Below are positions 1 through 56,293 of a stretch of DNA of 56,293 bases, piece after piece; the first letter of the stretch is position 1; every line of letters starts with the position of its first letter. This stretch comes from Nitrososphaerota archaeon (GTDB lineage Archaea; Thermoproteota; Nitrososphaeria; Nitrososphaerales; Nitrosopumilaceae): contig VBPW01000012.1 in NCBI GenBank assembly GCA_005877305.1, positions 1 through 56,293 on the forward strand, read 5' to 3'. A program made the translations under genes and the position numbers. Under the pieces are notes generated by a model that worked only from the letters and a program-made list of their open reading frames with translations, ran no database searches and was not told the origin of the DNA.

Positions 1-179
1 CCAAACACAAAATCTCTAATTGAGCTGGTTTCCTTCTGATGACTTTCTATATGTCTTGGTTCTGATATGCCCATAGCAATAACCTATGTTCCCCTGATTT
101 ATATGTCAAAATAAAAAGTCTATCAACAGAAGATAAAGACCTAAACGATTTATATCATAGTAAAAAAATAAGACAAGGA

Positions 180-1745
180 ATGGCTGGTAAGAGGATAGTC
201 CTAACTGCAGACCGTAGCCTAATGACTAATTATCGAGGTAATTTTCTTTATGGTTTTATTGCTTGTGGCCCTTACGAAGTTCTTCCTGAATGGGTCTTCG
301 ATAAAGTATTTTGTCCAAGTGTAGAAACCGATCCAGTCACTGGTGAAGCCAAAGTTGCCCAAGTCGGTTTACGAAGAGTAGAATCTGCTCTCCTACAGGG
401 ATACAATAGAGACGAAGTCTTTGTGGCTCAACCAGATCATCTTGCAAAATGTATAGGTCCAGACACAAAAGTAGTTGGAATTAATGTTATGGATCCTCTT
501 GGTATGGCACCAGTTACCACAACAATGTCGCCAGAGAAACTTTCGTATGTTGCAATGAAATTCAAAAGAATGTGTGCTAGTATTATTCAGTTAAAGAAAA
601 AATATAATTTTCATGTTGTTGTTGGTGGAAATGGTGCATGGGAACTTGCAAAAACCGATAGAATGAAAATTCATGGAATTGATACTGTTGTTGTAGGTGA
701 AGCAGATGAGCTTGCACTTGATTTATTTCATGATTTAGAAAAAGGCGATGCTCCAGAATTAATGCATTGTTTTGTTAAAAATATTCAAAACATTCCGATT
801 ATCCAAGGTCCTACAGTAAATTCATTGATCGAGGCAATGCGTGGATGTGGACGAGGCTGTGACTTTTGTGATGTCAATAAGAGATCAAAAAAAGATTTAC
901 CCTTAGAAAGATTACAACATGAAGCAAAGATAAATCTTGATTATGGTTTTGATTCGATCTGGTTACATTCAGATGAAATGCTACTTTATGGCTGTGATAA
1001 CCGAAACTTTCAACCAAACTATGATGCAATAATCGGATTGTGGAAGGGATTAAAATCACTTGGTGCAAGATTTGTTGGTACAACTCACATGACGTTTTCT
1101 GCGGTTTGCGCTGATCCAAAATTGTTATATGACATGTCAGAAATTAATGGAATGAGTAATGAAAAATGGCTTGCAACAAACTTGGGAATAGAAACTGTTG
1201 CACCAAGAATGGTAAAAAAACATCTTGGGGTGAAGACTAAACCTTTCTCTACAGATGAATGGGGTTGGATAGTAAGAGAAGGTGCCAAGGTCTTAAATCA
1301 GAATCATTGGTTCCCTGCGGCAACTCTCATAATAGGATGGCCAGATGAGACCCCTGACGAAACAAAATACACGATAGATCTAGTTGAGGATTTCAAACAA
1401 ACACGAATGCGTGGTCTTGTTGCTCCTCTACTTTACCAGGACTTTAATGAAAAGAATTCTATGCACTTTGGTAACCTAAACGAAGCACAATTTACCTTAT
1501 TTTGGAAATGTTGGGAACATAATTTGCGAGTCATAAATGATATCATACCAATAATCATTAGAAACAAATCATTTGGACCTCCAATGAAGGTACTCATGTA
1601 TGGTATGATAAAGGCTGGAACTTGGGCAATTATGAGGTATTTGAGGGGCTTGTCTAAAGAACTATTCAATGGAAGGCTTCCAAACGAAATAATGGAACAC
1701 TATTCTAGGAGCAGATCTGTTAATGCTCCTGCATATACTAAGTAA
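180..1745 (+). CDS. Radical SAM enzyme with N-terminal B12-binding-like/flavodoxin-like domain
   Basis: 521-aa ORF. CGRGCDFC is a canonical CX3CX2C radical-SAM cluster motif about 220 aa in, preceded by a Rossmann-like VVVGGNG region. Subfamily cannot be assigned by eye. Confidence 0.8.
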   Translation: MAGKRIVLTADRSLMTNYRGNFLYGFIACGPYEVLPEWVFDKVFCPSVETDPVTGEAKVAQVGLRRVESALLQGYNRDEVFVAQPDHLAKCIGPDTKVVGINVMDPLGMAPVTTTMSPEKLSYVAMKFKRMCASIIQLKKKYNFHVVVGGNGAWELAKTDRMKIHGIDTVVVGEADELALDLFHDLEKGDAPELMHCFVKNIQNIPIIQGPTVNSLIEAMRGCGRGCDFCDVNKRSKKDLPLERLQHEAKINLDYGFDSIWLHSDEMLLYGCDNRNFQPNYDAIIGLWKGLKSLGARFVGTTHMTFSAVCADPKLLYDMSEINGMSNEKWLATNLGIETVAPRMVKKHLGVKTKPFSTDEWGWIVREGAKVLNQNHWFPAATLIIGWPDETPDETKYTIDLVEDFKQTRMRGLVAPLLYQDFNEKNSMHFGNLNEAQFTLFWKCWEHNLRVINDIIPIIIRNKSFGPPMKVLMYGMIKAGTWAIMRYLRGLSKELFNGRLPNEIMEHYSRSRSVNAPAYTK

Positions 1746-2076
1746 GATTTTTTTCTAATTCTTTTATTGCAGCATCAGCGATCGTATTTCTTTTTGGTGT
1801 GAGAACAACAAAATAATTTTTGTCTGTTCTTTCAGCAACTTCAACGGTTCTATATTTTTTTGAATTCATATCAAATTCTAACATTTTACCATCAAGCTTG
1901 CCTTTTGTATATATCATGAGATACATGGTTCCTGTTGTAGGATTAAGTGGAATGAGTGAGAATATGTAACCTTTGTAGGAATTTATCGGTAACATGTTTT
2001 TCATGGGAGGAGCTATTGTTGACATGTAAACAAAAATATCTTCTGGAGAATTAAATTCTTCAAACTCAAAATTCAT
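1738..2076 (-). CDS. Hypothetical protein (112 aa), last gene downstream of the PEFG-CTERM gene array
   Basis: Clean ORF with ATG start, co-directional with the array. Its 3' end converges on and overlaps the radical-SAM gene by 8 nt. No recognisable motif. Confidence 0.45.
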   Translation of the reverse strand: MNFEFEEFNSPEDIFVYMSTIAPPMKNMLPINSYKGYIFSLIPLNPTTGTMYLMIYTKGKLDGKMLEFDMNSKKYRTVEVAERTDKNYFVVLTPKRNTIADAAIKELEKNLT

Positions 2077-2135
2077 TATGCATGTTTGTTGTGACAGTAT
2101 AATAATAAGTTTAACTTATGAAAAGTTGACTTCGG

Positions 2136-2255
2136 GTTCTAGTATTTTGGCATGAATCTTAGCCCAGTCTTTGCAGAAACCACAATTATGGATATAATTG
2201 CAATTGCAAGTACTAGAGCTGCTATTGGGCCAAACTCTGGAACTATTTGTGTACC
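2136..2255 (-). repeat. 3' cassette module copy 1 (120 bp, encodes PEFG-CTERM tail plus stop)
   Basis: Read as identical base-for-base to 3061..3180 and 4564..4683, and to 3940..4046 over 107 bp. Confidence 0.9.
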
Positions 2256-3023
2256 GATAATATCAATTTTAGTGTCACTAGCATGGAATGGAATACTAAG
2301 ATCTCTTGTGTTAATATCTTTTGTTTCTGTAAACTGTACTGGTGCCCCATTTATCATGATAATAAATTTATCATCTGGTAATGTGCTTGGATTTATTTTT
2401 ACTCCTGCTAGTTTTTCATCAGCAGTTAGATTAGCTTGTACTTTGGCATCCATCAATGTTCTTGGCAAATCTACTGTTATTGAACCATCTGATGTAGCAG
2501 CTATTGTTATCTCAAGTGCCAACTTGTCAGCGTAAATATCCATGCTTTTCACAGTACCTCCTTTGATGATGTATGGAACACTATAGGTTTGACCTCCAGC
2601 GTTAATCTGGAAGGAATCCTTTATCACAGGAATATTTGTAATAATTTGTCCATTGCCTCCGCTATAGTGGAAGGTAGCAGTTGCATTTTGATATCTTCCA
2701 TATTGAGCTATAACAGTATAATTTCCTGCTTGTGTCCATAAAGGACCATTAGCTTTTATTGTATCAGAAAAACCCCCGCTAGAAGTAGGAATGAATTGAC
2801 CAATTGAAATTAAGTTTTTTATCGAATTAAAAACTCTAATAGTAATTGCTGTTTCATTTTCTAATTGTCTCACTGCACCTTTTATGATTATAGTGTCACC
2901 CTGATTGTATGATTTTAGATCTGTTGTAACTATAATGGGAGGGGTTGTAGTTAAAGTTGAATTTTGAAGAAGCTTATATGCAGTGGTTACATTTGCGTTG
3001 GGATTAGTTGGACCTGTCTGCCT
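2139..3023 (-). pseudogene. PEFG-CTERM sorting-domain surface protein, 5'-truncated (no start codon or signal peptide)
   Basis: The track ORF 2139..2873 starts at an internal GTG. The same frame stays open to 3023 and encodes ...TTPPIIVTTDLKSYNQGDTIIIKG, homologous to the N-domain of the 4567..5466 paralog. A stop at 3024-3026 follows and there is no signal peptide. C-terminus is PEFGPIAALVLAIAIISIIVVSAKTGLRFMPKY. Confidence 0.7.
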
Positions 3024-3060
3024 TTACTATAATTAGATCTAAAAAATGACAAAATTGATT

Positions 3061-3180
3061 GTTCTAGTATTTTGGCATGAATCTTAGCCCAGTCTTTGCA
3101 GAAACCACAATTATGGATATAATTGCAATTGCAAGTACTAGAGCTGCTATTGGGCCAAACTCTGGAACTATTTGTGTACC
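3061..3180 (-). repeat. 3' cassette module copy 2
   Basis: Identical to copy 1. Identity with copy 4 extends to 3191, and upstream into the aaaaaatga.aaaattgatt flank. Confidence 0.9.
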
Positions 3181-3420
3181 AATGATTTCAACATCCTGGT
3201 CTCCTTGCAAAAATTGTATTGTTAATGTTCTAAAGTTATTGCTTGTTTCTTCACCTTGTGGTTTTACTTCTGCTCCATCTATTAAGATGATAAATGCATC
3301 ATCCTGCCCGTTACTAGTTTTAGCATCAATTAATGATCTTGGAATTAGAAGAGCAATTGATCCGTCACTAGTAGAATTTAAAGAGACAATTAAAGAAATA
3401 CTTTGAGGATCTATAGTCAT
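3064..3420 (-). CDS. PEFG-CTERM protein, C-terminal fragment (anchor half, no signal peptide)
   Basis: 118 aa. Homologous to the second domain of the 299-aa paralog (SLIVSLNSTSDGSIALLIPRSLIDAK...) and carries the identical PEFG-CTERM tail. Its ATG overlaps the upstream ORF's TGA (ATGA at 3417-3420). Confidence 0.6.
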   Translation of the reverse strand: MTIDPQSISLIVSLNSTSDGSIALLIPRSLIDAKTSNGQDDAFIILIDGAEVKPQGEETSNNFRTLTIQFLQGDQDVEIIGTQIVPEFGPIAALVLAIAIISIIVVSAKTGLRFMPKY

Positions 3421-3878
3421 ATATTTGGATCACAACTTGCTGCACCGCCTCCGGGAATAGTAAACTGGACTTTGCTTGATGTTCCCTGCTCGTTTCCATA
3501 TTGGGCAAAAATTGTGTAAACTCCACCTTTAGTCCATAAAGGACTTGCGGTGTTTATCTTTGTTCCAAAATCGCCATTGTTGTCCAACATTAGTTGACTT
3601 ATCTGAACAATATTGCCTGCAGGATCACTTACTCGTATGGTGACTTGTTGACCTGGGTAAGGATTTCTCACATGACCAGTTACCATAATGATGGAATTGT
3701 GATCATAGATTGGCTTGTCAGTAGACACAGTTACTGGAATAGGTATTGTTTCAGTAGGTCCTTGATTGGGTCCTCCTGACGACGGTAGCACTTGATATTG
3801 TGCAAAAGCTGGAACCACTCCCACAACAGCTATTGTGGCAAGAATAGCGATCAGCGCGTATTCTCTATGAGTACTCAT
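3417..3878 (-). CDS. PEFG-CTERM family protein, N-terminal fragment (signal peptide plus Ig-like domain, no anchor)
   Basis: 153 aa. Signal peptide MSTHREYALIAILATIAVVGVVPAFA is identical to that of the 3943..4503 gene. Carries the TDKPIYDH...GHV...GVYTIFAQYG domain. Ends where paralogs continue into domain 2 or the anchor. Confidence 0.65.
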   Translation of the reverse strand: MSTHREYALIAILATIAVVGVVPAFAQYQVLPSSGGPNQGPTETIPIPVTVSTDKPIYDHNSIIMVTGHVRNPYPGQQVTIRVSDPAGNIVQISQLMLDNNGDFGTKINTASPLWTKGGVYTIFAQYGNEQGTSSKVQFTIPGGGAASCDPNI

Positions 3879-3888
3879 CTTGTTTGCG
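3801..3888 (-). repeat. 5' cassette module copy a (88 bp: leader, ATG, signal peptide)
   Basis: tgcaaaagctggaacc...gtactcatcttgtttgcg is identical to 4426..4513. Confidence 0.9.
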
Positions 3889-3903
3889 GTTTAGTCGGTA
3901 TCA

Positions 3904-3920
3904 CTATTTATATATTTAAA
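3904..3920 (-). promoter_or_regulatory. Putative archaeal TATA box/BRE for the 3417..3878 gene
   Basis: On the coding strand this reads tttaaatatataaatag, about 28-40 nt upstream of the ATG. Equivalent elements occur at 4531-4548 and, abutting the truncated gene, at 3025-3040. Confidence 0.4.
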
Positions 3921-3939
3921 AAAATGAAAAAAATTGATT

Positions 3940-4046
3940 GTTCTAGTATTTTGGCATGAATCTTAGCCCAGTCTTTGCAGAAACCACAATTATGGATATA
4001 ATTGCAATTGCAAGTACTAGAGCTGCTATTGGGCCAAACTCTGGAA
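3940..4046 (-). repeat. 3' cassette module copy 3 (107 bp)
   Basis: Identical to the other copies up to ...ctctggaa, then diverges because the short-form gene joins the anchor directly to domain 1. Confidence 0.9.
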
Positions 4047-4503
4047 TCGCTGGTGGTTGTCCAGGTATTTCGCCAGTAAGTTGAATCAGAACTGAATTCG
4101 TTCTACCTTGTTGCTCTCCTAGTTGGACATAAATTGTGTATGCGCCATTTTCTGTCCATACTGGGCTTGCAGTGTTTAACTTAGTGGTGTAGTCGCCGTT
4201 GGTATCAGGTGTTAGTTGTGCAATACTTACAACGTTTCCCGATGGGCTAGTTACTTTCAAGCCAACATCTGCACCTGGGTATGCATGATCCACATGACCA
4301 CTTACTATTATAGTAGATTTGTGATCATACGTTGGTTTGTCCGTAGATACAGATATTGGCAGAATTGGTCCACTTGCAGCAAGGGGGTTGTAATTTGCCT
4401 TTGGATTACAATCTGGTGGACAGTCTGCAAAAGCTGGAACCACTCCCACAACAGCTATTGTGGCAAGAATAGCGATCAGCGCGTATTCTCTATGAGTACT
4501 CAT
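3943..4503 (-). CDS. Secreted PEFG-CTERM sorting-domain protein (short form: signal peptide, one Ig-like domain, anchor)
   Basis: 186 aa with N-terminal signal peptide, TDKPTYDH...GAYTIYVQ domain and C-terminal PEFG motif plus TM helix plus basic tail. Confidence 0.85.
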   Translation of the reverse strand: MSTHREYALIAILATIAVVGVVPAFADCPPDCNPKANYNPLAASGPILPISVSTDKPTYDHKSTIIVSGHVDHAYPGADVGLKVTSPSGNVVSIAQLTPDTNGDYTTKLNTASPVWTENGAYTIYVQLGEQQGRTNSVLIQLTGEIPGQPPAIPEFGPIAALVLAIAIISIIVVSAKTGLRFMPKY

Positions 4504-4513
4504 CTTGTTTGCG
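4426..4513 (-). repeat. 5' cassette module copy b
   Basis: Identical to 3801..3888. Confidence 0.9.
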
Positions 4514-4530
4514 ATAAGGAGGAATGGGTA

Positions 4531-4548
4531 TTTATGTATATTTAAAAA
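4531..4548 (-). promoter_or_regulatory. Putative TATA box/BRE for the 3943..4503 gene
   Basis: AT-rich ttttaaatatacataaa on the coding strand, about 28-45 nt upstream of the ATG. Confidence 0.4.
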
Positions 4549-4563
4549 ATGAAAAAATTGATT

Positions 4564-4683
4564 GTTCTAGTATTTTGGCATGAATCTTAGCCCAGTCTTT
4601 GCAGAAACCACAATTATGGATATAATTGCAATTGCAAGTACTAGAGCTGCTATTGGGCCAAACTCTGGAACTATTTGTGTACC
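4564..4683 (-). repeat. 3' cassette module copy 4
   Basis: Identical to copies 1 and 2. Identity with copy 2 extends to 4694. Confidence 0.9.
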
Positions 4684-5466
4684 AATGATTTCAATTTGTC
4701 CGGTTCCATCTGTGAAGGGAATGATTAGGGTTCTATCTGTGGTTGTTTTGGTCTCGGTAAAGTCAGCTTGTTGACCATCATTTACAACAACGAACTGATC
4801 ATCTGTTTGTTCATTCATCTTTGCATCAATTAATGCTCTTGGTAGAGTTATGGTTAGTTGTCCATTTCCTGTTGTTTGTATTGACACGATCAGTGATTTA
4901 GACTGGATGTCAGCCTTGATTCCGAGCACTTTGCCATTTGTGATGCTATAAGATACTGAATAATCAGTGCCCTCTACTTTTATGGTGTTTCTAGATGGTG
5001 TTCCTCCCTTGGAACCAGTAAACTGAAGTGTTGTTTTGGCTGATCTATCTTTACTGCCAAACTGTACATCTACTTCATAAGTACCAGCAGCTTGCCACAA
5101 ACCACCGCCTGCGGTAATCGTTGTGGAAAATGTTTTGTCAGTTCCAAGATCTATCTGAGAGATTGACACAACATTTCCAATTGGATTTCTAACTATAACT
5201 GAAACTGGTGTGCCAGAGATGTAATCTCTTGTTGTTCCTGATATGATGATTTTATCGCCATCGTTATACGATGTTTTGTCCGTTGTGACAGTAATTGGTA
5301 CTGATGTTGTGGTCGTAGGATTTGTTGTACCTGCTATTGGATTCTGGTATGGGTTTTGTGTACCTGTAGAATTTGTACTTGTAGAATTGGCTGCAAAAAC
5401 CGGAATAGTTCCAGTTGCAGCAACCAGAATTGCAAGTAATACAAATCCACTAAAAGGAGTACTCAT
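4567..5466 (-). CDS. Secreted PEFG-CTERM sorting-domain protein (long form, two domains)
   Basis: 299 aa with signal peptide, Thr/Asn-rich linker, TDKTSYNDGDKIIISG domain, a second beta-rich domain and the identical PEFG-CTERM tail. Confidence 0.85.
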   Translation of the reverse strand: MSTPFSGFVLLAILVAATGTIPVFAANSTSTNSTGTQNPYQNPIAGTTNPTTTTSVPITVTTDKTSYNDGDKIIISGTTRDYISGTPVSVIVRNPIGNVVSISQIDLGTDKTFSTTITAGGGLWQAAGTYEVDVQFGSKDRSAKTTLQFTGSKGGTPSRNTIKVEGTDYSVSYSITNGKVLGIKADIQSKSLIVSIQTTGNGQLTITLPRALIDAKMNEQTDDQFVVVNDGQQADFTETKTTTDRTLIIPFTDGTGQIEIIGTQIVPEFGPIAALVLAIAIISIIVVSAKTGLRFMPKY

Positions 5467-5637
5467 CTTGTTTGGTGAATTATTTTTTCACTATTTAAGG
5501 TTGCGGAAAAAATTATTGACAAGAAACAGTAAATTTCAAATGCCACCAATTAGATATATATTAACCTCTCGGCAAAACGTTCGTAGTTTGTGGATTAATT
5601 GTACATTTACAGCTAATGTTCGAAGGAGTTCTTTAAC

Positions 5638-5889
5638 ATGATAACTAAAAAAGATCACATACTAGTTCCGGATCATATCTATGTTCCAAAACATGAGATA
5701 ATGACAAAAAAAGAAGCTGAAGAAATACTTGAGAAATTTCATACAAAACCAACTGAAATGCCCCTAATTTACGTAAATGATCCTGCCATCAAAGGATTGG
5801 GAGTCAAACCAGGTGATATGATAAAGATAACAAGAAAAAGCGCAACTGCAGGTGAGAGTATCTATTATAGATACGTGGTGGAAGAGTAA
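5638..5889 (+). CDS. rpoH: DNA-directed RNA polymerase subunit H (Rpo5)
   Basis: 83 aa. HILVPDH..VPKHEIMTKKEAEEIL...LPLIYVNDPAIKGLGVKPGDMIKITRKS..AGESIYYRYVV is the typical RpoH sequence. The stop overlaps the rpoB ATG (TAATG). Confidence 0.92.
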   Translation: MITKKDHILVPDHIYVPKHEIMTKKEAEEILEKFHTKPTEMPLIYVNDPAIKGLGVKPGDMIKITRKSATAGESIYYRYVVEE

Positions 5890-8800
5890 TGGCAAACATT
5901 TCAAACAAACGTTGGCCTATCATTCAGGATATACTAAAAAGAGAAGGAATAGCTCGCCAACACCTTAATTCATATGATGAGTTTTTGGAGAGAGGTCTTC
6001 AAAGTATCATTGATGAAGTAATGGTTCAATCACACACATAGCTCCTATGGAAGCAAGACTACGCAACGTTACATATGCCTCACCTGTAATGCTTGAGGCA
6101 AGTGTAGTGGAAGATGGAAAAATTCTTGAATCAAGGTTTGTCCACATTGGAGACATGCCAGTTATGGTAAGGTCAAACGCATGTCTTTTGCATAATCTCT
6201 CTGATCAAAAACTTGTAGAATATGGAGAGGATCCAAATGACCCCGGTGGATACTTTATCATAAATGGATCAGAGCGAGTGATTGTTGGACTTGAAGATCT
6301 TTCTTACAATAAAATTATAGTTGATAAAGAAACGATAGGAGGAAACACTGTTTTCAAAGCTAAAGTTTATTCATCAATTGTTGGTTATCGTGCAAAACTA
6401 GAACTCATAATGAAAAATGATGGATTGATTGTTGCAAAAATTCCTGGTTCTCCTGTTGATATACCTGTTGTTACTTTAATGCGAGCACTTGGACTTGGAT
6501 CTGATAGAGAAATTGCAGCTTCAGTTTCACTCGTTGACGATATCCAAGATGAACTTGAAGCATCTTTTGAAAAATCAGGCGATGTACCAACTGCAAAAGA
6601 TGCTATAGTATACATCAGTAAGAGAATTGCACCTGGAATGCTTGAAGAATTTCAGATAAAAAGGGCAGAGACTTTGCTTGACTGGGGACTTTTGCCACAC
6701 CTTGGTAAACATCCTGACAATAGAAAAGAAAAAGCACAATTTCTTGGAGAAGCAGCGTGTAAATTAATTGAATTAAAACTAGGTTGGCTTACCCCTGATG
6801 ACAAAGACCATTACGGAAATAAGGTCATAAAATTTGCAGGACAGATGCTCGCAGATCTATTCAGAACTGCATTTAGAAACTTGGTTCGAGATATGAAATA
6901 TCAACTTGAGCGTTCTGGGCAGAAAAGAGGAATCAATGCAGTTGCTGCTGCGGTAAGACCAGGTATAGTTACTGACAAACTAAACAATGCAATTGCTACA
7001 GGAAACTGGGGAAGAGGTAGAGTTGGAGTAACACAGCTCCTAGACAGGACTAATTATCTTTCAACAATTAGTCACCTTAGAAGAATTCAATCTCCATTGA
7101 GTAGAAGTCAACCAAACTTTGAAGCAAGAGATTTACATTCAACGCATTTTGGTAGAATATGTCCAAGTGAAACACCAGAAGGATCAAACTGTGGGCTAGT
7201 CAAGAATCTTGCTCTTTCTGCGATAATATCAGTAAACGTTCCATCAGAAGATATTATTGAAAAACTCTACGATCTTGGTACTACATATGTTTCAGATGCA
7301 AAAGATGAACTAAAAAAAGAAGGAACAAGAGTCTTTGTAGATGGAAGATTAATTGGATATTATAAAGACGGACAAAAACTTGCAGATTCATTACGTGAAC
7401 TTAGAAGAAACTTCAAAATTCATCCTCATATTGGTATATTTTTGTATCAATCTGACTTTGAAGGATCTACAAAGCGACTTTACGTAAACTGCAATGCAGG
7501 AAGAGTTCTGCGCCCTTTAATTGTAATAAAAGACAACAAGCCACTTTTAACACAAGAACTCATCGATAAGGTAAGTAAGAAATTCCTTTCTTGGAGTGAT
7601 CTCTTACACATGGGAGTAATTGAATTAGTGGATGCAAATGAAGAAGAAAACTGTTACATTGCAATGGATGAAGAAAATGTAAAAAAGCATACTCACATGG
7701 AAATATTTCCATCTGCAATTCTTGGTGCGGGCGCATCTATAATACCATATCCTGAACATAATCAATCTCCACGAAATACATATGAATCAGCTATGGCAAA
7801 ACAAAGTCTTGGGTTCTCAACTCCTTTGATGAACGCAAGTACCTATGTTCGCCAACATTTCATGTTGTATCCACAAACTCCAATTGTAACAACAAAGGCA
7901 ATGGGACTTTTGGGACTAGAAGACAGACCTGCTGGCCAAAATTGCGTTGTTGCAGTATTACCATTTGACGGTTACAACATAGAAGATGCCATAGTTCTGA
8001 GCAGATCTTCAGTAGAAAGAGGATTGGGTAGAACTTTTTTTTATAGGATCTATGAAGCAGAGGCAAAACAATATCCTGGTGGCATGCGAGATAATTTTGA
8101 AATTCCAAACGCAGAGGCAAACATACGCGGTTTTCGTGGTGAAAAAGCTTACAGATTGTTAGAAGAAGACGGAGTAATTGCAACAGAATCAATGGTTCAA
8201 GGTGGTGATATTCTAATTGGAAAGACTAGTCCACCAAGATTCATGGAAGAATATAGGGAGTTTGAGGTAAAAGGCCCATATCGAAGAGACACATCAATTG
8301 GAGTAAGACCATCAGAGAATGGTGTTGTGGATACCGTTGTCATGACTCAATCACATGATGGTGGTAGAATGTATAAAATTCGAGTTAGAGATGTAAGAAT
8401 TCCTGAAATTGGTGACAAATTTGCATCAAGACATGGTCAGAAAGGAGTAGTAGGTTTATTAGTAAACCATGAAGATTTGCCATATACATCTGATGGAGTT
8501 GTTCCAGACGTACTGATTAATCCACACGCATTCCCGTCTAGAATGACTGTTGGAATGTTTCTAGAATCAGTGACGGGAAAAGCTGCAGCATTTCGAGGTA
8601 CAAAGATGGATGGCTCTGCATTTGTAGGAGAAAAGCTTGAAAGTGTCAAAGGAATTCTAGAATCTGCTGGTTTCAAATATTCAGGAAAAGAAGTAATGTA
8701 TGATGGAAGAACAGGAAAAGCATTTCCTGCAGAAGTTTTCATTGGAGTTGTATATTATCAAAAACTTCACCACATGGTTGCAGATAAGATTCATGCCCGA

Positions 8801-9148
8801 GCAAGAGGACAAGTACAGATGTTAACTAAACAACCAACAGAAGGCCGTGCACGTGGAGGTGGTCTTCGATTTGGAGAAATGGAACGAGACTGTCTTATTG
8901 CATACGGTGCTTCTATGATGTTAAAGGACAGATTGCTTGATGAATCAGATAAAGCAGACATCTATATTTGCGAAAGATGTGGACTAGTATCATATTATGA
9001 CATAAAACAAAGACGATTTGTTTGCCGAGTTTGTGGTGACAAAGCAAAGGTGACATCAATCTCAGTTGCTTATGCATTTAAGTTGTTATTGCAGGAAATG
9101 ATGAGCTTAGATGTAGCTCCACGACTTTTGATAAAGGAGAAGGTATAA
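5889..9148 (+). CDS. rpoB: DNA-directed RNA polymerase subunit B (Rpo2), unsplit; 5' region disrupted in this sequence
   Basis: The ATG at 5889 opens a 50-codon ORF (MANISNKRWPIIQDILKREGIARQHLNSYDEFLERGLQSIIDEV...) that stops at 6039-6041. The main 1033-aa ORF (6047..9148) continues in another frame from ..GSITHIAPMEARLRNVTYASP. Conserved Rpo2 blocks are present throughout, including GEMERDC and the C-terminal Zn ribbon CERCG...CRVCG. Confidence 0.9.
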
Positions 9149-10812
9149 TGGCGCTTGAAACAATAAAAATAATTGATGGAATCAAGTTTTCTGTTTGGTC
9201 ACCTACAGAAATCAGAAAATATTCAGTTGCAGAAATTACTGCCCCAGAAACTTATGATGAAGACGGAATGTCCGTCCAAGGCGGGTTAATGGATGGAAGA
9301 CTTGGAACATTAGAGCCAGGACAAAAATGTATCACATGTGGTAATACTGCAGCAAGGTGTCCAGGACATTTTGGTCACATCGAACTTGCCGAACCTGTAC
9401 TACACATTGCATTTATTGATAACATATACAAGCTTCTTCTGACTACATGTAGATCTTGTGCTAGGCTGAAAATTCCGAAAGAAGACCTTGAAGAATACCA
9501 TAGAATACTGAACAAAGAAGCTGCCTATACAGTAGTATCTGTAAAACACATACCAGATCAAATTATTGAAAAAGCAAAAAAGGAAAAAACATGTCCACAT
9601 TGCGGTAAATCCCAATATGATCTGATCTTTACAAAACCGACAATCTTTATTGAAAAAACAGAACTTGGTGAAAATAGATTACTGCCAATAACAATTAGGG
9701 AAAGATTTTCTCACATGATTGATGATGATTTGAAACTCTTGGGTTATGATCCTTCAACTGCAAGACCAGAATGGTTTGTGCTCCAAGTCTTGCCTGTGCC
9801 ACCTGTAACTGTAAGACCATCAATAATTTTAGAAACAGGAATCAGATCAGAAGATGATCTAACACACAAACTTGTTGACATAATAAGAGTAAATCAGAGA
9901 TTAAAAGAAAGCAAAGAAGCAGGAACTCCTCCGCTTATTGTACAAGATCTCGTTGATTTATTGCAATATCATACAACGACATATTTCGATAATGAGGTTT
10001 CAGGAATTCCACAAGCTCATCACAGATCTGGTAGACCGCTTAAAACCTTGACACAAAGACTGAAAGGAAAAGAGGGAAGATTCAGAGGCTCGCTTTCTGG
10101 AAAAAGAGTAGACTTTTCCAGTAGAACTGTGATCTCTCCAGATCCAAGCCTTGACATTGCTGAAGTTGGGGTTCCAGAATCTGTAGCACTCAAACTTACA
10201 ATACCCGAAGTTGTTACAGAATGGAATATTGAAAGATTAAAAAGACTTGTAATAAATGGTCCAAACAAATTCCCAGGTGCAAATTATATTGTAAGACCTG
10301 ACGGAGTGAAGATTCGACTTGATTTTGTTGAAGATAGAGAAACAATAGCAAACAATATCGAAATTGGATATCTTATCGAAAGACATCTATCAGATGGTGA
10401 CATAGTCATGTTCAACAGACAGCCATCTTTGCATCAAATGTCAATTATGGGCCATTACGTTAAGGTCTTGCCAGGTAAAACTTTTAGATTACATCCATCG
10501 GTCTGTCCACCTTACAACGCTGACTTTGATGGAGATGAGATGAACCTACACGTACCTCAAAGCGAGGAAGCCAGAGCTGAAGCAATTCTTTTAATGCGTG
10601 TCCAAGATCAATTAATTTCACCAAGATATGGAGGACCAATAATTGGTGCATTACGTGATTTCATCACAGGGGCTTATCTGTTAACAAAAGATGGTACTAC
10701 ACTAAATCCTCAAGAGTTTAACTATTTTCACTTTTTATGCCAAAAGATTTTAACTATGTTATTACATCAAAATGGTCTAAAGGAACCAAAGGTCCTGCAA
10801 AAGATGTTGTAA
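9148..10812 (+). CDS. rpoA: DNA-directed RNA polymerase subunit A (Rpo1), N-terminal ORF of a frame-disrupted unsplit gene
   Basis: 554 aa with the Zn-binding CITCG...CPGHFGH motif and the catalytic NADFDGDEMN motif. The last roughly 30 aa (after ..LNPQEFN) are out-of-frame read-through. Confidence 0.9.
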   Translation: MALETIKIIDGIKFSVWSPTEIRKYSVAEITAPETYDEDGMSVQGGLMDGRLGTLEPGQKCITCGNTAARCPGHFGHIELAEPVLHIAFIDNIYKLLLTTCRSCARLKIPKEDLEEYHRILNKEAAYTVVSVKHIPDQIIEKAKKEKTCPHCGKSQYDLIFTKPTIFIEKTELGENRLLPITIRERFSHMIDDDLKLLGYDPSTARPEWFVLQVLPVPPVTVRPSIILETGIRSEDDLTHKLVDIIRVNQRLKESKEAGTPPLIVQDLVDLLQYHTTTYFDNEVSGIPQAHHRSGRPLKTLTQRLKGKEGRFRGSLSGKRVDFSSRTVISPDPSLDIAEVGVPESVALKLTIPEVVTEWNIERLKRLVINGPNKFPGANYIVRPDGVKIRLDFVEDRETIANNIEIGYLIERHLSDGDIVMFNRQPSLHQMSIMGHYVKVLPGKTFRLHPSVCPPYNADFDGDEMNLHVPQSEEARAEAILLMRVQDQLISPRYGGPIIGALRDFITGAYLLTKDGTTLNPQEFNYFHFLCQKILTMLLHQNGLKEPKVLQKML

Positions 10813-12854
10813 TAAAAAATGGTCAGCTAATCAGTGGAGTAATTGACAAGGCGTCAATTGGTGCTGAAGAGCCAGATAGTGTTTTGCATAGAATTACAAA
10901 AGACTATGGATATGATGAAGCCAAGAAATTCCTAAATTCCATCTTAATAATGTTAAAACAATTTATCACACATTACGGTTTTAGCTATGGATATTCTGAT
11001 CTTGAACTTTCGACAAAAACAAAAGAAAACATCCTAGGTGGAATACAAGAAACATATGATAAGGTTTATGATCTTATTTCTCAGGCAAAGAAAGGAACAT
11101 TGCAGCTTAGCAGAGGCCTTTCTGCAGATGAAGCCTTAGAGGCATACATTGTAAATGAGCTGTCAAAAGCAAGAGATAGAGCGGGAAGCACAGCTGACAA
11201 GTCATTTGATGAAACAAATTCTGGTAGAATTATGGCAACAACTGGTGCTAGAGGTTCTTCTCTTAACATAGGACAGATGGCTGGTGCATTAGGTCAACAA
11301 TCAATTAGAGGAAGAAGGATCAATAAAGGATACAACAATCGAGCTCTGCCACACTTTAAAGAAAATGATACAAATCCAGACGCGAAGGGATTTGTAAAAT
11401 CAAACTATCGTGATGGCCTTTCAACTTTAGAATTTTTCTTCCACGCAATGGGAGGACGTGAAGGCCTTGTAGATACTGCAGTTAGAACCCAGCAAAGTGG
11501 CTACATGCAAAGAAGATTGATCAACGCCCTTGAACATCTGAAGCTAGAATATGATGGAACTGTAAGAGATCCACATGGTCATATCATACAATTCTTGTAC
11601 GGAGAAGATGGAATTGATGTTGCAAAAAGTGACCACGGTGAAGCATTTAGAATTCAAAGACTGGTAGAATCTGAAACCATTATTGATACAGGTAAAAAAG
11701 TAACAAAGGAAGAGATAACAGAACTTGCCAAGAAATACACAAAGACATTCAATCCACGATTAACACAAACAGTTCATGCTGCGTTACTTGAATCAAAACT
11801 AAGCAAAGAAGGTGTAGAAAAAGTTTGCAAGAAAGCATTAGAGTTGTACGATAAGGCCAAAGTAGAACCAGGACAAGCAGTAGGAATAGTAACTGCACAA
11901 TCTATTGGTGAGCCTGGAACTCAGATGACTCTGAGAACATTCCACTTTGCAGGAATTAGAGAAAGAAATGTAACGCTAGGTCTTCCAAGATTGATAGAAC
12001 TTGTTGATGCACGCAAAAAACCAGTAACACCAACAATGGATATCTACCTAGAAGAAAATCACAAAAAATCAAAAGAAAAAGCAATCAAGGTTGCTCGTGA
12101 AATCTTACATACCAAAATTAGTGCACTAATATCAAGCACAGAAACTGATTATTCTACAAAAATAAAACTAAATCTCAATACTGACAAGCTAAAAGAAAGA
12201 GCATGCACAATAGCAGATGTTGAAGAAGCATTACAATCATCAAAAAAGAAATTTGAAATTGAAACTAGCGGTAATTCTATTACACTTACACTTTCTGAAG
12301 AATCAGATGCACAAACAATACTTGCAATGAGAAATAAAATACTTGGTACTAAAGTAAAAGGTGTAGCTGATGTTGAAAGAGTTACTATAGTACAACAAGG
12401 AGATGAATGGGTGATACAAACATCGGGTTCCAATATTGCAAAGGTGTTTGAAATTGACGGCGTTGACAAGAGAAACATACGCACAAACAATGTCTTTGAG
12501 ATTGCAAGCACACTAGGAATTGAAGCAGCACGTAACGCATTGATAAATGAGCTGAGTTCTACACTTGAGGATCAAGGTCTTGAAGTTGACATTAGATATA
12601 TTATGCTTGTTGCAGATTTGATGTGTTCTCGAGGATATATGCAACAAATTGGAAGACACGGAATTGCTGGAACAAAGACAAGTGTACTTGCAAGAGCTGC
12701 ATTTGAAATTACTGTTCCAACAATTGCGGAAGCTGCGCTAGCCGGAGAGGTTGAACAATTAAAAGGTGTAACAGAAAATGTAATCGTTGGTGGAAACATC
12801 CCAGTAGGAACTGGAACTGTAGATCTTTACATGAGAGTAGTTGAAGATGGCTAA
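10737..12854 (+). CDS. rpoA: DNA-directed RNA polymerase subunit A (Rpo1), C-terminal ORF (A' C-terminus fused to the A'' equivalent)
   Basis: 705 aa. The bridge-helix block GREGLVDTAVRTQQSGYMQRRL and the trigger-loop block AQSIGEPGTQMTLRTFHFAG lie in one ORF. The frame is open from 10722 (LFSLFMPKDFNY...). Confidence 0.9.
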   Translation: MPKDFNYVITSKWSKGTKGPAKDVVIKNGQLISGVIDKASIGAEEPDSVLHRITKDYGYDEAKKFLNSILIMLKQFITHYGFSYGYSDLELSTKTKENILGGIQETYDKVYDLISQAKKGTLQLSRGLSADEALEAYIVNELSKARDRAGSTADKSFDETNSGRIMATTGARGSSLNIGQMAGALGQQSIRGRRINKGYNNRALPHFKENDTNPDAKGFVKSNYRDGLSTLEFFFHAMGGREGLVDTAVRTQQSGYMQRRLINALEHLKLEYDGTVRDPHGHIIQFLYGEDGIDVAKSDHGEAFRIQRLVESETIIDTGKKVTKEEITELAKKYTKTFNPRLTQTVHAALLESKLSKEGVEKVCKKALELYDKAKVEPGQAVGIVTAQSIGEPGTQMTLRTFHFAGIRERNVTLGLPRLIELVDARKKPVTPTMDIYLEENHKKSKEKAIKVAREILHTKISALISSTETDYSTKIKLNLNTDKLKERACTIADVEEALQSSKKKFEIETSGNSITLTLSEESDAQTILAMRNKILGTKVKGVADVERVTIVQQGDEWVIQTSGSNIAKVFEIDGVDKRNIRTNNVFEIASTLGIEAARNALINELSSTLEDQGLEVDIRYIMLVADLMCSRGYMQQIGRHGIAGTKTSVLARAAFEITVPTIAEAALAGEVEQLKGVTENVIVGGNIPVGTGTVDLYMRVVEDG

Positions 12855-13167
12855 ACTTTTAGAAAAAGTAATTAAAGATGCAATGGATGACAAGAAATGT
12901 TCTCGTGGCACAAAGGAGGTAATTAGTTCAATGAAAAATTCCAAACTGATAATTTTATCTCAATCTGTTCCAAAGAACATACATCAAAAGATACAGGAAA
13001 CTGCACAAAGCTCCAAAATCCCTACTTTAAATTTCAAAGGCTCATCTGTTGAACTTGGGAAACTCTGTGGTACACAATTTAGAATCTCTGCCCTTTCGCT
13101 TAAAACGTTGAGTGAGACAAATCTCAAAATACTTTTGAAAGAAGCGGAAGAGGAGATACAAGAATAA
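12847..13167 (+). CDS. rpl30e: Ribosomal protein eL30 (L30e)
   Basis: About 106 aa. MAKLLEKVIKDAMDDKK...GTKEVISSMKNSKLIILSQS...LGKLCG matches the L30e/L7Ae fold family, in the conserved position after rpoA. The track ORF starts at a TTG at 12841; the ATG at 12847 is preferred. Confidence 0.85.
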   Translation: MAKLLEKVIKDAMDDKKCSRGTKEVISSMKNSKLIILSQSVPKNIHQKIQETAQSSKIPTLNFKGSSVELGKLCGTQFRISALSLKTLSETNLKILLKEAEEEIQE

Positions 13168-13204
13168 ATGTCTTATTTTTATATCACTTTTTATGAAGAT
13201 TTAA

Positions 13205-13702
13205 ATGTCCCACGAAGAGATCGAGTTTAAAACAGGCAAAAACATGACGGAGACAATCAAACTAACAACCGATCAAATTAAACTGATGTCACTATTTCAG
13301 AACGTGACAGGTGCAATAGCTCGAGATTGTATCGAAGATGAAAAACTAGATAGAGTAATTTTCGTAGTAAATCCAGATAAAATGGGTCTTGCAATAGGCA
13401 AAGGAGGTAGCACAATCCGAAACCTGCAAAACGTGGTAAAACGAAATGTAGAGCTTGTAGAATACTCTGATAACCCAGCAGAATTTCTCAAAAACATGCT
13501 AAATCCAAAACTAGTCTCAGAGGTAAAAATAAACAAAAGACTTGATGGTTCTATGCAAGCAATCGTTTTAGTTGACGCAAAAAAGAAGGGCATTGTAGTA
13601 GGTAGTGAAGGCCGTAATGCAGAAAAGGCAAGACTGCTAGCAAAAAGATACTTTCAAATTTCCAGTGTTCTAATACAAAGTCCAGAAAAAATAATGGAGT
13701 AA
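13205..13702 (+). CDS. nusA: Archaeal NusA-like transcription termination/elongation factor (two KH domains)
   Basis: Two KH GxxG motifs, [12 protein letters not shown] and [12 protein letters not shown]. Conserved position between L30e and S12. The true start may be the internal ATG near 13247. Confidence 0.85.
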
Positions 13703-13707
13703 AAAAG

Positions 13708-14145
13708 ATGGCAAAATCACCACTTGGTCTATTTTCAGGAAGAGTTCTAAAGGATAAAAGAAAGAAGCAGCGCTGGTCTATTGGTACTTACAAAAGAAGA
13801 AACCTAGGACTTGACAAAAAAGCAAGTCCTTTAGGTGGTGCACCACAAGCTCGTGGAATTGTTTTAGAAAAGGTTGGTATTGAAGCAAAACAGCCAAACT
13901 CTGCTGTTCGAAAATGTGTTCGTGTACAACTTATAAAAAATGGAAAGACTGTTACTGCATTTTTACCAAGAGACGGTGCAATGAATTTTGTTGATGAGCA
14001 TGATGAAGTACATGTTGAAGGAATGGGCGCATCAATGGGAGGCGCAATGGGAGATATTCCTGGTGTAAGATGGAAAGTATTCAAGGTAAACGGTACATCA
14101 TTAAAAGAACTAGTCTATGGTAAGAAAGAAAAACCAAGGAGATAG
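13708..14145 (+). CDS. rps12: Ribosomal protein uS12
   Basis: 145 aa with [25 protein letters not shown]. Confidence 0.95.
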
Positions 14146-14147
14146 AA

Positions 14148-14658
14148 ATGACTGAAACTGGGAATCTTTTGCTTTTTAGGAAATGGGATCTCTCAAAAAT
14201 AGAGATAAAGGATCTTGGTCTAAAAAATGCTATATCTGTAAACAAAACTATAATGCCATTAACCTTTGGCCGTTCTGCATTAAAGAGATTCAACAAGGCC
14301 GAAGTTAACATAGTAGAAAGACTTGCAAACAAGCTTTTACACTTTGGAAAAAGATATGCAAAAAACACAGGTAGGATGGGTGGAAAGAAAACTCGATCAA
14401 TCAATACTGTCAAAGCAGCATTAGACATTATACACCTCAAAACAGGTAAAAATCCAATTGAGGTTCTTGTACGAGCAATTGAAAATTCAGCTCCAAATGA
14501 AGATACTACAAGAATTAAGAGATGCCTCATTTTCAAACCCAAAGGCAATCGAAGAAAATCTTGCAGAGCATCTTATTCTTGCAGCAGCAAATGACATGAA
14601 TGCTCCTTCAGTCAAAAAGAAAAACGAGCTTGAAAGAATAGCGATGGCCTCTCGATAG
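14148..14658 (+). CDS. rps7: Ribosomal protein uS7, internally disrupted in this sequence
   Basis: ORF 14148..14594 carries the uS7 N-terminal two-thirds up to ..ENSAPNEDTTRIK. ORF 14458..14658, in another frame, carries the uS7 C-terminus ..ASFSNPKAIEENLAEHLILAAANDMNAPSVKKKNELERIAMASR. The conserved central block is absent. Confidence 0.88.
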
Positions 14659-14685
14659 GCGTTCTAATTTTAACAAACAAAAGAG

Positions 14686-14788
14686 TAGCCCGAGGCAGAT
14701 TCGAACTGCCGTCTCCAGGTTTCCTCTCATAAGATCCAGAGCCTGGAATCCCTAACCCAAAATTGTTTGGCCACTAGACTATCGGGCT
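14686..14788 (-). tRNA. tRNA-Gln (anticodon CUG) with two short introns
   Basis: Reverse complement: acceptor AGCCCGA/TCGGGCT, discriminator A, T-arm GGCAG-TTCGAAT-CTGCC, anticodon stem CCAGG/CCTGG with loop CUCUGG..A. There are about 15 extra nt after position 37 and about 15 extra nt in the D-arm region. 103 nt in total. Confidence 0.7.
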
Positions 14789-14820
14789 ACCGAAACGACT
14801 GGGATTACTTGAGAATATAA

Positions 14821-15150
14821 TTATTTGGTGTTTGTTTCCCGCACTGCAGTTGCATAGTCACAATCAGCTTTGAGTCTCAGATATGGAATTAATCTGTAAT
14901 GAATTGAATAAAGATCATTTTCGTTGTAAAGAATTCCTTTTAACAATAGTGATACAAAACCACCGGCAATTCTTGATGTTGGAATCCCTAAATCTTTACA
15001 AATTTCATCTCGCTTTTTTTTATACTGTCCAGATGTAAAACTGATACTGTTTAATTCTAAGATTAAAGGCCACATTACTTTTTCCCACACAAATCGCCGG
15101 TTTTGAGTTGCAGATGCATACTTGCCTTTTTCTCTCAACATTAATAACAT
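14821..15150 (-). CDS. Hypothetical protein (109 aa), possible helix-turn-helix
   Basis: Clean ORF. The segment RDEICKDLGIPTSRIAGGFVSLLLKGIL looks HTH-like. No firm family assignment. Confidence 0.5.
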   Translation of the reverse strand: MLLMLREKGKYASATQNRRFVWEKVMWPLILELNSISFTSGQYKKKRDEICKDLGIPTSRIAGGFVSLLLKGILYNENDLYSIHYRLIPYLRLKADCDYATAVRETNTK

Positions 15151-15180
15151 TCAAAAGTTCTGCTTGTAATTTATTAGTTG

Positions 15181-15885
15181 ATGCGAAAGGAACTTGAGGA
15201 ATCACTTGAACTTTTATCTAAAAATTGGGATATCAATCCAGTTATACGAGATTTTATCCTAGAAAACCGAACTGATGTTTCTGATTTCGTAATTAAAGTA
15301 AAAGATGTTGTCTTTCACATTCCATATCTGACAAAAGAAGAAAGCTACATCCTTTGGAAGTGTTATTGGCCGGATTGTCATAACTGTTGTGACAGGCAGG
15401 GAAGATTACCTCTTACATCTAATGATCTAATTACAATTAGAAAAGGACTAAAATACCAAAAAGTTTCAGATTTTATAAAAAATGAAACTAATATTGCTAC
15501 ATGGGAAGAAAGAGGCCCATCTGGCAATGCTATTACAATGACCATGATAAACCTGAAACGAAAAAAAGATGAGAAAGAGGCAGAGGATGGGACTCATATT
15601 TCGTGTAGATTTTTGGATGAGAAAGGATATTGCGGTCTCCATCCTAGTAGGCCTGGGGTCTGTTATCTTTATCCATTTTCATCTTGGCTTGAAAATGAAA
15701 AAGGAAGAGCTCGCGTCCATGCAAGCTTTCAGTTTACTGGAGACTGTCCGGGATTTTATCTTTCAAAATCAATTGATGAGATGAAAAATGTTCTTCTAGA
15801 ATATTCTAAAATAATATATGATTATAATATGAGTTCAAACAGAACAGTGCGAGAAGATTTTGGATATGTTACTATGGGGTTCTAA
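15181..15885 (+). CDS. YkgJ/UPF0153-type cysteine-cluster (CxxCxxCC-like) putative Fe-S/zinc protein
   Basis: CYWPDCHNCCDRQG and GYCGLHPSRPGVCYLYPF resemble the two conserved motifs of this family. ATG at 15181; the track start at 15178 is a TTG. Confidence 0.65.
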   Translation: MRKELEESLELLSKNWDINPVIRDFILENRTDVSDFVIKVKDVVFHIPYLTKEESYILWKCYWPDCHNCCDRQGRLPLTSNDLITIRKGLKYQKVSDFIKNETNIATWEERGPSGNAITMTMINLKRKKDEKEAEDGTHISCRFLDEKGYCGLHPSRPGVCYLYPFSSWLENEKGRARVHASFQFTGDCPGFYLSKSIDEMKNVLLEYSKIIYDYNMSSNRTVREDFGYVTMGF

Positions 15886-16889
15886 GCCCTTGCAACTTTC
15901 ATCATGTCAGTCATTTTAATTTCCATGCCAAATCTCTGCTCATTTTTTTTCATGTATCTATAAATTGCAATAAGATCTGCAAAATGCTTTATCATACCGA
16001 ATTTACTATCCATTTTGTTTCTAACAAATGCAAGTACCTTTGAATAAATAGCAAATTTCTCAAGCACTTGTTGCCTATATCTTTCGTTGTTACCAAGATT
16101 TTCGATAAATATGTCAGCACACGTCATGCTAGGAATGATTCCTTCCCCTAAAAGTGGGTACACGGTTCCAATTGATTCACCAACACCAACAACTTTTCCA
16201 TTATAGAATGGTTCACACATGTCTGGTGTTGCAAGACGAATTGGCCTTCCAACTTTTTTGATTACCTTTCCACCATATTTTTTCAAAAATGTGTCAGTTT
16301 CTTCTACATGGCTTCGATTTTTATCACCAGCACCTATGTGAGCTAACTTTTCACCTAATGGAAAATACCAAAAATATCCGCTTATGGAAGAAAATGGCTT
16401 TAGATAAAAATCGTCAAAAGGCACCTTGTCCTCATACTGTACCTTGTACTGAAACGTAGGTAGATGGAAATCTTGAGCAATCTTGGGAAGATACGTTCTG
16501 TAAAATCCAGTTGCATCAACAATAAGATCGAACTCTGATCCCAAATCTGCTAACTTTGGAGTTGTGTTATAGTGGATTTTGCAATCCTTTGCCATGTCCT
16601 TTATGAGACCTATCTTATTATACGTACAAAGACCCATCAATTTTATGTTAAATCTTTGAGAATTCATATCAATGTACATATTTTTTCCATCATGAATGAC
16701 ATAATCATTAAAATCAAGACCGCATTTTCTTGCAAACTCTTGCATTGGTCCTTTAGTAGTACCCCACGCACATATGGAATCATGGTTTTCTTGTGACGAT
16801 CTTTCAAAACCTACTACTTCGTGTTCATTTTTTAGTCTAGCAAGAAGATACCCGCCTGCAACTCCGATACCGACAACTGCTATTTTCAA
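15882..16889 (-). CDS. FAD/NAD(P)-binding oxidoreductase, geranylgeranyl-reductase-like
   Basis: N-terminal dinucleotide-binding motif MKIAVVGIGVAGGYLLARL; 335 aa. The specific function is not established. Confidence 0.65.
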   Translation of the reverse strand: MKIAVVGIGVAGGYLLARLKNEHEVVGFERSSQENHDSICAWGTTKGPMQEFARKCGLDFNDYVIHDGKNMYIDMNSQRFNIKLMGLCTYNKIGLIKDMAKDCKIHYNTTPKLADLGSEFDLIVDATGFYRTYLPKIAQDFHLPTFQYKVQYEDKVPFDDFYLKPFSSISGYFWYFPLGEKLAHIGAGDKNRSHVEETDTFLKKYGGKVIKKVGRPIRLATPDMCEPFYNGKVVGVGESIGTVYPLLGEGIIPSMTCADIFIENLGNNERYRQQVLEKFAIYSKVLAFVRNKMDSKFGMIKHFADLIAIYRYMKKNEQRFGMEIKMTDMMKVARA

Positions 16890-16953
16890 TTGAAGTTTAT
16901 TCTAAAATTACCTAATAAAAAGATGTGCGGCCTTTTTCTGATTCTACATAACT

Positions 16954-19866
16954 CTATTCTATCAAAATTGCCGGCTTGAACGGTCTTGTAGTCTTTGCCT
17001 TGTTTTTGGGATCATACTTTTGTGGCTCAGATTCTGAAAATACCTCTACCCTTACACCAAATTCTTTTTGTACAAGAGAATCGATCTCTGAAAGAATTTT
17101 TTTTTCCTCAACTAGATCTGACCTTGCCTTGGATTCTCTTGATTCTACAGGCTCTGACAAGATATCATTGACAGTCTTTTTGACAAAGTCTGGATCCTTT
17201 TTTACGTTTTCTGTATCCTTGTCTGCAATTAATAATTTTATCAAGACTCCAATATTCATTTCACCTTTGATAACACTTGCAAGAATCTTTTGGTAGGCCT
17301 TTATCTTCCAAGGGTCAGAAGTATAGATGATAATTCGTTTTGGAGAAATTTTAGTTATCTTGAGAATATTTTTGATATCCTCAAGTGTTGACTTGAGAAG
17401 GTTTTCTGACTGGAGTGCTGCAGCATCAATCTTACTTTCAAGAACTGACGGCCACAAAGACTTTGAGGCAGTTCCAACATTTCCTAATTTTTCCCACATT
17501 TCTTCAGCAATATATGGAGCAAAAGGAGAAAGCATTGCTACTCTGGCAGAAAAAATTTCATGTAAGATACCTGTGATATCTTTTCTGCTCTTTGCCCCTG
17601 CTCTCTTTAGATACCATTGGATATCAGAATCAAATTCATAAAGAACATAGTGCAAGGCCTCACGTAATCTCATCTTTTCCATTGCTGATGTAATTTCAAG
17701 GATGATCTGTTGTAGTCTACTCTGTAACCATCTATCTTCTTGTTCAAGATTCTTAGTTTGGTCTGGTTTGTATTTTGAGCATTCTTCTAACATATTTTCA
17801 AGCTTGTTTTTGATTCCTCTTACCGCTTCTAAATTAAAGTCAGCGTCCTGCAGTAGCTCTGCGGAAATTAGGATGGCCAATCTGATAGGGTCAGCACCAT
17901 GAGTTCTTATAGCATCACGTAAAGGAATTATGTTTCCCATGGATTTTGACATCTTTTTTCCTTCCATTAAAACCGAGCCATTGACTACAATTTCTTCTGG
18001 CCAGTGTTTTTTTGGAAAGATTGCAATATGATTAAAAACAAAAAAAGTTAGATGGTTTGGAACAAGGTCACGCCCTGAATGTCTTGCATTGACAGGATAA
18101 AAGTATTGAAACTCGTTTCTGATGCTCTCCAAAAGATCTTGTGAGATTTTACACAATGAAGAAATCTTTTTTGGATCCCTCTCACCTAAAAACACATAAT
18201 CAAAAAATTCATCATCAAGATTTTCTGCTAGAATTTGTTTTTTGTTTATATACTTTGCGAGGATATAGTATGCCATGTAAATTACCGAATCTGACAAACT
18301 CTCAATTATCCAGTTCTTGTCCCAAGGCAACTTTGTGCCAAGACCATGTTGTCTTGCACATGCTCTTTCTCTAAGCCAATCAACAACATGATTGAATTCA
18401 CTTCGTATCTCTTCGGGAAGTATCTTCATTTCATTTATCCACAGATGAGTATCATCTTTCCATTTTTTGTTAGAGTAATCTAAGAACCACTGATCATTGA
18501 GTAATTTTACTACACATTCGGCTCCACATCTACAGCGAATTGGTCCATCATTTAGCTCAAACAAAATATCTGCATTTTTGGTTTGTAAAATCCATTTTTT
18601 AACTTCCTCTTTGGCATCTGCAACAGTTTTTTGTGCAAATTTTCCTGTATTTTGTTTTAGCTTTCCACCATAGAACTCTTTGGAATAAAGCTCCTTTGTT
18701 ACCCCATCAAGCTTGGGATCATTTTGATTTTCTATCTGGAATTTTTCAATGATTTCCTTTGCTGGAATTTCTCCATATCCATCTGTTTGAATAATTGAAA
18801 TTGGAGCAATTGATTTTGCAATAACCAAAAGATTTTGCTCAAGATTGCTTGCCTTTTTAATATCTTCTAACGCTTGATAATCAAACGGTGCATGTGCTGG
18901 TACTGACATTACAATTCCAGTACCGTTTTCACTTTTGACAAAGCTTGCTGGAAATATTACAATCTCTTCGTTTCTTTCTGGAACTTTGGCTTTTTTGCCA
19001 ACAAGCTCAGAACCTTTTATCTCATTTATTACCTTGACTTTTTTATCAAGAAACTCTAGTTTTCTTGCACACTCCGCACTAACAATCCAGGTTTCATTAT
19101 CAACACTAGTAATCTTGTATCTGACATCTGGATTTATCCAAAGATTTGTTACGCCAAATATTGTTTCAGGTCTAAGTGTTGCTGTAGGTATGATGTACTT
19201 GTCATATCTGAATTTAATGAGAACGTATTCTGTAAAACCTGGCTCTACGTCCCCTAACGTATCGTGCTGTGATACTGGATTTTGATCCTTTGGACACCAA
19301 CCAACTGGATGAGACCCCTGAATGATTAGATTTTTGCTTTTTAATTTTCTAAACTGCCACTCTATAAATTTATTGTAGACAGGATCTATTGTTGTAAACT
19401 CTCTTCTCCAGTCTATTGAATATCCCATTTCTAGCATTCCTGACTTGATCTCTTGATGGAAATAATCTGCAATCTTCACTGGTTCAGAAAATTCCTTGAT
19501 GGTTCCTTCTGGAACTTTGTATAGTGTCTTAAAGGCTTCAATTAGCTCTTTGTCATTTTCTTGAACCCTCCTTGCCATGCCAAGAATTGGTGTTCCTGTA
19601 TAGTGAAAACCCATTGGAAAAAGAACATTGTAACCACGCATCCGCATAAACCTTGCATGAACATCAGCTAAAGTGTAAGTCCTTCCATGACCTATATGCT
19701 GTGGAGAGTTGGGATATGGATACGCTACAGTAACAAAGAATTTTTTTTGTGAGCTTGGATCTGCCTCAAAATATTTTTCATCATACCATTTTTTTCTCCA
19801 TTTACCTTCTATCGATGACCAATCTATCACAAAATCACTTTTCCAAAATTGATTGTTCTGCAGCAA
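16954..19866 (-). CDS. leuS: Leucyl-tRNA synthetase (archaeal type)
   Basis: 970 aa with HIGH motif (QHIGHGRTY), KMSKS motif (GKKMSKSMGN) and the class Ia block VLFPMGFHYTGTPI. Confidence 0.93.
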   Translation of the reverse strand: MLQNNQFWKSDFVIDWSSIEGKWRKKWYDEKYFEADPSSQKKFFVTVAYPYPNSPQHIGHGRTYTLADVHARFMRMRGYNVLFPMGFHYTGTPILGMARRVQENDKELIEAFKTLYKVPEGTIKEFSEPVKIADYFHQEIKSGMLEMGYSIDWRREFTTIDPVYNKFIEWQFRKLKSKNLIIQGSHPVGWCPKDQNPVSQHDTLGDVEPGFTEYVLIKFRYDKYIIPTATLRPETIFGVTNLWINPDVRYKITSVDNETWIVSAECARKLEFLDKKVKVINEIKGSELVGKKAKVPERNEEIVIFPASFVKSENGTGIVMSVPAHAPFDYQALEDIKKASNLEQNLLVIAKSIAPISIIQTDGYGEIPAKEIIEKFQIENQNDPKLDGVTKELYSKEFYGGKLKQNTGKFAQKTVADAKEEVKKWILQTKNADILFELNDGPIRCRCGAECVVKLLNDQWFLDYSNKKWKDDTHLWINEMKILPEEIRSEFNHVVDWLRERACARQHGLGTKLPWDKNWIIESLSDSVIYMAYYILAKYINKKQILAENLDDEFFDYVFLGERDPKKISSLCKISQDLLESIRNEFQYFYPVNARHSGRDLVPNHLTFFVFNHIAIFPKKHWPEEIVVNGSVLMEGKKMSKSMGNIIPLRDAIRTHGADPIRLAILISAELLQDADFNLEAVRGIKNKLENMLEECSKYKPDQTKNLEQEDRWLQSRLQQIILEITSAMEKMRLREALHYVLYEFDSDIQWYLKRAGAKSRKDITGILHEIFSARVAMLSPFAPYIAEEMWEKLGNVGTASKSLWPSVLESKIDAAALQSENLLKSTLEDIKNILKITKISPKRIIIYTSDPWKIKAYQKILASVIKGEMNIGVLIKLLIADKDTENVKKDPDFVKKTVNDILSEPVESRESKARSDLVEEKKILSEIDSLVQKEFGVRVEVFSESEPQKYDPKNKAKTTRPFKPAILIE

Positions 19867-22591
19867 GTAGTGCGTCCTTTAGTTTTGTTGTATCTTTTCC
19901 TCCACCTTGGCCAAAACTTTCATTTCCACCTCCAGAACCGCCAAGAACTTTGGAAACATCATGTACCAAATCTCCAGCTTTCTTTGTTTTTGCAGCTTCT
20001 GAGCCAGAAAATGCAACAATTCGTATTCCGCCGTTTTTCAATATCAATGCGCAATAAATCATAGATGAATCAATCTTGATTGCATGTTCTCCTACGGCAA
20101 TGTGGAATTCTTCATCAAGCTCCTCATCTATTGTAGAATATAGTTTCACTTTGCCAAGGTTTTTTGCTTGAGATATTACGTTTTTTGCAGTAGATTCTGA
20201 TATCCGTTTGATTAATTGTTTTAGCTTCTTTTTGGAAGAATCTGCATCTTTCATGGTATGCTCAAATGATTCTAGAATCTTTTCTTTGCTAGAGCCAAGA
20301 GATTTTACAATTTGTGAAATTTTTCTATCTTGATTTTGAGTGTATTTTACTGCAGTCTCGCCTGAAACAAATTCCATTCTTACAACCCCATCTTGAATTC
20401 TTTCTGCCTTTGTAATCTTAATCAGCCCAATCTCTCCTGTTTTTTTTACATGGGTTCCTCCACAAGCTTCAACATCATATCCTTCAATGTTTACAATTCT
20501 GACTAGCTTTACTGGAACCACACCACCTTGGTAAATTCTAAACCCGTATTTTTGTTCAGCATGACCTCTTTCAAGTTCGGTGATGATGATGGGAATATTT
20601 CTCCTAATAGTAAAATTTGCCAAATCTTCAATTTTCATTATAGCTTCTTCTGTCAAATTAGAATGATGAGTGATGTCAAGTCTTCCGTAATCTTTTTCCT
20701 TAAATGCCGAATGTTGCCAAATCCATGACCCCAAAGTTTTTCGTGCAGAAGCATTTAGTACGTGAGTGCTAGTGTGATTTCTTGTTATCCCATATCGACG
20801 CAATGAGTCTATTGAACATCTTACGGTCTCTCCCTCTTTTGGTGCTCCACCTTTGAGCTCATGAACTACGACATTTCCATGTTTATTTACATCAATGACA
20901 TCAAAGGCTCCGATCTTTCCATGGTCTGGTTCCTGTCCGCCCCCTCTTGGATAAAATGAAGTCTTGTCCAAAACTACCATTTTGTTTTTTACTACCTTGA
21001 GAACCTTGGCCTCAAATTCTTCTGGGTCTTGTTTATAGTATAACAGTTCAGTGTCTGGAATTCCCTTCAAGTCAAGCTCTTCTTTTTTCTCCTGTTTTTC
21101 TGATTGATGCAAGTCTGATAATCTTTCATAGAAGGTAGGAGGAATTTCAGGAATTATCTGCGTTTCTTTTAAAAAGTCGGGCGTAATCCCGCCAGATTCG
21201 TATAACCTGATAAGATCATCAACTGTCAATTTTTTGTTTTGACTCTTTAGTGTATTTGCAATACCTCTCATTCTTGTTTTTGATTCGTTGTATCTTTCTC
21301 TTTCTATTCCAACTATGGTCTTGACATCGTCTCTTGTTTCTTCTAGCTCTGGATAAGTTGATTTTAGATAATCAATATGCATGTCAACTAGTTCTTTTAG
21401 ATCAAAATTCCAACCAAATCTATCCATTGTCGCTACTGTTCTTCTTAGAATCATTCGCAAATTGTATCCGCCACCTACATTACTTGGTAGGGCGCCATCA
21501 GAAATTGCAAATATCAAAGTTCTAAGGTGATCCGCGATTAGATAAATTCCCTCAAGCGGTACTATTGTTTTATTGAATTTGGCATCATCAATCCCAGCTT
21601 GCTTTGCAGCATTTTTTCTTGCAACTGAAATATCTTTTGATTCACCAAGACTTTTTGATATTGCTACAAAATAATTTGATATCATCTTAGAATCAAGATC
21701 GATTCCTGCTTTTTGTATGAGATTTTTTGTGATAGGTCCAAAACAGCAATCATATGCTGTTGGTGTACCCATGGTAATCCAAGCAAACCTCTCAAGGCCT
21801 GCTCCCATATCTATTATTTTTTGGTCCAAAACTGAATAATTGTCTAAATCTCCCTGAAACTCGGTAAATACTGCATTTCCTAGTTCAAGCCCTCTCACAA
21901 AATATTCCAAGGAAGAACCAAATGAACCACCACCTGCCCAAACATCCTCAACAAAAACCACTTCTTTTTTATCAATACCAAATTTTTCTGTAAGTAGCCT
22001 GAAATCCAGATCAACGCACTTGTCTTTCCAATATCCTTGTGAATTTGGAATACTGTGCTGCCCAATCATACAAAAACTCGAAAAGTGTCTTCCTGTGACT
22101 CCGACATTTTCAATGTCTTTGAACCTAAGACAAGTTTGTGGTACTACTAGAGGATTTGCAGGAAACTCAAAAACAACTTTGGAACCCATTACCCTTTGAA
22201 AGTCTACAATTGATGCTATTGTAAAATACAGATCATCACGCCATCTGCAAACAACTGGATATCTGCTTACTGATCTGTGACCGTTTTGTACAAAAAAAGA
22301 TTCGACTTCTCTCCACGCTTGGACGTAATCAAATCTTTTTTTTGTTGGAGGATTTCCTATGAATGAATAATTATTTTCAGAATCATCAGGACAAAAGCTT
22401 TGGTTGGTATCCAAAGTCCAAAAATATCGTTTGCATTTTGCACACGACTTTCGTACAAATCCTTCATTATCAAACAATGCTACTTTGTAATACCTATCAG
22501 GATCGGCAGAAAACTTTGCAAGAATTTGTCCCTTGTCCATCTTTGAGAAGTTTTCGGTATGACCGATATTAAGCATTCTGAAGAAACACAT
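19835..22591 (-). CDS. alaS: Alanyl-tRNA synthetase
   Basis: 918 aa with archaeal AlaRS blocks (FWTLD..C, WAGGGSFGSSLEYF), editing-domain HTSTHV and CGGTHV motifs and a C-terminal DHHA1-like GGSGGG. The true start may be a downstream Met (for example MDKGQ at 22540). The 3' end overlaps the leuS start by 32 nt. Confidence 0.93.
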   Translation of the reverse strand: MCFFRMLNIGHTENFSKMDKGQILAKFSADPDRYYKVALFDNEGFVRKSCAKCKRYFWTLDTNQSFCPDDSENNYSFIGNPPTKKRFDYVQAWREVESFFVQNGHRSVSRYPVVCRWRDDLYFTIASIVDFQRVMGSKVVFEFPANPLVVPQTCLRFKDIENVGVTGRHFSSFCMIGQHSIPNSQGYWKDKCVDLDFRLLTEKFGIDKKEVVFVEDVWAGGGSFGSSLEYFVRGLELGNAVFTEFQGDLDNYSVLDQKIIDMGAGLERFAWITMGTPTAYDCCFGPITKNLIQKAGIDLDSKMISNYFVAISKSLGESKDISVARKNAAKQAGIDDAKFNKTIVPLEGIYLIADHLRTLIFAISDGALPSNVGGGYNLRMILRRTVATMDRFGWNFDLKELVDMHIDYLKSTYPELEETRDDVKTIVGIERERYNESKTRMRGIANTLKSQNKKLTVDDLIRLYESGGITPDFLKETQIIPEIPPTFYERLSDLHQSEKQEKKEELDLKGIPDTELLYYKQDPEEFEAKVLKVVKNKMVVLDKTSFYPRGGGQEPDHGKIGAFDVIDVNKHGNVVVHELKGGAPKEGETVRCSIDSLRRYGITRNHTSTHVLNASARKTLGSWIWQHSAFKEKDYGRLDITHHSNLTEEAIMKIEDLANFTIRRNIPIIITELERGHAEQKYGFRIYQGGVVPVKLVRIVNIEGYDVEACGGTHVKKTGEIGLIKITKAERIQDGVVRMEFVSGETAVKYTQNQDRKISQIVKSLGSSKEKILESFEHTMKDADSSKKKLKQLIKRISESTAKNVISQAKNLGKVKLYSTIDEELDEEFHIAVGEHAIKIDSSMIYCALILKNGGIRIVAFSGSEAAKTKKAGDLVHDVSKVLGGSGGGNESFGQGGGKDTTKLKDALLAAEQSILEK

Positions 22592-22619
22592 TAAATACGA
22601 TCATTTTTGAGAAATTGTC

Positions 22620-23126
22620 ATGTTCGGTAAAAAAACCTGGCAAGAAGGAGATCATGTTTTTACATCTGTCCAGGATGGAGAATATCGAAATATCATTGTT
22701 GGAGTAGTTACAGGCGTTGAAGATTCTAAGATAGGTGTTAATGGCATTATAATAAATCCAGTTGGACTAAAAAACAAGGTTGTTCAAGGAAAAGCAGGAC
22801 CACAATCTATAGAACAACTAAAAAATCCAAACCCAAAAGATTGCATATTGGCTTTGATATACCGAGTAGAACATGATAATTACACTGGAGTCTTTGACGT
22901 AAACACTGATCCTATATTAAAAATACACAAAAGAATTCATAATGTCATAGATGGATGGGTTAGAGAATCAATTCCCGAACTGATAAACAATGTCCTCTCA
23001 CTACCAGATGGTACGGAAAAAGATCAGGCAAAAAGAATTCTAAAGCAAAGAATGGATACCTTATATGACCAGGAATTGAAAAAATACATGTACTCTATTT
23101 GTCGTAGTCTCAAGATTCTAAACTAG
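22620..23126 (+). CDS. Hypothetical protein (168 aa)
   Basis: Clean ATG ORF divergent from alaS. No recognisable motif. Confidence 0.55.
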   Translation: MFGKKTWQEGDHVFTSVQDGEYRNIIVGVVTGVEDSKIGVNGIIINPVGLKNKVVQGKAGPQSIEQLKNPNPKDCILALIYRVEHDNYTGVFDVNTDPILKIHKRIHNVIDGWVRESIPELINNVLSLPDGTEKDQAKRILKQRMDTLYDQELKKYMYSICRSLKILN

Positions 23127-23226
23127 TCTGTTTTTTCCAATCTATTTTTTTGTATGTCAAGATCGTAAATCCAATCCACGTCTTCTCCATAGTTTTATAT
23201 TATGCCTTTAGCAAATCCCGTTTACA

Positions 23227-23529
23227 ATGGAATACGTATATGCTGCATTACTTTTGCACAAGCAAAAGAAGGAAATTAACGAGACTAACATTACAAACGT
23301 AATTAAAGCTTCAGGAGCCGAAGTGAATGAAGCACAAGTAAAAGCACTTGTTGCAGCACTCGCTGACGTTAACATAGACGAAGCTATCAAGGCAGCCCCA
23401 ATAGCCGTTGCAGCAGCACCTGCCGCAGCACCAGGAGCTGGTGGAAAAGAAGAAAAGAAAGAAGTAGAGACTCCATCTGCAAAGACAGAAGAACAAGCAA
23501 TGGAAGGCCTCTCTGCATTGTTTGGTTAG
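23227..23529 (+). CDS. rpl12: Ribosomal stalk protein P1 (archaeal L12)
   Basis: 100 aa. [11 protein letters not shown]..., an Ala/Pro hinge, a Glu/Lys-rich region and the conserved C-terminus EGLSALFG. Confidence 0.92.
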
Positions 23530-23616
23530 ATATCCAACTTTTAAAACTCCTTTTTACATTTTGTTCTCTATTTAGATCTCTAACATTATTTACCATATCA
23601 TATAATTAGTTGTGAT

Positions 23617-24255
23617 TTGACTGAGTTATCACAGTCTGTTTCGACTCTAATTTTGGCACTTGATCTTTTTGGAACAATGGCCTTTGCTGTAACGGGAGCG
23701 TTCAAAGCCATTGAACACAAGGCAGACATTGTTGGAATCATCATTTTAGCTACAATAACTGGCGTGGTAGGTGGAACAATTAGGGACGTGTTAATTGGTC
23801 ACTTTCCACCTCACTCCATCTCAAATCCGCTGTATGTAGTGATAACAGTTTCAACAGGAGTTGCAATATTCTTCTTATACCCAAAAATCCAGAAGCACTG
23901 GAATTTGTTTTTAAAATTTGACGCTTTGGGGTTGGGAGTATTTACAATAATTGGTGCAACCTTTGCATACGATGTTTTTGGACTAAACTTTCTTGCAATG
24001 ACACTAGCGGGAATGCTTACTGCAGTTGGAGGAGGAATACTGCGAGACATGTTTGTAAACGAAATCCCTATAGTATTTGTAAAAGAGCTTTATGCTTCTG
24101 CAAGTTTTGTTGGAGTTTTGGCTTTCTTTATTCTTCTAAGTGTTAATGTAGAACCAAACATAGCTACATTTGTTGGAATTGCAATTACAACAGTCCATAG
24201 ACTTGTTGCAATGAAATACAATTGGAACCTTCCAAAGGTAAGAGAAAAACTGTAA
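23617..24255 (+). CDS. TRIC/UPF0126-family membrane protein (putative cation channel)
   Basis: Seven hydrophobic segments and a duplicated glycine motif, VVGGTIRDVL and VGGGILRDMF. TTG start. Confidence 0.75.
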   Translation: MTELSQSVSTLILALDLFGTMAFAVTGAFKAIEHKADIVGIIILATITGVVGGTIRDVLIGHFPPHSISNPLYVVITVSTGVAIFFLYPKIQKHWNLFLKFDALGLGVFTIIGATFAYDVFGLNFLAMTLAGMLTAVGGGILRDMFVNEIPIVFVKELYASASFVGVLAFFILLSVNVEPNIATFVGIAITTVHRLVAMKYNWNLPKVREKL

Positions 24256-24282
24256 ATTCTTTTTAGATTTTCAGAAATAGGT

Positions 24283-25149
24283 TTACTGTAGAATGTAATT
24301 CTTTGCTTTTCCAGCTAGTGCCTTTGCTTGTGCATGAGCCTTTTGTATTACTTGATCTTTGGTTTCGTCTGTTAGGTATCCTGACTCTAATGCAATAGCT
24401 CTTGCCTGTTGTGCTGCTTTTGCAAGTATTGTTGATACATTTTCTTTAGTGACATAACCGATCTCGATAGCAAGTGACATGGCCTCTTGGTGTGCTTGAG
24501 CAAATGCGCTGCGATACTTTTCTACATCTATTACTAGCTCATCTTTTGCATATAGGATGTTTTCTGCAATGGCAGCATCAAGGAATATTCCTGCCTCAAC
24601 TGGTTTGACATCAAGCTTGCTAAGCAATGTAGCAAGCTTTTCAGAAATAACAGCTCCTTTTTTAGCAGGAATAGAATCCTTTGTTATCCAAATTGTTCCC
24701 TGGTCAATTTTTGTGGCTACACCCGCTTCTTTAAAGTCGGTAAGAATGGGACCTGGTGTGATGCCAGTGTTTCCTGCCTTGATGATAACATCGATGCTAG
24801 CAATGTCTCCAGCACGAGCAGGCATCATTATCTTATTTTTGCCAAGTAAGATGTTTAGCTTAAAGGGGCTCATGTTTGTGAACATCAAAACACACTGGCC
24901 GACTAGCTTGTCTACCATCTTTTCAATGGAAGGCATTTTCAGTCCAGCTAATGCCTTTTGTGCAATCTTGTCTTTTATGCTAACAATTTCTACTTGACCC
25001 TTGAATTTTTTTCTAAGAGGCAATAATTGTGATGATCTTACCTTTTCCATTCGTACAAGAGCAATAACATTGTATTTTTTTGGAAGCTCCTGAAGTTGTT
25101 GATACATCAACGCTTTCTTTTGTGGATATTTTGTTCTATTTTGGTGCAT
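24283..25149 (-). CDS. rplP0: Ribosomal stalk protein P0 (uL10)
   Basis: 288 aa in the conserved position after L1, with an N-terminal uL10 domain (NVIALVRMEKVRSSQL..LRKK). Confidence 0.9.
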   Translation of the reverse strand: MHQNRTKYPQKKALMYQQLQELPKKYNVIALVRMEKVRSSQLLPLRKKFKGQVEIVSIKDKIAQKALAGLKMPSIEKMVDKLVGQCVLMFTNMSPFKLNILLGKNKIMMPARAGDIASIDVIIKAGNTGITPGPILTDFKEAGVATKIDQGTIWITKDSIPAKKGAVISEKLATLLSKLDVKPVEAGIFLDAAIAENILYAKDELVIDVEKYRSAFAQAHQEAMSLAIEIGYVTKENVSTILAKAAQQARAIALESGYLTDETKDQVIQKAHAQAKALAGKAKNYILQ

Positions 25150-25150
25150 T

Positions 25151-25807
25151 TTACTTCTTTTCTATTAATGGTTGTTTGATGAGCTTTCCCATAGTTGTCT
25201 TTATCATAATTTTTTTAATGTTCTTATCCCCACTTGGCAATTTTTTTTCTACCAAGCCAATTACTGCGTTAGCATTTGCAACAAGATCTTCATCAGACAT
25301 TGTTTCGTCACCTATCTTGCATGCAAGAGAAAGGGAGTTTCGTAGTCTAACACGTATGGAAGATCGGAATCTTTCTAAAATTGAATCAATTGGGGCATTG
25401 AAAGGAACTGGCGTTGGCATCTTGCCTCTTGGACCCATGAACTGACCAAGGGTCTTACCTACAGTTGCCATAAGTGAAGTATCAGATAAGAAAAAGTCAT
25501 AACCATTAATCAGCTTGCGTGATTCGCGTTTGTTTGCACCTACCTTGTTTACCTCTGTGCCGTCTACCACTCTGTCGGCATTGGCACTTTTTGCCTTCAA
25601 GCCAAGATCTCCTGAAGCCACAACACATACGGATGCTGGATGACTTAGCTTTCTTGGAAGTTGAACTGTCTCATTTATTGCAAAACCCTTCTTCACATCG
25701 ATATCTCTGAAAACCATGATTAGCTCTACCGTTTGTTTGAACTTGCGTTGCTTCTGGCCTTTTTTTGCCTCACTTACCATCTGCGTTAGATGAGCATCGC
25801 TAATCAT
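25151..25807 (-). CDS. rpl1: Ribosomal protein uL1
   Basis: 218 aa with RKFKQTVELI...DIDVKK...FDFFLSD..LM..VGK.LG..LGPRGKMP. Confidence 0.93.
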   Translation of the reverse strand: MISDAHLTQMVSEAKKGQKQRKFKQTVELIMVFRDIDVKKGFAINETVQLPRKLSHPASVCVVASGDLGLKAKSANADRVVDGTEVNKVGANKRESRKLINGYDFFLSDTSLMATVGKTLGQFMGPRGKMPTPVPFNAPIDSILERFRSSIRVRLRNSLSLACKIGDETMSDEDLVANANAVIGLVEKKLPSGDKNIKKIMIKTTMGKLIKQPLIEKK

Positions 25808-25915
25808 TATGAAAACGTTTCTGAGATGCCTATTTAAAATCGTTTACAGATGTGGATCGAATGAATTCTTCTTCTGTCTTGAAATTAAAGTTGTAAGAAC
25901 GGGAATCACTTAGAG

Positions 25916-26419
25916 TTGAACTTACATTTATTAAATCGAATACAAAGTACTTCGCTAAGCTTGCACAAATTTGATGAACTTGACATGAAAATTCTTACCG
26001 AACTTACAAAGGATGGTAATGTTTCAGTACCAAACCTTTCAAAAAGATTGGGAATTAACACATCTGTTTTGTACAGCAGGATAAAGAGGCTAATCAAAAA
26101 GAAACTGATAAAAAAATTCACAATTGTAGTAGACGAATCTCTTATTGGCATAAGTGTAAGAGCCACAATGGGAATAAACCGTGATCCAAAACAGAAAGAC
26201 CAGATTCACAAGGCACTACTGAAAACTTCCGAAGTCGTAATGATATCTGAAGTAACAGGAAGATTTGATATACTAATTACAGTACGTGCCAAAAATCTCG
26301 AAGAATTACACTCTGTAGCGATAGAAAAGATTGGAAAAATAGAAGGAATTCTAAATACTGAAACCTTTGTCGAACTGCAACGAACAGAAAAAGATCAAAC
26401 TTACGAATTAAAAGAATAA
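25916..26419 (+). CDS. Lrp/AsnC-family transcriptional regulator
   Basis: LDELDMKILTELTKDGNVSVPNLSKRLGINTSVLYSRIKRL (HTH) followed by a RAM/ACT-like C-terminal domain. The start is uncertain (TTG at 25916 or 25961). Confidence 0.8.
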   Translation: MNLHLLNRIQSTSLSLHKFDELDMKILTELTKDGNVSVPNLSKRLGINTSVLYSRIKRLIKKKLIKKFTIVVDESLIGISVRATMGINRDPKQKDQIHKALLKTSEVVMISEVTGRFDILITVRAKNLEELHSVAIEKIGKIEGILNTETFVELQRTEKDQTYELKE

Positions 26420-26420
26420 T

Positions 26421-26903
26421 TTACTTTAATTTATCGTCCCATTTGCCAGAGTTTATCTCAGCAGTAACCTCTTTTGGATTCTTACCATCTATTTTGACTC
26501 CAAGTGGCAAACATGTTCCTACAATCTCCTTTGCTGCACCCTTGATGTCTTGAGCATAAGAAGAATCAATTTTTAACTTTGCAACTTTGATTATTGAATC
26601 CATCTTGACATCTCCAACCCAGGTTGCTCCTGAGGTTCCTGATCCTTTCTGAATACCAGCTTCTTTTAGTATGAGTGCTGCAGCAGATGGAATTCCAACC
26701 TCAACTGTCCACTGTTTTGTTTTCTTGTCGACAGAAACCGTAACAGGAACTTTCATTCCCTCAAAGTCTTTTGTCTTCTCATTTATTGCGGTTACAATTT
26801 GTAAAATGTTAACACCTAGTGGACCAAGTGTCGGACCAAGTGGCGGTCCTGCATTTGCCTGTCCTCCTGTAACAAGTGCGGAAACAGTTTGTATATCTGC
26901 CAT
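26421..26903 (-). CDS. rpl11: Ribosomal protein uL11
   Basis: 160 aa with GGQANAGPPLGPTLGPLGVN. Confidence 0.93.
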   Translation of the reverse strand: MADIQTVSALVTGGQANAGPPLGPTLGPLGVNILQIVTAINEKTKDFEGMKVPVTVSVDKKTKQWTVEVGIPSAAALILKEAGIQKGSGTSGATWVGDVKMDSIIKVAKLKIDSSYAQDIKGAAKEIVGTCLPLGVKIDGKNPKEVTAEINSGKWDDKLK

Positions 26904-26940
26904 GATTTTTCTTTCCTTGAATCTGTAAATTTAATCCTTG

Positions 26941-27396
26941 CTACTGTGTCGAAAGCTTAAGGTAGTTTGCATCAACAGTTACTGGTAACTGATATGGAGC
27001 ATCAAGTAGAATTACAGTGGCCTCTTCTTTTTCATGATCTATTCTTGTAACGGTTGCTTTCATTCCCTTGAATGGTCCACCGATAATTTCAACAATTTTG
27101 TCTACTGCAAGCTCAGACACTGTTGATTTCTTGACTAGATAACCCTCTATGTCGTTAAACGTTAATTCGCCTCTAAGCTGTCCTCTAATGTGTCTTATTC
27201 CCTGTAACGCATCAAAGGCAGCATTTGCATCAATTGCCTCCACTATGATATATCCCTTGAGGTTATCCAAAAGCAAAACTGATTGAATGTTTATTTTTTT
27301 TAGTTTTATTCTGTTCTCTAACAGTCCCATGACTACCTTTTCCTGTCCTCCGGTTGTCCTTACTGCGAAAAAGTGTGATTTTATTTCCTGAGTCAA
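26941..27396 (-). CDS. spt5: Transcription elongation factor Spt5 (archaeal NusG)
   Basis: 151 aa with an NGN domain (FAVRTTGGQEKVV) and a KOW motif (IIGGPFKGMKATV). TTG start 3 nt after the secE stop. Confidence 0.88.
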   Translation of the reverse strand: MTQEIKSHFFAVRTTGGQEKVVMGLLENRIKLKKINIQSVLLLDNLKGYIIVEAIDANAAFDALQGIRHIRGQLRGELTFNDIEGYLVKKSTVSELAVDKIVEIIGGPFKGMKATVTRIDHEKEEATVILLDAPYQLPVTVDANYLKLSTQ

Positions 27397-27398
27397 AG

Positions 27399-27578
27399 CT
27401 ATCTATGTCCGAAATTAATTACTGAAAATACGAACTGAATTATAAAACCAATCGTACCTACCGTTGCTATTCCAAGAAGGACTAACCTGAGGTGTTGCAT
27501 ATAATCGTCCTTGTCTGATTTTTTGGCAAGCTTTATTGTATTTACCATGTCCTTTAACAGCTGTCTTGGGTTTACCAT
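27399..27578 (-). CDS. secE: Protein translocase subunit SecE (Sec61 gamma)
   Basis: Hand-translated 59-aa ORF below the track cutoff: MVNPRQLLKDMVNTIKLAKKSDKDDYMQHLRLVLLGIATVGTIGFIIQFVFSVINFGHR. Single C-terminal TM helix. Canonical position immediately upstream of spt5. Confidence 0.75.
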   Translation of the reverse strand: MVNPRQLLKDMVNTIKLAKKSDKDDYMQHLRLVLLGIATVGTIGFIIQFVFSVINFGHR

Positions 27579-27617
27579 TGGAGGAAATTAATAAAGTGTA
27601 CTTATATCTCTTATCTT

Positions 27618-28394
27618 ATGAATTTGCTTGTTGCGTATCAATCAGATCCAGCTGGTTCAAACTTGGCGGCACATATCTCTCAAAGTATGAAACAAGACGG
27701 TGAGATTTATCGTGGAAAAAATTATGATCTTGCAATAATTCCAACACCTGCAATATCTGCAGATTGGCTTGAAGAAAAATATCACTACGACAGCTTTGTG
27801 TTTTTATCAAAACATGCTTCTGGAACAGGAACACTAGCTCTTACATGTCACAGTACTGGAAATTTTTCAGAAGCACTATTTGGTGGAAAACCAAGACAAG
27901 TTGCAATTCCGCACCCTCATTTACAAAAGTCTTACATGCAAGCCTTGTGGGAAAAAAGAAAATATTTTGTAAAATTTGAAATTACAATAGAGGCTACACA
28001 CCACGGTCCCACTGCACTAAACAAGCCTACCTTGTTTATCGAAGTCGGAACAACAGAAAAGCAGTGGAATGACAAGGCGTTGTGTAGTTCTGTGGCTAAA
28101 ATTGTAGAAGATGTAATGTCAAAGACACCAAAAAGCCATGATGTTGCTATTTGTTTTGGTGGTACTCATTATCCTGAAAAATTCACCAAAGAACTAATTG
28201 AAGGTCAACATGCCTTAGGTACTGTCATACCAAAACATGCTTTGGACGATATAGATAAGAAACTATTTTCTCACATTTTAGAAAGAAACAAGGAAGCAAA
28301 ACGCGCTCTGGTAGATTGGAGTGGTTTGGGAAAAAATAAACAAAAGGTAGTTGATCTTATAGAGACAACAAATCTTGAGATGATAAGAGTTTGA
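27618..28394 (+). CDS. dtdA: D-aminoacyl-tRNA deacylase, archaeal DtdA type
   Basis: 258 aa with the blocks EATHHGPT, FIEVGTTEKQW, GGTHYPEKF and VDWSG that are typical of the DtdA family as remembered from the Pyrococcus enzyme. Confidence 0.78.
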   Translation: MNLLVAYQSDPAGSNLAAHISQSMKQDGEIYRGKNYDLAIIPTPAISADWLEEKYHYDSFVFLSKHASGTGTLALTCHSTGNFSEALFGGKPRQVAIPHPHLQKSYMQALWEKRKYFVKFEITIEATHHGPTALNKPTLFIEVGTTEKQWNDKALCSSVAKIVEDVMSKTPKSHDVAICFGGTHYPEKFTKELIEGQHALGTVIPKHALDDIDKKLFSHILERNKEAKRALVDWSGLGKNKQKVVDLIETTNLEMIRV

Positions 28395-28687
28395 AACTTG
28401 AAGAAAAAGTGTACAAAAAACTTCTCGAAGTTCCACCAGGAATGGTGACTACATACGGAGAGCTCGCCAAAGCTGTTGGTATTAAAAACGGTCAAAGAGT
28501 GATTGGCAGAATCATGAACAAAAATCCGTATCCTGTTATAGTTCCATGTCACAGAGTTATAAAATCTGATGGAAAAATAGGTGGATATGCATGGGGAGAA
28601 AAGATCAAGATCAGCATGCTTTCAAAAGAAGGTGTAAAAATTAAGAATGGAAAAATTGTTGATCTAAAAATGATTTACAGATTCTAA
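28391..28687 (+). CDS. MGMT-family (O6-alkylguanine-DNA alkyltransferase DNA-binding domain) protein
   Basis: 98 aa with TYGELA...NPYPVIVPCHRVI, the PCHRV active-site motif. Only the C-terminal domain is present. Overlaps the dtdA stop by 4 nt. Confidence 0.8.
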   Translation: MKLEEKVYKKLLEVPPGMVTTYGELAKAVGIKNGQRVIGRIMNKNPYPVIVPCHRVIKSDGKIGGYAWGEKIKISMLSKEGVKIKNGKIVDLKMIYRF

Positions 28688-29136
28688 CTGTGTCGTTTGA
28701 GTGTCTCTTCAATCAAGGTTCGAAGGTGTGCTATGTTTCTGACTTGGTTTCCACCAACTTGTCTGTACAACTTCCAGTAATCTTGGTTGGTTATCTCTTT
28801 TCTACCCTTTGAAACCTTGAGTCGATGTCGAAGGGCCTTTATCTTTCTTACATATACTTGCTTTTTGCCAATACGTGTTCCCTTGGCTCCTTTCTTTGAA
28901 CCTTGTTTTGTTCCGCGCTTACGCCTTTGAGATTTCTTGTGATGTGCTCTGCCTTTGGATGTCCCTTTTATTGGTCTGACCTCAATTATGTTTGCAGTAA
29001 GTAGACTTCTAATGTTATCTCGTGTAATTGCGTCTGCAACATCATCTAAATAATCGGAATCAAACTTTATCCTGTTTGCTCCAACTCCCAAAATTCTTGC
29101 AACGAGGCGTCGTTTGGTCTTAAGATTTACTACCAC
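28684..29136 (-). CDS. rpl19e: Ribosomal protein eL19
   Basis: 150 aa with LKTKRRLVARILGVG.NRI.FD and a basic C-terminal half. Confidence 0.9.
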   Translation of the reverse strand: MVVNLKTKRRLVARILGVGANRIKFDSDYLDDVADAITRDNIRSLLTANIIEVRPIKGTSKGRAHHKKSQRRKRGTKQGSKKGAKGTRIGKKQVYVRKIKALRHRLKVSKGRKEITNQDYWKLYRQVGGNQVRNIAHLRTLIEETLKRHS

Positions 29137-29521
29137 TTGTTGACACCCTTGCGTTAAATATCTTAAAGTTCTTCTCTTTTGCTTTAGCTACTATTTCTAA
29201 TCGCTTCTTTTTTCCAACTCCGTGGCCAAGTCTTACGCCATCGATTTTTGGATCAAGCTTTTCCAAATCCTTTACATTGTAAACTAAATTATCAGTATAT
29301 CCTGATGGATGCAATCCTTTTGCAATATTTGGTCCACCATAACCGGCTTTGACAAGTGCCGGCCAACCCTTTTTCTGTTTTCTCTGATGGTTGTCAATTC
29401 CCTTTGGTTTTCTCCAGTTTTCTGCTAACCTAAAGTATCTCCAGCTCTCTTCTCTTACAAAGTCAGGTCTGTGCTGTGCTACTTTTTTTCTTTGCTCTAA
29501 CAATTCCTTGTTTATTGGCAT
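29120..29521 (-). CDS. rpl32e: Ribosomal protein eL32
   Basis: 133 aa with RPDFVREESWRY.RL...WRKPKGIDN..R and HPSGY. Confidence 0.88.
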   Translation of the reverse strand: MPINKELLEQRKKVAQHRPDFVREESWRYFRLAENWRKPKGIDNHQRKQKKGWPALVKAGYGGPNIAKGLHPSGYTDNLVYNVKDLEKLDPKIDGVRLGHGVGKKKRLEIVAKAKEKNFKIFNARVSTSGSKS

Positions 29522-29577
29522 GTAGAAGAACCTGCTTGAATTTTAAAATAAATACGTTTCTGGGGGCAAAATGCATA

Positions 29578-31236
29578 ATGAGAAGAGATAATAAGGAAAT
29601 TAGAGGCGGATTGTTTTACCCAATGATTGAAGATCTTAAGACAACTATCACTGGCAAATTTATGACGCAGCTAAAGGAACAAGGGATTACTACAAGTATC
29701 GTACACCGAAATCTACCAGTAAAATCACTTATTGATATTGTACTTGATAAAAACGAGGGTATCCTTACATCTAATGGTTCGCTTTCTGTAAGAACAGGAA
29801 AATACACTGGCAGGTCACCTGACGACCGCTATATTGTAGATGATATTGAAACCCATACTAACGTAGACTGGGGCAAGATAAATCATCCATTTCCAGAGGA
29901 TAAATTTGACAAGCTTTACGAGAAAATGAAAAAACACATAGATGGAAAAGAATTCTTTGTTTTCGATGGTTTTATTGGAGCAGATCCTGAAAACAGATTG
30001 CCAATTAGGATAATAAATGATCATGCATGGCAGAATCTTTTTGTTAGGCAATTATTCATCAGGCCATCAGTAGCAGAACTTGAATCACACAAGCCAGAAT
30101 TTACTTTGCTTACACTAAATGACTTTAAAACAATTCCTGAAGTTGATGGAACAAGATCTGATGCCTTTATCATACTAAACTTTACAAAAAAGATCGTATT
30201 GATTGGAGCGACTTGTTATGCTGGAGAGATAAAGAAGGCAATGTTTTCTGGCATGAATTACATCCTTCCACCAAAAGGTGTCTTTCCAATGCATTGTTCT
30301 GCGAACGTTGGAAAAAACGGTGACACCGCCTTATTTTTTGGACTATCGGGTACTGGAAAAACTACACTCTCTGCGGATTCAAGCAGAATGCTAATTGGAG
30401 ATGACGAGCACGGTTGGTCAGATAAAGGAATTTTTAATTTTGAAGGAGGATGCTATGCAAAATGCATCAATCTAAACCGAGAAGCAGAACCACAAATTTG
30501 GGACGCAATCAGGTTTGGTTCAGTTTTAGAAAATGTTGTAATAGACAAAAAAACTTTGGCTCCTGACTTTACTGATGGCAGCCTAACAGAAAACACCAGA
30601 GCTGCTTATCCACTTGATTACATTCCTGGTGCAATAATACCAAGTGTTGGAGGACATCCCAAAGTCATTGTATTTCTAACTGCAGATGCATTTGGTGTAA
30701 TGCCACCAATTGCAAGATTGACAAAAGAAGGAGCGATGTATCACTTCATGTCAGGATATACAAGCAAACTTGCAGGAACTGAACGAGGAATTACAGAACC
30801 CAAGGCAACATTTTCAGAATGTTTTGGTGCACCTTTCATGTCAAGACACGCGTCAGTATACGCAAAGATGCTTGGAGAAAAAATCACAAGGCACAACACC
30901 AAAGTCTATCTTATTAACACAGGATGGTCTGGAGGACCATACGGAATAGGTAAGAGAATGAACATCAAACACACAAGAATGATGGTAACTGCGGCCCTTA
31001 CTGGCGCACTTGATATAGTAAAGTATCGACACGATGAGGTATTCAATTTGGATGTGCCAGAAACATGTCCTGATGTACCTTTCGAAGTACTAAATACACG
31101 AAACACATGGGCAGAAAAAGACGGTTACGATCTTTCTGCAAGAAAACTTGCGCAGATGTTTGTCGAGAACTTTAAGAAATTTGGAAATACTCCTCAAGAA
31201 ATCCGTGATGCAGGACCACAGAACTCACATAACTAG
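29578..31236 (+). CDS. pckA: Phosphoenolpyruvate carboxykinase (ATP)
   Basis: Contains GRSPDDRYIV, the kinase-1a motif FFGLSGTGKTTLS, IGDDEHGW and NTGWSGGPYG. The track ORF start at 29476 overlaps L32e, so the first plausible ATG at 29578 (or 29623) is used. Confidence 0.9.
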   Translation: MRRDNKEIRGGLFYPMIEDLKTTITGKFMTQLKEQGITTSIVHRNLPVKSLIDIVLDKNEGILTSNGSLSVRTGKYTGRSPDDRYIVDDIETHTNVDWGKINHPFPEDKFDKLYEKMKKHIDGKEFFVFDGFIGADPENRLPIRIINDHAWQNLFVRQLFIRPSVAELESHKPEFTLLTLNDFKTIPEVDGTRSDAFIILNFTKKIVLIGATCYAGEIKKAMFSGMNYILPPKGVFPMHCSANVGKNGDTALFFGLSGTGKTTLSADSSRMLIGDDEHGWSDKGIFNFEGGCYAKCINLNREAEPQIWDAIRFGSVLENVVIDKKTLAPDFTDGSLTENTRAAYPLDYIPGAIIPSVGGHPKVIVFLTADAFGVMPPIARLTKEGAMYHFMSGYTSKLAGTERGITEPKATFSECFGAPFMSRHASVYAKMLGEKITRHNTKVYLINTGWSGGPYGIGKRMNIKHTRMMVTAALTGALDIVKYRHDEVFNLDVPETCPDVPFEVLNTRNTWAEKDGYDLSARKLAQMFVENFKKFGNTPQEIRDAGPQNSHN

Positions 31237-33275
31237 TTGTGTTTTGCCACTAACCCAACAATTGTAGAAGTAATAATTACTCCAGAAATTATAATAATTG
31301 TCTTTAGGGGAACTCCAAATGACCCTAAAAATTCAATTCCTGTTTTTTCTGCAGAAGTTTCAACCATTATTATATCATAGGCATCATCAACGACATGAGG
31401 CGTGGTTATTTGCGCATGAATCCAATACTCACCTGGTTCATTGACCGCAAGTGATGAGGTCTGTTGTGGAACAATTGATGTGCTTTGAAGTCGTTCTGAA
31501 TCTTTTTTAATTACAGAAATTTTTGCATACAACCAGCTATATGGATAATCAAGACCAAAAGTTAAAATTCCATCTTTTTGAGTTGTGTTAATTGCACCAT
31601 TTGTTACATGAACAAGGACAGGCACGTGATAAGTTGTTGTACCATCATTAATTGCAAGCATTCCATCAAAATTCCCAGTCTTATTTTTTTGGCTTGAAAT
31701 TTTTATGTTTACGAAATCATTTTCAAGGGTGGTCTCTAATTTTAGATCATTTTGATCTGGATAAAATTTTGTTTGAACATTTGTTAATGTTCCTTCTATT
31801 GTTTGTAAGTGTAATGATCTTGTTTGGTATGGTTTTTCTAAAGAGAGATTAAAGACTAGACTGTGTGGAATTATTATCAAATTAGCAGAAAATGCTCTTG
31901 TGAGATTTAATCTTCCACTTCCAGCAAGATCAAGCGGCACATTTTTTCCATAAGCATCTGTAACGGGATCAGCAGTTGTAGAAAGAATTGAGACAACTTG
32001 GTCAGGCTTGAGATTTGGATCTTTTTGTAACAATAGAGCCACTGCTCCAGCAACATGAGGTGCTGCAATACTTGTTCCACTGGTAAGATTATATTTTCCT
32101 CCTATGAGAGTAGAATTTACAAACACACCAGGTGCTACAAGGTCAGGTTTTATGTAAAATGGCGAGACTGGACCACGAGAGCTAAAAGGTGCAATAAAAT
32201 CTGGGTAACTGAATATATCTAACTTTGCTATTGTTTCATTTTGAAGAGCTTTTTTTATCGCAAGCCCATCACTTCGTGAAATTGATATGACGGGTATTGT
32301 TGGGTTGCTAGAGCTGGAATTTTTTTGAACAAGCTCACCAAAAAATATTCCAGATTTGTTGTTATAAACTATGAGAGCTTTGGCACCACTTTGTGCAGCA
32401 TTTTGTTCTTTTTCTGAAAAATAGATCTTTTCACCCTTCACATCACTTCCTCTTTCTACAAGCAAGATGGAATCTTTGACATCTACATTAGTAAGATCTC
32501 TAACTCTACCATATCCTCCAAAGACAACCTTTGCAGTAATTGGTTTTGACAGAGGCTTTGTGCCAAGCATTGGAAGCACTTGGTATTGCGTTTTGCCAAT
32601 TTCTAGCGTAGAGACAATACTTTGTGTAAGGTTGTTATAAGTTGCCCCAACTGTTATTACGTCAAGATCTTTCCCGGGACTTCCAATCGTACCTTCATCT
32701 GGTCCATTATTTCCTGCAGCTACGACAACTATTATTCCATTTTTTACAGCTTCGTTGACAGCTTGATCAATTTCATTATTTGTTTTGTTTAAACCCAGAC
32801 TGATGTTGATTACATTGACCTTGTCTTCAATTGCGCGATGAATAGCTTTTACTATAAGCTCTGATGAGACTGAATCGCCACTTGATGATACTTTATACGC
32901 AAGTAATTTTGCCTTTGGTGCTACTCCCTTGAGACTTCCATCTGCAGCAATTACTCCAGCTACTTCAGTACCATGACCAGAGGTATCAAGTGGTTTTTCG
33001 TTATTATCTATAAAATTGTAACCGCCAACAACTTTGCCAGCAGGACCAAAACCGAGAAGATCTGGATGGTTGTAATCTATTCCAGTATCTATTATGCCAA
33101 TTTTGATTCCTTGTCCTTCAAATCCCTTCTCCCTTGGAATTTCTACACCAATTAGTGACACATTTTTTTCAAGATAAAATTCAAATTTTTGTTGTTCCTT
33201 GATACCTGATAAAATAAGGAACGCACACAAAATTACTACAACAAGAGAAAAAAATACAATTTTGTAATGTTCCAA
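31233..33275 (-). CDS. Secreted subtilisin-like serine protease (peptidase S8) with PA-like insert and C-terminal TM anchor
   Basis: Catalytic triad contexts IGIIDTGID (Asp), GHGTEVAGV (His) and SGTSIAAPHVAG (Ser). N-terminal signal/TM segment and C-terminal hydrophobic helix. Confidence 0.88.
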   Translation of the reverse strand: MEHYKIVFFSLVVVILCAFLILSGIKEQQKFEFYLEKNVSLIGVEIPREKGFEGQGIKIGIIDTGIDYNHPDLLGFGPAGKVVGGYNFIDNNEKPLDTSGHGTEVAGVIAADGSLKGVAPKAKLLAYKVSSSGDSVSSELIVKAIHRAIEDKVNVINISLGLNKTNNEIDQAVNEAVKNGIIVVVAAGNNGPDEGTIGSPGKDLDVITVGATYNNLTQSIVSTLEIGKTQYQVLPMLGTKPLSKPITAKVVFGGYGRVRDLTNVDVKDSILLVERGSDVKGEKIYFSEKEQNAAQSGAKALIVYNNKSGIFFGELVQKNSSSSNPTIPVISISRSDGLAIKKALQNETIAKLDIFSYPDFIAPFSSRGPVSPFYIKPDLVAPGVFVNSTLIGGKYNLTSGTSIAAPHVAGAVALLLQKDPNLKPDQVVSILSTTADPVTDAYGKNVPLDLAGSGRLNLTRAFSANLIIIPHSLVFNLSLEKPYQTRSLHLQTIEGTLTNVQTKFYPDQNDLKLETTLENDFVNIKISSQKNKTGNFDGMLAINDGTTTYHVPVLVHVTNGAINTTQKDGILTFGLDYPYSWLYAKISVIKKDSERLQSTSIVPQQTSSLAVNEPGEYWIHAQITTPHVVDDAYDIIMVETSAEKTGIEFLGSFGVPLKTIIIISGVIITSTIVGLVAKHN

Positions 33276-33352
33276 CAGTTTTCATCAAATTTAGTTAGAT
33301 AAAATACATTTGCAACCAAACCCATAAATTGTATACGCACGTGGCTCTTAGC

Positions 33353-33970
33353 ATGGTAAAATATGAACTTCCAAAGTTGCCTTATGCATACGATGCACTA
33401 GAACCTCACATTGACGCAAAGACGATGGAAATTCACCACACTAAACATCATCAAGCCTACACAAACGGTTTGAACACCGCTTTGGAAAGTCTTAGCTCAG
33501 AGTTGCAAAATATGGAATTAACAAAACTGCTCTCAAGCTTAGATAAAGTGCCTGAGAATGTCAGGGGTGCAGTTAATTTCCACGGTGGTGGATATGATAA
33601 CCATACACTATTTTGGAATAACATGAAACCAAATGGTGGAGGAACACCTGGTGGCAAAGTATCTGATGCCATAAAATCGGTTTTTGGAAGCTTTGATACA
33701 TTCAAAGAAAAATTTTCCAAAGACAGTGGTGCAATTCAAGGCAGCGGATGGGGTTGGCTAGCTTACAATCCAGCAACAAAGAAAGTTGAATTTACAACAA
33801 TGCCAAACCAAACTAGTCCAAGAACAAAAGGATTGATTCCCTTGTTAGGACTAGATGTGTGGGAGCATGCCTACTATCTGAAATATCAGAACAGACGTCC
33901 TGACTACATCACCGCGTGGTGGAACGTAGTAAACTGGGATGAAGTAGAAAACCGACTTTCAAAAGTATAA
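33353..33970 (+). CDS. sod: Fe/Mn superoxide dismutase
   Basis: [28 protein letters not shown] and [16 protein letters not shown] are the signature motifs. ATG at 33353; the track start is a TTG at 33329. Confidence 0.93.
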
Positions 33971-34035
33971 TCTCTTCTCTTTTTTTGTTTTAATCAGAGA
34001 ATGCATTTATAGGCGGGAAAACGAATTTTTTGCAA

Positions 34036-34452
34036 ATGAGTGAAGAACAAGCCCAGACATTGCTACAACAGATGCAAGCACTTGAAGCTTACATGGCAGA
34101 CTTGTTACAAAAAGAACAAGCCGTCATGAAACTTTTACAGGAAGCAATAGGTGCAATAGAATCAATGAAGGCACTAGGCGATACACAACTTGAAACTCTT
34201 GTGCCAGTAGGCATGGGAACATATGTAAAAGCAACAATACCACCAAATGAAAAAATGGTTGTAAACATTGGAGCTGGAGCTTCAATTGAACAAGATAAAA
34301 ATTCTGCAATTAATTATGTTGAAGAAAGGATAAAGGAACTGGAAATAGTACTACAGCAATTATCTGCCCAAAAACACGAAGTTGCACTAAGACTTGAACA
34401 TGGCCAGCGAGAAATGAATCGTCTATTACAAGCAAGTCAAAGTAATCAGTAA
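34036..34452 (+). CDS. pfdA: Prefoldin alpha subunit
   Basis: About 138 aa. Coiled coil, then beta hairpin (LVPVGMGTYVKA), then coiled coil. Confidence 0.78.
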   Translation: MSEEQAQTLLQQMQALEAYMADLLQKEQAVMKLLQEAIGAIESMKALGDTQLETLVPVGMGTYVKATIPPNEKMVVNIGAGASIEQDKNSAINYVEERIKELEIVLQQLSAQKHEVALRLEHGQREMNRLLQASQSNQ

Positions 34453-34464
34453 AGGCAAAATATC

Positions 34465-35904
34465 ATGTTTGAAAAACTAAGGAACGCATTTTCTTCTGCA
34501 GTAAAGAGTTTTGGGCAGAAAGATCTAAAAGAAAAAGACATTGATGAGGTTCTCTTTGAGCTCGAAGTTGCACTTTTAGAATCTGATGTTGCAACCGAAG
34601 TAATTGATTCTCTAAAAGATGATTTAAAACAAAAGCTGATTGGCGCTACTGTAGAAAAAGAACAGATAGCAAATGTAGTAAAACAAAACCTACGGCAACA
34701 CATCTCAAGCATGTTTGACTCTGCAGGAAAAATCGACATTCTATCAAACATTCAAAAGAAAAAGAGCACAGGCGAGCCATATATCATATCATTTATGGGA
34801 ATTAACGGAACAGGCAAGACCACAACTGTAGCAAAGGTTGCATATCTTTTGCGAGAAAACAAATTCTCTGTTGTGATTGCTGCTGCAGATACATATCGCG
34901 CAGGAGCAATAGAGCAGATAACAGAACACGCAAAGAGACTAAATCTGAAAATCATTGCACAAAACTATGGGTCTGATCCAGCCGCTGTTGCACGCGATGC
35001 TGTGCTTTATGCCAAATCTCACAAGGTCGATTGTATCGTAATTGATACTGCTGGAAGAATGCAAACAAGTAAGAATCTCATGGATCAGATTTCAAAAATC
35101 AACAAAGTCGTAAATCCTGATTTGAAATTATTTGTAGGTGATTCACTAGCAGGTAATGATACTGTAAATCAAGCGCGTGAATTCTATCAGTACACCAAGT
35201 TTGATGGCTCTATACTGACAAAGAGTGATGCCGATGCACGAGGAGGCGCAGCAATATCAATAGTAAAAGCAACATCAACTCCTATCTTGTATCTTGGAGT
35301 AGGACAAGAGTACAAAGACTTGAAGCCATTTGACAAGGACTCGTTTTTGGAATCACTATTTGGTGCAGAAGAAATCTCAATTCCACAAACACAACCTGAA
35401 ATAAAAAGCCCACAACAGCAAGAAATTTCCATGCAAAAAAAAACTGAACAAGTAAAACCAGAGATTAAAGTAGAATTAAAACAAGAACTCAAACCAGAAC
35501 TAAAACAAGAAGTTAAACCTGTACAAGTTGAAAAGATCGAACCGCAAATAGAAACAAAACAGATTCCAAAACCAGCAGAAAAAGTTGAACAACCAAAACC
35601 TGCACCAAAATTAGAACCAAAACCGGTTGCAAAACAAGAGAAAATTCAGTTCGAAGACGAAGAGGATCCTTTCGCTGGAATTGCAACAAAAGACATAGAA
35701 AAATTTTCTGATCTGTTTGATGTACCTCCACCTGAAAATGATAAAGAAGCAAAGGAATTAGCAGCTAGAATCAGAAAATGGATTTCACAAGGAAGACCAA
35801 AAACTGAAGAAGATGCAAAAGAAGAATCAATAGAAGAAACAATGGAACAAGAAGATGCTAAACCTAAAAAGAAGCGCTCATTATTTGGATGGGGAAGGAA
35901 ATGA
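34465..35904 (+). CDS. ftsY: Signal recognition particle receptor FtsY with a roughly 180-aa Lys/Glu/Pro-rich C-terminal extension
   Basis: The NG domain occupies aa 1-300 (GINGTGKTTT, DTAGR, TKSDADARGG, LGVGQEYKDL). A low-complexity repeat-rich tail follows to aa 479. Confidence 0.9.
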   Translation: MFEKLRNAFSSAVKSFGQKDLKEKDIDEVLFELEVALLESDVATEVIDSLKDDLKQKLIGATVEKEQIANVVKQNLRQHISSMFDSAGKIDILSNIQKKKSTGEPYIISFMGINGTGKTTTVAKVAYLLRENKFSVVIAAADTYRAGAIEQITEHAKRLNLKIIAQNYGSDPAAVARDAVLYAKSHKVDCIVIDTAGRMQTSKNLMDQISKINKVVNPDLKLFVGDSLAGNDTVNQAREFYQYTKFDGSILTKSDADARGGAAISIVKATSTPILYLGVGQEYKDLKPFDKDSFLESLFGAEEISIPQTQPEIKSPQQQEISMQKKTEQVKPEIKVELKQELKPELKQEVKPVQVEKIEPQIETKQIPKPAEKVEQPKPAPKLEPKPVAKQEKIQFEDEEDPFAGIATKDIEKFSDLFDVPPPENDKEAKELAARIRKWISQGRPKTEEDAKEESIEETMEQEDAKPKKKRSLFGWGRK

Positions 35905-36815
35905 AATTAAAAACAAAAGACCTGTTAACACTAAACGAACTTAGCAAAAACGAACTGGCAGGAATCATAGATAATGCAATAAAACTCAAAAAAGATCTCA
36001 GGGCAGGAATTTACAAACCTCTTTTGAAAAATAAAACACTAGCAATGATATTCCAAAAGCCATCCACTCGTACACGCGTAAGCTTTGAAACTGGAATGTT
36101 CCAACTAGGTGGTCAAGCACTGAACCTAACTTCAGATGAATTGCAACTTGCGCGAGGGGAAACTATTGAAGATACATCCAAGACCCTCTCGCGTTATGTT
36201 GACATCATAATGGCCCGTGTATATTTACATGAAGAAGTAGAAATTCTTGCAAAAAATTCAACCATTCCTATAATAAATGGACTGTCTGACTCTTTTCATC
36301 CGTGCCAAATCTTAGCAGACCTTATGACAATAAAGGAAAAAAAGAAAAAACTTGGAGGTTTGAAGCTTGCTTGGGTTGGAGACGGCAACAACGTTTGTAA
36401 TTCGATGATTTACGGATGTGCCAAATCAGGAATTGATCTTAGTATTGCAACTCCTAAAGGATATGCACCAAATTCCAAAGTAATCAAAGAATCAAAAAAG
36501 TTGGTAGACATTAAACTACTCAACGATCCATTGACAGCTGTAAAAGATGCAGATGTGGTTGTCACTGATACATTTGTATCTATACATCATCAGACAACTG
36601 ACAGAACAAAAGACTTTCTACCAAAGTTTCAGGTAAATTCAGATCTCATGAAAAAAGCTGATCCCAATGCAATCTTTTTGCATTGTCTTCCAGCAAAACG
36701 TGGACAAGAAGTAACAAGCTCTGTAATTGATGGACCGCAATCAGTTGTTTGGGATGAAGCTGAAAATAGGTTGCATGCCCAAAAGGCTTTGATGGTTGCG
36801 TTACTCCAAGTCTAA
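35901..36815 (+). CDS. argF: Ornithine carbamoyltransferase
   Basis: Contains [17 protein letters not shown] and HCLPA motifs. The ATG at 35901 overlaps the ftsY TGA (ATGA). Confidence 0.88.
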
Positions 36816-36861
36816 CGTTTATAAGAGCTTTACCGAAATTTTTTGTAAACGAGGATAGTAA

Positions 36862-37308
36862 ATGGCATATTCACAAATATTACGTAGACTCCGGGAAGAG
36901 AAGACCAACTATAGAAAAAGAAGATATCTTCTCATGGGTAGGAGAGACTATATCACAGTTCAAATTTCAAGTGAAAATACTCTAGTTCAAATTCATAAAC
37001 CAGAAATGCAAGGAGACAAGGTTCTGGCATCAGCACATTCTAGATATCTTTTAGGCAAAGGCTGGAAAGGTTCAAGAAAAAACATTCCGGCAGCTTATCT
37101 GACAGGATATCTTGCAGGAAAAAAGGCTCTTGGTAAAGGAGTAAAAGCTGCAGTTCTTTACAGTGGTACAAGAAAATACACACAACGAATGGCAGCAGCA
37201 TTGAAAGGTGTAATTGATGCAGGTCTTGAAGTGCCAGCTGATTCCAAGAACAACGTCCAAGAGATAGAAGAGAACCAGAAGAAGAATGGGTACCTAGAAC
37301 AACTCTAG
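36862..37308 (+). CDS. rpl18: Ribosomal protein uL18, 3' end replaced by out-of-frame read-through into rps5
   Basis: uL18 sequence runs to ..VIDAGLEVPADSK (about nt 37247). The remaining 19 codons are the uS5 N-terminal region read in the wrong frame. Confidence 0.85.
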   Translation: MAYSQILRRLREEKTNYRKRRYLLMGRRDYITVQISSENTLVQIHKPEMQGDKVLASAHSRYLLGKGWKGSRKNIPAAYLTGYLAGKKALGKGVKAAVLYSGTRKYTQRMAAALKGVIDAGLEVPADSKNNVQEIEENQKKNGYLEQL

Positions 37309-37868
37309 GAAAATTAGTAAACAGTGGCAAAATAACATCCATGAAAGAAATTTATGAAAATGGTTACAGGATACAAGAAGCTGGAATTATCAAAAAACTT
37401 TTGCCGGGAATTAAAACCGAAGTAATTGATGTTGGAATTGTACAAAAGCAAACAACCAATGGTGAATATACAAGATTCAAAGCTCTAGTTGCGGCTGGAG
37501 ACGAAAATGGTTGGCTTGGAATTGGTCAAGGAAAATCAAAACAAATGAGAATTGCAATTGAAAAAGCTACAAACGCCGCATATCTTGCTGTTAGTCCAGT
37601 AAAACTTGGTTGTGGAAGCTGGGAATGTAGATGTGATAACCCACACTCTGTTCCGTTTAAAGTAAGAGGAAGAGGTGGAAGCGTTGAAATTGAAATTGTT
37701 CCAGGGCCAAGAGGTCTTGGATTGGTTGCAGGTGGAAACATTAGAAATCTGTTAAAGCTTGCAGGACTAAAAGACGTCTGGACAAAAAGCAAAGGTTCTA
37801 CTAACACAATGAATTCAACTTCAAAGGCTGTTCTTAACTGCCTAAGGCAGACATTTAGTCAAGGTTGA
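37242..37868 (+). CDS. rps5: Ribosomal protein uS5, start codon missing in this sequence
   Basis: The frame is open from 37242 and encodes ..QRPRDRREPEEEWVPRTTLGKLVNSGKITSMKEIYENG.., the typical uS5 N-terminus. The only ATG is internal (37341, the track ORF). Confidence 0.88.
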   Translation, partial: FQEQRPRDRREPEEEWVPRTTLGKLVNSGKITSMKEIYENGYRIQEAGIIKKLLPGIKTEVIDVGIVQKQTTNGEYTRFKALVAAGDENGWLGIGQGKSKQMRIAIEKATNAAYLAVSPVKLGCGSWECRCDNPHSVPFKVRGRGGSVEIEIVPGPRGLGLVAGGNIRNLLKLAGLKDVWTKSKGSTNTMNSTSKAVLNCLRQTFSQG

Positions 37869-37874
37869 AGGGTT

Positions 37875-38342
37875 ATGACAAAAGCTTTCTTGGTAGTTAG
37901 AATGAGAGGAACAGTAAATGTGCCTCACTGGGCAAGAACTACACTTGTTCTTCTGCATTTAGACAAAAAATTTAGAGCGACAATAATTCCAGCTAAAGAT
38001 AATACCAAAGGAATGTTGGATAAAATAAAACACTATATATCTTGGCAGGAAATTGATGTTCCTACAACAAAAGAACTCTTAGAAAAAAAGGCACGAATAG
38101 ATGGATACAAAAAACTAACTGCAGAAGACATTACAAAATTAGGATTCAAAAGTACAGATGATTTGGCCAAGTCCTTGGTAGAAGGTACTGCTACGTTATC
38201 AAAATTAAAACCGGTAAAACCATGGTTTGCTTTGGCCCCTCCAAGACACGGCTTTAAGCGAAAAACAAAAAAAATGTATGGCGAAGGAGGAATCTTGGGC
38301 AGTCACAAAGAACTTCTTGAACAAGTGAGGTTTATGATGTAA
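37875..38342 (+). CDS. rpl30: Ribosomal protein uL30
   Basis: 155 aa with LVVRMRGTVNVP......TL.LL.L. Conserved position between S5 and L15. Confidence 0.88.
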   Translation: MTKAFLVVRMRGTVNVPHWARTTLVLLHLDKKFRATIIPAKDNTKGMLDKIKHYISWQEIDVPTTKELLEKKARIDGYKKLTAEDITKLGFKSTDDLAKSLVEGTATLSKLKPVKPWFALAPPRHGFKRKTKKMYGEGGILGSHKELLEQVRFMM

Positions 38343-38343
38343 A

Positions 38344-38687
38344 ATGGCAACCAGATTAAGAAAGACACGAAAGTTTAGGGGAGGAAGAAACCACGGATGG
38401 GGACAGATTGGTCAGCATAGAGCAAGCGGCCACAAGGGAGGTCTTGGAAGATCTGGCATGCACAAGCACCACTTTATCAAAATGCTTCTAGAGGACCCAA
38501 ATCATTTTGGTCATGATTCTACTCACCCGCCACATCCATACCTTGTAAAAAAATGGATTAGTGTAAGAGATCTGGATGCTTTCTTTACGAAATTTGGAAA
38601 ACAAGAAGGAGGAAAAAAAGTAATCGATGTTACAGAACTTGGGAAAAAATAAAACAAGTTGGTGGCGAGGTGCTTGCAGCCGCATGA
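38344..38687 (+). CDS. rpl15: Ribosomal protein uL15, internally disrupted in this sequence
   Basis: ORF 38344..38652 has the uL15 N-terminus (RKTRKFRGGRNHGWG..GQHR..G.KGG.G) up to ..VIDVTELG. A different frame then gives ..KQVGGEVLAAA and a TGA at 38685-38687 overlapping the secY ATG, which looks like the native uL15 C-terminus. Confidence 0.82.
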
Positions 38688-40117
38688 TTGAAGAAGGAAC
38701 TCCTACAGGTTTTCTAAGAACAATTATTTCTAAAGCAGAAGTCTATATACCACAAGTCCCAAAACCAAAAAAGAAAATTCCATTACAAGTCCGTCTCATG
38801 TGGTGTGGACTGGCACTATTCATATACATGATAATGGGCCAGACTCCGCTTTATGGTGCAACAGTTCCAGCATTTGACTTTCTTGCATTTGCAAGAGTAA
38901 TCTTTGCATCACAACAAGGAACACTCGTTGAGCTTGGAATTGGTCCTATAGTTACTGCAGGACTTTTGATGCAGCTTCTAAAAGGTTCTGAAATCTTTCA
39001 TCTTGACTTTAAGAAACCAGAAGACAGAGAACTGTATCAAACAGCAACAAAGATTGTAACGTATATTGTAATCATTGCCGAGTCGTCACTATATGGAATG
39101 GCAGTTTACGGTCCAAGACTTCCAAGCCACGAAGCAGGTTTTATTCTAGTTGGGCAGCTTGTTGCTGCATCAGTAATAATCATGCTTTTGGATGAACTAA
39201 TTCAAAAGGGATGGGGACTAGGAAGTGGAATTAGTCTTTTCATCGCTGCAGGTGTAGCACAGCAAGTAATCTGGAGCTTGTTTAGCCCAATACCTGCTGG
39301 AGACGGTGGGCCTGTAGGTGTATTTGCAAACATTGCACACTCCTTTATCAGTGGAAACTTTTCTAATTTGTTTTTCAGGTCTAACCAGCTGCCCGGTATC
39401 TTTGGTTTGTTTATCACTGCTGGTGTAATGCTAATTCTAGTTTATACCCAGGGAATCAAAATCGAGATTCCGATCGTATCTACAAAGTACCGAGGTTTTT
39501 CAGCGGTTTATCCAATCAAATTGATGTACGTTTCCAACATTCCAGTAATTTTGGCATCAGCACTTACAGCTAACGCTGTCTTTATGGGACAGATGCTTTG
39601 GGCAAACTTCAACCCGCGTAATGCCAATCAAATTTTGAACTTCTTGGGAATGTTTGATCCTACAGCTCCATCTACTCCGACCGGAGGTATACTCTATTAT
39701 GTTACGGCCCCGCGTGGACTGGATATAGTTGCACTTGACCCAATGCGTGCAGTGTTGTATATCTTATTCATGGTAGGAATTGTAGTTCTGTTTGGTAGAT
39801 TGTGGATTGAACTTGGAGGACTGTCTGCAAAGAGTGCAGCAAAGAACCTTCTTGATGCTGATGTCCAAGTTCCTGGCTTTAGGCGCTCAAAACAACCAGT
39901 TGAAGCTCTTTTACAAAAGTATATTCCATCAGTTACAATACTCGGTTCTATTATTCTTGGTCTTTTAGCTGGTTCATCAGATGTTTTGGGAACATTTGGA
40001 TCTGGAACAGGAATGTTGCTTACAGTAGACATTTTGATTAACTATTACAACTTGCTCATAAAAGAGAAAGTAGAAGAGGTAATGCCATCCCTGGGTGCCT
40101 TGCTTGGCAGAAAGTAA
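38684..40117 (+). CDS. secY: Preprotein translocase subunit SecY
   Basis: About 477 aa from MIEEGTPTGFLR...; ten hydrophobic segments. The track ORF start at 38627 is an upstream read-through over the L15 remnant. Confidence 0.93.
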   Translation: MIEEGTPTGFLRTIISKAEVYIPQVPKPKKKIPLQVRLMWCGLALFIYMIMGQTPLYGATVPAFDFLAFARVIFASQQGTLVELGIGPIVTAGLLMQLLKGSEIFHLDFKKPEDRELYQTATKIVTYIVIIAESSLYGMAVYGPRLPSHEAGFILVGQLVAASVIIMLLDELIQKGWGLGSGISLFIAAGVAQQVIWSLFSPIPAGDGGPVGVFANIAHSFISGNFSNLFFRSNQLPGIFGLFITAGVMLILVYTQGIKIEIPIVSTKYRGFSAVYPIKLMYVSNIPVILASALTANAVFMGQMLWANFNPRNANQILNFLGMFDPTAPSTPTGGILYYVTAPRGLDIVALDPMRAVLYILFMVGIVVLFGRLWIELGGLSAKSAAKNLLDADVQVPGFRRSKQPVEALLQKYIPSVTILGSIILGLLAGSSDVLGTFGSGTGMLLTVDILINYYNLLIKEKVEEVMPSLGALLGRK

Positions 40118-40694
40118 GCGAGTAATAATTGTAGGAATCCCAGGTGTTGGAAAGACTACCATAGTGTCAAAGGTCGTAGAATTATTAAAAGAAAAAAAAA
40201 TTAGCGTAAACGTTTCTATCTTTGGAACTGTAATGTTTGAAGAAGCAAGAAAGAATGGACTCAAAAACAGAGATGATCTACGCAAACTTTCAGTACCAGA
40301 ACAAAAAAAACTCCAATCCATGGCAGCAAAAAAAATTGCTTCAATACCTGATGACGTTGTAATCATAGATACCCATGCGTTTATTGCAACAAAAGAGGGC
40401 TTTTACCCAGGATTGCCTCACAACGTATTGGAAATTCTAATGCCTGATAGTTTTATCATGATTAGCGCAAGACCAGAAGAGATCTACAATCGAAGAATGA
40501 AGGACACAACACGTAACAGAGATATTGTCTCAATAGACTCAATTAAAAAAGAATTGGACGTTACAAGCGCAATGCTTTCTACATGTTCAATTTTGTGTGG
40601 TTCTCCAATTAAGATGGTTCTCAATTCCCAAGGAAAGATTGATGAGGCAGCTAAAGGAATTGTAAGTGCAATGGGATTCAACAATGGAACTTAG
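40095..40694 (+). CDS. adkA: Adenylate kinase, archaeal type
   Basis: Contains the P-loop VIIVGIPGVGKTT. Conserved position after secY. The start is uncertain (GTG at 40095 or TTG near 40104). Confidence 0.85.
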   Translation: MPCLAESKRVIIVGIPGVGKTTIVSKVVELLKEKKISVNVSIFGTVMFEEARKNGLKNRDDLRKLSVPEQKKLQSMAAKKIASIPDDVVIIDTHAFIATKEGFYPGLPHNVLEILMPDSFIMISARPEEIYNRRMKDTTRNRDIVSIDSIKKELDVTSAMLSTCSILCGSPIKMVLNSQGKIDEAAKGIVSAMGFNNGT

Positions 40695-41316
40695 CATTAT
40701 CTTTAATTTTCTAAATTCAATCTTTTTGCAAATACCCGGTCTGTCTAGTGGACCACTTGGAAGTGCGAACCCCTTGGTAAAGGGAATGATTTCATCAGCA
40801 TTTGGAATTGTTGGAATTGCAATAGGACTAAACTTGTTTAATGCAGTAATAAAACGAAAGATTGTTGATAACAACAAACTCAAAAGATTGATGAAGGAAA
40901 CAAGAGCGTGGCAAAAAGAAAGGATGGCAGCCTTTAGGGCAAAAGATCAAGAAAAAATTGATGAGCTAAATAAAAAATCTGCGTATATGAGCAAGATGAA
41001 CATGGAATTGATGCAGATGAACATGAGGCCAATGATGTATACCTTTGTTCCACTGATTTTGATATTTTACTTTGTACTTCCGCATCTATTTGCATATACC
41101 GTTGCAATAGCTCCAATAGATCTAAATTTTGTTCCAGGAAACTTTTTCCAGCTTACATGTACAGCGGCAAAAGTGGCAGAGTCTCAATTACCAAACCACC
41201 CACAGATATGCCACCATGTAAATGAAATGTACTTTTGGGCTTGGTATTTTCTTTCATCCATTGCCTTTAGCGGAATTATAATGCGACTCACCAAAACCAC
41301 AATGGATACAGACTGA
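40684..41316 (+). CDS. DUF106/EMC3-TMCO1-like membrane protein (archaeal YidC/Oxa1-like insertase candidate)
   Basis: TM helix, then a basic coiled coil (KLKRLMKETRAWQKERMAAFRAKDQEKIDELNKK), then M-rich and TM segments. Conserved secY-adk-DUF106-cmk neighbourhood. An alternative ATG lies at 40666. Confidence 0.72.
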   Translation: MELSIIFNFLNSIFLQIPGLSSGPLGSANPLVKGMISSAFGIVGIAIGLNLFNAVIKRKIVDNNKLKRLMKETRAWQKERMAAFRAKDQEKIDELNKKSAYMSKMNMELMQMNMRPMMYTFVPLILIFYFVLPHLFAYTVAIAPIDLNFVPGNFFQLTCTAAKVAESQLPNHPQICHHVNEMYFWAWYFLSSIAFSGIIMRLTKTTMDTD

Positions 41317-41317
41317 G

Positions 41318-41902
41318 TTGCTAAAATCAGTAATAATTTCCGGTCCACCTGCCATTGGTAAAACTACAGTAGCAAAAGGGCTAGCAAAAGAATTTGATCT
41401 AAAATATCTCAGCGGAGGCGATGTTCTAAAAGAACTAGCTGAAGAACAAGGCTTTAGGACAGGGCGCGATGACTTTTGGGACACTAGTTTTGGCATGGAA
41501 TTTTTAAGCATGAGAAAGACAAACCACGAGTTTGATAAAAAAGTAGATGAGAAGCTAAAGAAATTGTTCTTGGAAGGAGGCAAAATCATAACAAGCTATA
41601 CGCTTCCTTGGCTTGTACAAGACGGAATCAAGATATGGCTTGCTGGTTCGCAAGAAAACAGCGCAAAAAGAATGACAATACGAGATGGAATATCTTTTGA
41701 AAAAGCGCTTGAGATTGTAGAAAAACGATACCAAGAAAACAAAATGATCTACAAAAAACTTTATGGTTTTAATTTTGGTGACGACCTATCAGTGTTTGAT
41801 ATAATAATAAATACAGATAACCTTGGGGCATACGAAGTACTTTCAGTTGCAAGATCGGTAGTAAAAGAAAGATATGGTGCTAAAACAACTACAAAATCTT
41901 AG
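41318..41902 (+). CDS. cmk: Cytidylate kinase, archaeal type
   Basis: Contains the P-loop VIISGPPAIGKTTVAK. 194 aa with a TTG start. Confidence 0.8.
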   Translation: MLKSVIISGPPAIGKTTVAKGLAKEFDLKYLSGGDVLKELAEEQGFRTGRDDFWDTSFGMEFLSMRKTNHEFDKKVDEKLKKLFLEGGKIITSYTLPWLVQDGIKIWLAGSQENSAKRMTIRDGISFEKALEIVEKRYQENKMIYKKLYGFNFGDDLSVFDIIINTDNLGAYEVLSVARSVVKERYGAKTTTKS

Positions 41903-42872
41903 AGTAATAGACCAAGACATAACAAATGAGTCATATGGTACCTATTGTGAGAAAAGAACCGTAGAACAACTTCTTAACTATGGCTTTATTTTGTTAGACA
42001 AACCAAATGGTCCGACAAGTCACGAAACTGTAGCGTGGATCAAAAAAATTCTAAACATTCACAAGGCAGGACACAGCGGAACACTTGATCCAATGGTCTC
42101 TGGAATCTTGCCAATTGGCCTTGGTGAGGCCACAAAGGCATTGATCGTATTACTTTTAGGTCCAAAAGAATATCATGCACTTGGCAGACTACACACACTT
42201 CACTCAAATGAAAAACTACAAGCTGTTCTAAAACAGTTTACTGGAAAAATTTACCAAAAGCCACCGCAGCGCTCTTCTGTGTCAAGACAGACCAGAGTTA
42301 GAAGTGTATATGAAATTGATGTGATTGAACAAAAGGAAAGACTAATTCTTATGAGAATTTTATGTGAAGCTGGAACGTATATTAGAAAAATTTTCTATGA
42401 CATTGGCGAGGTTCTGGGTTCTGGTGCCACAATGATTGAGCTAAGAAGAACTCGTGTGAGTCAATTCAATGAGGACTCTAACCTTGTAAAAATGCACGAC
42501 CTTGTAGACGCATATGCAATGTGGAAAGAAAAAGGCGATGATTCAAAACTACGTCGAAAACTGATGCCAATAGAATATACACTAAGTGAGTTAAAATCAG
42601 TAGTAATTCGAGACTCTGCAGTAGACGCACTGTGTCACGGAGCTCAGCTTGCGATACCCGGTATATTGGAAATTTCACATGGTATAGCAAAGGGAGATCT
42701 TGTTGGAATCTACACACAAAAAGGAGAGGTTGTAGCTCTTGCAGAAGCAATCTTGTCAGAATCTGAAATTGTAGAAAATACAAAAGGATTTGCATTTCAA
42801 TTAAAGCGAATCATCATGGCACCAAACACATATCCAAAGAACTGGCGTACAAAAACAGTCGTTAACAATTAA
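41874..42872 (+). CDS. cbf5: tRNA/rRNA pseudouridine synthase Cbf5 (TruB family) with PUA domain
   Basis: Contains the catalytic block GHSGTLDPMVSGILPI and a C-terminal PUA-like region (VVIRDSAVDALCHGAQL). Confidence 0.9.
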   Translation: MVLKQLQNLRVIDQDITNESYGTYCEKRTVEQLLNYGFILLDKPNGPTSHETVAWIKKILNIHKAGHSGTLDPMVSGILPIGLGEATKALIVLLLGPKEYHALGRLHTLHSNEKLQAVLKQFTGKIYQKPPQRSSVSRQTRVRSVYEIDVIEQKERLILMRILCEAGTYIRKIFYDIGEVLGSGATMIELRRTRVSQFNEDSNLVKMHDLVDAYAMWKEKGDDSKLRRKLMPIEYTLSELKSVVIRDSAVDALCHGAQLAIPGILEISHGIAKGDLVGIYTQKGEVVALAEAILSESEIVENTKGFAFQLKRIIMAPNTYPKNWRTKTVVNN

Positions 42873-42898
42873 AAAGGAAACAAATTTACTTTTCAGAG

Positions 42899-43348
42899 TT
42901 GATACCAAAAGGCGCTATCATTTGTATTGTAGTTGGAGTAGTTGGAAGTGGTGTGGTAGGAATTTTCTTTGCAGAAATTGCTAACGAAGCTCCAACCCTT
43001 GTTTATGTGCAAGGCCCTTCACTTTCTGTAATAACCGAAAAAACAAACTTTCGACTTGGTGAGCCAATCAATATCAAAATAGTAAACTCTGGCACAGTTC
43101 CTCTGACATTTTCAGATGCATCATATGGCTTGAAGATAAAACAGCTTGACGGAATTGTGTTTTATTCTCCTGTATCTGCTCAGGTAATATCAGTTCTTGA
43201 ACCTAAAGAGGAAAAAACATTTGTGTGGAACCAGACAAAATCTGATGGCAGTAAAATAATAGAAGGAAGGTACAAGATTGTTTCAAACACAGATTCGACA
43301 TCAGGTAACGTGCTAGAAAAATCAATTACAATAAACATTCTAAAATAA
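42899..43348 (+). CDS. Membrane-anchored hypothetical protein with beta-sandwich ectodomain (possibly BsuPI-like protease-inhibitor fold)
   Basis: N-terminal TM helix. The pattern INIKIVNSGTVPLTFSD...YGLKIKQLDG..FY......LEPKEEKTFVWNQT...G.YKIV resembles that fold. The assignment is tentative. Confidence 0.5.
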   Translation: MIPKGAIICIVVGVVGSGVVGIFFAEIANEAPTLVYVQGPSLSVITEKTNFRLGEPINIKIVNSGTVPLTFSDASYGLKIKQLDGIVFYSPVSAQVISVLEPKEEKTFVWNQTKSDGSKIIEGRYKIVSNTDSTSGNVLEKSITINILK

Positions 43349-43360
43349 TCAAGTTGAGAT

Positions 43361-43645
43361 TTAACTCATCTTATACAAGTATATTCTAGTGTCTTCATTT
43401 ACTACAGTAGGATCAGTTTTTGCACCAAGATCAATAAAATACAACTCTATTTTTCTTGCAATGTCAATAGAAGATGCCGTACGATAAATCCAGCCATCAC
43501 TTTTTTCACTTACACGGTGATCTCCAAAAAGTCTCTGTCTGACATCTCTTGCAATACCAACACACCATTCAGAATATTTTCCACCCCATCCTAAAACGTA
43601 TTCTTTGATTTCTGTTTTAATGACCTCTTCTTCAACTTCAGACAT
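43361..43645 (-). CDS. Hypothetical protein (94 aa)
   Basis: Clean ATG ORF with a loosely GIY-YIG-like pattern. Not assignable by eye. Confidence 0.5.
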   Translation of the reverse strand: MSEVEEEVIKTEIKEYVLGWGGKYSEWCVGIARDVRQRLFGDHRVSEKSDGWIYRTASSIDIARKIELYFIDLGAKTDPTVVNEDTRIYLYKMS

Positions 43646-43850
43646 GGCAAAGAGTACTTTTTCTTGTATAAATCAATTTAATGACCAAAACAAGAGATAG
43701 TTGTCCTTTATGTTAAAAATCATAATTATTAATTAGATAAAATCAGCTATAACCATTTTCTTTTATGACGTAGCTACACAATTTGTAAATAATTAAAATA
43801 ACAAAGGTATAAAGGCATAACATGGCCGAATTGAATTCATAAGCCAAAAT

Positions 43851-46037
43851 GAAATCTCACTTAAGATATTAGAAGCGTATTCTCGTGATGTTGGAAGGAG
43901 TGTTGCACGTGTTGATTCTGATTCTATGACTGCATTGGGGGTATCAGCCGGTGACATTTTAGAAATCAAAGGAAAAAGAAAATCAGTTGCAAAGGTTCTC
44001 CCACTTTATCCCTCAGACGAAAGAAATGGAATTATCAGAGTAGACGGTCTTGTACGAAGCAACACAGGAGTAACAATAGGTGACACCGTCACATTGCGAA
44101 AGATAAAGACAGTTGCAGCTGAAACGATCATAGTTGCACCGCTTGATTCAGTGCCACCCATAGATGAAAAATATCTTACTGATTCGCTAGAAAGCATCCC
44201 TTTGATAAAAGGCGACAATGTAATGGTTCCGTACTTTGGTGGTAGGCTTACTTTCCAAGTCATTGGTGTAACACCTCCAGTTGAAGCAGTACTTGTCACT
44301 AAAAAAACAGTATTTCACATTGCTGAAAAAGGAGAAATTTTACGCGGAGTTCCCCAGGTGTCATATGAAGACATTGGAGGTCTGACTAACGAAATTAAAA
44401 AAGTTCGTGAAATGATCGAGCTCCCAATGAAGCATCCAGAGATCTTTGAAAAGCTAGGGGTAGAGTCACCAAAAGGCGTATTGCTTTTTGGAGTACCAGG
44501 AACCGGAAAGACACTTTTAGCTAAAGCAGTGGCAAATGAAAGCAATGCTCACTTTATCAGTATATCTGGTCCTGAAATTATGAGCAAGTTTTATGGAGAA
44601 AGCGAAGCAAGACTAAGAGAAATTTTTAAAGAGGCAAAAGAAAAATCGCCTTCTATAATTTTCATTGATGAAATTGATTCCATTGCTCCAAAAAGAGAAG
44701 AGGTAATAGGTGAGGTTGAAAGAAGAGTAGTTTCCCAAATGCTTTCACTCATGGATGGTTTGGAGGGAAGAGGAAAAGTAATTGTAATTGCAGCAACAAA
44801 CAGACCAAACGCACTAGATCCAGCCCTTAGACGACCGGGAAGATTTGATAGAGAAATTGAAATCAGAATACCAGACAAGAAGGGAAGACTCGACATCCTT
44901 TTGATACATACAAGAAACATGCCACTAACCGAAGATGTAAACTTGGAAAAACTTGCAGCAATAAGTCATGGATATGTAGGAGCTGATTTGGAATATCTTT
45001 GCAAAGAGGCAGCAATGAAATGTTTGAGAAGATTATTGCCAGAAATTAATTTAGCAGATGAAAAGATTCCTACCGAAACTTTGGAAAAACTCGTTGTAAA
45101 TGCAGAAGACTATCAGTTTGCATTACGCGAAGTCACACCAGCTGGAATGCGTGAAGTATACCTTGAAACACCTGACATAAAATGGGATGAGGTAGGAGGA
45201 TTAGAAAATGTAAAACATGAACTACAGGAAGCAGTAGAATGGCCAATGAAATATCCTGAACTTTACTCCAAATTAGGATACAGGATGCCGCGTGGAATTT
45301 TACTTTATGGACCAAGTGGAACTGGAAAGACACTTTTAGCTAAAGCGGTAGCAACAGAAAGCGAAGCCAATTTTATTTCAGTTAAGGGCCCCGAATTACT
45401 ATCAAAATGGGTTGGAGAATCAGAACGCGGAATAAGAGAGATATTTCGAAGGGCAAGGCAAGCTTCACCATGTGTCATTTTCTTTGATGAGATTGATTCT
45501 ATTGTCCCGGTAAGAGGGATGGGAGAAAGTGCTGTTACTGAAAAAGTTGTTAGCCAGCTCTTGACAGAACTTGATGGCATTGAAAGTCTAAATGGAGTTG
45601 TGGTTATTGCAGCAACAAACAGAGCAGACATGATTGACAAGGCGATGATAAGACCTGGAAGGTTTGACAAGATGGTACTTGTACCAATGCCAGAAGAGGA
45701 GGGAAGACTCAAAATACTGGAGATAAACTCTAGGGAAATTCCTATTGATAAAGAAAAAAGAATTGGAGATGCCCCTAACCCAAATTATGTCGATCTAGAA
45801 AAGATTGCAGAATCTGCTGATGGTTTGAGTGGAGCAGATGTTGCCTCTATTGCAAATACAGCAGCATCTCAAGTCATACATGAGTTCCTTGACAAGTACC
45901 CTGACCCAAAAGAAGCAGAAAAACAGGCAGAGACTGCCAAAGTTACCATGAAGCACTTTGAAGACGCTCTCCGAAAAGTTAGGACTCAAAAAGATCTAAA
46001 GACTGGCGAAAAGATAACAGTCTCACACTTTATGTAA
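43851..46037 (+). CDS. cdc48: CDC48/VCP-type AAA+ ATPase (two AAA domains); start region frame-disrupted
   Basis: Walker A motifs [13 protein letters not shown] and [13 protein letters not shown], Walker B motifs IIFIDEIDS and VIFFDEIDS. The conserved N-domain sequence [26 protein letters not shown] lies in frame upstream of the track start (43926) but has no in-frame start codon. Confidence 0.9.
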
Positions 46038-46079
46038 TTTCAGAAAAAAACAATCGACCATAAACTTTCTGTTTTTTGA

Positions 46080-46286
46080 TTATGTTTTCCTTCTGATCTT
46101 TCTTACGTACGTCACGGATATTGCAGCTATAAAAGCAGCCACACCATAAACCACGTACTGAATTTGGGAAAATCCGATTCCGGATTGAACTGCCAAATCT
46201 TTTGGAACTATTCTATAGATTGTACCGTCTGACAAAGTTACAAAGGAGGAAATCAAAAGACCAAGAAATAAAAGAAAAATTTTCAA
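46080..46286 (-). CDS. Small membrane protein (68 aa), hypothetical
   Basis: N-terminal signal/TM segment and C-terminal TM helix followed by RKIRRKT. Confidence 0.4.
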   Translation of the reverse strand: MKIFLLFLGLLISSFVTLSDGTIYRIVPKDLAVQSGIGFSQIQYVVYGVAAFIAAISVTYVRKIRRKT

Positions 46287-46570
46287 TGTAATAAATTAAA
46301 AATGCCTATTATTAAATTTCTGACCAAAATTGTTCATAAATCTGTTTCATTGATTCAAAACCAAATTTTACAGAAATTATTGTATGTGTTTTATACCGTT
46401 GGTTCTTTTTTATCTTCGTCTTGATGCGATGGTTTTGTAGAATCTTTCTTAAACCATGATATCAGACATGCTAGTTTTTTGTTCATCGCATCAAAGCCTA
46501 ATGTATCTTAATAAGTGTTCGAAACCTCTATGAATTATTAAGATAGTATAATTGAAAATCAATTTCTTAC

Positions 46571-46582
46571 AGTAATATATAG
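46571..46582 (+). promoter_or_regulatory. Putative TATA box for tRNA-Ser
   Basis: agtaatatatag lies about 35 nt upstream of the mature tRNA 5' end. Confidence 0.35.
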
Positions 46583-46615
46583 TCAAAATTAAGAATAATT
46601 TGGAGAAAAAACGAT

Positions 46616-46713
46616 GCCGGGGTCGCCTAGCCTGGTAGGGCGCGCGCCTGGAAATAATTTACCATAAAGCGCGTACTCGCAAGGGTTCGAGAGTTCAAAT
46701 CTCTCTCCCGGCG
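46616..46713 (+). tRNA. tRNA-Ser (anticodon GGA) with a canonical-position intron of about 14 nt
   Basis: Acceptor GCCGGGG/TCCCGGC, discriminator G, D-arm GCC-TAGCCTGGTAG-GGC, anticodon stem CGCGC/GCGCG with loop CUGGAA..A, long variable arm, T-arm GAGAG-TTCAAAT-CTCTC. Confidence 0.85.
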
Positions 46714-46805
46714 CCTTTTCTTATTCTGAATATTTTGAAAAAAGAGCAAAATCGTGAAATACGCTAGTTCTTATTAGATGACAAACCTACCAATGTTGAT
46801 ATTTT

Positions 46806-47717
46806 ATGGTTTTACAAACTATTAACATTGGTAGTCGTTGTGCACGCTGTGGAAAAGAATCGATGATTACTGATAATGTTACTGGTGAAAGGTTTTGCGG
46901 AGGATGCGGTTATGTAATTATTGAACGCATTGAGGAATCAGGCCCAGAACGCACGTTTTCAAAAGATGATATCGATAACAAAAGCAGAACAGGTTCACCT
47001 ACCTCACTTGCAATGCATGACATGGGACTTGCGACAATAATTGGTCCTGCAAACAAGGATTCTACTGGAAAACCTCTAACGGCAGCTATGAAAAGTACGA
47101 TAGAGAGACTGAGAACTTGGGATAGCAGAAGCCAAGTCCACGAACCAGTTGATAGAAACTTTAGACAAGCGTTTAGTGAGCTTGATAGACTAAAAGGCAA
47201 GCTTGCACTTTCAAATGTAGTAATAGAAAAGACAGCCTACATCTACAGAAAGGCACTTGAGAAGGGTCTTGTCAGGGGAAGATCCATTCCAGGAGTTCTT
47301 GGAGCTGCACTATATGCAGCATGCAGAGATGGTGGAACGCCAAGAACATTAAATGATGTCTCAAGTGAAATAAATGTCAAAAGAAAAGATGTCTCGCGAT
47401 GCTACAGGTTACTTTTGAAAGAACTAGATCTAAAGATGCCAGTGGTAGATCCAATAAAATACATGGCTAGAATAGCAAGCAAAGCTGAACTAACTGAAAA
47501 GGTAAAACGACGAGCTCTTACAATCTTACAGGATGCAAATAAGATGGAAATTACATCCGGAAAAGATCCTATGGGACTTGCAGCAGCTGCATTATATCTT
47601 TCATGTGTGTTGTGTGGAGAAAACACGACACAAAAAGTTATTGCAATGGCAGCTGGGGTTACCGAAGTTACAATACGAAACAGGTACAAGGGACTAAAAG
47701 AATCACTAAAAATCTAG
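46806..47717 (+). CDS. tfb: Transcription initiation factor TFB (TFIIB homolog)
   Basis: N-terminal Zn ribbon CARCG...CGGCG, a B-reader/linker region and two cyclin-fold repeats. 303 aa. Confidence 0.92.
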   Translation: MVLQTINIGSRCARCGKESMITDNVTGERFCGGCGYVIIERIEESGPERTFSKDDIDNKSRTGSPTSLAMHDMGLATIIGPANKDSTGKPLTAAMKSTIERLRTWDSRSQVHEPVDRNFRQAFSELDRLKGKLALSNVVIEKTAYIYRKALEKGLVRGRSIPGVLGAALYAACRDGGTPRTLNDVSSEINVKRKDVSRCYRLLLKELDLKMPVVDPIKYMARIASKAELTEKVKRRALTILQDANKMEITSGKDPMGLAAAALYLSCVLCGENTTQKVIAMAAGVTEVTIRNRYKGLKESLKI

Positions 47718-48441
47718 GTATTTTTAAATAACACACCAGCAAAGTGCGATTATAGAGGCATTTCAAAGCAGCACATCCAACAAAACATGATGGATTCAGG
47801 CCGAAATGGTATTGAGAAAATTATCCATCTTCATTATAGTGGTTCTTATAGGACTCGAACCTTTGGGTTCAGATTTGTAAGAATTTGATACTAAATTAAA
47901 ATAAAAAAGAAAAAATTTTGGGATCTACTGAGTTCCAGTTGGTGTATAGACATACAAGAAGAGTTTGAAAGTTTTCAGTACAAATTAACTTATGTTCATT
48001 TTCCAATATTGGCAAGTATTTACCTAGAGTGGTGGGGATTAGCCGTTGCAAATGTTGGACTTTACAGCTTTTTCCTCATTGGTGTCCATTTTCTAAATTC
48101 CTTGTAACCTAGGTCACTTGCAAGTGGACTGCAAGCAGTGGTGATATGTGGGATGATGTTGGAATTGAGATAAAAGCATCAAAGTGATCTACCCTCGCTA
48201 GTTACATTTTATAAAATAAGTCTGATCACAATTTGAAATTTTTACAAAAATGGGCCCAAAATAAGACCATGATGGTGACTGGGTCCCATCGGGCCCGCCT
48301 ACTATAATTTATGAATACACAGGGTCCAAAATTGTCACGATATGGTGGTATATTCCCCCTAGACCTCAGCCTAAGTTACAGGCTATTTGAAGAGGGTACT
48401 AACTAATTGAACCATACACCTCAAGGGAATTGAATTTTTGA

Positions 48442-49092
48442 TTTGTAAGATTCGGGCAGTCTACTGGATACAATCAATATGACAGAGCAGTTATCATAAA
48501 CGAAGATTCCGGCAATGAATTGTTTCACAAATCAGGCCAGTTTGATAGATTGGTGGTTGCAGCGCAATCGTCAGATTACGTAGACACTGTACAACAGGAA
48601 ATTTCTGGTCTCTTTGGGAGTACAATTGGAGTTACCACTCCAAAAGCAATCATGGCAGTAAGGGCAACAACCCTAACCGGAAATAGTTCATTCATTCTAA
48701 GTATTGGAGTAATAGCATTGATTGTAGGTGCCGTCGGGATTGTTACTACACTTTACACTTCGGTAACAGAACGTATCAAGGAGATTGGTACTATGAAGGC
48801 CATAGGCGCACAAAATAACGATATTCTTGCATTGTTTTTAGTTGAAGCAGTGTTAATTGGAATTTTGGGTGCAACAGTTGGTTCTCTTGCTGGAATAGGA
48901 GCAGGTTATGGATTAAGTTCAATCTCTTTTACACCCGGTGTGAGATCATCATCATCTATTATTCCAGTATTTCTCCCAGTTGACATGATCAAAGTTTGGT
49001 TACTCTCAGTAGCTCTAAGCATAGGGGCTGGATTGTATCCAGCATGGAAGGCATCTAAATTGTCTCCAATGGTAGCACTAAGAAGAGAATAA
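48442..49092 (+). pseudogene. FtsX/MacB-type ABC transporter permease, C-terminal remnant
   Basis: The open frame (no proper start) encodes the end of a periplasmic domain (..RAVIINEDSGNELF..) and the FtsX three-TM domain (RIKEIGTMKAIGAQNNDILALFLVEAVLIG...LYPAWKASKLSPMVALRRE). The expected roughly 200 N-terminal residues and the partner ATPase gene are absent. Confidence 0.7.
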
Positions 49093-49223
49093 TTTTCTAT
49101 ACTGAACCTGCAAGAACCAAAAACTGAATTTTATGCATAATGATCGCACACATAAATTCAATTTGGAACAGGTTATATCTTACGATGTACATTATAAGAT
49201 GATGTTCACATTAGGAGATCAAT

Positions 49224-49787
49224 ATGAAAAAGAATGCTAATGAATCAAACGATATATGGTCAACCTCTGATAAATTTCACCAGTCCTGGATCAATATGAA
49301 AAAGAATGCTAATGAATCAAACGATATCTATGATACATACAAAGAAAATGTTGAGCGATATTTCAGCGAGGTAAAAAAAACAACAGCTGGCTATCTGCAG
49401 TCAGTAACAGACCTTCAACAGGAAATAATACGATCATGGAAGAACACTATAGATTCAGCAATTATTCTGCAGGAAAAATTCACTGAAAAATCAGGATTGA
49501 ATCCAAGTCTTTCTGAAGCAACAGTACAAATGGTAGCCGACTTGTCTAAAAAGGTAAACAGGGCACAACAATTACAAAACGAAATGTTGTTATCCTCACT
49601 TGATGCTATGAAGAACTACATTAAAACATTCAACGAAAACGTAAATACCTTTACTGAACTTAGGGGCAAAGTAATGGAGTCTTTTATTCCATTTATTCCA
49701 CAAGTTGATCCGGAGACGGTAAAAAAAGCAATCTCAAAATTTAAGAAAACAACTGAAAAAATTGAGATTGCAAAGGTAAAATCATAA
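49224..49787 (+). CDS. Hypothetical coiled-coil protein (187 aa) with duplicated start region
   Basis: MKKNANESNDI occurs twice, 24 codons apart. The rest is helical and resembles a phasin-like coiled coil. No firm family assignment. Confidence 0.55.
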   Translation: MKKNANESNDIWSTSDKFHQSWINMKKNANESNDIYDTYKENVERYFSEVKKTTAGYLQSVTDLQQEIIRSWKNTIDSAIILQEKFTEKSGLNPSLSEATVQMVADLSKKVNRAQQLQNEMLLSSLDAMKNYIKTFNENVNTFTELRGKVMESFIPFIPQVDPETVKKAISKFKKTTEKIEIAKVKS

Positions 49788-50112
49788 TCTGGAATTATTG
49801 TGTCAGCCTTCAAGTGCAAACTGTATCAAAGAGAAGACCAAGATGTGAGTCCTATCCACATGTATTCTTGTGGTACACACACAGGCGTATCTAAAATCCT
49901 CCTAATAATATCTCGTGGTAGTATTGAACTACGAAAAAGTATCGGTAGAAGAAACGTGGAAGGAAATCGAAGATTTTGGAATAAGTCATGCCATGTTAGA
50001 AAGAAAGCATGTGACAGCTGAGCAAGTAAAGAATCTATATCTGTTGATAATGGGCAAAAAACAGTAGTCATCAACCAAAAATTTAAGATCAGACAAAGGT
50101 TATGATTTATGA

Positions 50113-50484
50113 ATGAATAAAATTAAGAAAATTGTTATTGATATAGATGATCTGACAAAGTCACAAATCGTTAGAATGATTCTTGAAAAACAAACTGAAA
50201 AAGCATTAGAAAAACTAAGCGAGTTTTATCATGTTACTCCTCCCCAAATAGTTGTTGGAACCATAAAAGGAAAAAGAAGAACTGTATATGCTCTTTATGT
50301 TCAAAAAGAAAGAAAAATTTATGCTCTAAATTCTGAGATATTCTTCAATCCTTTTGTGGTTTTGCACGAGTATTACCATCACATACGAACAAAGCTTGGG
50401 GTGCACCGCGGTTCAGAAAGAAATGCAAATAAGTTTGCTCAAGAATTTGTGGATGCTTACAAGAAAATTGTAGGAAATGGCTGA
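50113..50484 (+). CDS. Small putative zinc metallopeptidase-like protein (HExxH)
   Basis: 123 aa with VVLHEYYHHIR (an HExxH motif) followed by ...ERNANKFAQEF. Resembles minimal SprT/DUF45-like domains. Tentative. Confidence 0.5.
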   Translation: MNKIKKIVIDIDDLTKSQIVRMILEKQTEKALEKLSEFYHVTPPQIVVGTIKGKRRTVYALYVQKERKIYALNSEIFFNPFVVLHEYYHHIRTKLGVHRGSERNANKFAQEFVDAYKKIVGNG

Positions 50485-50567
50485 TAGAACCTAATTAATC
50501 TCTGACTTTTATGCACCAAATGATCCCCTTTACATACTGTTATAAATGACAGCCCCCACTAGGAACG

Positions 50568-50978
50568 ATGTTAGAAGTTACTAAAAAAAATGAAGACGGT
50601 CTTTTTTACAACAAATCAATATTAGAAGACGGAGTCGAGTTTATTGGATTAATTAACAAACAGGGGAAGATGGAAAATACCATCTTCAAAAATGAAATCA
50701 ATCTGACAGAAGAAAGAAAAGAGATGTTTTCGATGGAGCTTATGTTGCAAAGCTCCATGCAAAGCGATTTTGATTCCGAGTTTGGGCCTGTTAGTTATAC
50801 CATAACAGAGAGAGAAAAATCAAAGTTTGTTTCAATACTAACTTTTCCATATCTCATATTAGCTATAATGAAAAAAAATAAAGACCATATTGCAGTGATT
50901 AACAAAATTAAGACAGCAATAAGAAATTTTGATATTGTTAACAAAAAATCATCTGTAAAGGAAAGTGACTGCGTTTGA
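50568..50978 (+). CDS. Hypothetical protein (136 aa), possibly roadblock/LC7-like fold
   Basis: Clean ATG ORF. Weak pattern similarity to the 52466..52867 product. Confidence 0.5.
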   Translation: MLEVTKKNEDGLFYNKSILEDGVEFIGLINKQGKMENTIFKNEINLTEERKEMFSMELMLQSSMQSDFDSEFGPVSYTITEREKSKFVSILTFPYLILAIMKKNKDHIAVINKIKTAIRNFDIVNKKSSVKESDCV

Positions 50979-51160
50979 ACATGTATGATATGAAATCAAT
51001 TCATTGCTCTATCTGTGACAAGTTCATAGGGGAAGTTGATTTTGATGCCGTAGTTGTACTTCCAAAATGTGGACATTGTGCTAACCCCTTACCAGAAGGC
51101 GAAGATAAAGTACTATACATAGTAAATAAATTCAACAAAAATTCAAAAAATCTTTCTTAG
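50975..51160 (+). CDS. Small zinc-ribbon protein (about 60 aa)
   Basis: CSICDKF...x18...CGHCANP gives two CxxC pairs. Overlaps the upstream stop. The likely ATG is at 50981. Confidence 0.45.
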   Translation: MNMYDMKSIHCSICDKFIGEVDFDAVVVLPKCGHCANPLPEGEDKVLYIVNKFNKNSKNLS

Positions 51161-51202
51161 ACATCTTTCACACAATCAATTAAAAGAAACACTTCCATTT
51201 TG

Positions 51203-52495
51203 ATGTCATTGGCAAAATGCGATGTAGCTATAATTGGAGGGGGATTGCTTGGAACCTGCATCTCATATTGGCTTTCCAGCCTTTATGATATTGAAGTCAG
51301 TGTGATTGAAAAAGAACAAGAGGTTGCAATGCATACAAGCAGCCGCAATACTGGTGTTGTGCATTCTCCTTTCTATCTAAATCCTGACAAAAAGGGTAAG
51401 CTTGCAAAGGCAGCCTTTGTGTCCCATGATCTATGGAAAAGATTTGCAGAAAAAAAAGGCCTTGCTTGGAAGATAGTTGGAACCTTAGAGGTTGCGTTAG
51501 ATGACACCCAACACAAGATACTAGAAAAATATCTAAAGTGGGGTGTTCAAAATGGAATATTTGAAAAAGATCTAGAACTTCTTGACGGAAATGAAGTAAC
51601 AAAAAAAGAGCCAAACGTATCTTGTCACTCTGCAGTATTTTGTAAGACTGATGTTGCTGTAGATTACGGGGAACTAACGCAAGAACTAAAAAACGAATCA
51701 GTAAAAAATGGAACTAAATTTTTGCTAAACCATAAAGTAGAATCAATTGAAAACAAAAAAGAACCTGTCATAAATTTTGAAAATAAGACGCAACTGACAT
51801 CTAATTTAGTAATAAACTGTGCAGGAGGATACTCACTTGATATTGCAAAAAAGTTTAGCATTGCTACAGAATACTCTAGTCTTCATTTCAGAGGAGAATA
51901 TTGGATTGCACAAAAAGAATACACTGATTTAGTTAAAATAAATATCTACTCTGTTCCATACTATCCAGACTTTCCGTTTTTAGACCCACATTGGATTTTA
52001 AGGTCTGATGGAAGAAGCGAAGTTGGTCCAAATGCAGTACCTGTACCAAGCCCTGAAACATATTCTGGATATGTTGGAAATGTAGATACATTTATCTCAA
52101 AATTAGCTGATGTGGTTACTGGCAACGCAAAAAAGCTTCTCATGAATGCTGATTTTATGAATCTGGTTGCAAAAGAATGGCTAAGCTCCGTCTCCAAAGT
52201 TGTCATGATTGAAAGAGTACAAAAATTCATCCCAAAAATAAAACCTGAATATTTCTCCGAGCGTGGCACTGCAGGAATTAGAACCCCAATCATAACACCA
52301 GAAGGGAAATTTTTGCCAGATGTTATAGAACTTGAAGGTCCAAACTCGTTCCATATTTTAAACTATAATTCTCCTGGGGCAACTGGTGCTCCAGCGTACT
52401 CTGCCTATGTTGTAAAGACGTTACAAGAAAAAGGGCTATTAGATTATCCTAAAAATCTCAAAGAATCAATTTGGAATTTCGAGAAAGTCACTTAA
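51203..52495 (+). CDS. FAD-dependent oxidoreductase, L-2-hydroxyglutarate oxidase (LhgO)/DAO-like
   Basis: Contains the dinucleotide motif CDVAIIGGGLLGTCISYWL and SSRNTGVVHSPFY. About 430 aa. Confidence 0.75.
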   Translation: MSLAKCDVAIIGGGLLGTCISYWLSSLYDIEVSVIEKEQEVAMHTSSRNTGVVHSPFYLNPDKKGKLAKAAFVSHDLWKRFAEKKGLAWKIVGTLEVALDDTQHKILEKYLKWGVQNGIFEKDLELLDGNEVTKKEPNVSCHSAVFCKTDVAVDYGELTQELKNESVKNGTKFLLNHKVESIENKKEPVINFENKTQLTSNLVINCAGGYSLDIAKKFSIATEYSSLHFRGEYWIAQKEYTDLVKINIYSVPYYPDFPFLDPHWILRSDGRSEVGPNAVPVPSPETYSGYVGNVDTFISKLADVVTGNAKKLLMNADFMNLVAKEWLSSVSKVVMIERVQKFIPKIKPEYFSERGTAGIRTPIITPEGKFLPDVIELEGPNSFHILNYNSPGATGAPAYSAYVVKTLQEKGLLDYPKNLKESIWNFEKVT

Positions 52496-52867
52496 CCTGA
52501 TATCTTTACTAATTCCTAAAATGGCTTCTATTTTTCTTCTAATTTCCAAGACTTTCAGAATGTCAGCATCTCCTTCACAAGTACAATAAATTATAAAATC
52601 TTCATAATACCAGACTAGCTGATTCGCCTTTGTTCTGGATACATGGGAAAAGATAACCTTGCCCAAGTTTTTGTCAAATTTTTTCTCTATCTGTTTTGTG
52701 TTGTACAGGTCTAAAGATAATAACTCCTCTTTTCTTTGGACCTTGACACTGAACTTTGTCTGTTTCATCCTGTTTATGATTAATTCCCCTTCATCTCCAA
52801 TGATTTCCACATAACGCATTGAATCATCTACCGAAAGTATTTCGTACGCTAATTTGGTAGCATCCAC
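52466..52867 (-). CDS. Hypothetical protein (133 aa), possibly roadblock/LC7-like fold
   Basis: Clean ATG ORF. Its 3' end overlaps the oxidoreductase 3' end by 30 nt. Confidence 0.5.
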   Translation of the reverse strand: MDATKLAYEILSVDDSMRYVEIIGDEGELIINRMKQTKFSVKVQRKEELLSLDLYNTKQIEKKFDKNLGKVIFSHVSRTKANQLVWYYEDFIIYCTCEGDADILKVLEIRRKIEAILGISKDIRLSDFLEIPN

Positions 52868-52979
52868 AGTTGGGAAATCCTAAAATTTGGACTTTATATT
52901 TTGCATGTAACTTTTGGAACAAACACGGTATTCTTTTGGTTTTATTCAAAATTTGCCCTTATAGGTACAAAAATAATGG

Positions 52980-53138
52980 TTACCAAGTCGTTTTGACTTT
53001 ATATTTTCTGTCCATCCAGGATATAACACATTGGTGGCAAATTCCCTTAAATGCGTTGTATCTTGCTTCCCAAATCATCTCGGTCTTGGACTTACAAAGG
53101 GGGCAAACAGTTTTTTTATGTGTCTGTAGCTGTTGCAT
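52980..53138 (-). CDS. Candidate small zinc-ribbon protein (52 aa)
   Basis: Hand-translated: MQQLQTHKKTVCPLCKSKTEMIWEARYNAFKGICHQCVISWMDRKYKVKTTW, with CPLC...CHQC. Below the track cutoff and unverified. Confidence 0.3.
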   Translation of the reverse strand: MQQLQTHKKTVCPLCKSKTEMIWEARYNAFKGICHQCVISWMDRKYKVKTTW

Positions 53139-53553
53139 TCTTTGTTCCTTGGTATGACGTTTCTATTAGGAATAGTATGTACTAAGAACATACAAACTCT
53201 AACTCAGATTTTATGGTCTGAAATTAGAACCAAACTCAACACACTAAAAGACGAAACATTAACATCATCAGGCACAAAAGCAAAAGAGTCTACCTATAGA
53301 GTAACAAGAGAACGCCGTCTGTTAGAAAAAATGCGGACAAGATCTTATCTTTTCCATCCTCTAATCAGATGTAGAAACTGTTAGGGAATCATCTCAAGAG
53401 TTCACCCCAGACCACTCCCAATCCCTACAATTTCGTTTTTTCCTAGATATGTCATAATTTGAAGAACAATAACGTCTGTAATGATAGGAGACAAGCTAGG
53501 GTTCATCACAAGCGGATTGTACAATATTCTATGGAAAATAAAACCCAGACTCG

Positions 53554-53703
53554 GTGATAATTGAAGTGGAATCGATTTCAAAGCAAAGTTTAAAAAAACA
53601 ACCCCTCTGGATTTGCTATATATGCAACTTGACCTTCAAAGACGAAGTTTTCGCTAATTTACACAAAAATATTTCAAACCATCAGGCACGACTATTAGAT
53701 TAA
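53554..53703 (+). CDS. Candidate small C2H2-type zinc-finger protein (49 aa, GTG start)
   Basis: Hand-translated: ..KKQPLWICYICNLTFKDEVFANLHKNISNHQARLLD, giving CxxC-x12-H-x5-H spacing. Unverified. Confidence 0.3.
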   Translation: MIIEVESISKQSLKKQPLWICYICNLTFKDEVFANLHKNISNHQARLLD

Positions 53704-53777
53704 CACACATTTTATAGTTAAATGAAATAGGCATAAAGTTCATTGATAATTTTTGAACCTACAGATTTACTAATTAC

Positions 53778-53933
53778 CTACAAGCTTTGTACAGGTTTTG
53801 GATCCAATACTACCATCTTTCTTCCAATAGAGTAATCACTACCACATTTTGGACAGTTAAAATTATTCCATCCTATTTGATCAAGAATGACCTCTTCATC
53901 TGAATGATTTGCACAAGTTAATCTTTGTTCCAT
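53778..53933 (-). CDS. Candidate small zinc-binding protein (51 aa)
   Basis: Hand-translated: MEQRLTCANHSDEEVILDQIGWNNFNCPKCGSDYSIGRKMVVLDPKPVQSL, with C..H...CPKC. Unverified. Confidence 0.3.
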   Translation of the reverse strand: MEQRLTCANHSDEEVILDQIGWNNFNCPKCGSDYSIGRKMVVLDPKPVQSL

Positions 53934-54205
53934 GAAAAAACTCGGATTTCTTTTCTAATAAATTGTTGTACTAGAATTTAATTGACAATTGTAAGAGTAT
54001 AGAGAGCAGCTAACATAGACAAGGAGTACAAATGATATCGAAGTTATCTCAGGCTCACTTGAAGATGCAAAGATTTATGATTCTCTTCTGAGCGATTCGC
54101 AAATCTCAGAATTATACCATCAGAACATTCATTCAAACAATCAAACAATAACGATTCCTTCATAATTTTTGAACCGATTTCTCAATTCAGACCAAACTTA
54201 ATATT

Positions 54206-54487
54206 TTGTTGTACTCTAGTAGGCATGTGCTACCTGAACACTGCTCAATTAGAGACAAAGGCGTAGACTGTCCAATGCCTCCTGAATTTATCATATCTAT
54301 CAAGGTTCAAGACGATGAATACATGGTTGGGATAACATGTGATGGACACAAAAAAACATTCATGGAAAAACTAGAGATATTGCAAAAAGAAGGCAAGGTT
54401 CCAAACGGAACGATTCACTTTACTGGTTTGAAGGCAGTTGGCACAGACTGTATTAGAATGGATCCAAACGACCTGATTCAACTTTAA
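54206..54487 (+). CDS. Hypothetical protein (93 aa)
   Basis: ORF with a TTG start and no motif. The coding status is uncertain. Confidence 0.35.
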   Translation: MLYSSRHVLPEHCSIRDKGVDCPMPPEFIISIKVQDDEYMVGITCDGHKKTFMEKLEILQKEGKVPNGTIHFTGLKAVGTDCIRMDPNDLIQL

Positions 54488-54780
54488 AACTAGAAATAAA
54501 ATTAAGAGTTGTTTATCATCAATAAAAAAGAAAGAACCATAGAAAAATCTACATGCAGAATCCCATCTAGTTTCTGTATAAGATTGGATTAGTTACCGTT
54601 TCTTTTTCTCGTTCTTGCACCTTTCTTGCCTGCTGCTACATAAGATGCATGTGATCTCTTTTTCATACTAGAACTGGAATGTATAGAGTCATTAAATGAA
54701 GCTAGTCACCAATAGTTACATTGTTAATTGGAATTTTTTAAGCTGATAATAGATAGTAAAGTCAAGGGAGATTAAGAAAT

Positions 54781-56007
54781 ATGGGAACTTGTTCAATTTG
54801 CAAGAAAGATAATGTTGATACTATAAGTGGAGTCTGCGGTGACTGTATAGGTAAAAACAGAACAAAAAACAGTCAAAATAGAAGAACTGTTAAAATTGCA
54901 GTCATCATTGTGATTTGTGCCGTAGGACTTTACAATGGATTAGGATACTTGGCTAATTCTGACATATTACAAAATACGGTTTCAAACATATCTGATAAAA
55001 TCCCTGATACTAAAACAATCACAAACCAAGTAGCCAAAACTACTGGTACTATAATGAACGCAAGTTCAAGTATCTCACAATCGGTACAAAGCACAACTGA
55101 AAGTCTCAAACCAAAACCCCCTTCTACCAAGGAGGAATTATACCAATATGCATTACAAGTCATAAACAAAGACAGAAAAAGCCACGGCGTAGCTCCAGTA
55201 ATACTAAGCGATACACCCTCTGCCCAAAATCATGCAGATGACATGTTAAACGCAAAATACTTTTCACATTGGAATACAAATGGGGTAAAACCGTATGTTA
55301 CCTATACAAAACTCGGCGGAAAAGGAGACATTGCTGAAAACATTAGCTATGTAGAAGCTCATTGCCTGTCAGGAAATTGTTATTTCAATTCATTTGATCC
55401 ATTTAAACAAATCAATGGTAGTGAATACAGAATGATGTATGATGATGCCAAATCTAATTGGGGACACAGAGATAATATCATAGATCCAAATCATACTCAT
55501 GTGAATTTAGGTATCTCTTATGACAATGAGCGTTTCTACTTTGTAGAAAATTTTGAAAATAATATTGTTAATTGGGATAATATGCAAATGATTGGAAATC
55601 AGCTTCATCTAGTTGGAGAAATACCTTCTGGTTATTCGGTACAACAAATTGAGATATTTTCTGACCCAAGCCCCAAAGTTTTGAATGGACAAGACTTGGA
55701 TAGCCTGGCTCCATATAATGCTGGGCATTATGATCAAGGAGATTTTGCAGGAATAATTGTGCCTCATCTTGGTGCTGGCTATTATTATCCAGAATGTGCC
55801 AAGGGGAAAACTACAATTAGTTCTAGTACCGGTCAACAATGCATCGATTATACTACTTTTGTAAACACTAGCTCAAATGGTATTGACATTTCTGTTGATG
55901 TCTCCAAGTGGATGGGATCTGGATTACATACGATTTATGTAGATTTGAAAAAGCCAAACGGTGAACAAGTGGGTGCTACCTCGTTGACTTTGGAATATTT
56001 GAAATGA
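54781..56007 (+). CDS. Membrane-anchored CAP/SCP (PR-1-like) domain protein with N-terminal zinc ribbon
   Basis: CSIC..x12..CGDC, then a TM helix (VKIAVIIVICAVGLY), then a Ser/Thr linker, then a CAP-like domain (INKDRKSHGVAP...HADDM......SHW...NWGHRDNIIDPN.THVNLGISYD), then a C-terminal beta domain. Confidence 0.72.
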   Translation: MGTCSICKKDNVDTISGVCGDCIGKNRTKNSQNRRTVKIAVIIVICAVGLYNGLGYLANSDILQNTVSNISDKIPDTKTITNQVAKTTGTIMNASSSISQSVQSTTESLKPKPPSTKEELYQYALQVINKDRKSHGVAPVILSDTPSAQNHADDMLNAKYFSHWNTNGVKPYVTYTKLGGKGDIAENISYVEAHCLSGNCYFNSFDPFKQINGSEYRMMYDDAKSNWGHRDNIIDPNHTHVNLGISYDNERFYFVENFENNIVNWDNMQMIGNQLHLVGEIPSGYSVQQIEIFSDPSPKVLNGQDLDSLAPYNAGHYDQGDFAGIIVPHLGAGYYYPECAKGKTTISSSTGQQCIDYTTFVNTSSNGIDISVDVSKWMGSGLHTIYVDLKKPNGEQVGATSLTLEYLK

Positions 56008-56067
56008 TAATGATAAAATGGAAAAAAACGGAAAATTTTTGCAAGAAAATTTTTTTCAGCTAGTTAA

Positions 56068-56293
56068 TCGTTGTGTGATCAGAACTTACGAATTAGAAAC
56101 ATTAGATCAATAAGTGTCAGACACAAAGGATTGAATCAGAAAGTTGAGCGATTGAATGGAGTTTTTAGAGATAGAGAAAAAGTAATGCTAGGTATGGATC
56201 ATAAAGAATCTGCACAAAAAACAATAGATGCTTTTAGGATTCATTATAATTTTGTAAGAGAACATAGTGCTATTGGTCAAACGCCAGCAGAAC
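56068..56293 (+). mobile_element. DDE-transposase C-terminal fragment (5'-truncated; runs off the window edge)
   Basis: Open frame with no start: ..RHKGLNQKVERLNGVFRDREKVMLGMDHKESAQKTIDAFRIHYNFVREHSAIGQTPAE. The N..ER.NG..R.R......G......A......F..HYNF.R.H..L...TPA pattern is a typical transposase C-terminus. A stop lies at 56065-56067 immediately upstream. The IS family was not assigned. Confidence 0.5.

Follow-up and report, generated by a model that had tools for sequence, protein, structure and literature searches.

PEFG-CTERM is reportedly a putative archaeosortase substrate signal of Thaumarchaeota. A signal with the same architecture but a different motif, enzyme clade and phylum, PGF-CTERM, is served by ArtA in Haloferax volcanii, where the S-layer glycoprotein undergoes C-terminal cleavage and lipid attachment. 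Since this is, to our knowledge, the sole archaeosortase system with experimental support, we took ArtA as the mechanistic model for the role of the tails described here. Tandem surface-protein genes with conserved ends are known from Streptococcus pyogenes, whose mrp-emm-enn region contains emm-like genes in which the signal peptide and the LPXTG anchor at the two ends are conserved and the cores vary. Cassette systems of antigenic variation (trypanosome VSG, Borrelia vlsE, Neisseria pilE/pilS) use silent donors to convert the core of a gene at one expression site. Long-lasting concerted evolution of prokaryotic paralogs has been described and attributed to gene conversion (Wang and Chen 2018, PMC6053082), and gene conversion has been reported between the duplicated mtrA genes of methanogens (PMC4632066).

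We analyzed a 56,293-nt stretch of DNA from a Nitrososphaerota archaeon (contig VBPW01000012.1, hereafter the window). The same 33-aa PEFG-CTERM tail terminates four minus-strand ORFs (Table 1), each ending in PEFG-PIAALVLAIAIISIIVV-SAKTGLRFMPKY, which corresponds to a motif, a hydrophobic helix and a basic cluster. All four score above the curated 25-bit cutoff of the NCBIfam TIGR04296 PEFG-CTERM model (A, 31.5 bits; B, 32.2; C3', 33.4; D, 32.3), which agrees with the sorting signal named in the original prediction. Orthologs carry the source annotation "PEFG-CTERM sorting domain-containing protein," and the tripartite C-terminus and the occurrence of several paralogs per genome are typical of the family. 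Ten multi-TM or other ORFs of the 56-kb window were scanned, and none matched an archaeosortase model, as had been expected from the sequence. By analogy with ArtA, the array proteins may be processed by an archaeosortase. The TIGR04296 family description concerns a protein signal, to which the array adds homogenization of the signal at the DNA level. Our literature search on PEFG-CTERM found no description of such homogenization among paralogs.

Table 1. Features of the PEFG-CTERM array, in window coordinates.
Feature	Position	Strand	Description
Tail module copy 1 (D)	2136..2255	-	33 codons, stop codon and 3 nt
ORF D (P1)	2139..3023	-	Without promoter, start codon or signal peptide
40-nt segment	3021..3060	-	Resembles start of P3-to-P2 intergenic spacer; blunt junction 3020/3021
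Tail module copy 2 (C)	3051..3191	-	Equals copy 4 over 141 nt
ORF C3'	3064..3420	-	P2 C-terminal domain and tail; without signal peptide
ORF C5'	3417..3878	-	P3 signal peptide and N-terminal domain; stop is TGA made by 3422/3423 junction
P3 N-domain/P2 C-domain junction	3422..3423		Blunt; 957 nt of same-strain contig L089 absent
5' module of P3	3801..3888	-	10-nt leader, ATG and 26-codon signal peptide
P4-P3 spacer	3889..3942	-	Same type as P5-P4 spacer
Tail module copy 3 (B)	3928..4046	-	119 nt equal to copy 4
Gene B (P4)	3943..4503	-	Intact, 186 aa, single-domain PEFG-CTERM protein
5' module of P4	4426..4513	-	Identical to P3 module
P5-P4 spacer	4514..4566	-	T-runs right after stop codon; A/T-rich TATA-like box
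Tail module copy 4 (A)	4554..4694	-	Equals copy 2 over 141 nt
Gene A (P5)	4567..5466	-	Intact, 299 aa, PEFG-CTERM, P5 ortholog

The tails are identical as DNA. The shared stretch ranges from 107 to 141 nt, with 107 nt, including the stop codon, common to all four copies (2136-2242, 3061-3167, 3940-4046 and 4564-4670). Identity reaches 120 nt in the D/C and D/A pairs and 141 nt in the C/A pair. Rechecking the window thus upheld the base-for-base identity and the coordinates originally given for it. The 3' flank said to be common to copies 2-4 is also present, with differences in the length of its T-runs. No chance tail matches arose in 100 shuffles. The original prediction had proposed a synonymous comparison of modules and cores and a gene-conversion test. 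We found that paralog cores are synonymously saturated (pS 0.48-0.74 in alignable pairs) and that tails have a pS of 0. In a Sawyer-type permutation test, the observed identical fragment was reached in 0/10,000 permutations for each of the six gene pairs. The second repeated element, an identical 88-nt 5' module in two genes, was confirmed and spans -10 to +77 relative to the ATG.

The products encoded at the locus resemble exported surface proteins. In the product of gene A, a putative signal peptide and a linker rich in N, T and P precede two beta-sandwich domains, which are followed by the PEFG motif, a TM helix and a basic tail; its AF2 model contains strands at residues 57-150 and 160-262 and a helix at 271-291, and its structure matches are generic Ig/MG-like folds. 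The exact protein encoded by gene B recurs on independent contigs (L086-L088). Signal peptides are recognizable by eye in A, B and C5' as a hydrophobic stretch followed by AFA or VFA. The T-runs and the TATA-like box of the spacers, also judged by eye, may be a terminator and a promoter, respectively.

The original prediction counted four consecutive genes. All four tails are real, but only A and B are intact genes, since the third "gene" consists of two overlapping ORFs in different frames (C5' and C3', an out-of-frame P3/P2 chimera) and the fourth (D) lacks a start and a signal peptide. The frame of D is open from 3023, and its earliest possible start is a GTG at 2873. The predicted mixture of one- and two-domain proteins was partly due to this rearranged, probably misassembled stretch. 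C5' is 100% identical to contigs L086 and L089 up to base 3423, where those contigs run on as an intact 293-aa P3. C3' is 100% identical to the 3' part of an intact 278-aa P2 in L081 and L089, and the same two contigs contain an intact 318-aa P1 with the signal peptide MTSRYVILVVIGISSIILMTPVSAQ. The signal peptides that C3' and D lack in the window are likewise recognizable in the intact same-strain P2 and P1. Forty nucleotides at 3021..3060 stand in place of 140 nt comprising the P2-to-P1 spacer and the P1 signal peptide.

We considered whether the chimera and the headless P1 represent a real, recent rearrangement, for example by template switching during replication, that inactivated three of the five genes. 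Both junctions are blunt and lie outside repeats, which sets them apart from classic de Bruijn mis-joins at repeats, and the order P3 N-domain/P2 C-domain and tail/40 nt of P3-P2 spacer/P1 could come from switches, one of them homologous and inside the tail. However, same-strain contigs match the window at 100% identity as far as the junctions on both sides and carry P3, P2 and P1 intact, and the 153-aa and 118-aa products of the window match no database gene. Two essential RNA polymerase genes of the window, rpoB and rpoA', also have blunt deletions of exactly 88 nt each. Their absence from other contigs suggests that scaffold gaps have been abutted. A real rearrangement is therefore unlikely, and the breaks in the window's array are probably assembly artifacts.

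We compared the locus across about 25 related Nitrosotalea-like genomes. It consists of as many as five paralogs (P1-P5) in a conserved, collinear arrangement between rpoH and a radical-SAM gene, and the P1-P5 order is fixed across the 22 genomes scored. Cores and tails have different relationships. For 84/85 cores in these 22 genomes, the best match is the positional ortholog in another genome; for 85/85 tails, the nearest neighbor lies within the same genome. Paralogous tails of one genome differ on average at 2.4 of 102 nt, with zero differences in 49% of pairs, and tails of different genomes differ equally whether they are orthologous (11.0 per 102 nt) or not (10.9). Codon variants that are fixed in every paralog of a genome number 121 synonymous and 48 non-synonymous cases across 21 genomes. 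In the species of the window, an Ala-to-Val change occurs in all five tail copies. Within the tail, identity is 0.99 between paralogs and 0.9 between orthologs, and outside it falls to 0.3-0.5 and 0.5-0.7, respectively, with the switch-points at the PEFG codon and the stop codon. Mosaic intermediates and partial-tract variants (L018, L055, L011, L014 and L037) show that conversion is ongoing. The P3/P4 leader and signal-peptide module behaves the same way in many genomes: 7 of 14 genomes show 0-1 differences, and the mean between genomes is 10.9. A PstS-like tail taken from another genome is separated from every array tail by 14 or more differences in 99 nt.

These results are best explained by a lineage-conserved tandem family whose tails undergo segment-limited concerted evolution through short-tract gene conversion, a reading that we consider very likely. 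The original prediction had favored gene conversion over purifying selection alone, and the genome-specific synonymous variants common to all paralogs bear this out.

The comparison set consists mostly of MAGs built from short reads, where assembly could artificially equalize repeats that are nearly identical. We therefore weighed whether the identity of the modules arose from repeat copies that were collapsed or consensus-equalized during metagenome assembly. The source assembly is faulty, as its two blunt array junctions and the gaps in rpoB and rpoA' attest. Many MAG contigs are interrupted at tails or pass through them by odd routes, and 27 of the 45 that end near the locus do so in or beside a tail. 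Against this, the concerted pattern is present in the closed isolate chromosome of N. devanaterra (LN890280.1), in N. bavarica and in the chromosome-level record OY969559.1. More than 20 genomes assembled independently of one another reproduce it, each with a tail variant of its own, as do a JGI contig that contains four tails and independent same-strain contigs with three or four. It is also found in k141 contigs; judging from the contig names, k exceeds the repeat length there, so that spanning k-mers would resolve the repeat. We regard an assembly origin of the identity as extremely improbable.

We also asked whether purifying selection on the nucleotide sequence itself, acting on an RNA or DNA structure or an overlapping regulatory element, could maintain identity without recombination. 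The tail and flank of the window fold better than shuffled controls (z = -2.76), and in the devanaterra clade one pair of the central hairpin has changed on both sides, from U-A to A-U. In addition, the pS of tails between genomes (0.10-0.35) is 2-4x below that of the radical-SAM neighbor or the cores (0.43-0.79). However, an alifold consensus of 84 unique tails fails to recover the structure, several base pairs fail to form in between one third and two thirds of the sequences, and the tail has no Rfam match. The roughly 11 differences per 102 nt between genomes are mostly synonymous, and each is common to all paralogs of its genome. Even a tail detached from any core remains identical to its paralogs (L071). 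In the outgroups L057 and L059, the PEFG-CTERM consensus is retained at the protein level while the tails diverge by up to 28 nt (15-28 nt in every pair of L057 tails; pS 0.52), indicating that purifying selection alone is insufficient for identity. Nucleotide-level selection as the sole cause conflicts with the synonymous variants that the paralogs of each genome share and is almost certainly wrong. The low synonymous divergence of tails does indicate that some added nucleotide-level constraint or bias acts on them.

The modules appear to mediate the loss or duplication of whole genes. In the same-species contig L084, the P5-P4 spacer is joined through the 88-nt module to the P3 core, indicating that P4 was lost. 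L071 contains an orphan tail, without a core, that matches the genome's three remaining tails at 100% identity, and P4 or P5 is missing from whole sublineages. The recombinant structure of contigs L081, L087 and L002 may reflect repeat-induced assembly paths and not true haplotypes.

The original prediction went further and proposed that the modules are handles for swapping surface cores in a programmed cassette system that diversifies the cell surface against viruses or grazers. The modules are indeed real and recombinogenic. The cores evolve fast (pN/pS about 0.2-0.37 in the closest species), and a P4-type segment (FCPPDC...) replaces the linker after the P3 signal peptide in five genomes (L030, L047, L029, L059 and L071), indicating that tract ends vary. 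Yet orthology among the cores strictly follows position, their order is fixed, and the one core in a foreign position (L002) is a contig-end case resembling an assembly path. Contigs of the same species show gene loss but not core exchange. There are no silent donors, and intact arrays give every gene its own spacer, start codon and signal peptide; the promoterless and split copies are specific to the window and probably artifacts. The tail pattern that we tried on viral contigs gave no match. Cassette shuffling is thus unsupported, because cores are never exchanged, and we consider it very unlikely. The original prediction had named a static locus with strictly orthologous cores as a refuting outcome, and this is what related genomes contain.

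The array shares with the emm-like genes a tandem arrangement of surface paralogs with near-identical export and anchoring ends, differing cores and conserved ends that act as recombination sites. The emm-like genes are bacterial and sortase-based, however, and their documented exchange of cores between genes and strains is not seen in the array. VSG, vlsE and pilE/pilS also combine conserved flanks around variable cores with gene conversion, but in the array the flanks are converted, the cores are untouched and, judging from sequence, every gene would be independently expressible.

Under the concerted-evolution model, each gene would encode a surface protein that is exported by Sec, contains one or two beta-sandwich domains and ends in a PEFG-CTERM sorting signal. 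The concerted unit is the 102 nt that code for the PEFG motif, TM helix, basic tail and stop. Short-tract, non-reciprocal homologous recombination among array members, probably of the RadA type, would let one tail repeatedly overwrite another, so that each new tail substitution is erased or spread to all copies. Tracts end where the similarity between paralogs breaks down, at the PEFG codon on the upstream side and at the stop codon on the downstream side, leaving the cores to diverge as ordinary fast-evolving orthologs. Because the tract is discrete and its flanks follow orthology, whole-gene duplication or unequal crossover is excluded as the homogenizer. Identical modules would still be substrates for unequal recombination that deletes or duplicates whole genes, and would also break short-read assemblies.

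As in the paralogs of PMC6053082 and PMC4632066, within-genome copies are closer than between-genome orthologs, and the pattern persists across deep divergences. The array differs from these cases in that the converted segment is short (only about 100 nt) and corresponds to a sorting signal, the participants are four or five tandem genes, the other 80-90% of each gene is without conversion, and the products are surface proteins rather than core-pathway enzymes. The array thus provides a clean new example of a known process, concerted evolution, in soil ammonia-oxidizing archaea. A selective benefit may come from presenting identical substrates to one sortase. A stronger version, which we consider unlikely, holds that homogenization is selected rather than a mere neutral by-product: because conversion carries each change into every copy together, as with the Ala-to-Val change, the array's substrates would co-evolve as a unit with one archaeosortase, and identical modules would let populations drop or duplicate surface proteins. 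If so, the low synonymous rate of tails could reflect a nucleotide-level need for sustaining recombination.

Between a radical-SAM gene with a small conserved ORF on one side and rpoH on the other, the window carries four minus-strand open frames, every one terminating in PEFGPIAALVLAIAIISIIVVSAKTGLRFMPKY (see table). The DNA of this 33-aa C-terminal signal (the tail), together with the stop and 3 further nucleotides, is identical over 107 nt in all four copies. Pairwise identity is longer, at 120 nt (D/C, D/A) and 141 nt (C/A). A 41-nt tail probe found exactly these four sites in the window and none in shuffled sequence. ORFs B and C5' also have one identical 88-nt block (the 5' module), which consists of 10 nt of leader, the ATG and 26 signal-peptide codons. 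The original prediction described these four tails and the shared 5' block, and its coordinates and identities were correct. It also named the tail as a PEFG-CTERM signal, and an HMM check agreed, with all four tails above the curated threshold of NCBIfam TIGR04296. Its count of four genes needs revision. The tails stand, but what was taken for the third gene divides into two ORFs (C5' and C3') that overlap and are read in different frames. In the fourth (D), an internal GTG is preceded by neither a start codon nor a signal peptide.

Array features in the window and in the comparison loci
Sequence	Feature	Positions	Strand	Remark
Window	radical-SAM gene	180-1745	+	borders array
Window	small conserved ORF	1738-2076	-	borders array
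Window	ORF D	2139-3023	-	ortholog P1
Window	ORF C3'	3064-3420	-	ortholog P2, C-terminal domain
Window	ORF C5'	3417-3878	-	ortholog P3, N-terminal domain
Window	ORF B	3943-4503	-	ortholog P4
Window	ORF A	4567-5466	-	ortholog P5
Window	5' module copies	3801-3888, 4426-4513	-	identical
Window	tail hairpin	4537-4694	-	11 bp
Window	rpoH	5638-5889	+	other border of array
Window	rpoB frames	5889-6041, 6047-9148		frameshifted
Window	rpoA' frames	9148-10812, 10737-12854		frameshifted
Window	S8 subtilisin-like protease	31233-33275	-	680 aa
Window	CAP/SCP-domain protein	54781-56007	+	weak "surface exclusion" match
L002	P1-like copy	14180-14719		after P2
L053	P1 of N. devanaterra	11967-12995		stop codon lost
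L063-L080	related array	~0.3-4.2 kb		2-4 genes
L071	orphan tail	15295-15513		beside rpoH
L081	P5 tail into P2	6540-6700		
L084	P5-P3 join	1740-2013		
L087	P3 tail into P4-P3 spacer	1500-1765		
L091	PstS-like protein, tail	8001-8150		

We compared the locus across 80 loci fetched from species-representative genomes, using the neighbouring radical-SAM protein as the anchor. Genomes of the Nitrosotalea-like clade (L001-L059 and L071) have at this position a collinear array with at most five paralogs (P1-P5), and all five are present in cultured N. devanaterra. Gene order is collinear in every one of the 22 genomes compared, and P4 or P5 is missing from whole sublineages. When the 85 cores (the parts of the genes between the modules) were compared all-against-all, the best match was the same position in another genome for 84. 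The lone exception is a contig-end copy in L002.

The tails follow genome membership. Among the paralogous 102-nt tails of one genome, the mean difference is 2.4 nt and the median 1, and 49% of pairs are identical. Between genomes, orthologous tails differ by 11.0 nt and non-orthologous tails by 10.9 nt, so the tail carries no orthology signal. The nearest neighbour of a tail came from its own genome in 85 of 85 cases. Paralogs have an identity of 0.99 over the stretch that opens with the first base of the proline codon of PEFG and closes with the stop, and of 0.3-0.5 on either side, and outside the tail the ranking of orthologs and paralogs is reversed. Variants are held in common by the copies of a genome: across 21 genomes, 121 synonymous and 48 non-synonymous codon variants were present in every copy. 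Tail codon 20, for example, is GTG (Val) in the window species and GCA or GCT in all others. Genome-specific replacements include Leu-to-Phe in L024 and L051 (LVFAIA) and Gly-to-Arg in L009, L011 and L014 (KTRLRLMPKY). Mosaic states, with a variant in only some copies, occur in L018, L055, L011, L014 and L037.

These genome-specific variants confirm and generalise the proposal that gene conversion lies behind the module identity. Two further tests in the window point the same way. Synonymous sites are saturated between paralog cores (pS 0.48-0.74), whereas pS between tails is 0. A permutation version of a gene-conversion test took the length of the longest identical fragment for the observed number of differing sites, and 0 of 10,000 permutations reached the observed value for any gene pair. 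L057 and L059 are a natural control for purifying selection on the peptide. Their proteins retain the PEFG-CTERM consensus with tails up to 28 nt apart (all tail pairs in L057 differ by 15-28 nt, with pS up to 0.67), so such selection alone does not produce identity. P1 of N. devanaterra has lost its stop codon, leaving a tail 16 residues longer (…MPKYRTLNITNIIQLHKTKL) that also has an Ala-to-Asp change; the other four tails of this genome are identical.

The 5' module of P3 and P4 is homogenised in a similar manner. About half of the genomes have 0-1 differences in 78 nt between the two copies, against a between-genome mean of 10.9. The extent of the tract varies. In the N. devanaterra subclade, P3/P4 identity is limited to the first ~58 nt, and in L030, L047, L029, L059 and L071 the tract reaches the mature N-terminus, where P3 has a P4-type "FCPPDC" linker.

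The module identity is not an assembly illusion. The pattern of identical tails is also found in the closed N. devanaterra chromosome, in N. bavarica and in the chromosome-level record OY969559.1. It recurs in three k141 contigs from the window's own species, each with two or three tails, and on one JGI contig with four. In short-read assemblies of Nitrosotalea-like MAGs, the modules nevertheless cause breaks or false routes. Among 45 contigs ending less than 10 kb from the anchor gene, 27 end in or beside a tail. Several contig paths look suspect: the P5 tail runs directly into P2 in L081, the P3 tail loops back to the P4-P3 spacer in L087, and a P1-like copy is placed after P2 in L002. Each of these may be either a repeat-induced assembly path or a real copy-number variant.

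The split "gene C" and headless "gene D" of the window are probably abutted scaffold gaps, judging from sequence comparison with same-strain contigs. L086 and L089 match the window at 100% as far as base 3423, L081 and L089 match it at 100% from base 3422 onward, and the same-strain contigs contain an intact 293-aa P3, 278-aa P2 and 318-aa P1. Relative to L089, the window lacks 957 nt, comprising the P3 C-domain, tail and spacer and the P2 signal peptide and N-domain, and 140 nt (P2-P1 spacer and P1 signal peptide) are replaced by a 40-nt spacer of the P3-P2 type. Neither array junction (3422/3423 and 3020/3021) has a repeat or microhomology, and both are blunt. Segments of exactly 88 nt are also absent from rpoB (6020/6021) and from rpoA' (10719/10720) in the window. 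These segments are present in the same-species contigs L081, L082 and L084, and their loss frameshifts each gene into two frames, which points to gaps collapsed in the source assembly. A real complex rearrangement of the array is an unlikely source of the split and headless genes: because rpoB and rpoA' are both essential, and the same-strain contigs are intact, we read the array breaks as most likely artefacts too. Two earlier readings of D were discarded. A MAFFT alignment had presented the spacer upstream of D as a P1 coding homolog, and the same-strain comparison identified these 40 nt as the P3-P2 spacer. D had also appeared to be a P1 lacking ~130 aa (compared with L002 and L003); the same-species P1 is of the short 318-aa type, and only the signal peptide is missing. 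The window is an example of a region open to misreading as pseudogenes or "cassettes".

The modules had been proposed to act as recombination handles, and the data support this in part, for gene loss and duplication. In L084, a k141 contig with its own SNPs, the order is P5 core, tail, P5-P4 spacer, 88-nt module and P3 mature region. This same-species contig is a clean case of P4 lost when recombination took place within the 5' module. Going by the contig name, k exceeds the repeat length, so the join should be read-supported. L071 has an orphan fourth tail without a P4 core, on an unrelated 70-codon frame and 100% identical to that genome's three other tails. This orphan and the lineage-level absences of P4 and P5 are compatible with the same loss process. 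The data do not support the proposal for core shuffling, since the cores are positional orthologs: no core was moved or exchanged between positions among the 85 cores from 22 genomes. Cassette-like diversification of the surface proteins is therefore not supported by the comparison of orthologous loci.

Between genomes, tail pS is 0.10-0.35, against 0.43-0.79 in the radical-SAM gene and the cores, a 2-4-fold reduction. Unbiased conversion should not slow neutral substitution, so the low tail pS implies an extra constraint. Candidates would be codon usage in the TM segment, biased conversion or a homology requirement. A nucleotide-level function of the tail, as an RNA element, is not supported as the source of identity. 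Compared with shuffled sequences, the tail of the window has a somewhat better fold (z = -2.76), but no consensus structure emerges from the 84 unique tails, among which several pairs are each broken in between one and two thirds of the sequences, and Rfam returned only a sub-threshold snoRNA match. The hairpin in the window is formed by the Ile/Ala-rich TM codons (GCAATTGCAATTATATCCATAATTG). In one clade, one of its pairs is changed on both sides, from U-A to A-U, and in other lineages this pair is broken, and the hairpin was rejected as an RNA element for want of covariation support.

We also looked for the tail outside the array. The viral contigs scanned with a degenerate tail pattern gave no match. 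L091, a contig rich in frameshifted gene fragments, encodes a PstS-like phosphate-binding protein whose C-terminus is a PEFG-CTERM tail with ~85% protein identity to the array tails, and this tail differs from every array tail at no fewer than 14 of 99 nt. This one dispersed gene, in another genome, hints that homogenisation may be limited to the array. Nitrosotenuis-like genomes (L063-L080) have a related array of PEFG-CTERM genes on the opposite side of the radical-SAM gene. Its P5- and P3-like tails resemble each other and its P2-like tail is quite different, which suggests that homogenisation there may be only partial.

The array products are predicted to be generic, anchored surface proteins with two beta-sandwich domains. 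An AlphaFold2 model of gene A built on 41 orthologs (mean pLDDT 71, ~85-94 over most of the two domains) places a disordered N/T/P-rich linker behind the signal peptide, followed by two beta-sandwich domains at about 57-150 and 160-262 and a C-terminal helix at 271-291. NST sequons can be read directly off the linker sequence. A Foldseek search of the model against the PDB returned only generic tandem Ig/MG-like sandwiches (complement MG domains, Fabs and Sap S-layer domains) and gave no functional assignment. Pfam matches to MG2 and Big_1 were both sub-threshold. The family numbers 2183 database proteins at E ≤ 1e-5, and the sole name on them is "PEFG-CTERM sorting domain-containing protein". 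In an exact-protein look-up, A, C5' and C3' had no record, and contigs were obtained only through B and the near-identical proteins P0001 and P0002. A 43-aa tail query returned only 17 short fragments and gave no view of other tail-carrying families. The original prediction stated that the window has no archaeosortase gene, and among its multi-TM ORFs none matched an archaeosortase model. Two other candidates for secretion or a surface location in the window are the S8 protease and the CAP/SCP-domain protein.

Long-lasting concerted evolution of prokaryotic paralogs has been described (PMC6053082), as has gene conversion between duplicated mtrA genes in methanogens (PMC4632066). The searchable literature mentioning PEFG-CTERM is scant, and none of it concerns the DNA evolution of the signal. 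In the locus, a known process acts on a signal of a known kind, and the case is new and unusually sharp. Phylogenies or dN/dS estimates for these proteins must leave out the modules. The functional pay-off is limited for now, as the products are generic surface proteins. The array shows clearly that archaeal gene conversion can stay confined to a functional module of ~100 nt, here a sorting signal, over very long times as the rest of the gene diverges, and this bears on how archaeosortases and their substrates, like other signal-enzyme pairs, remain matched.
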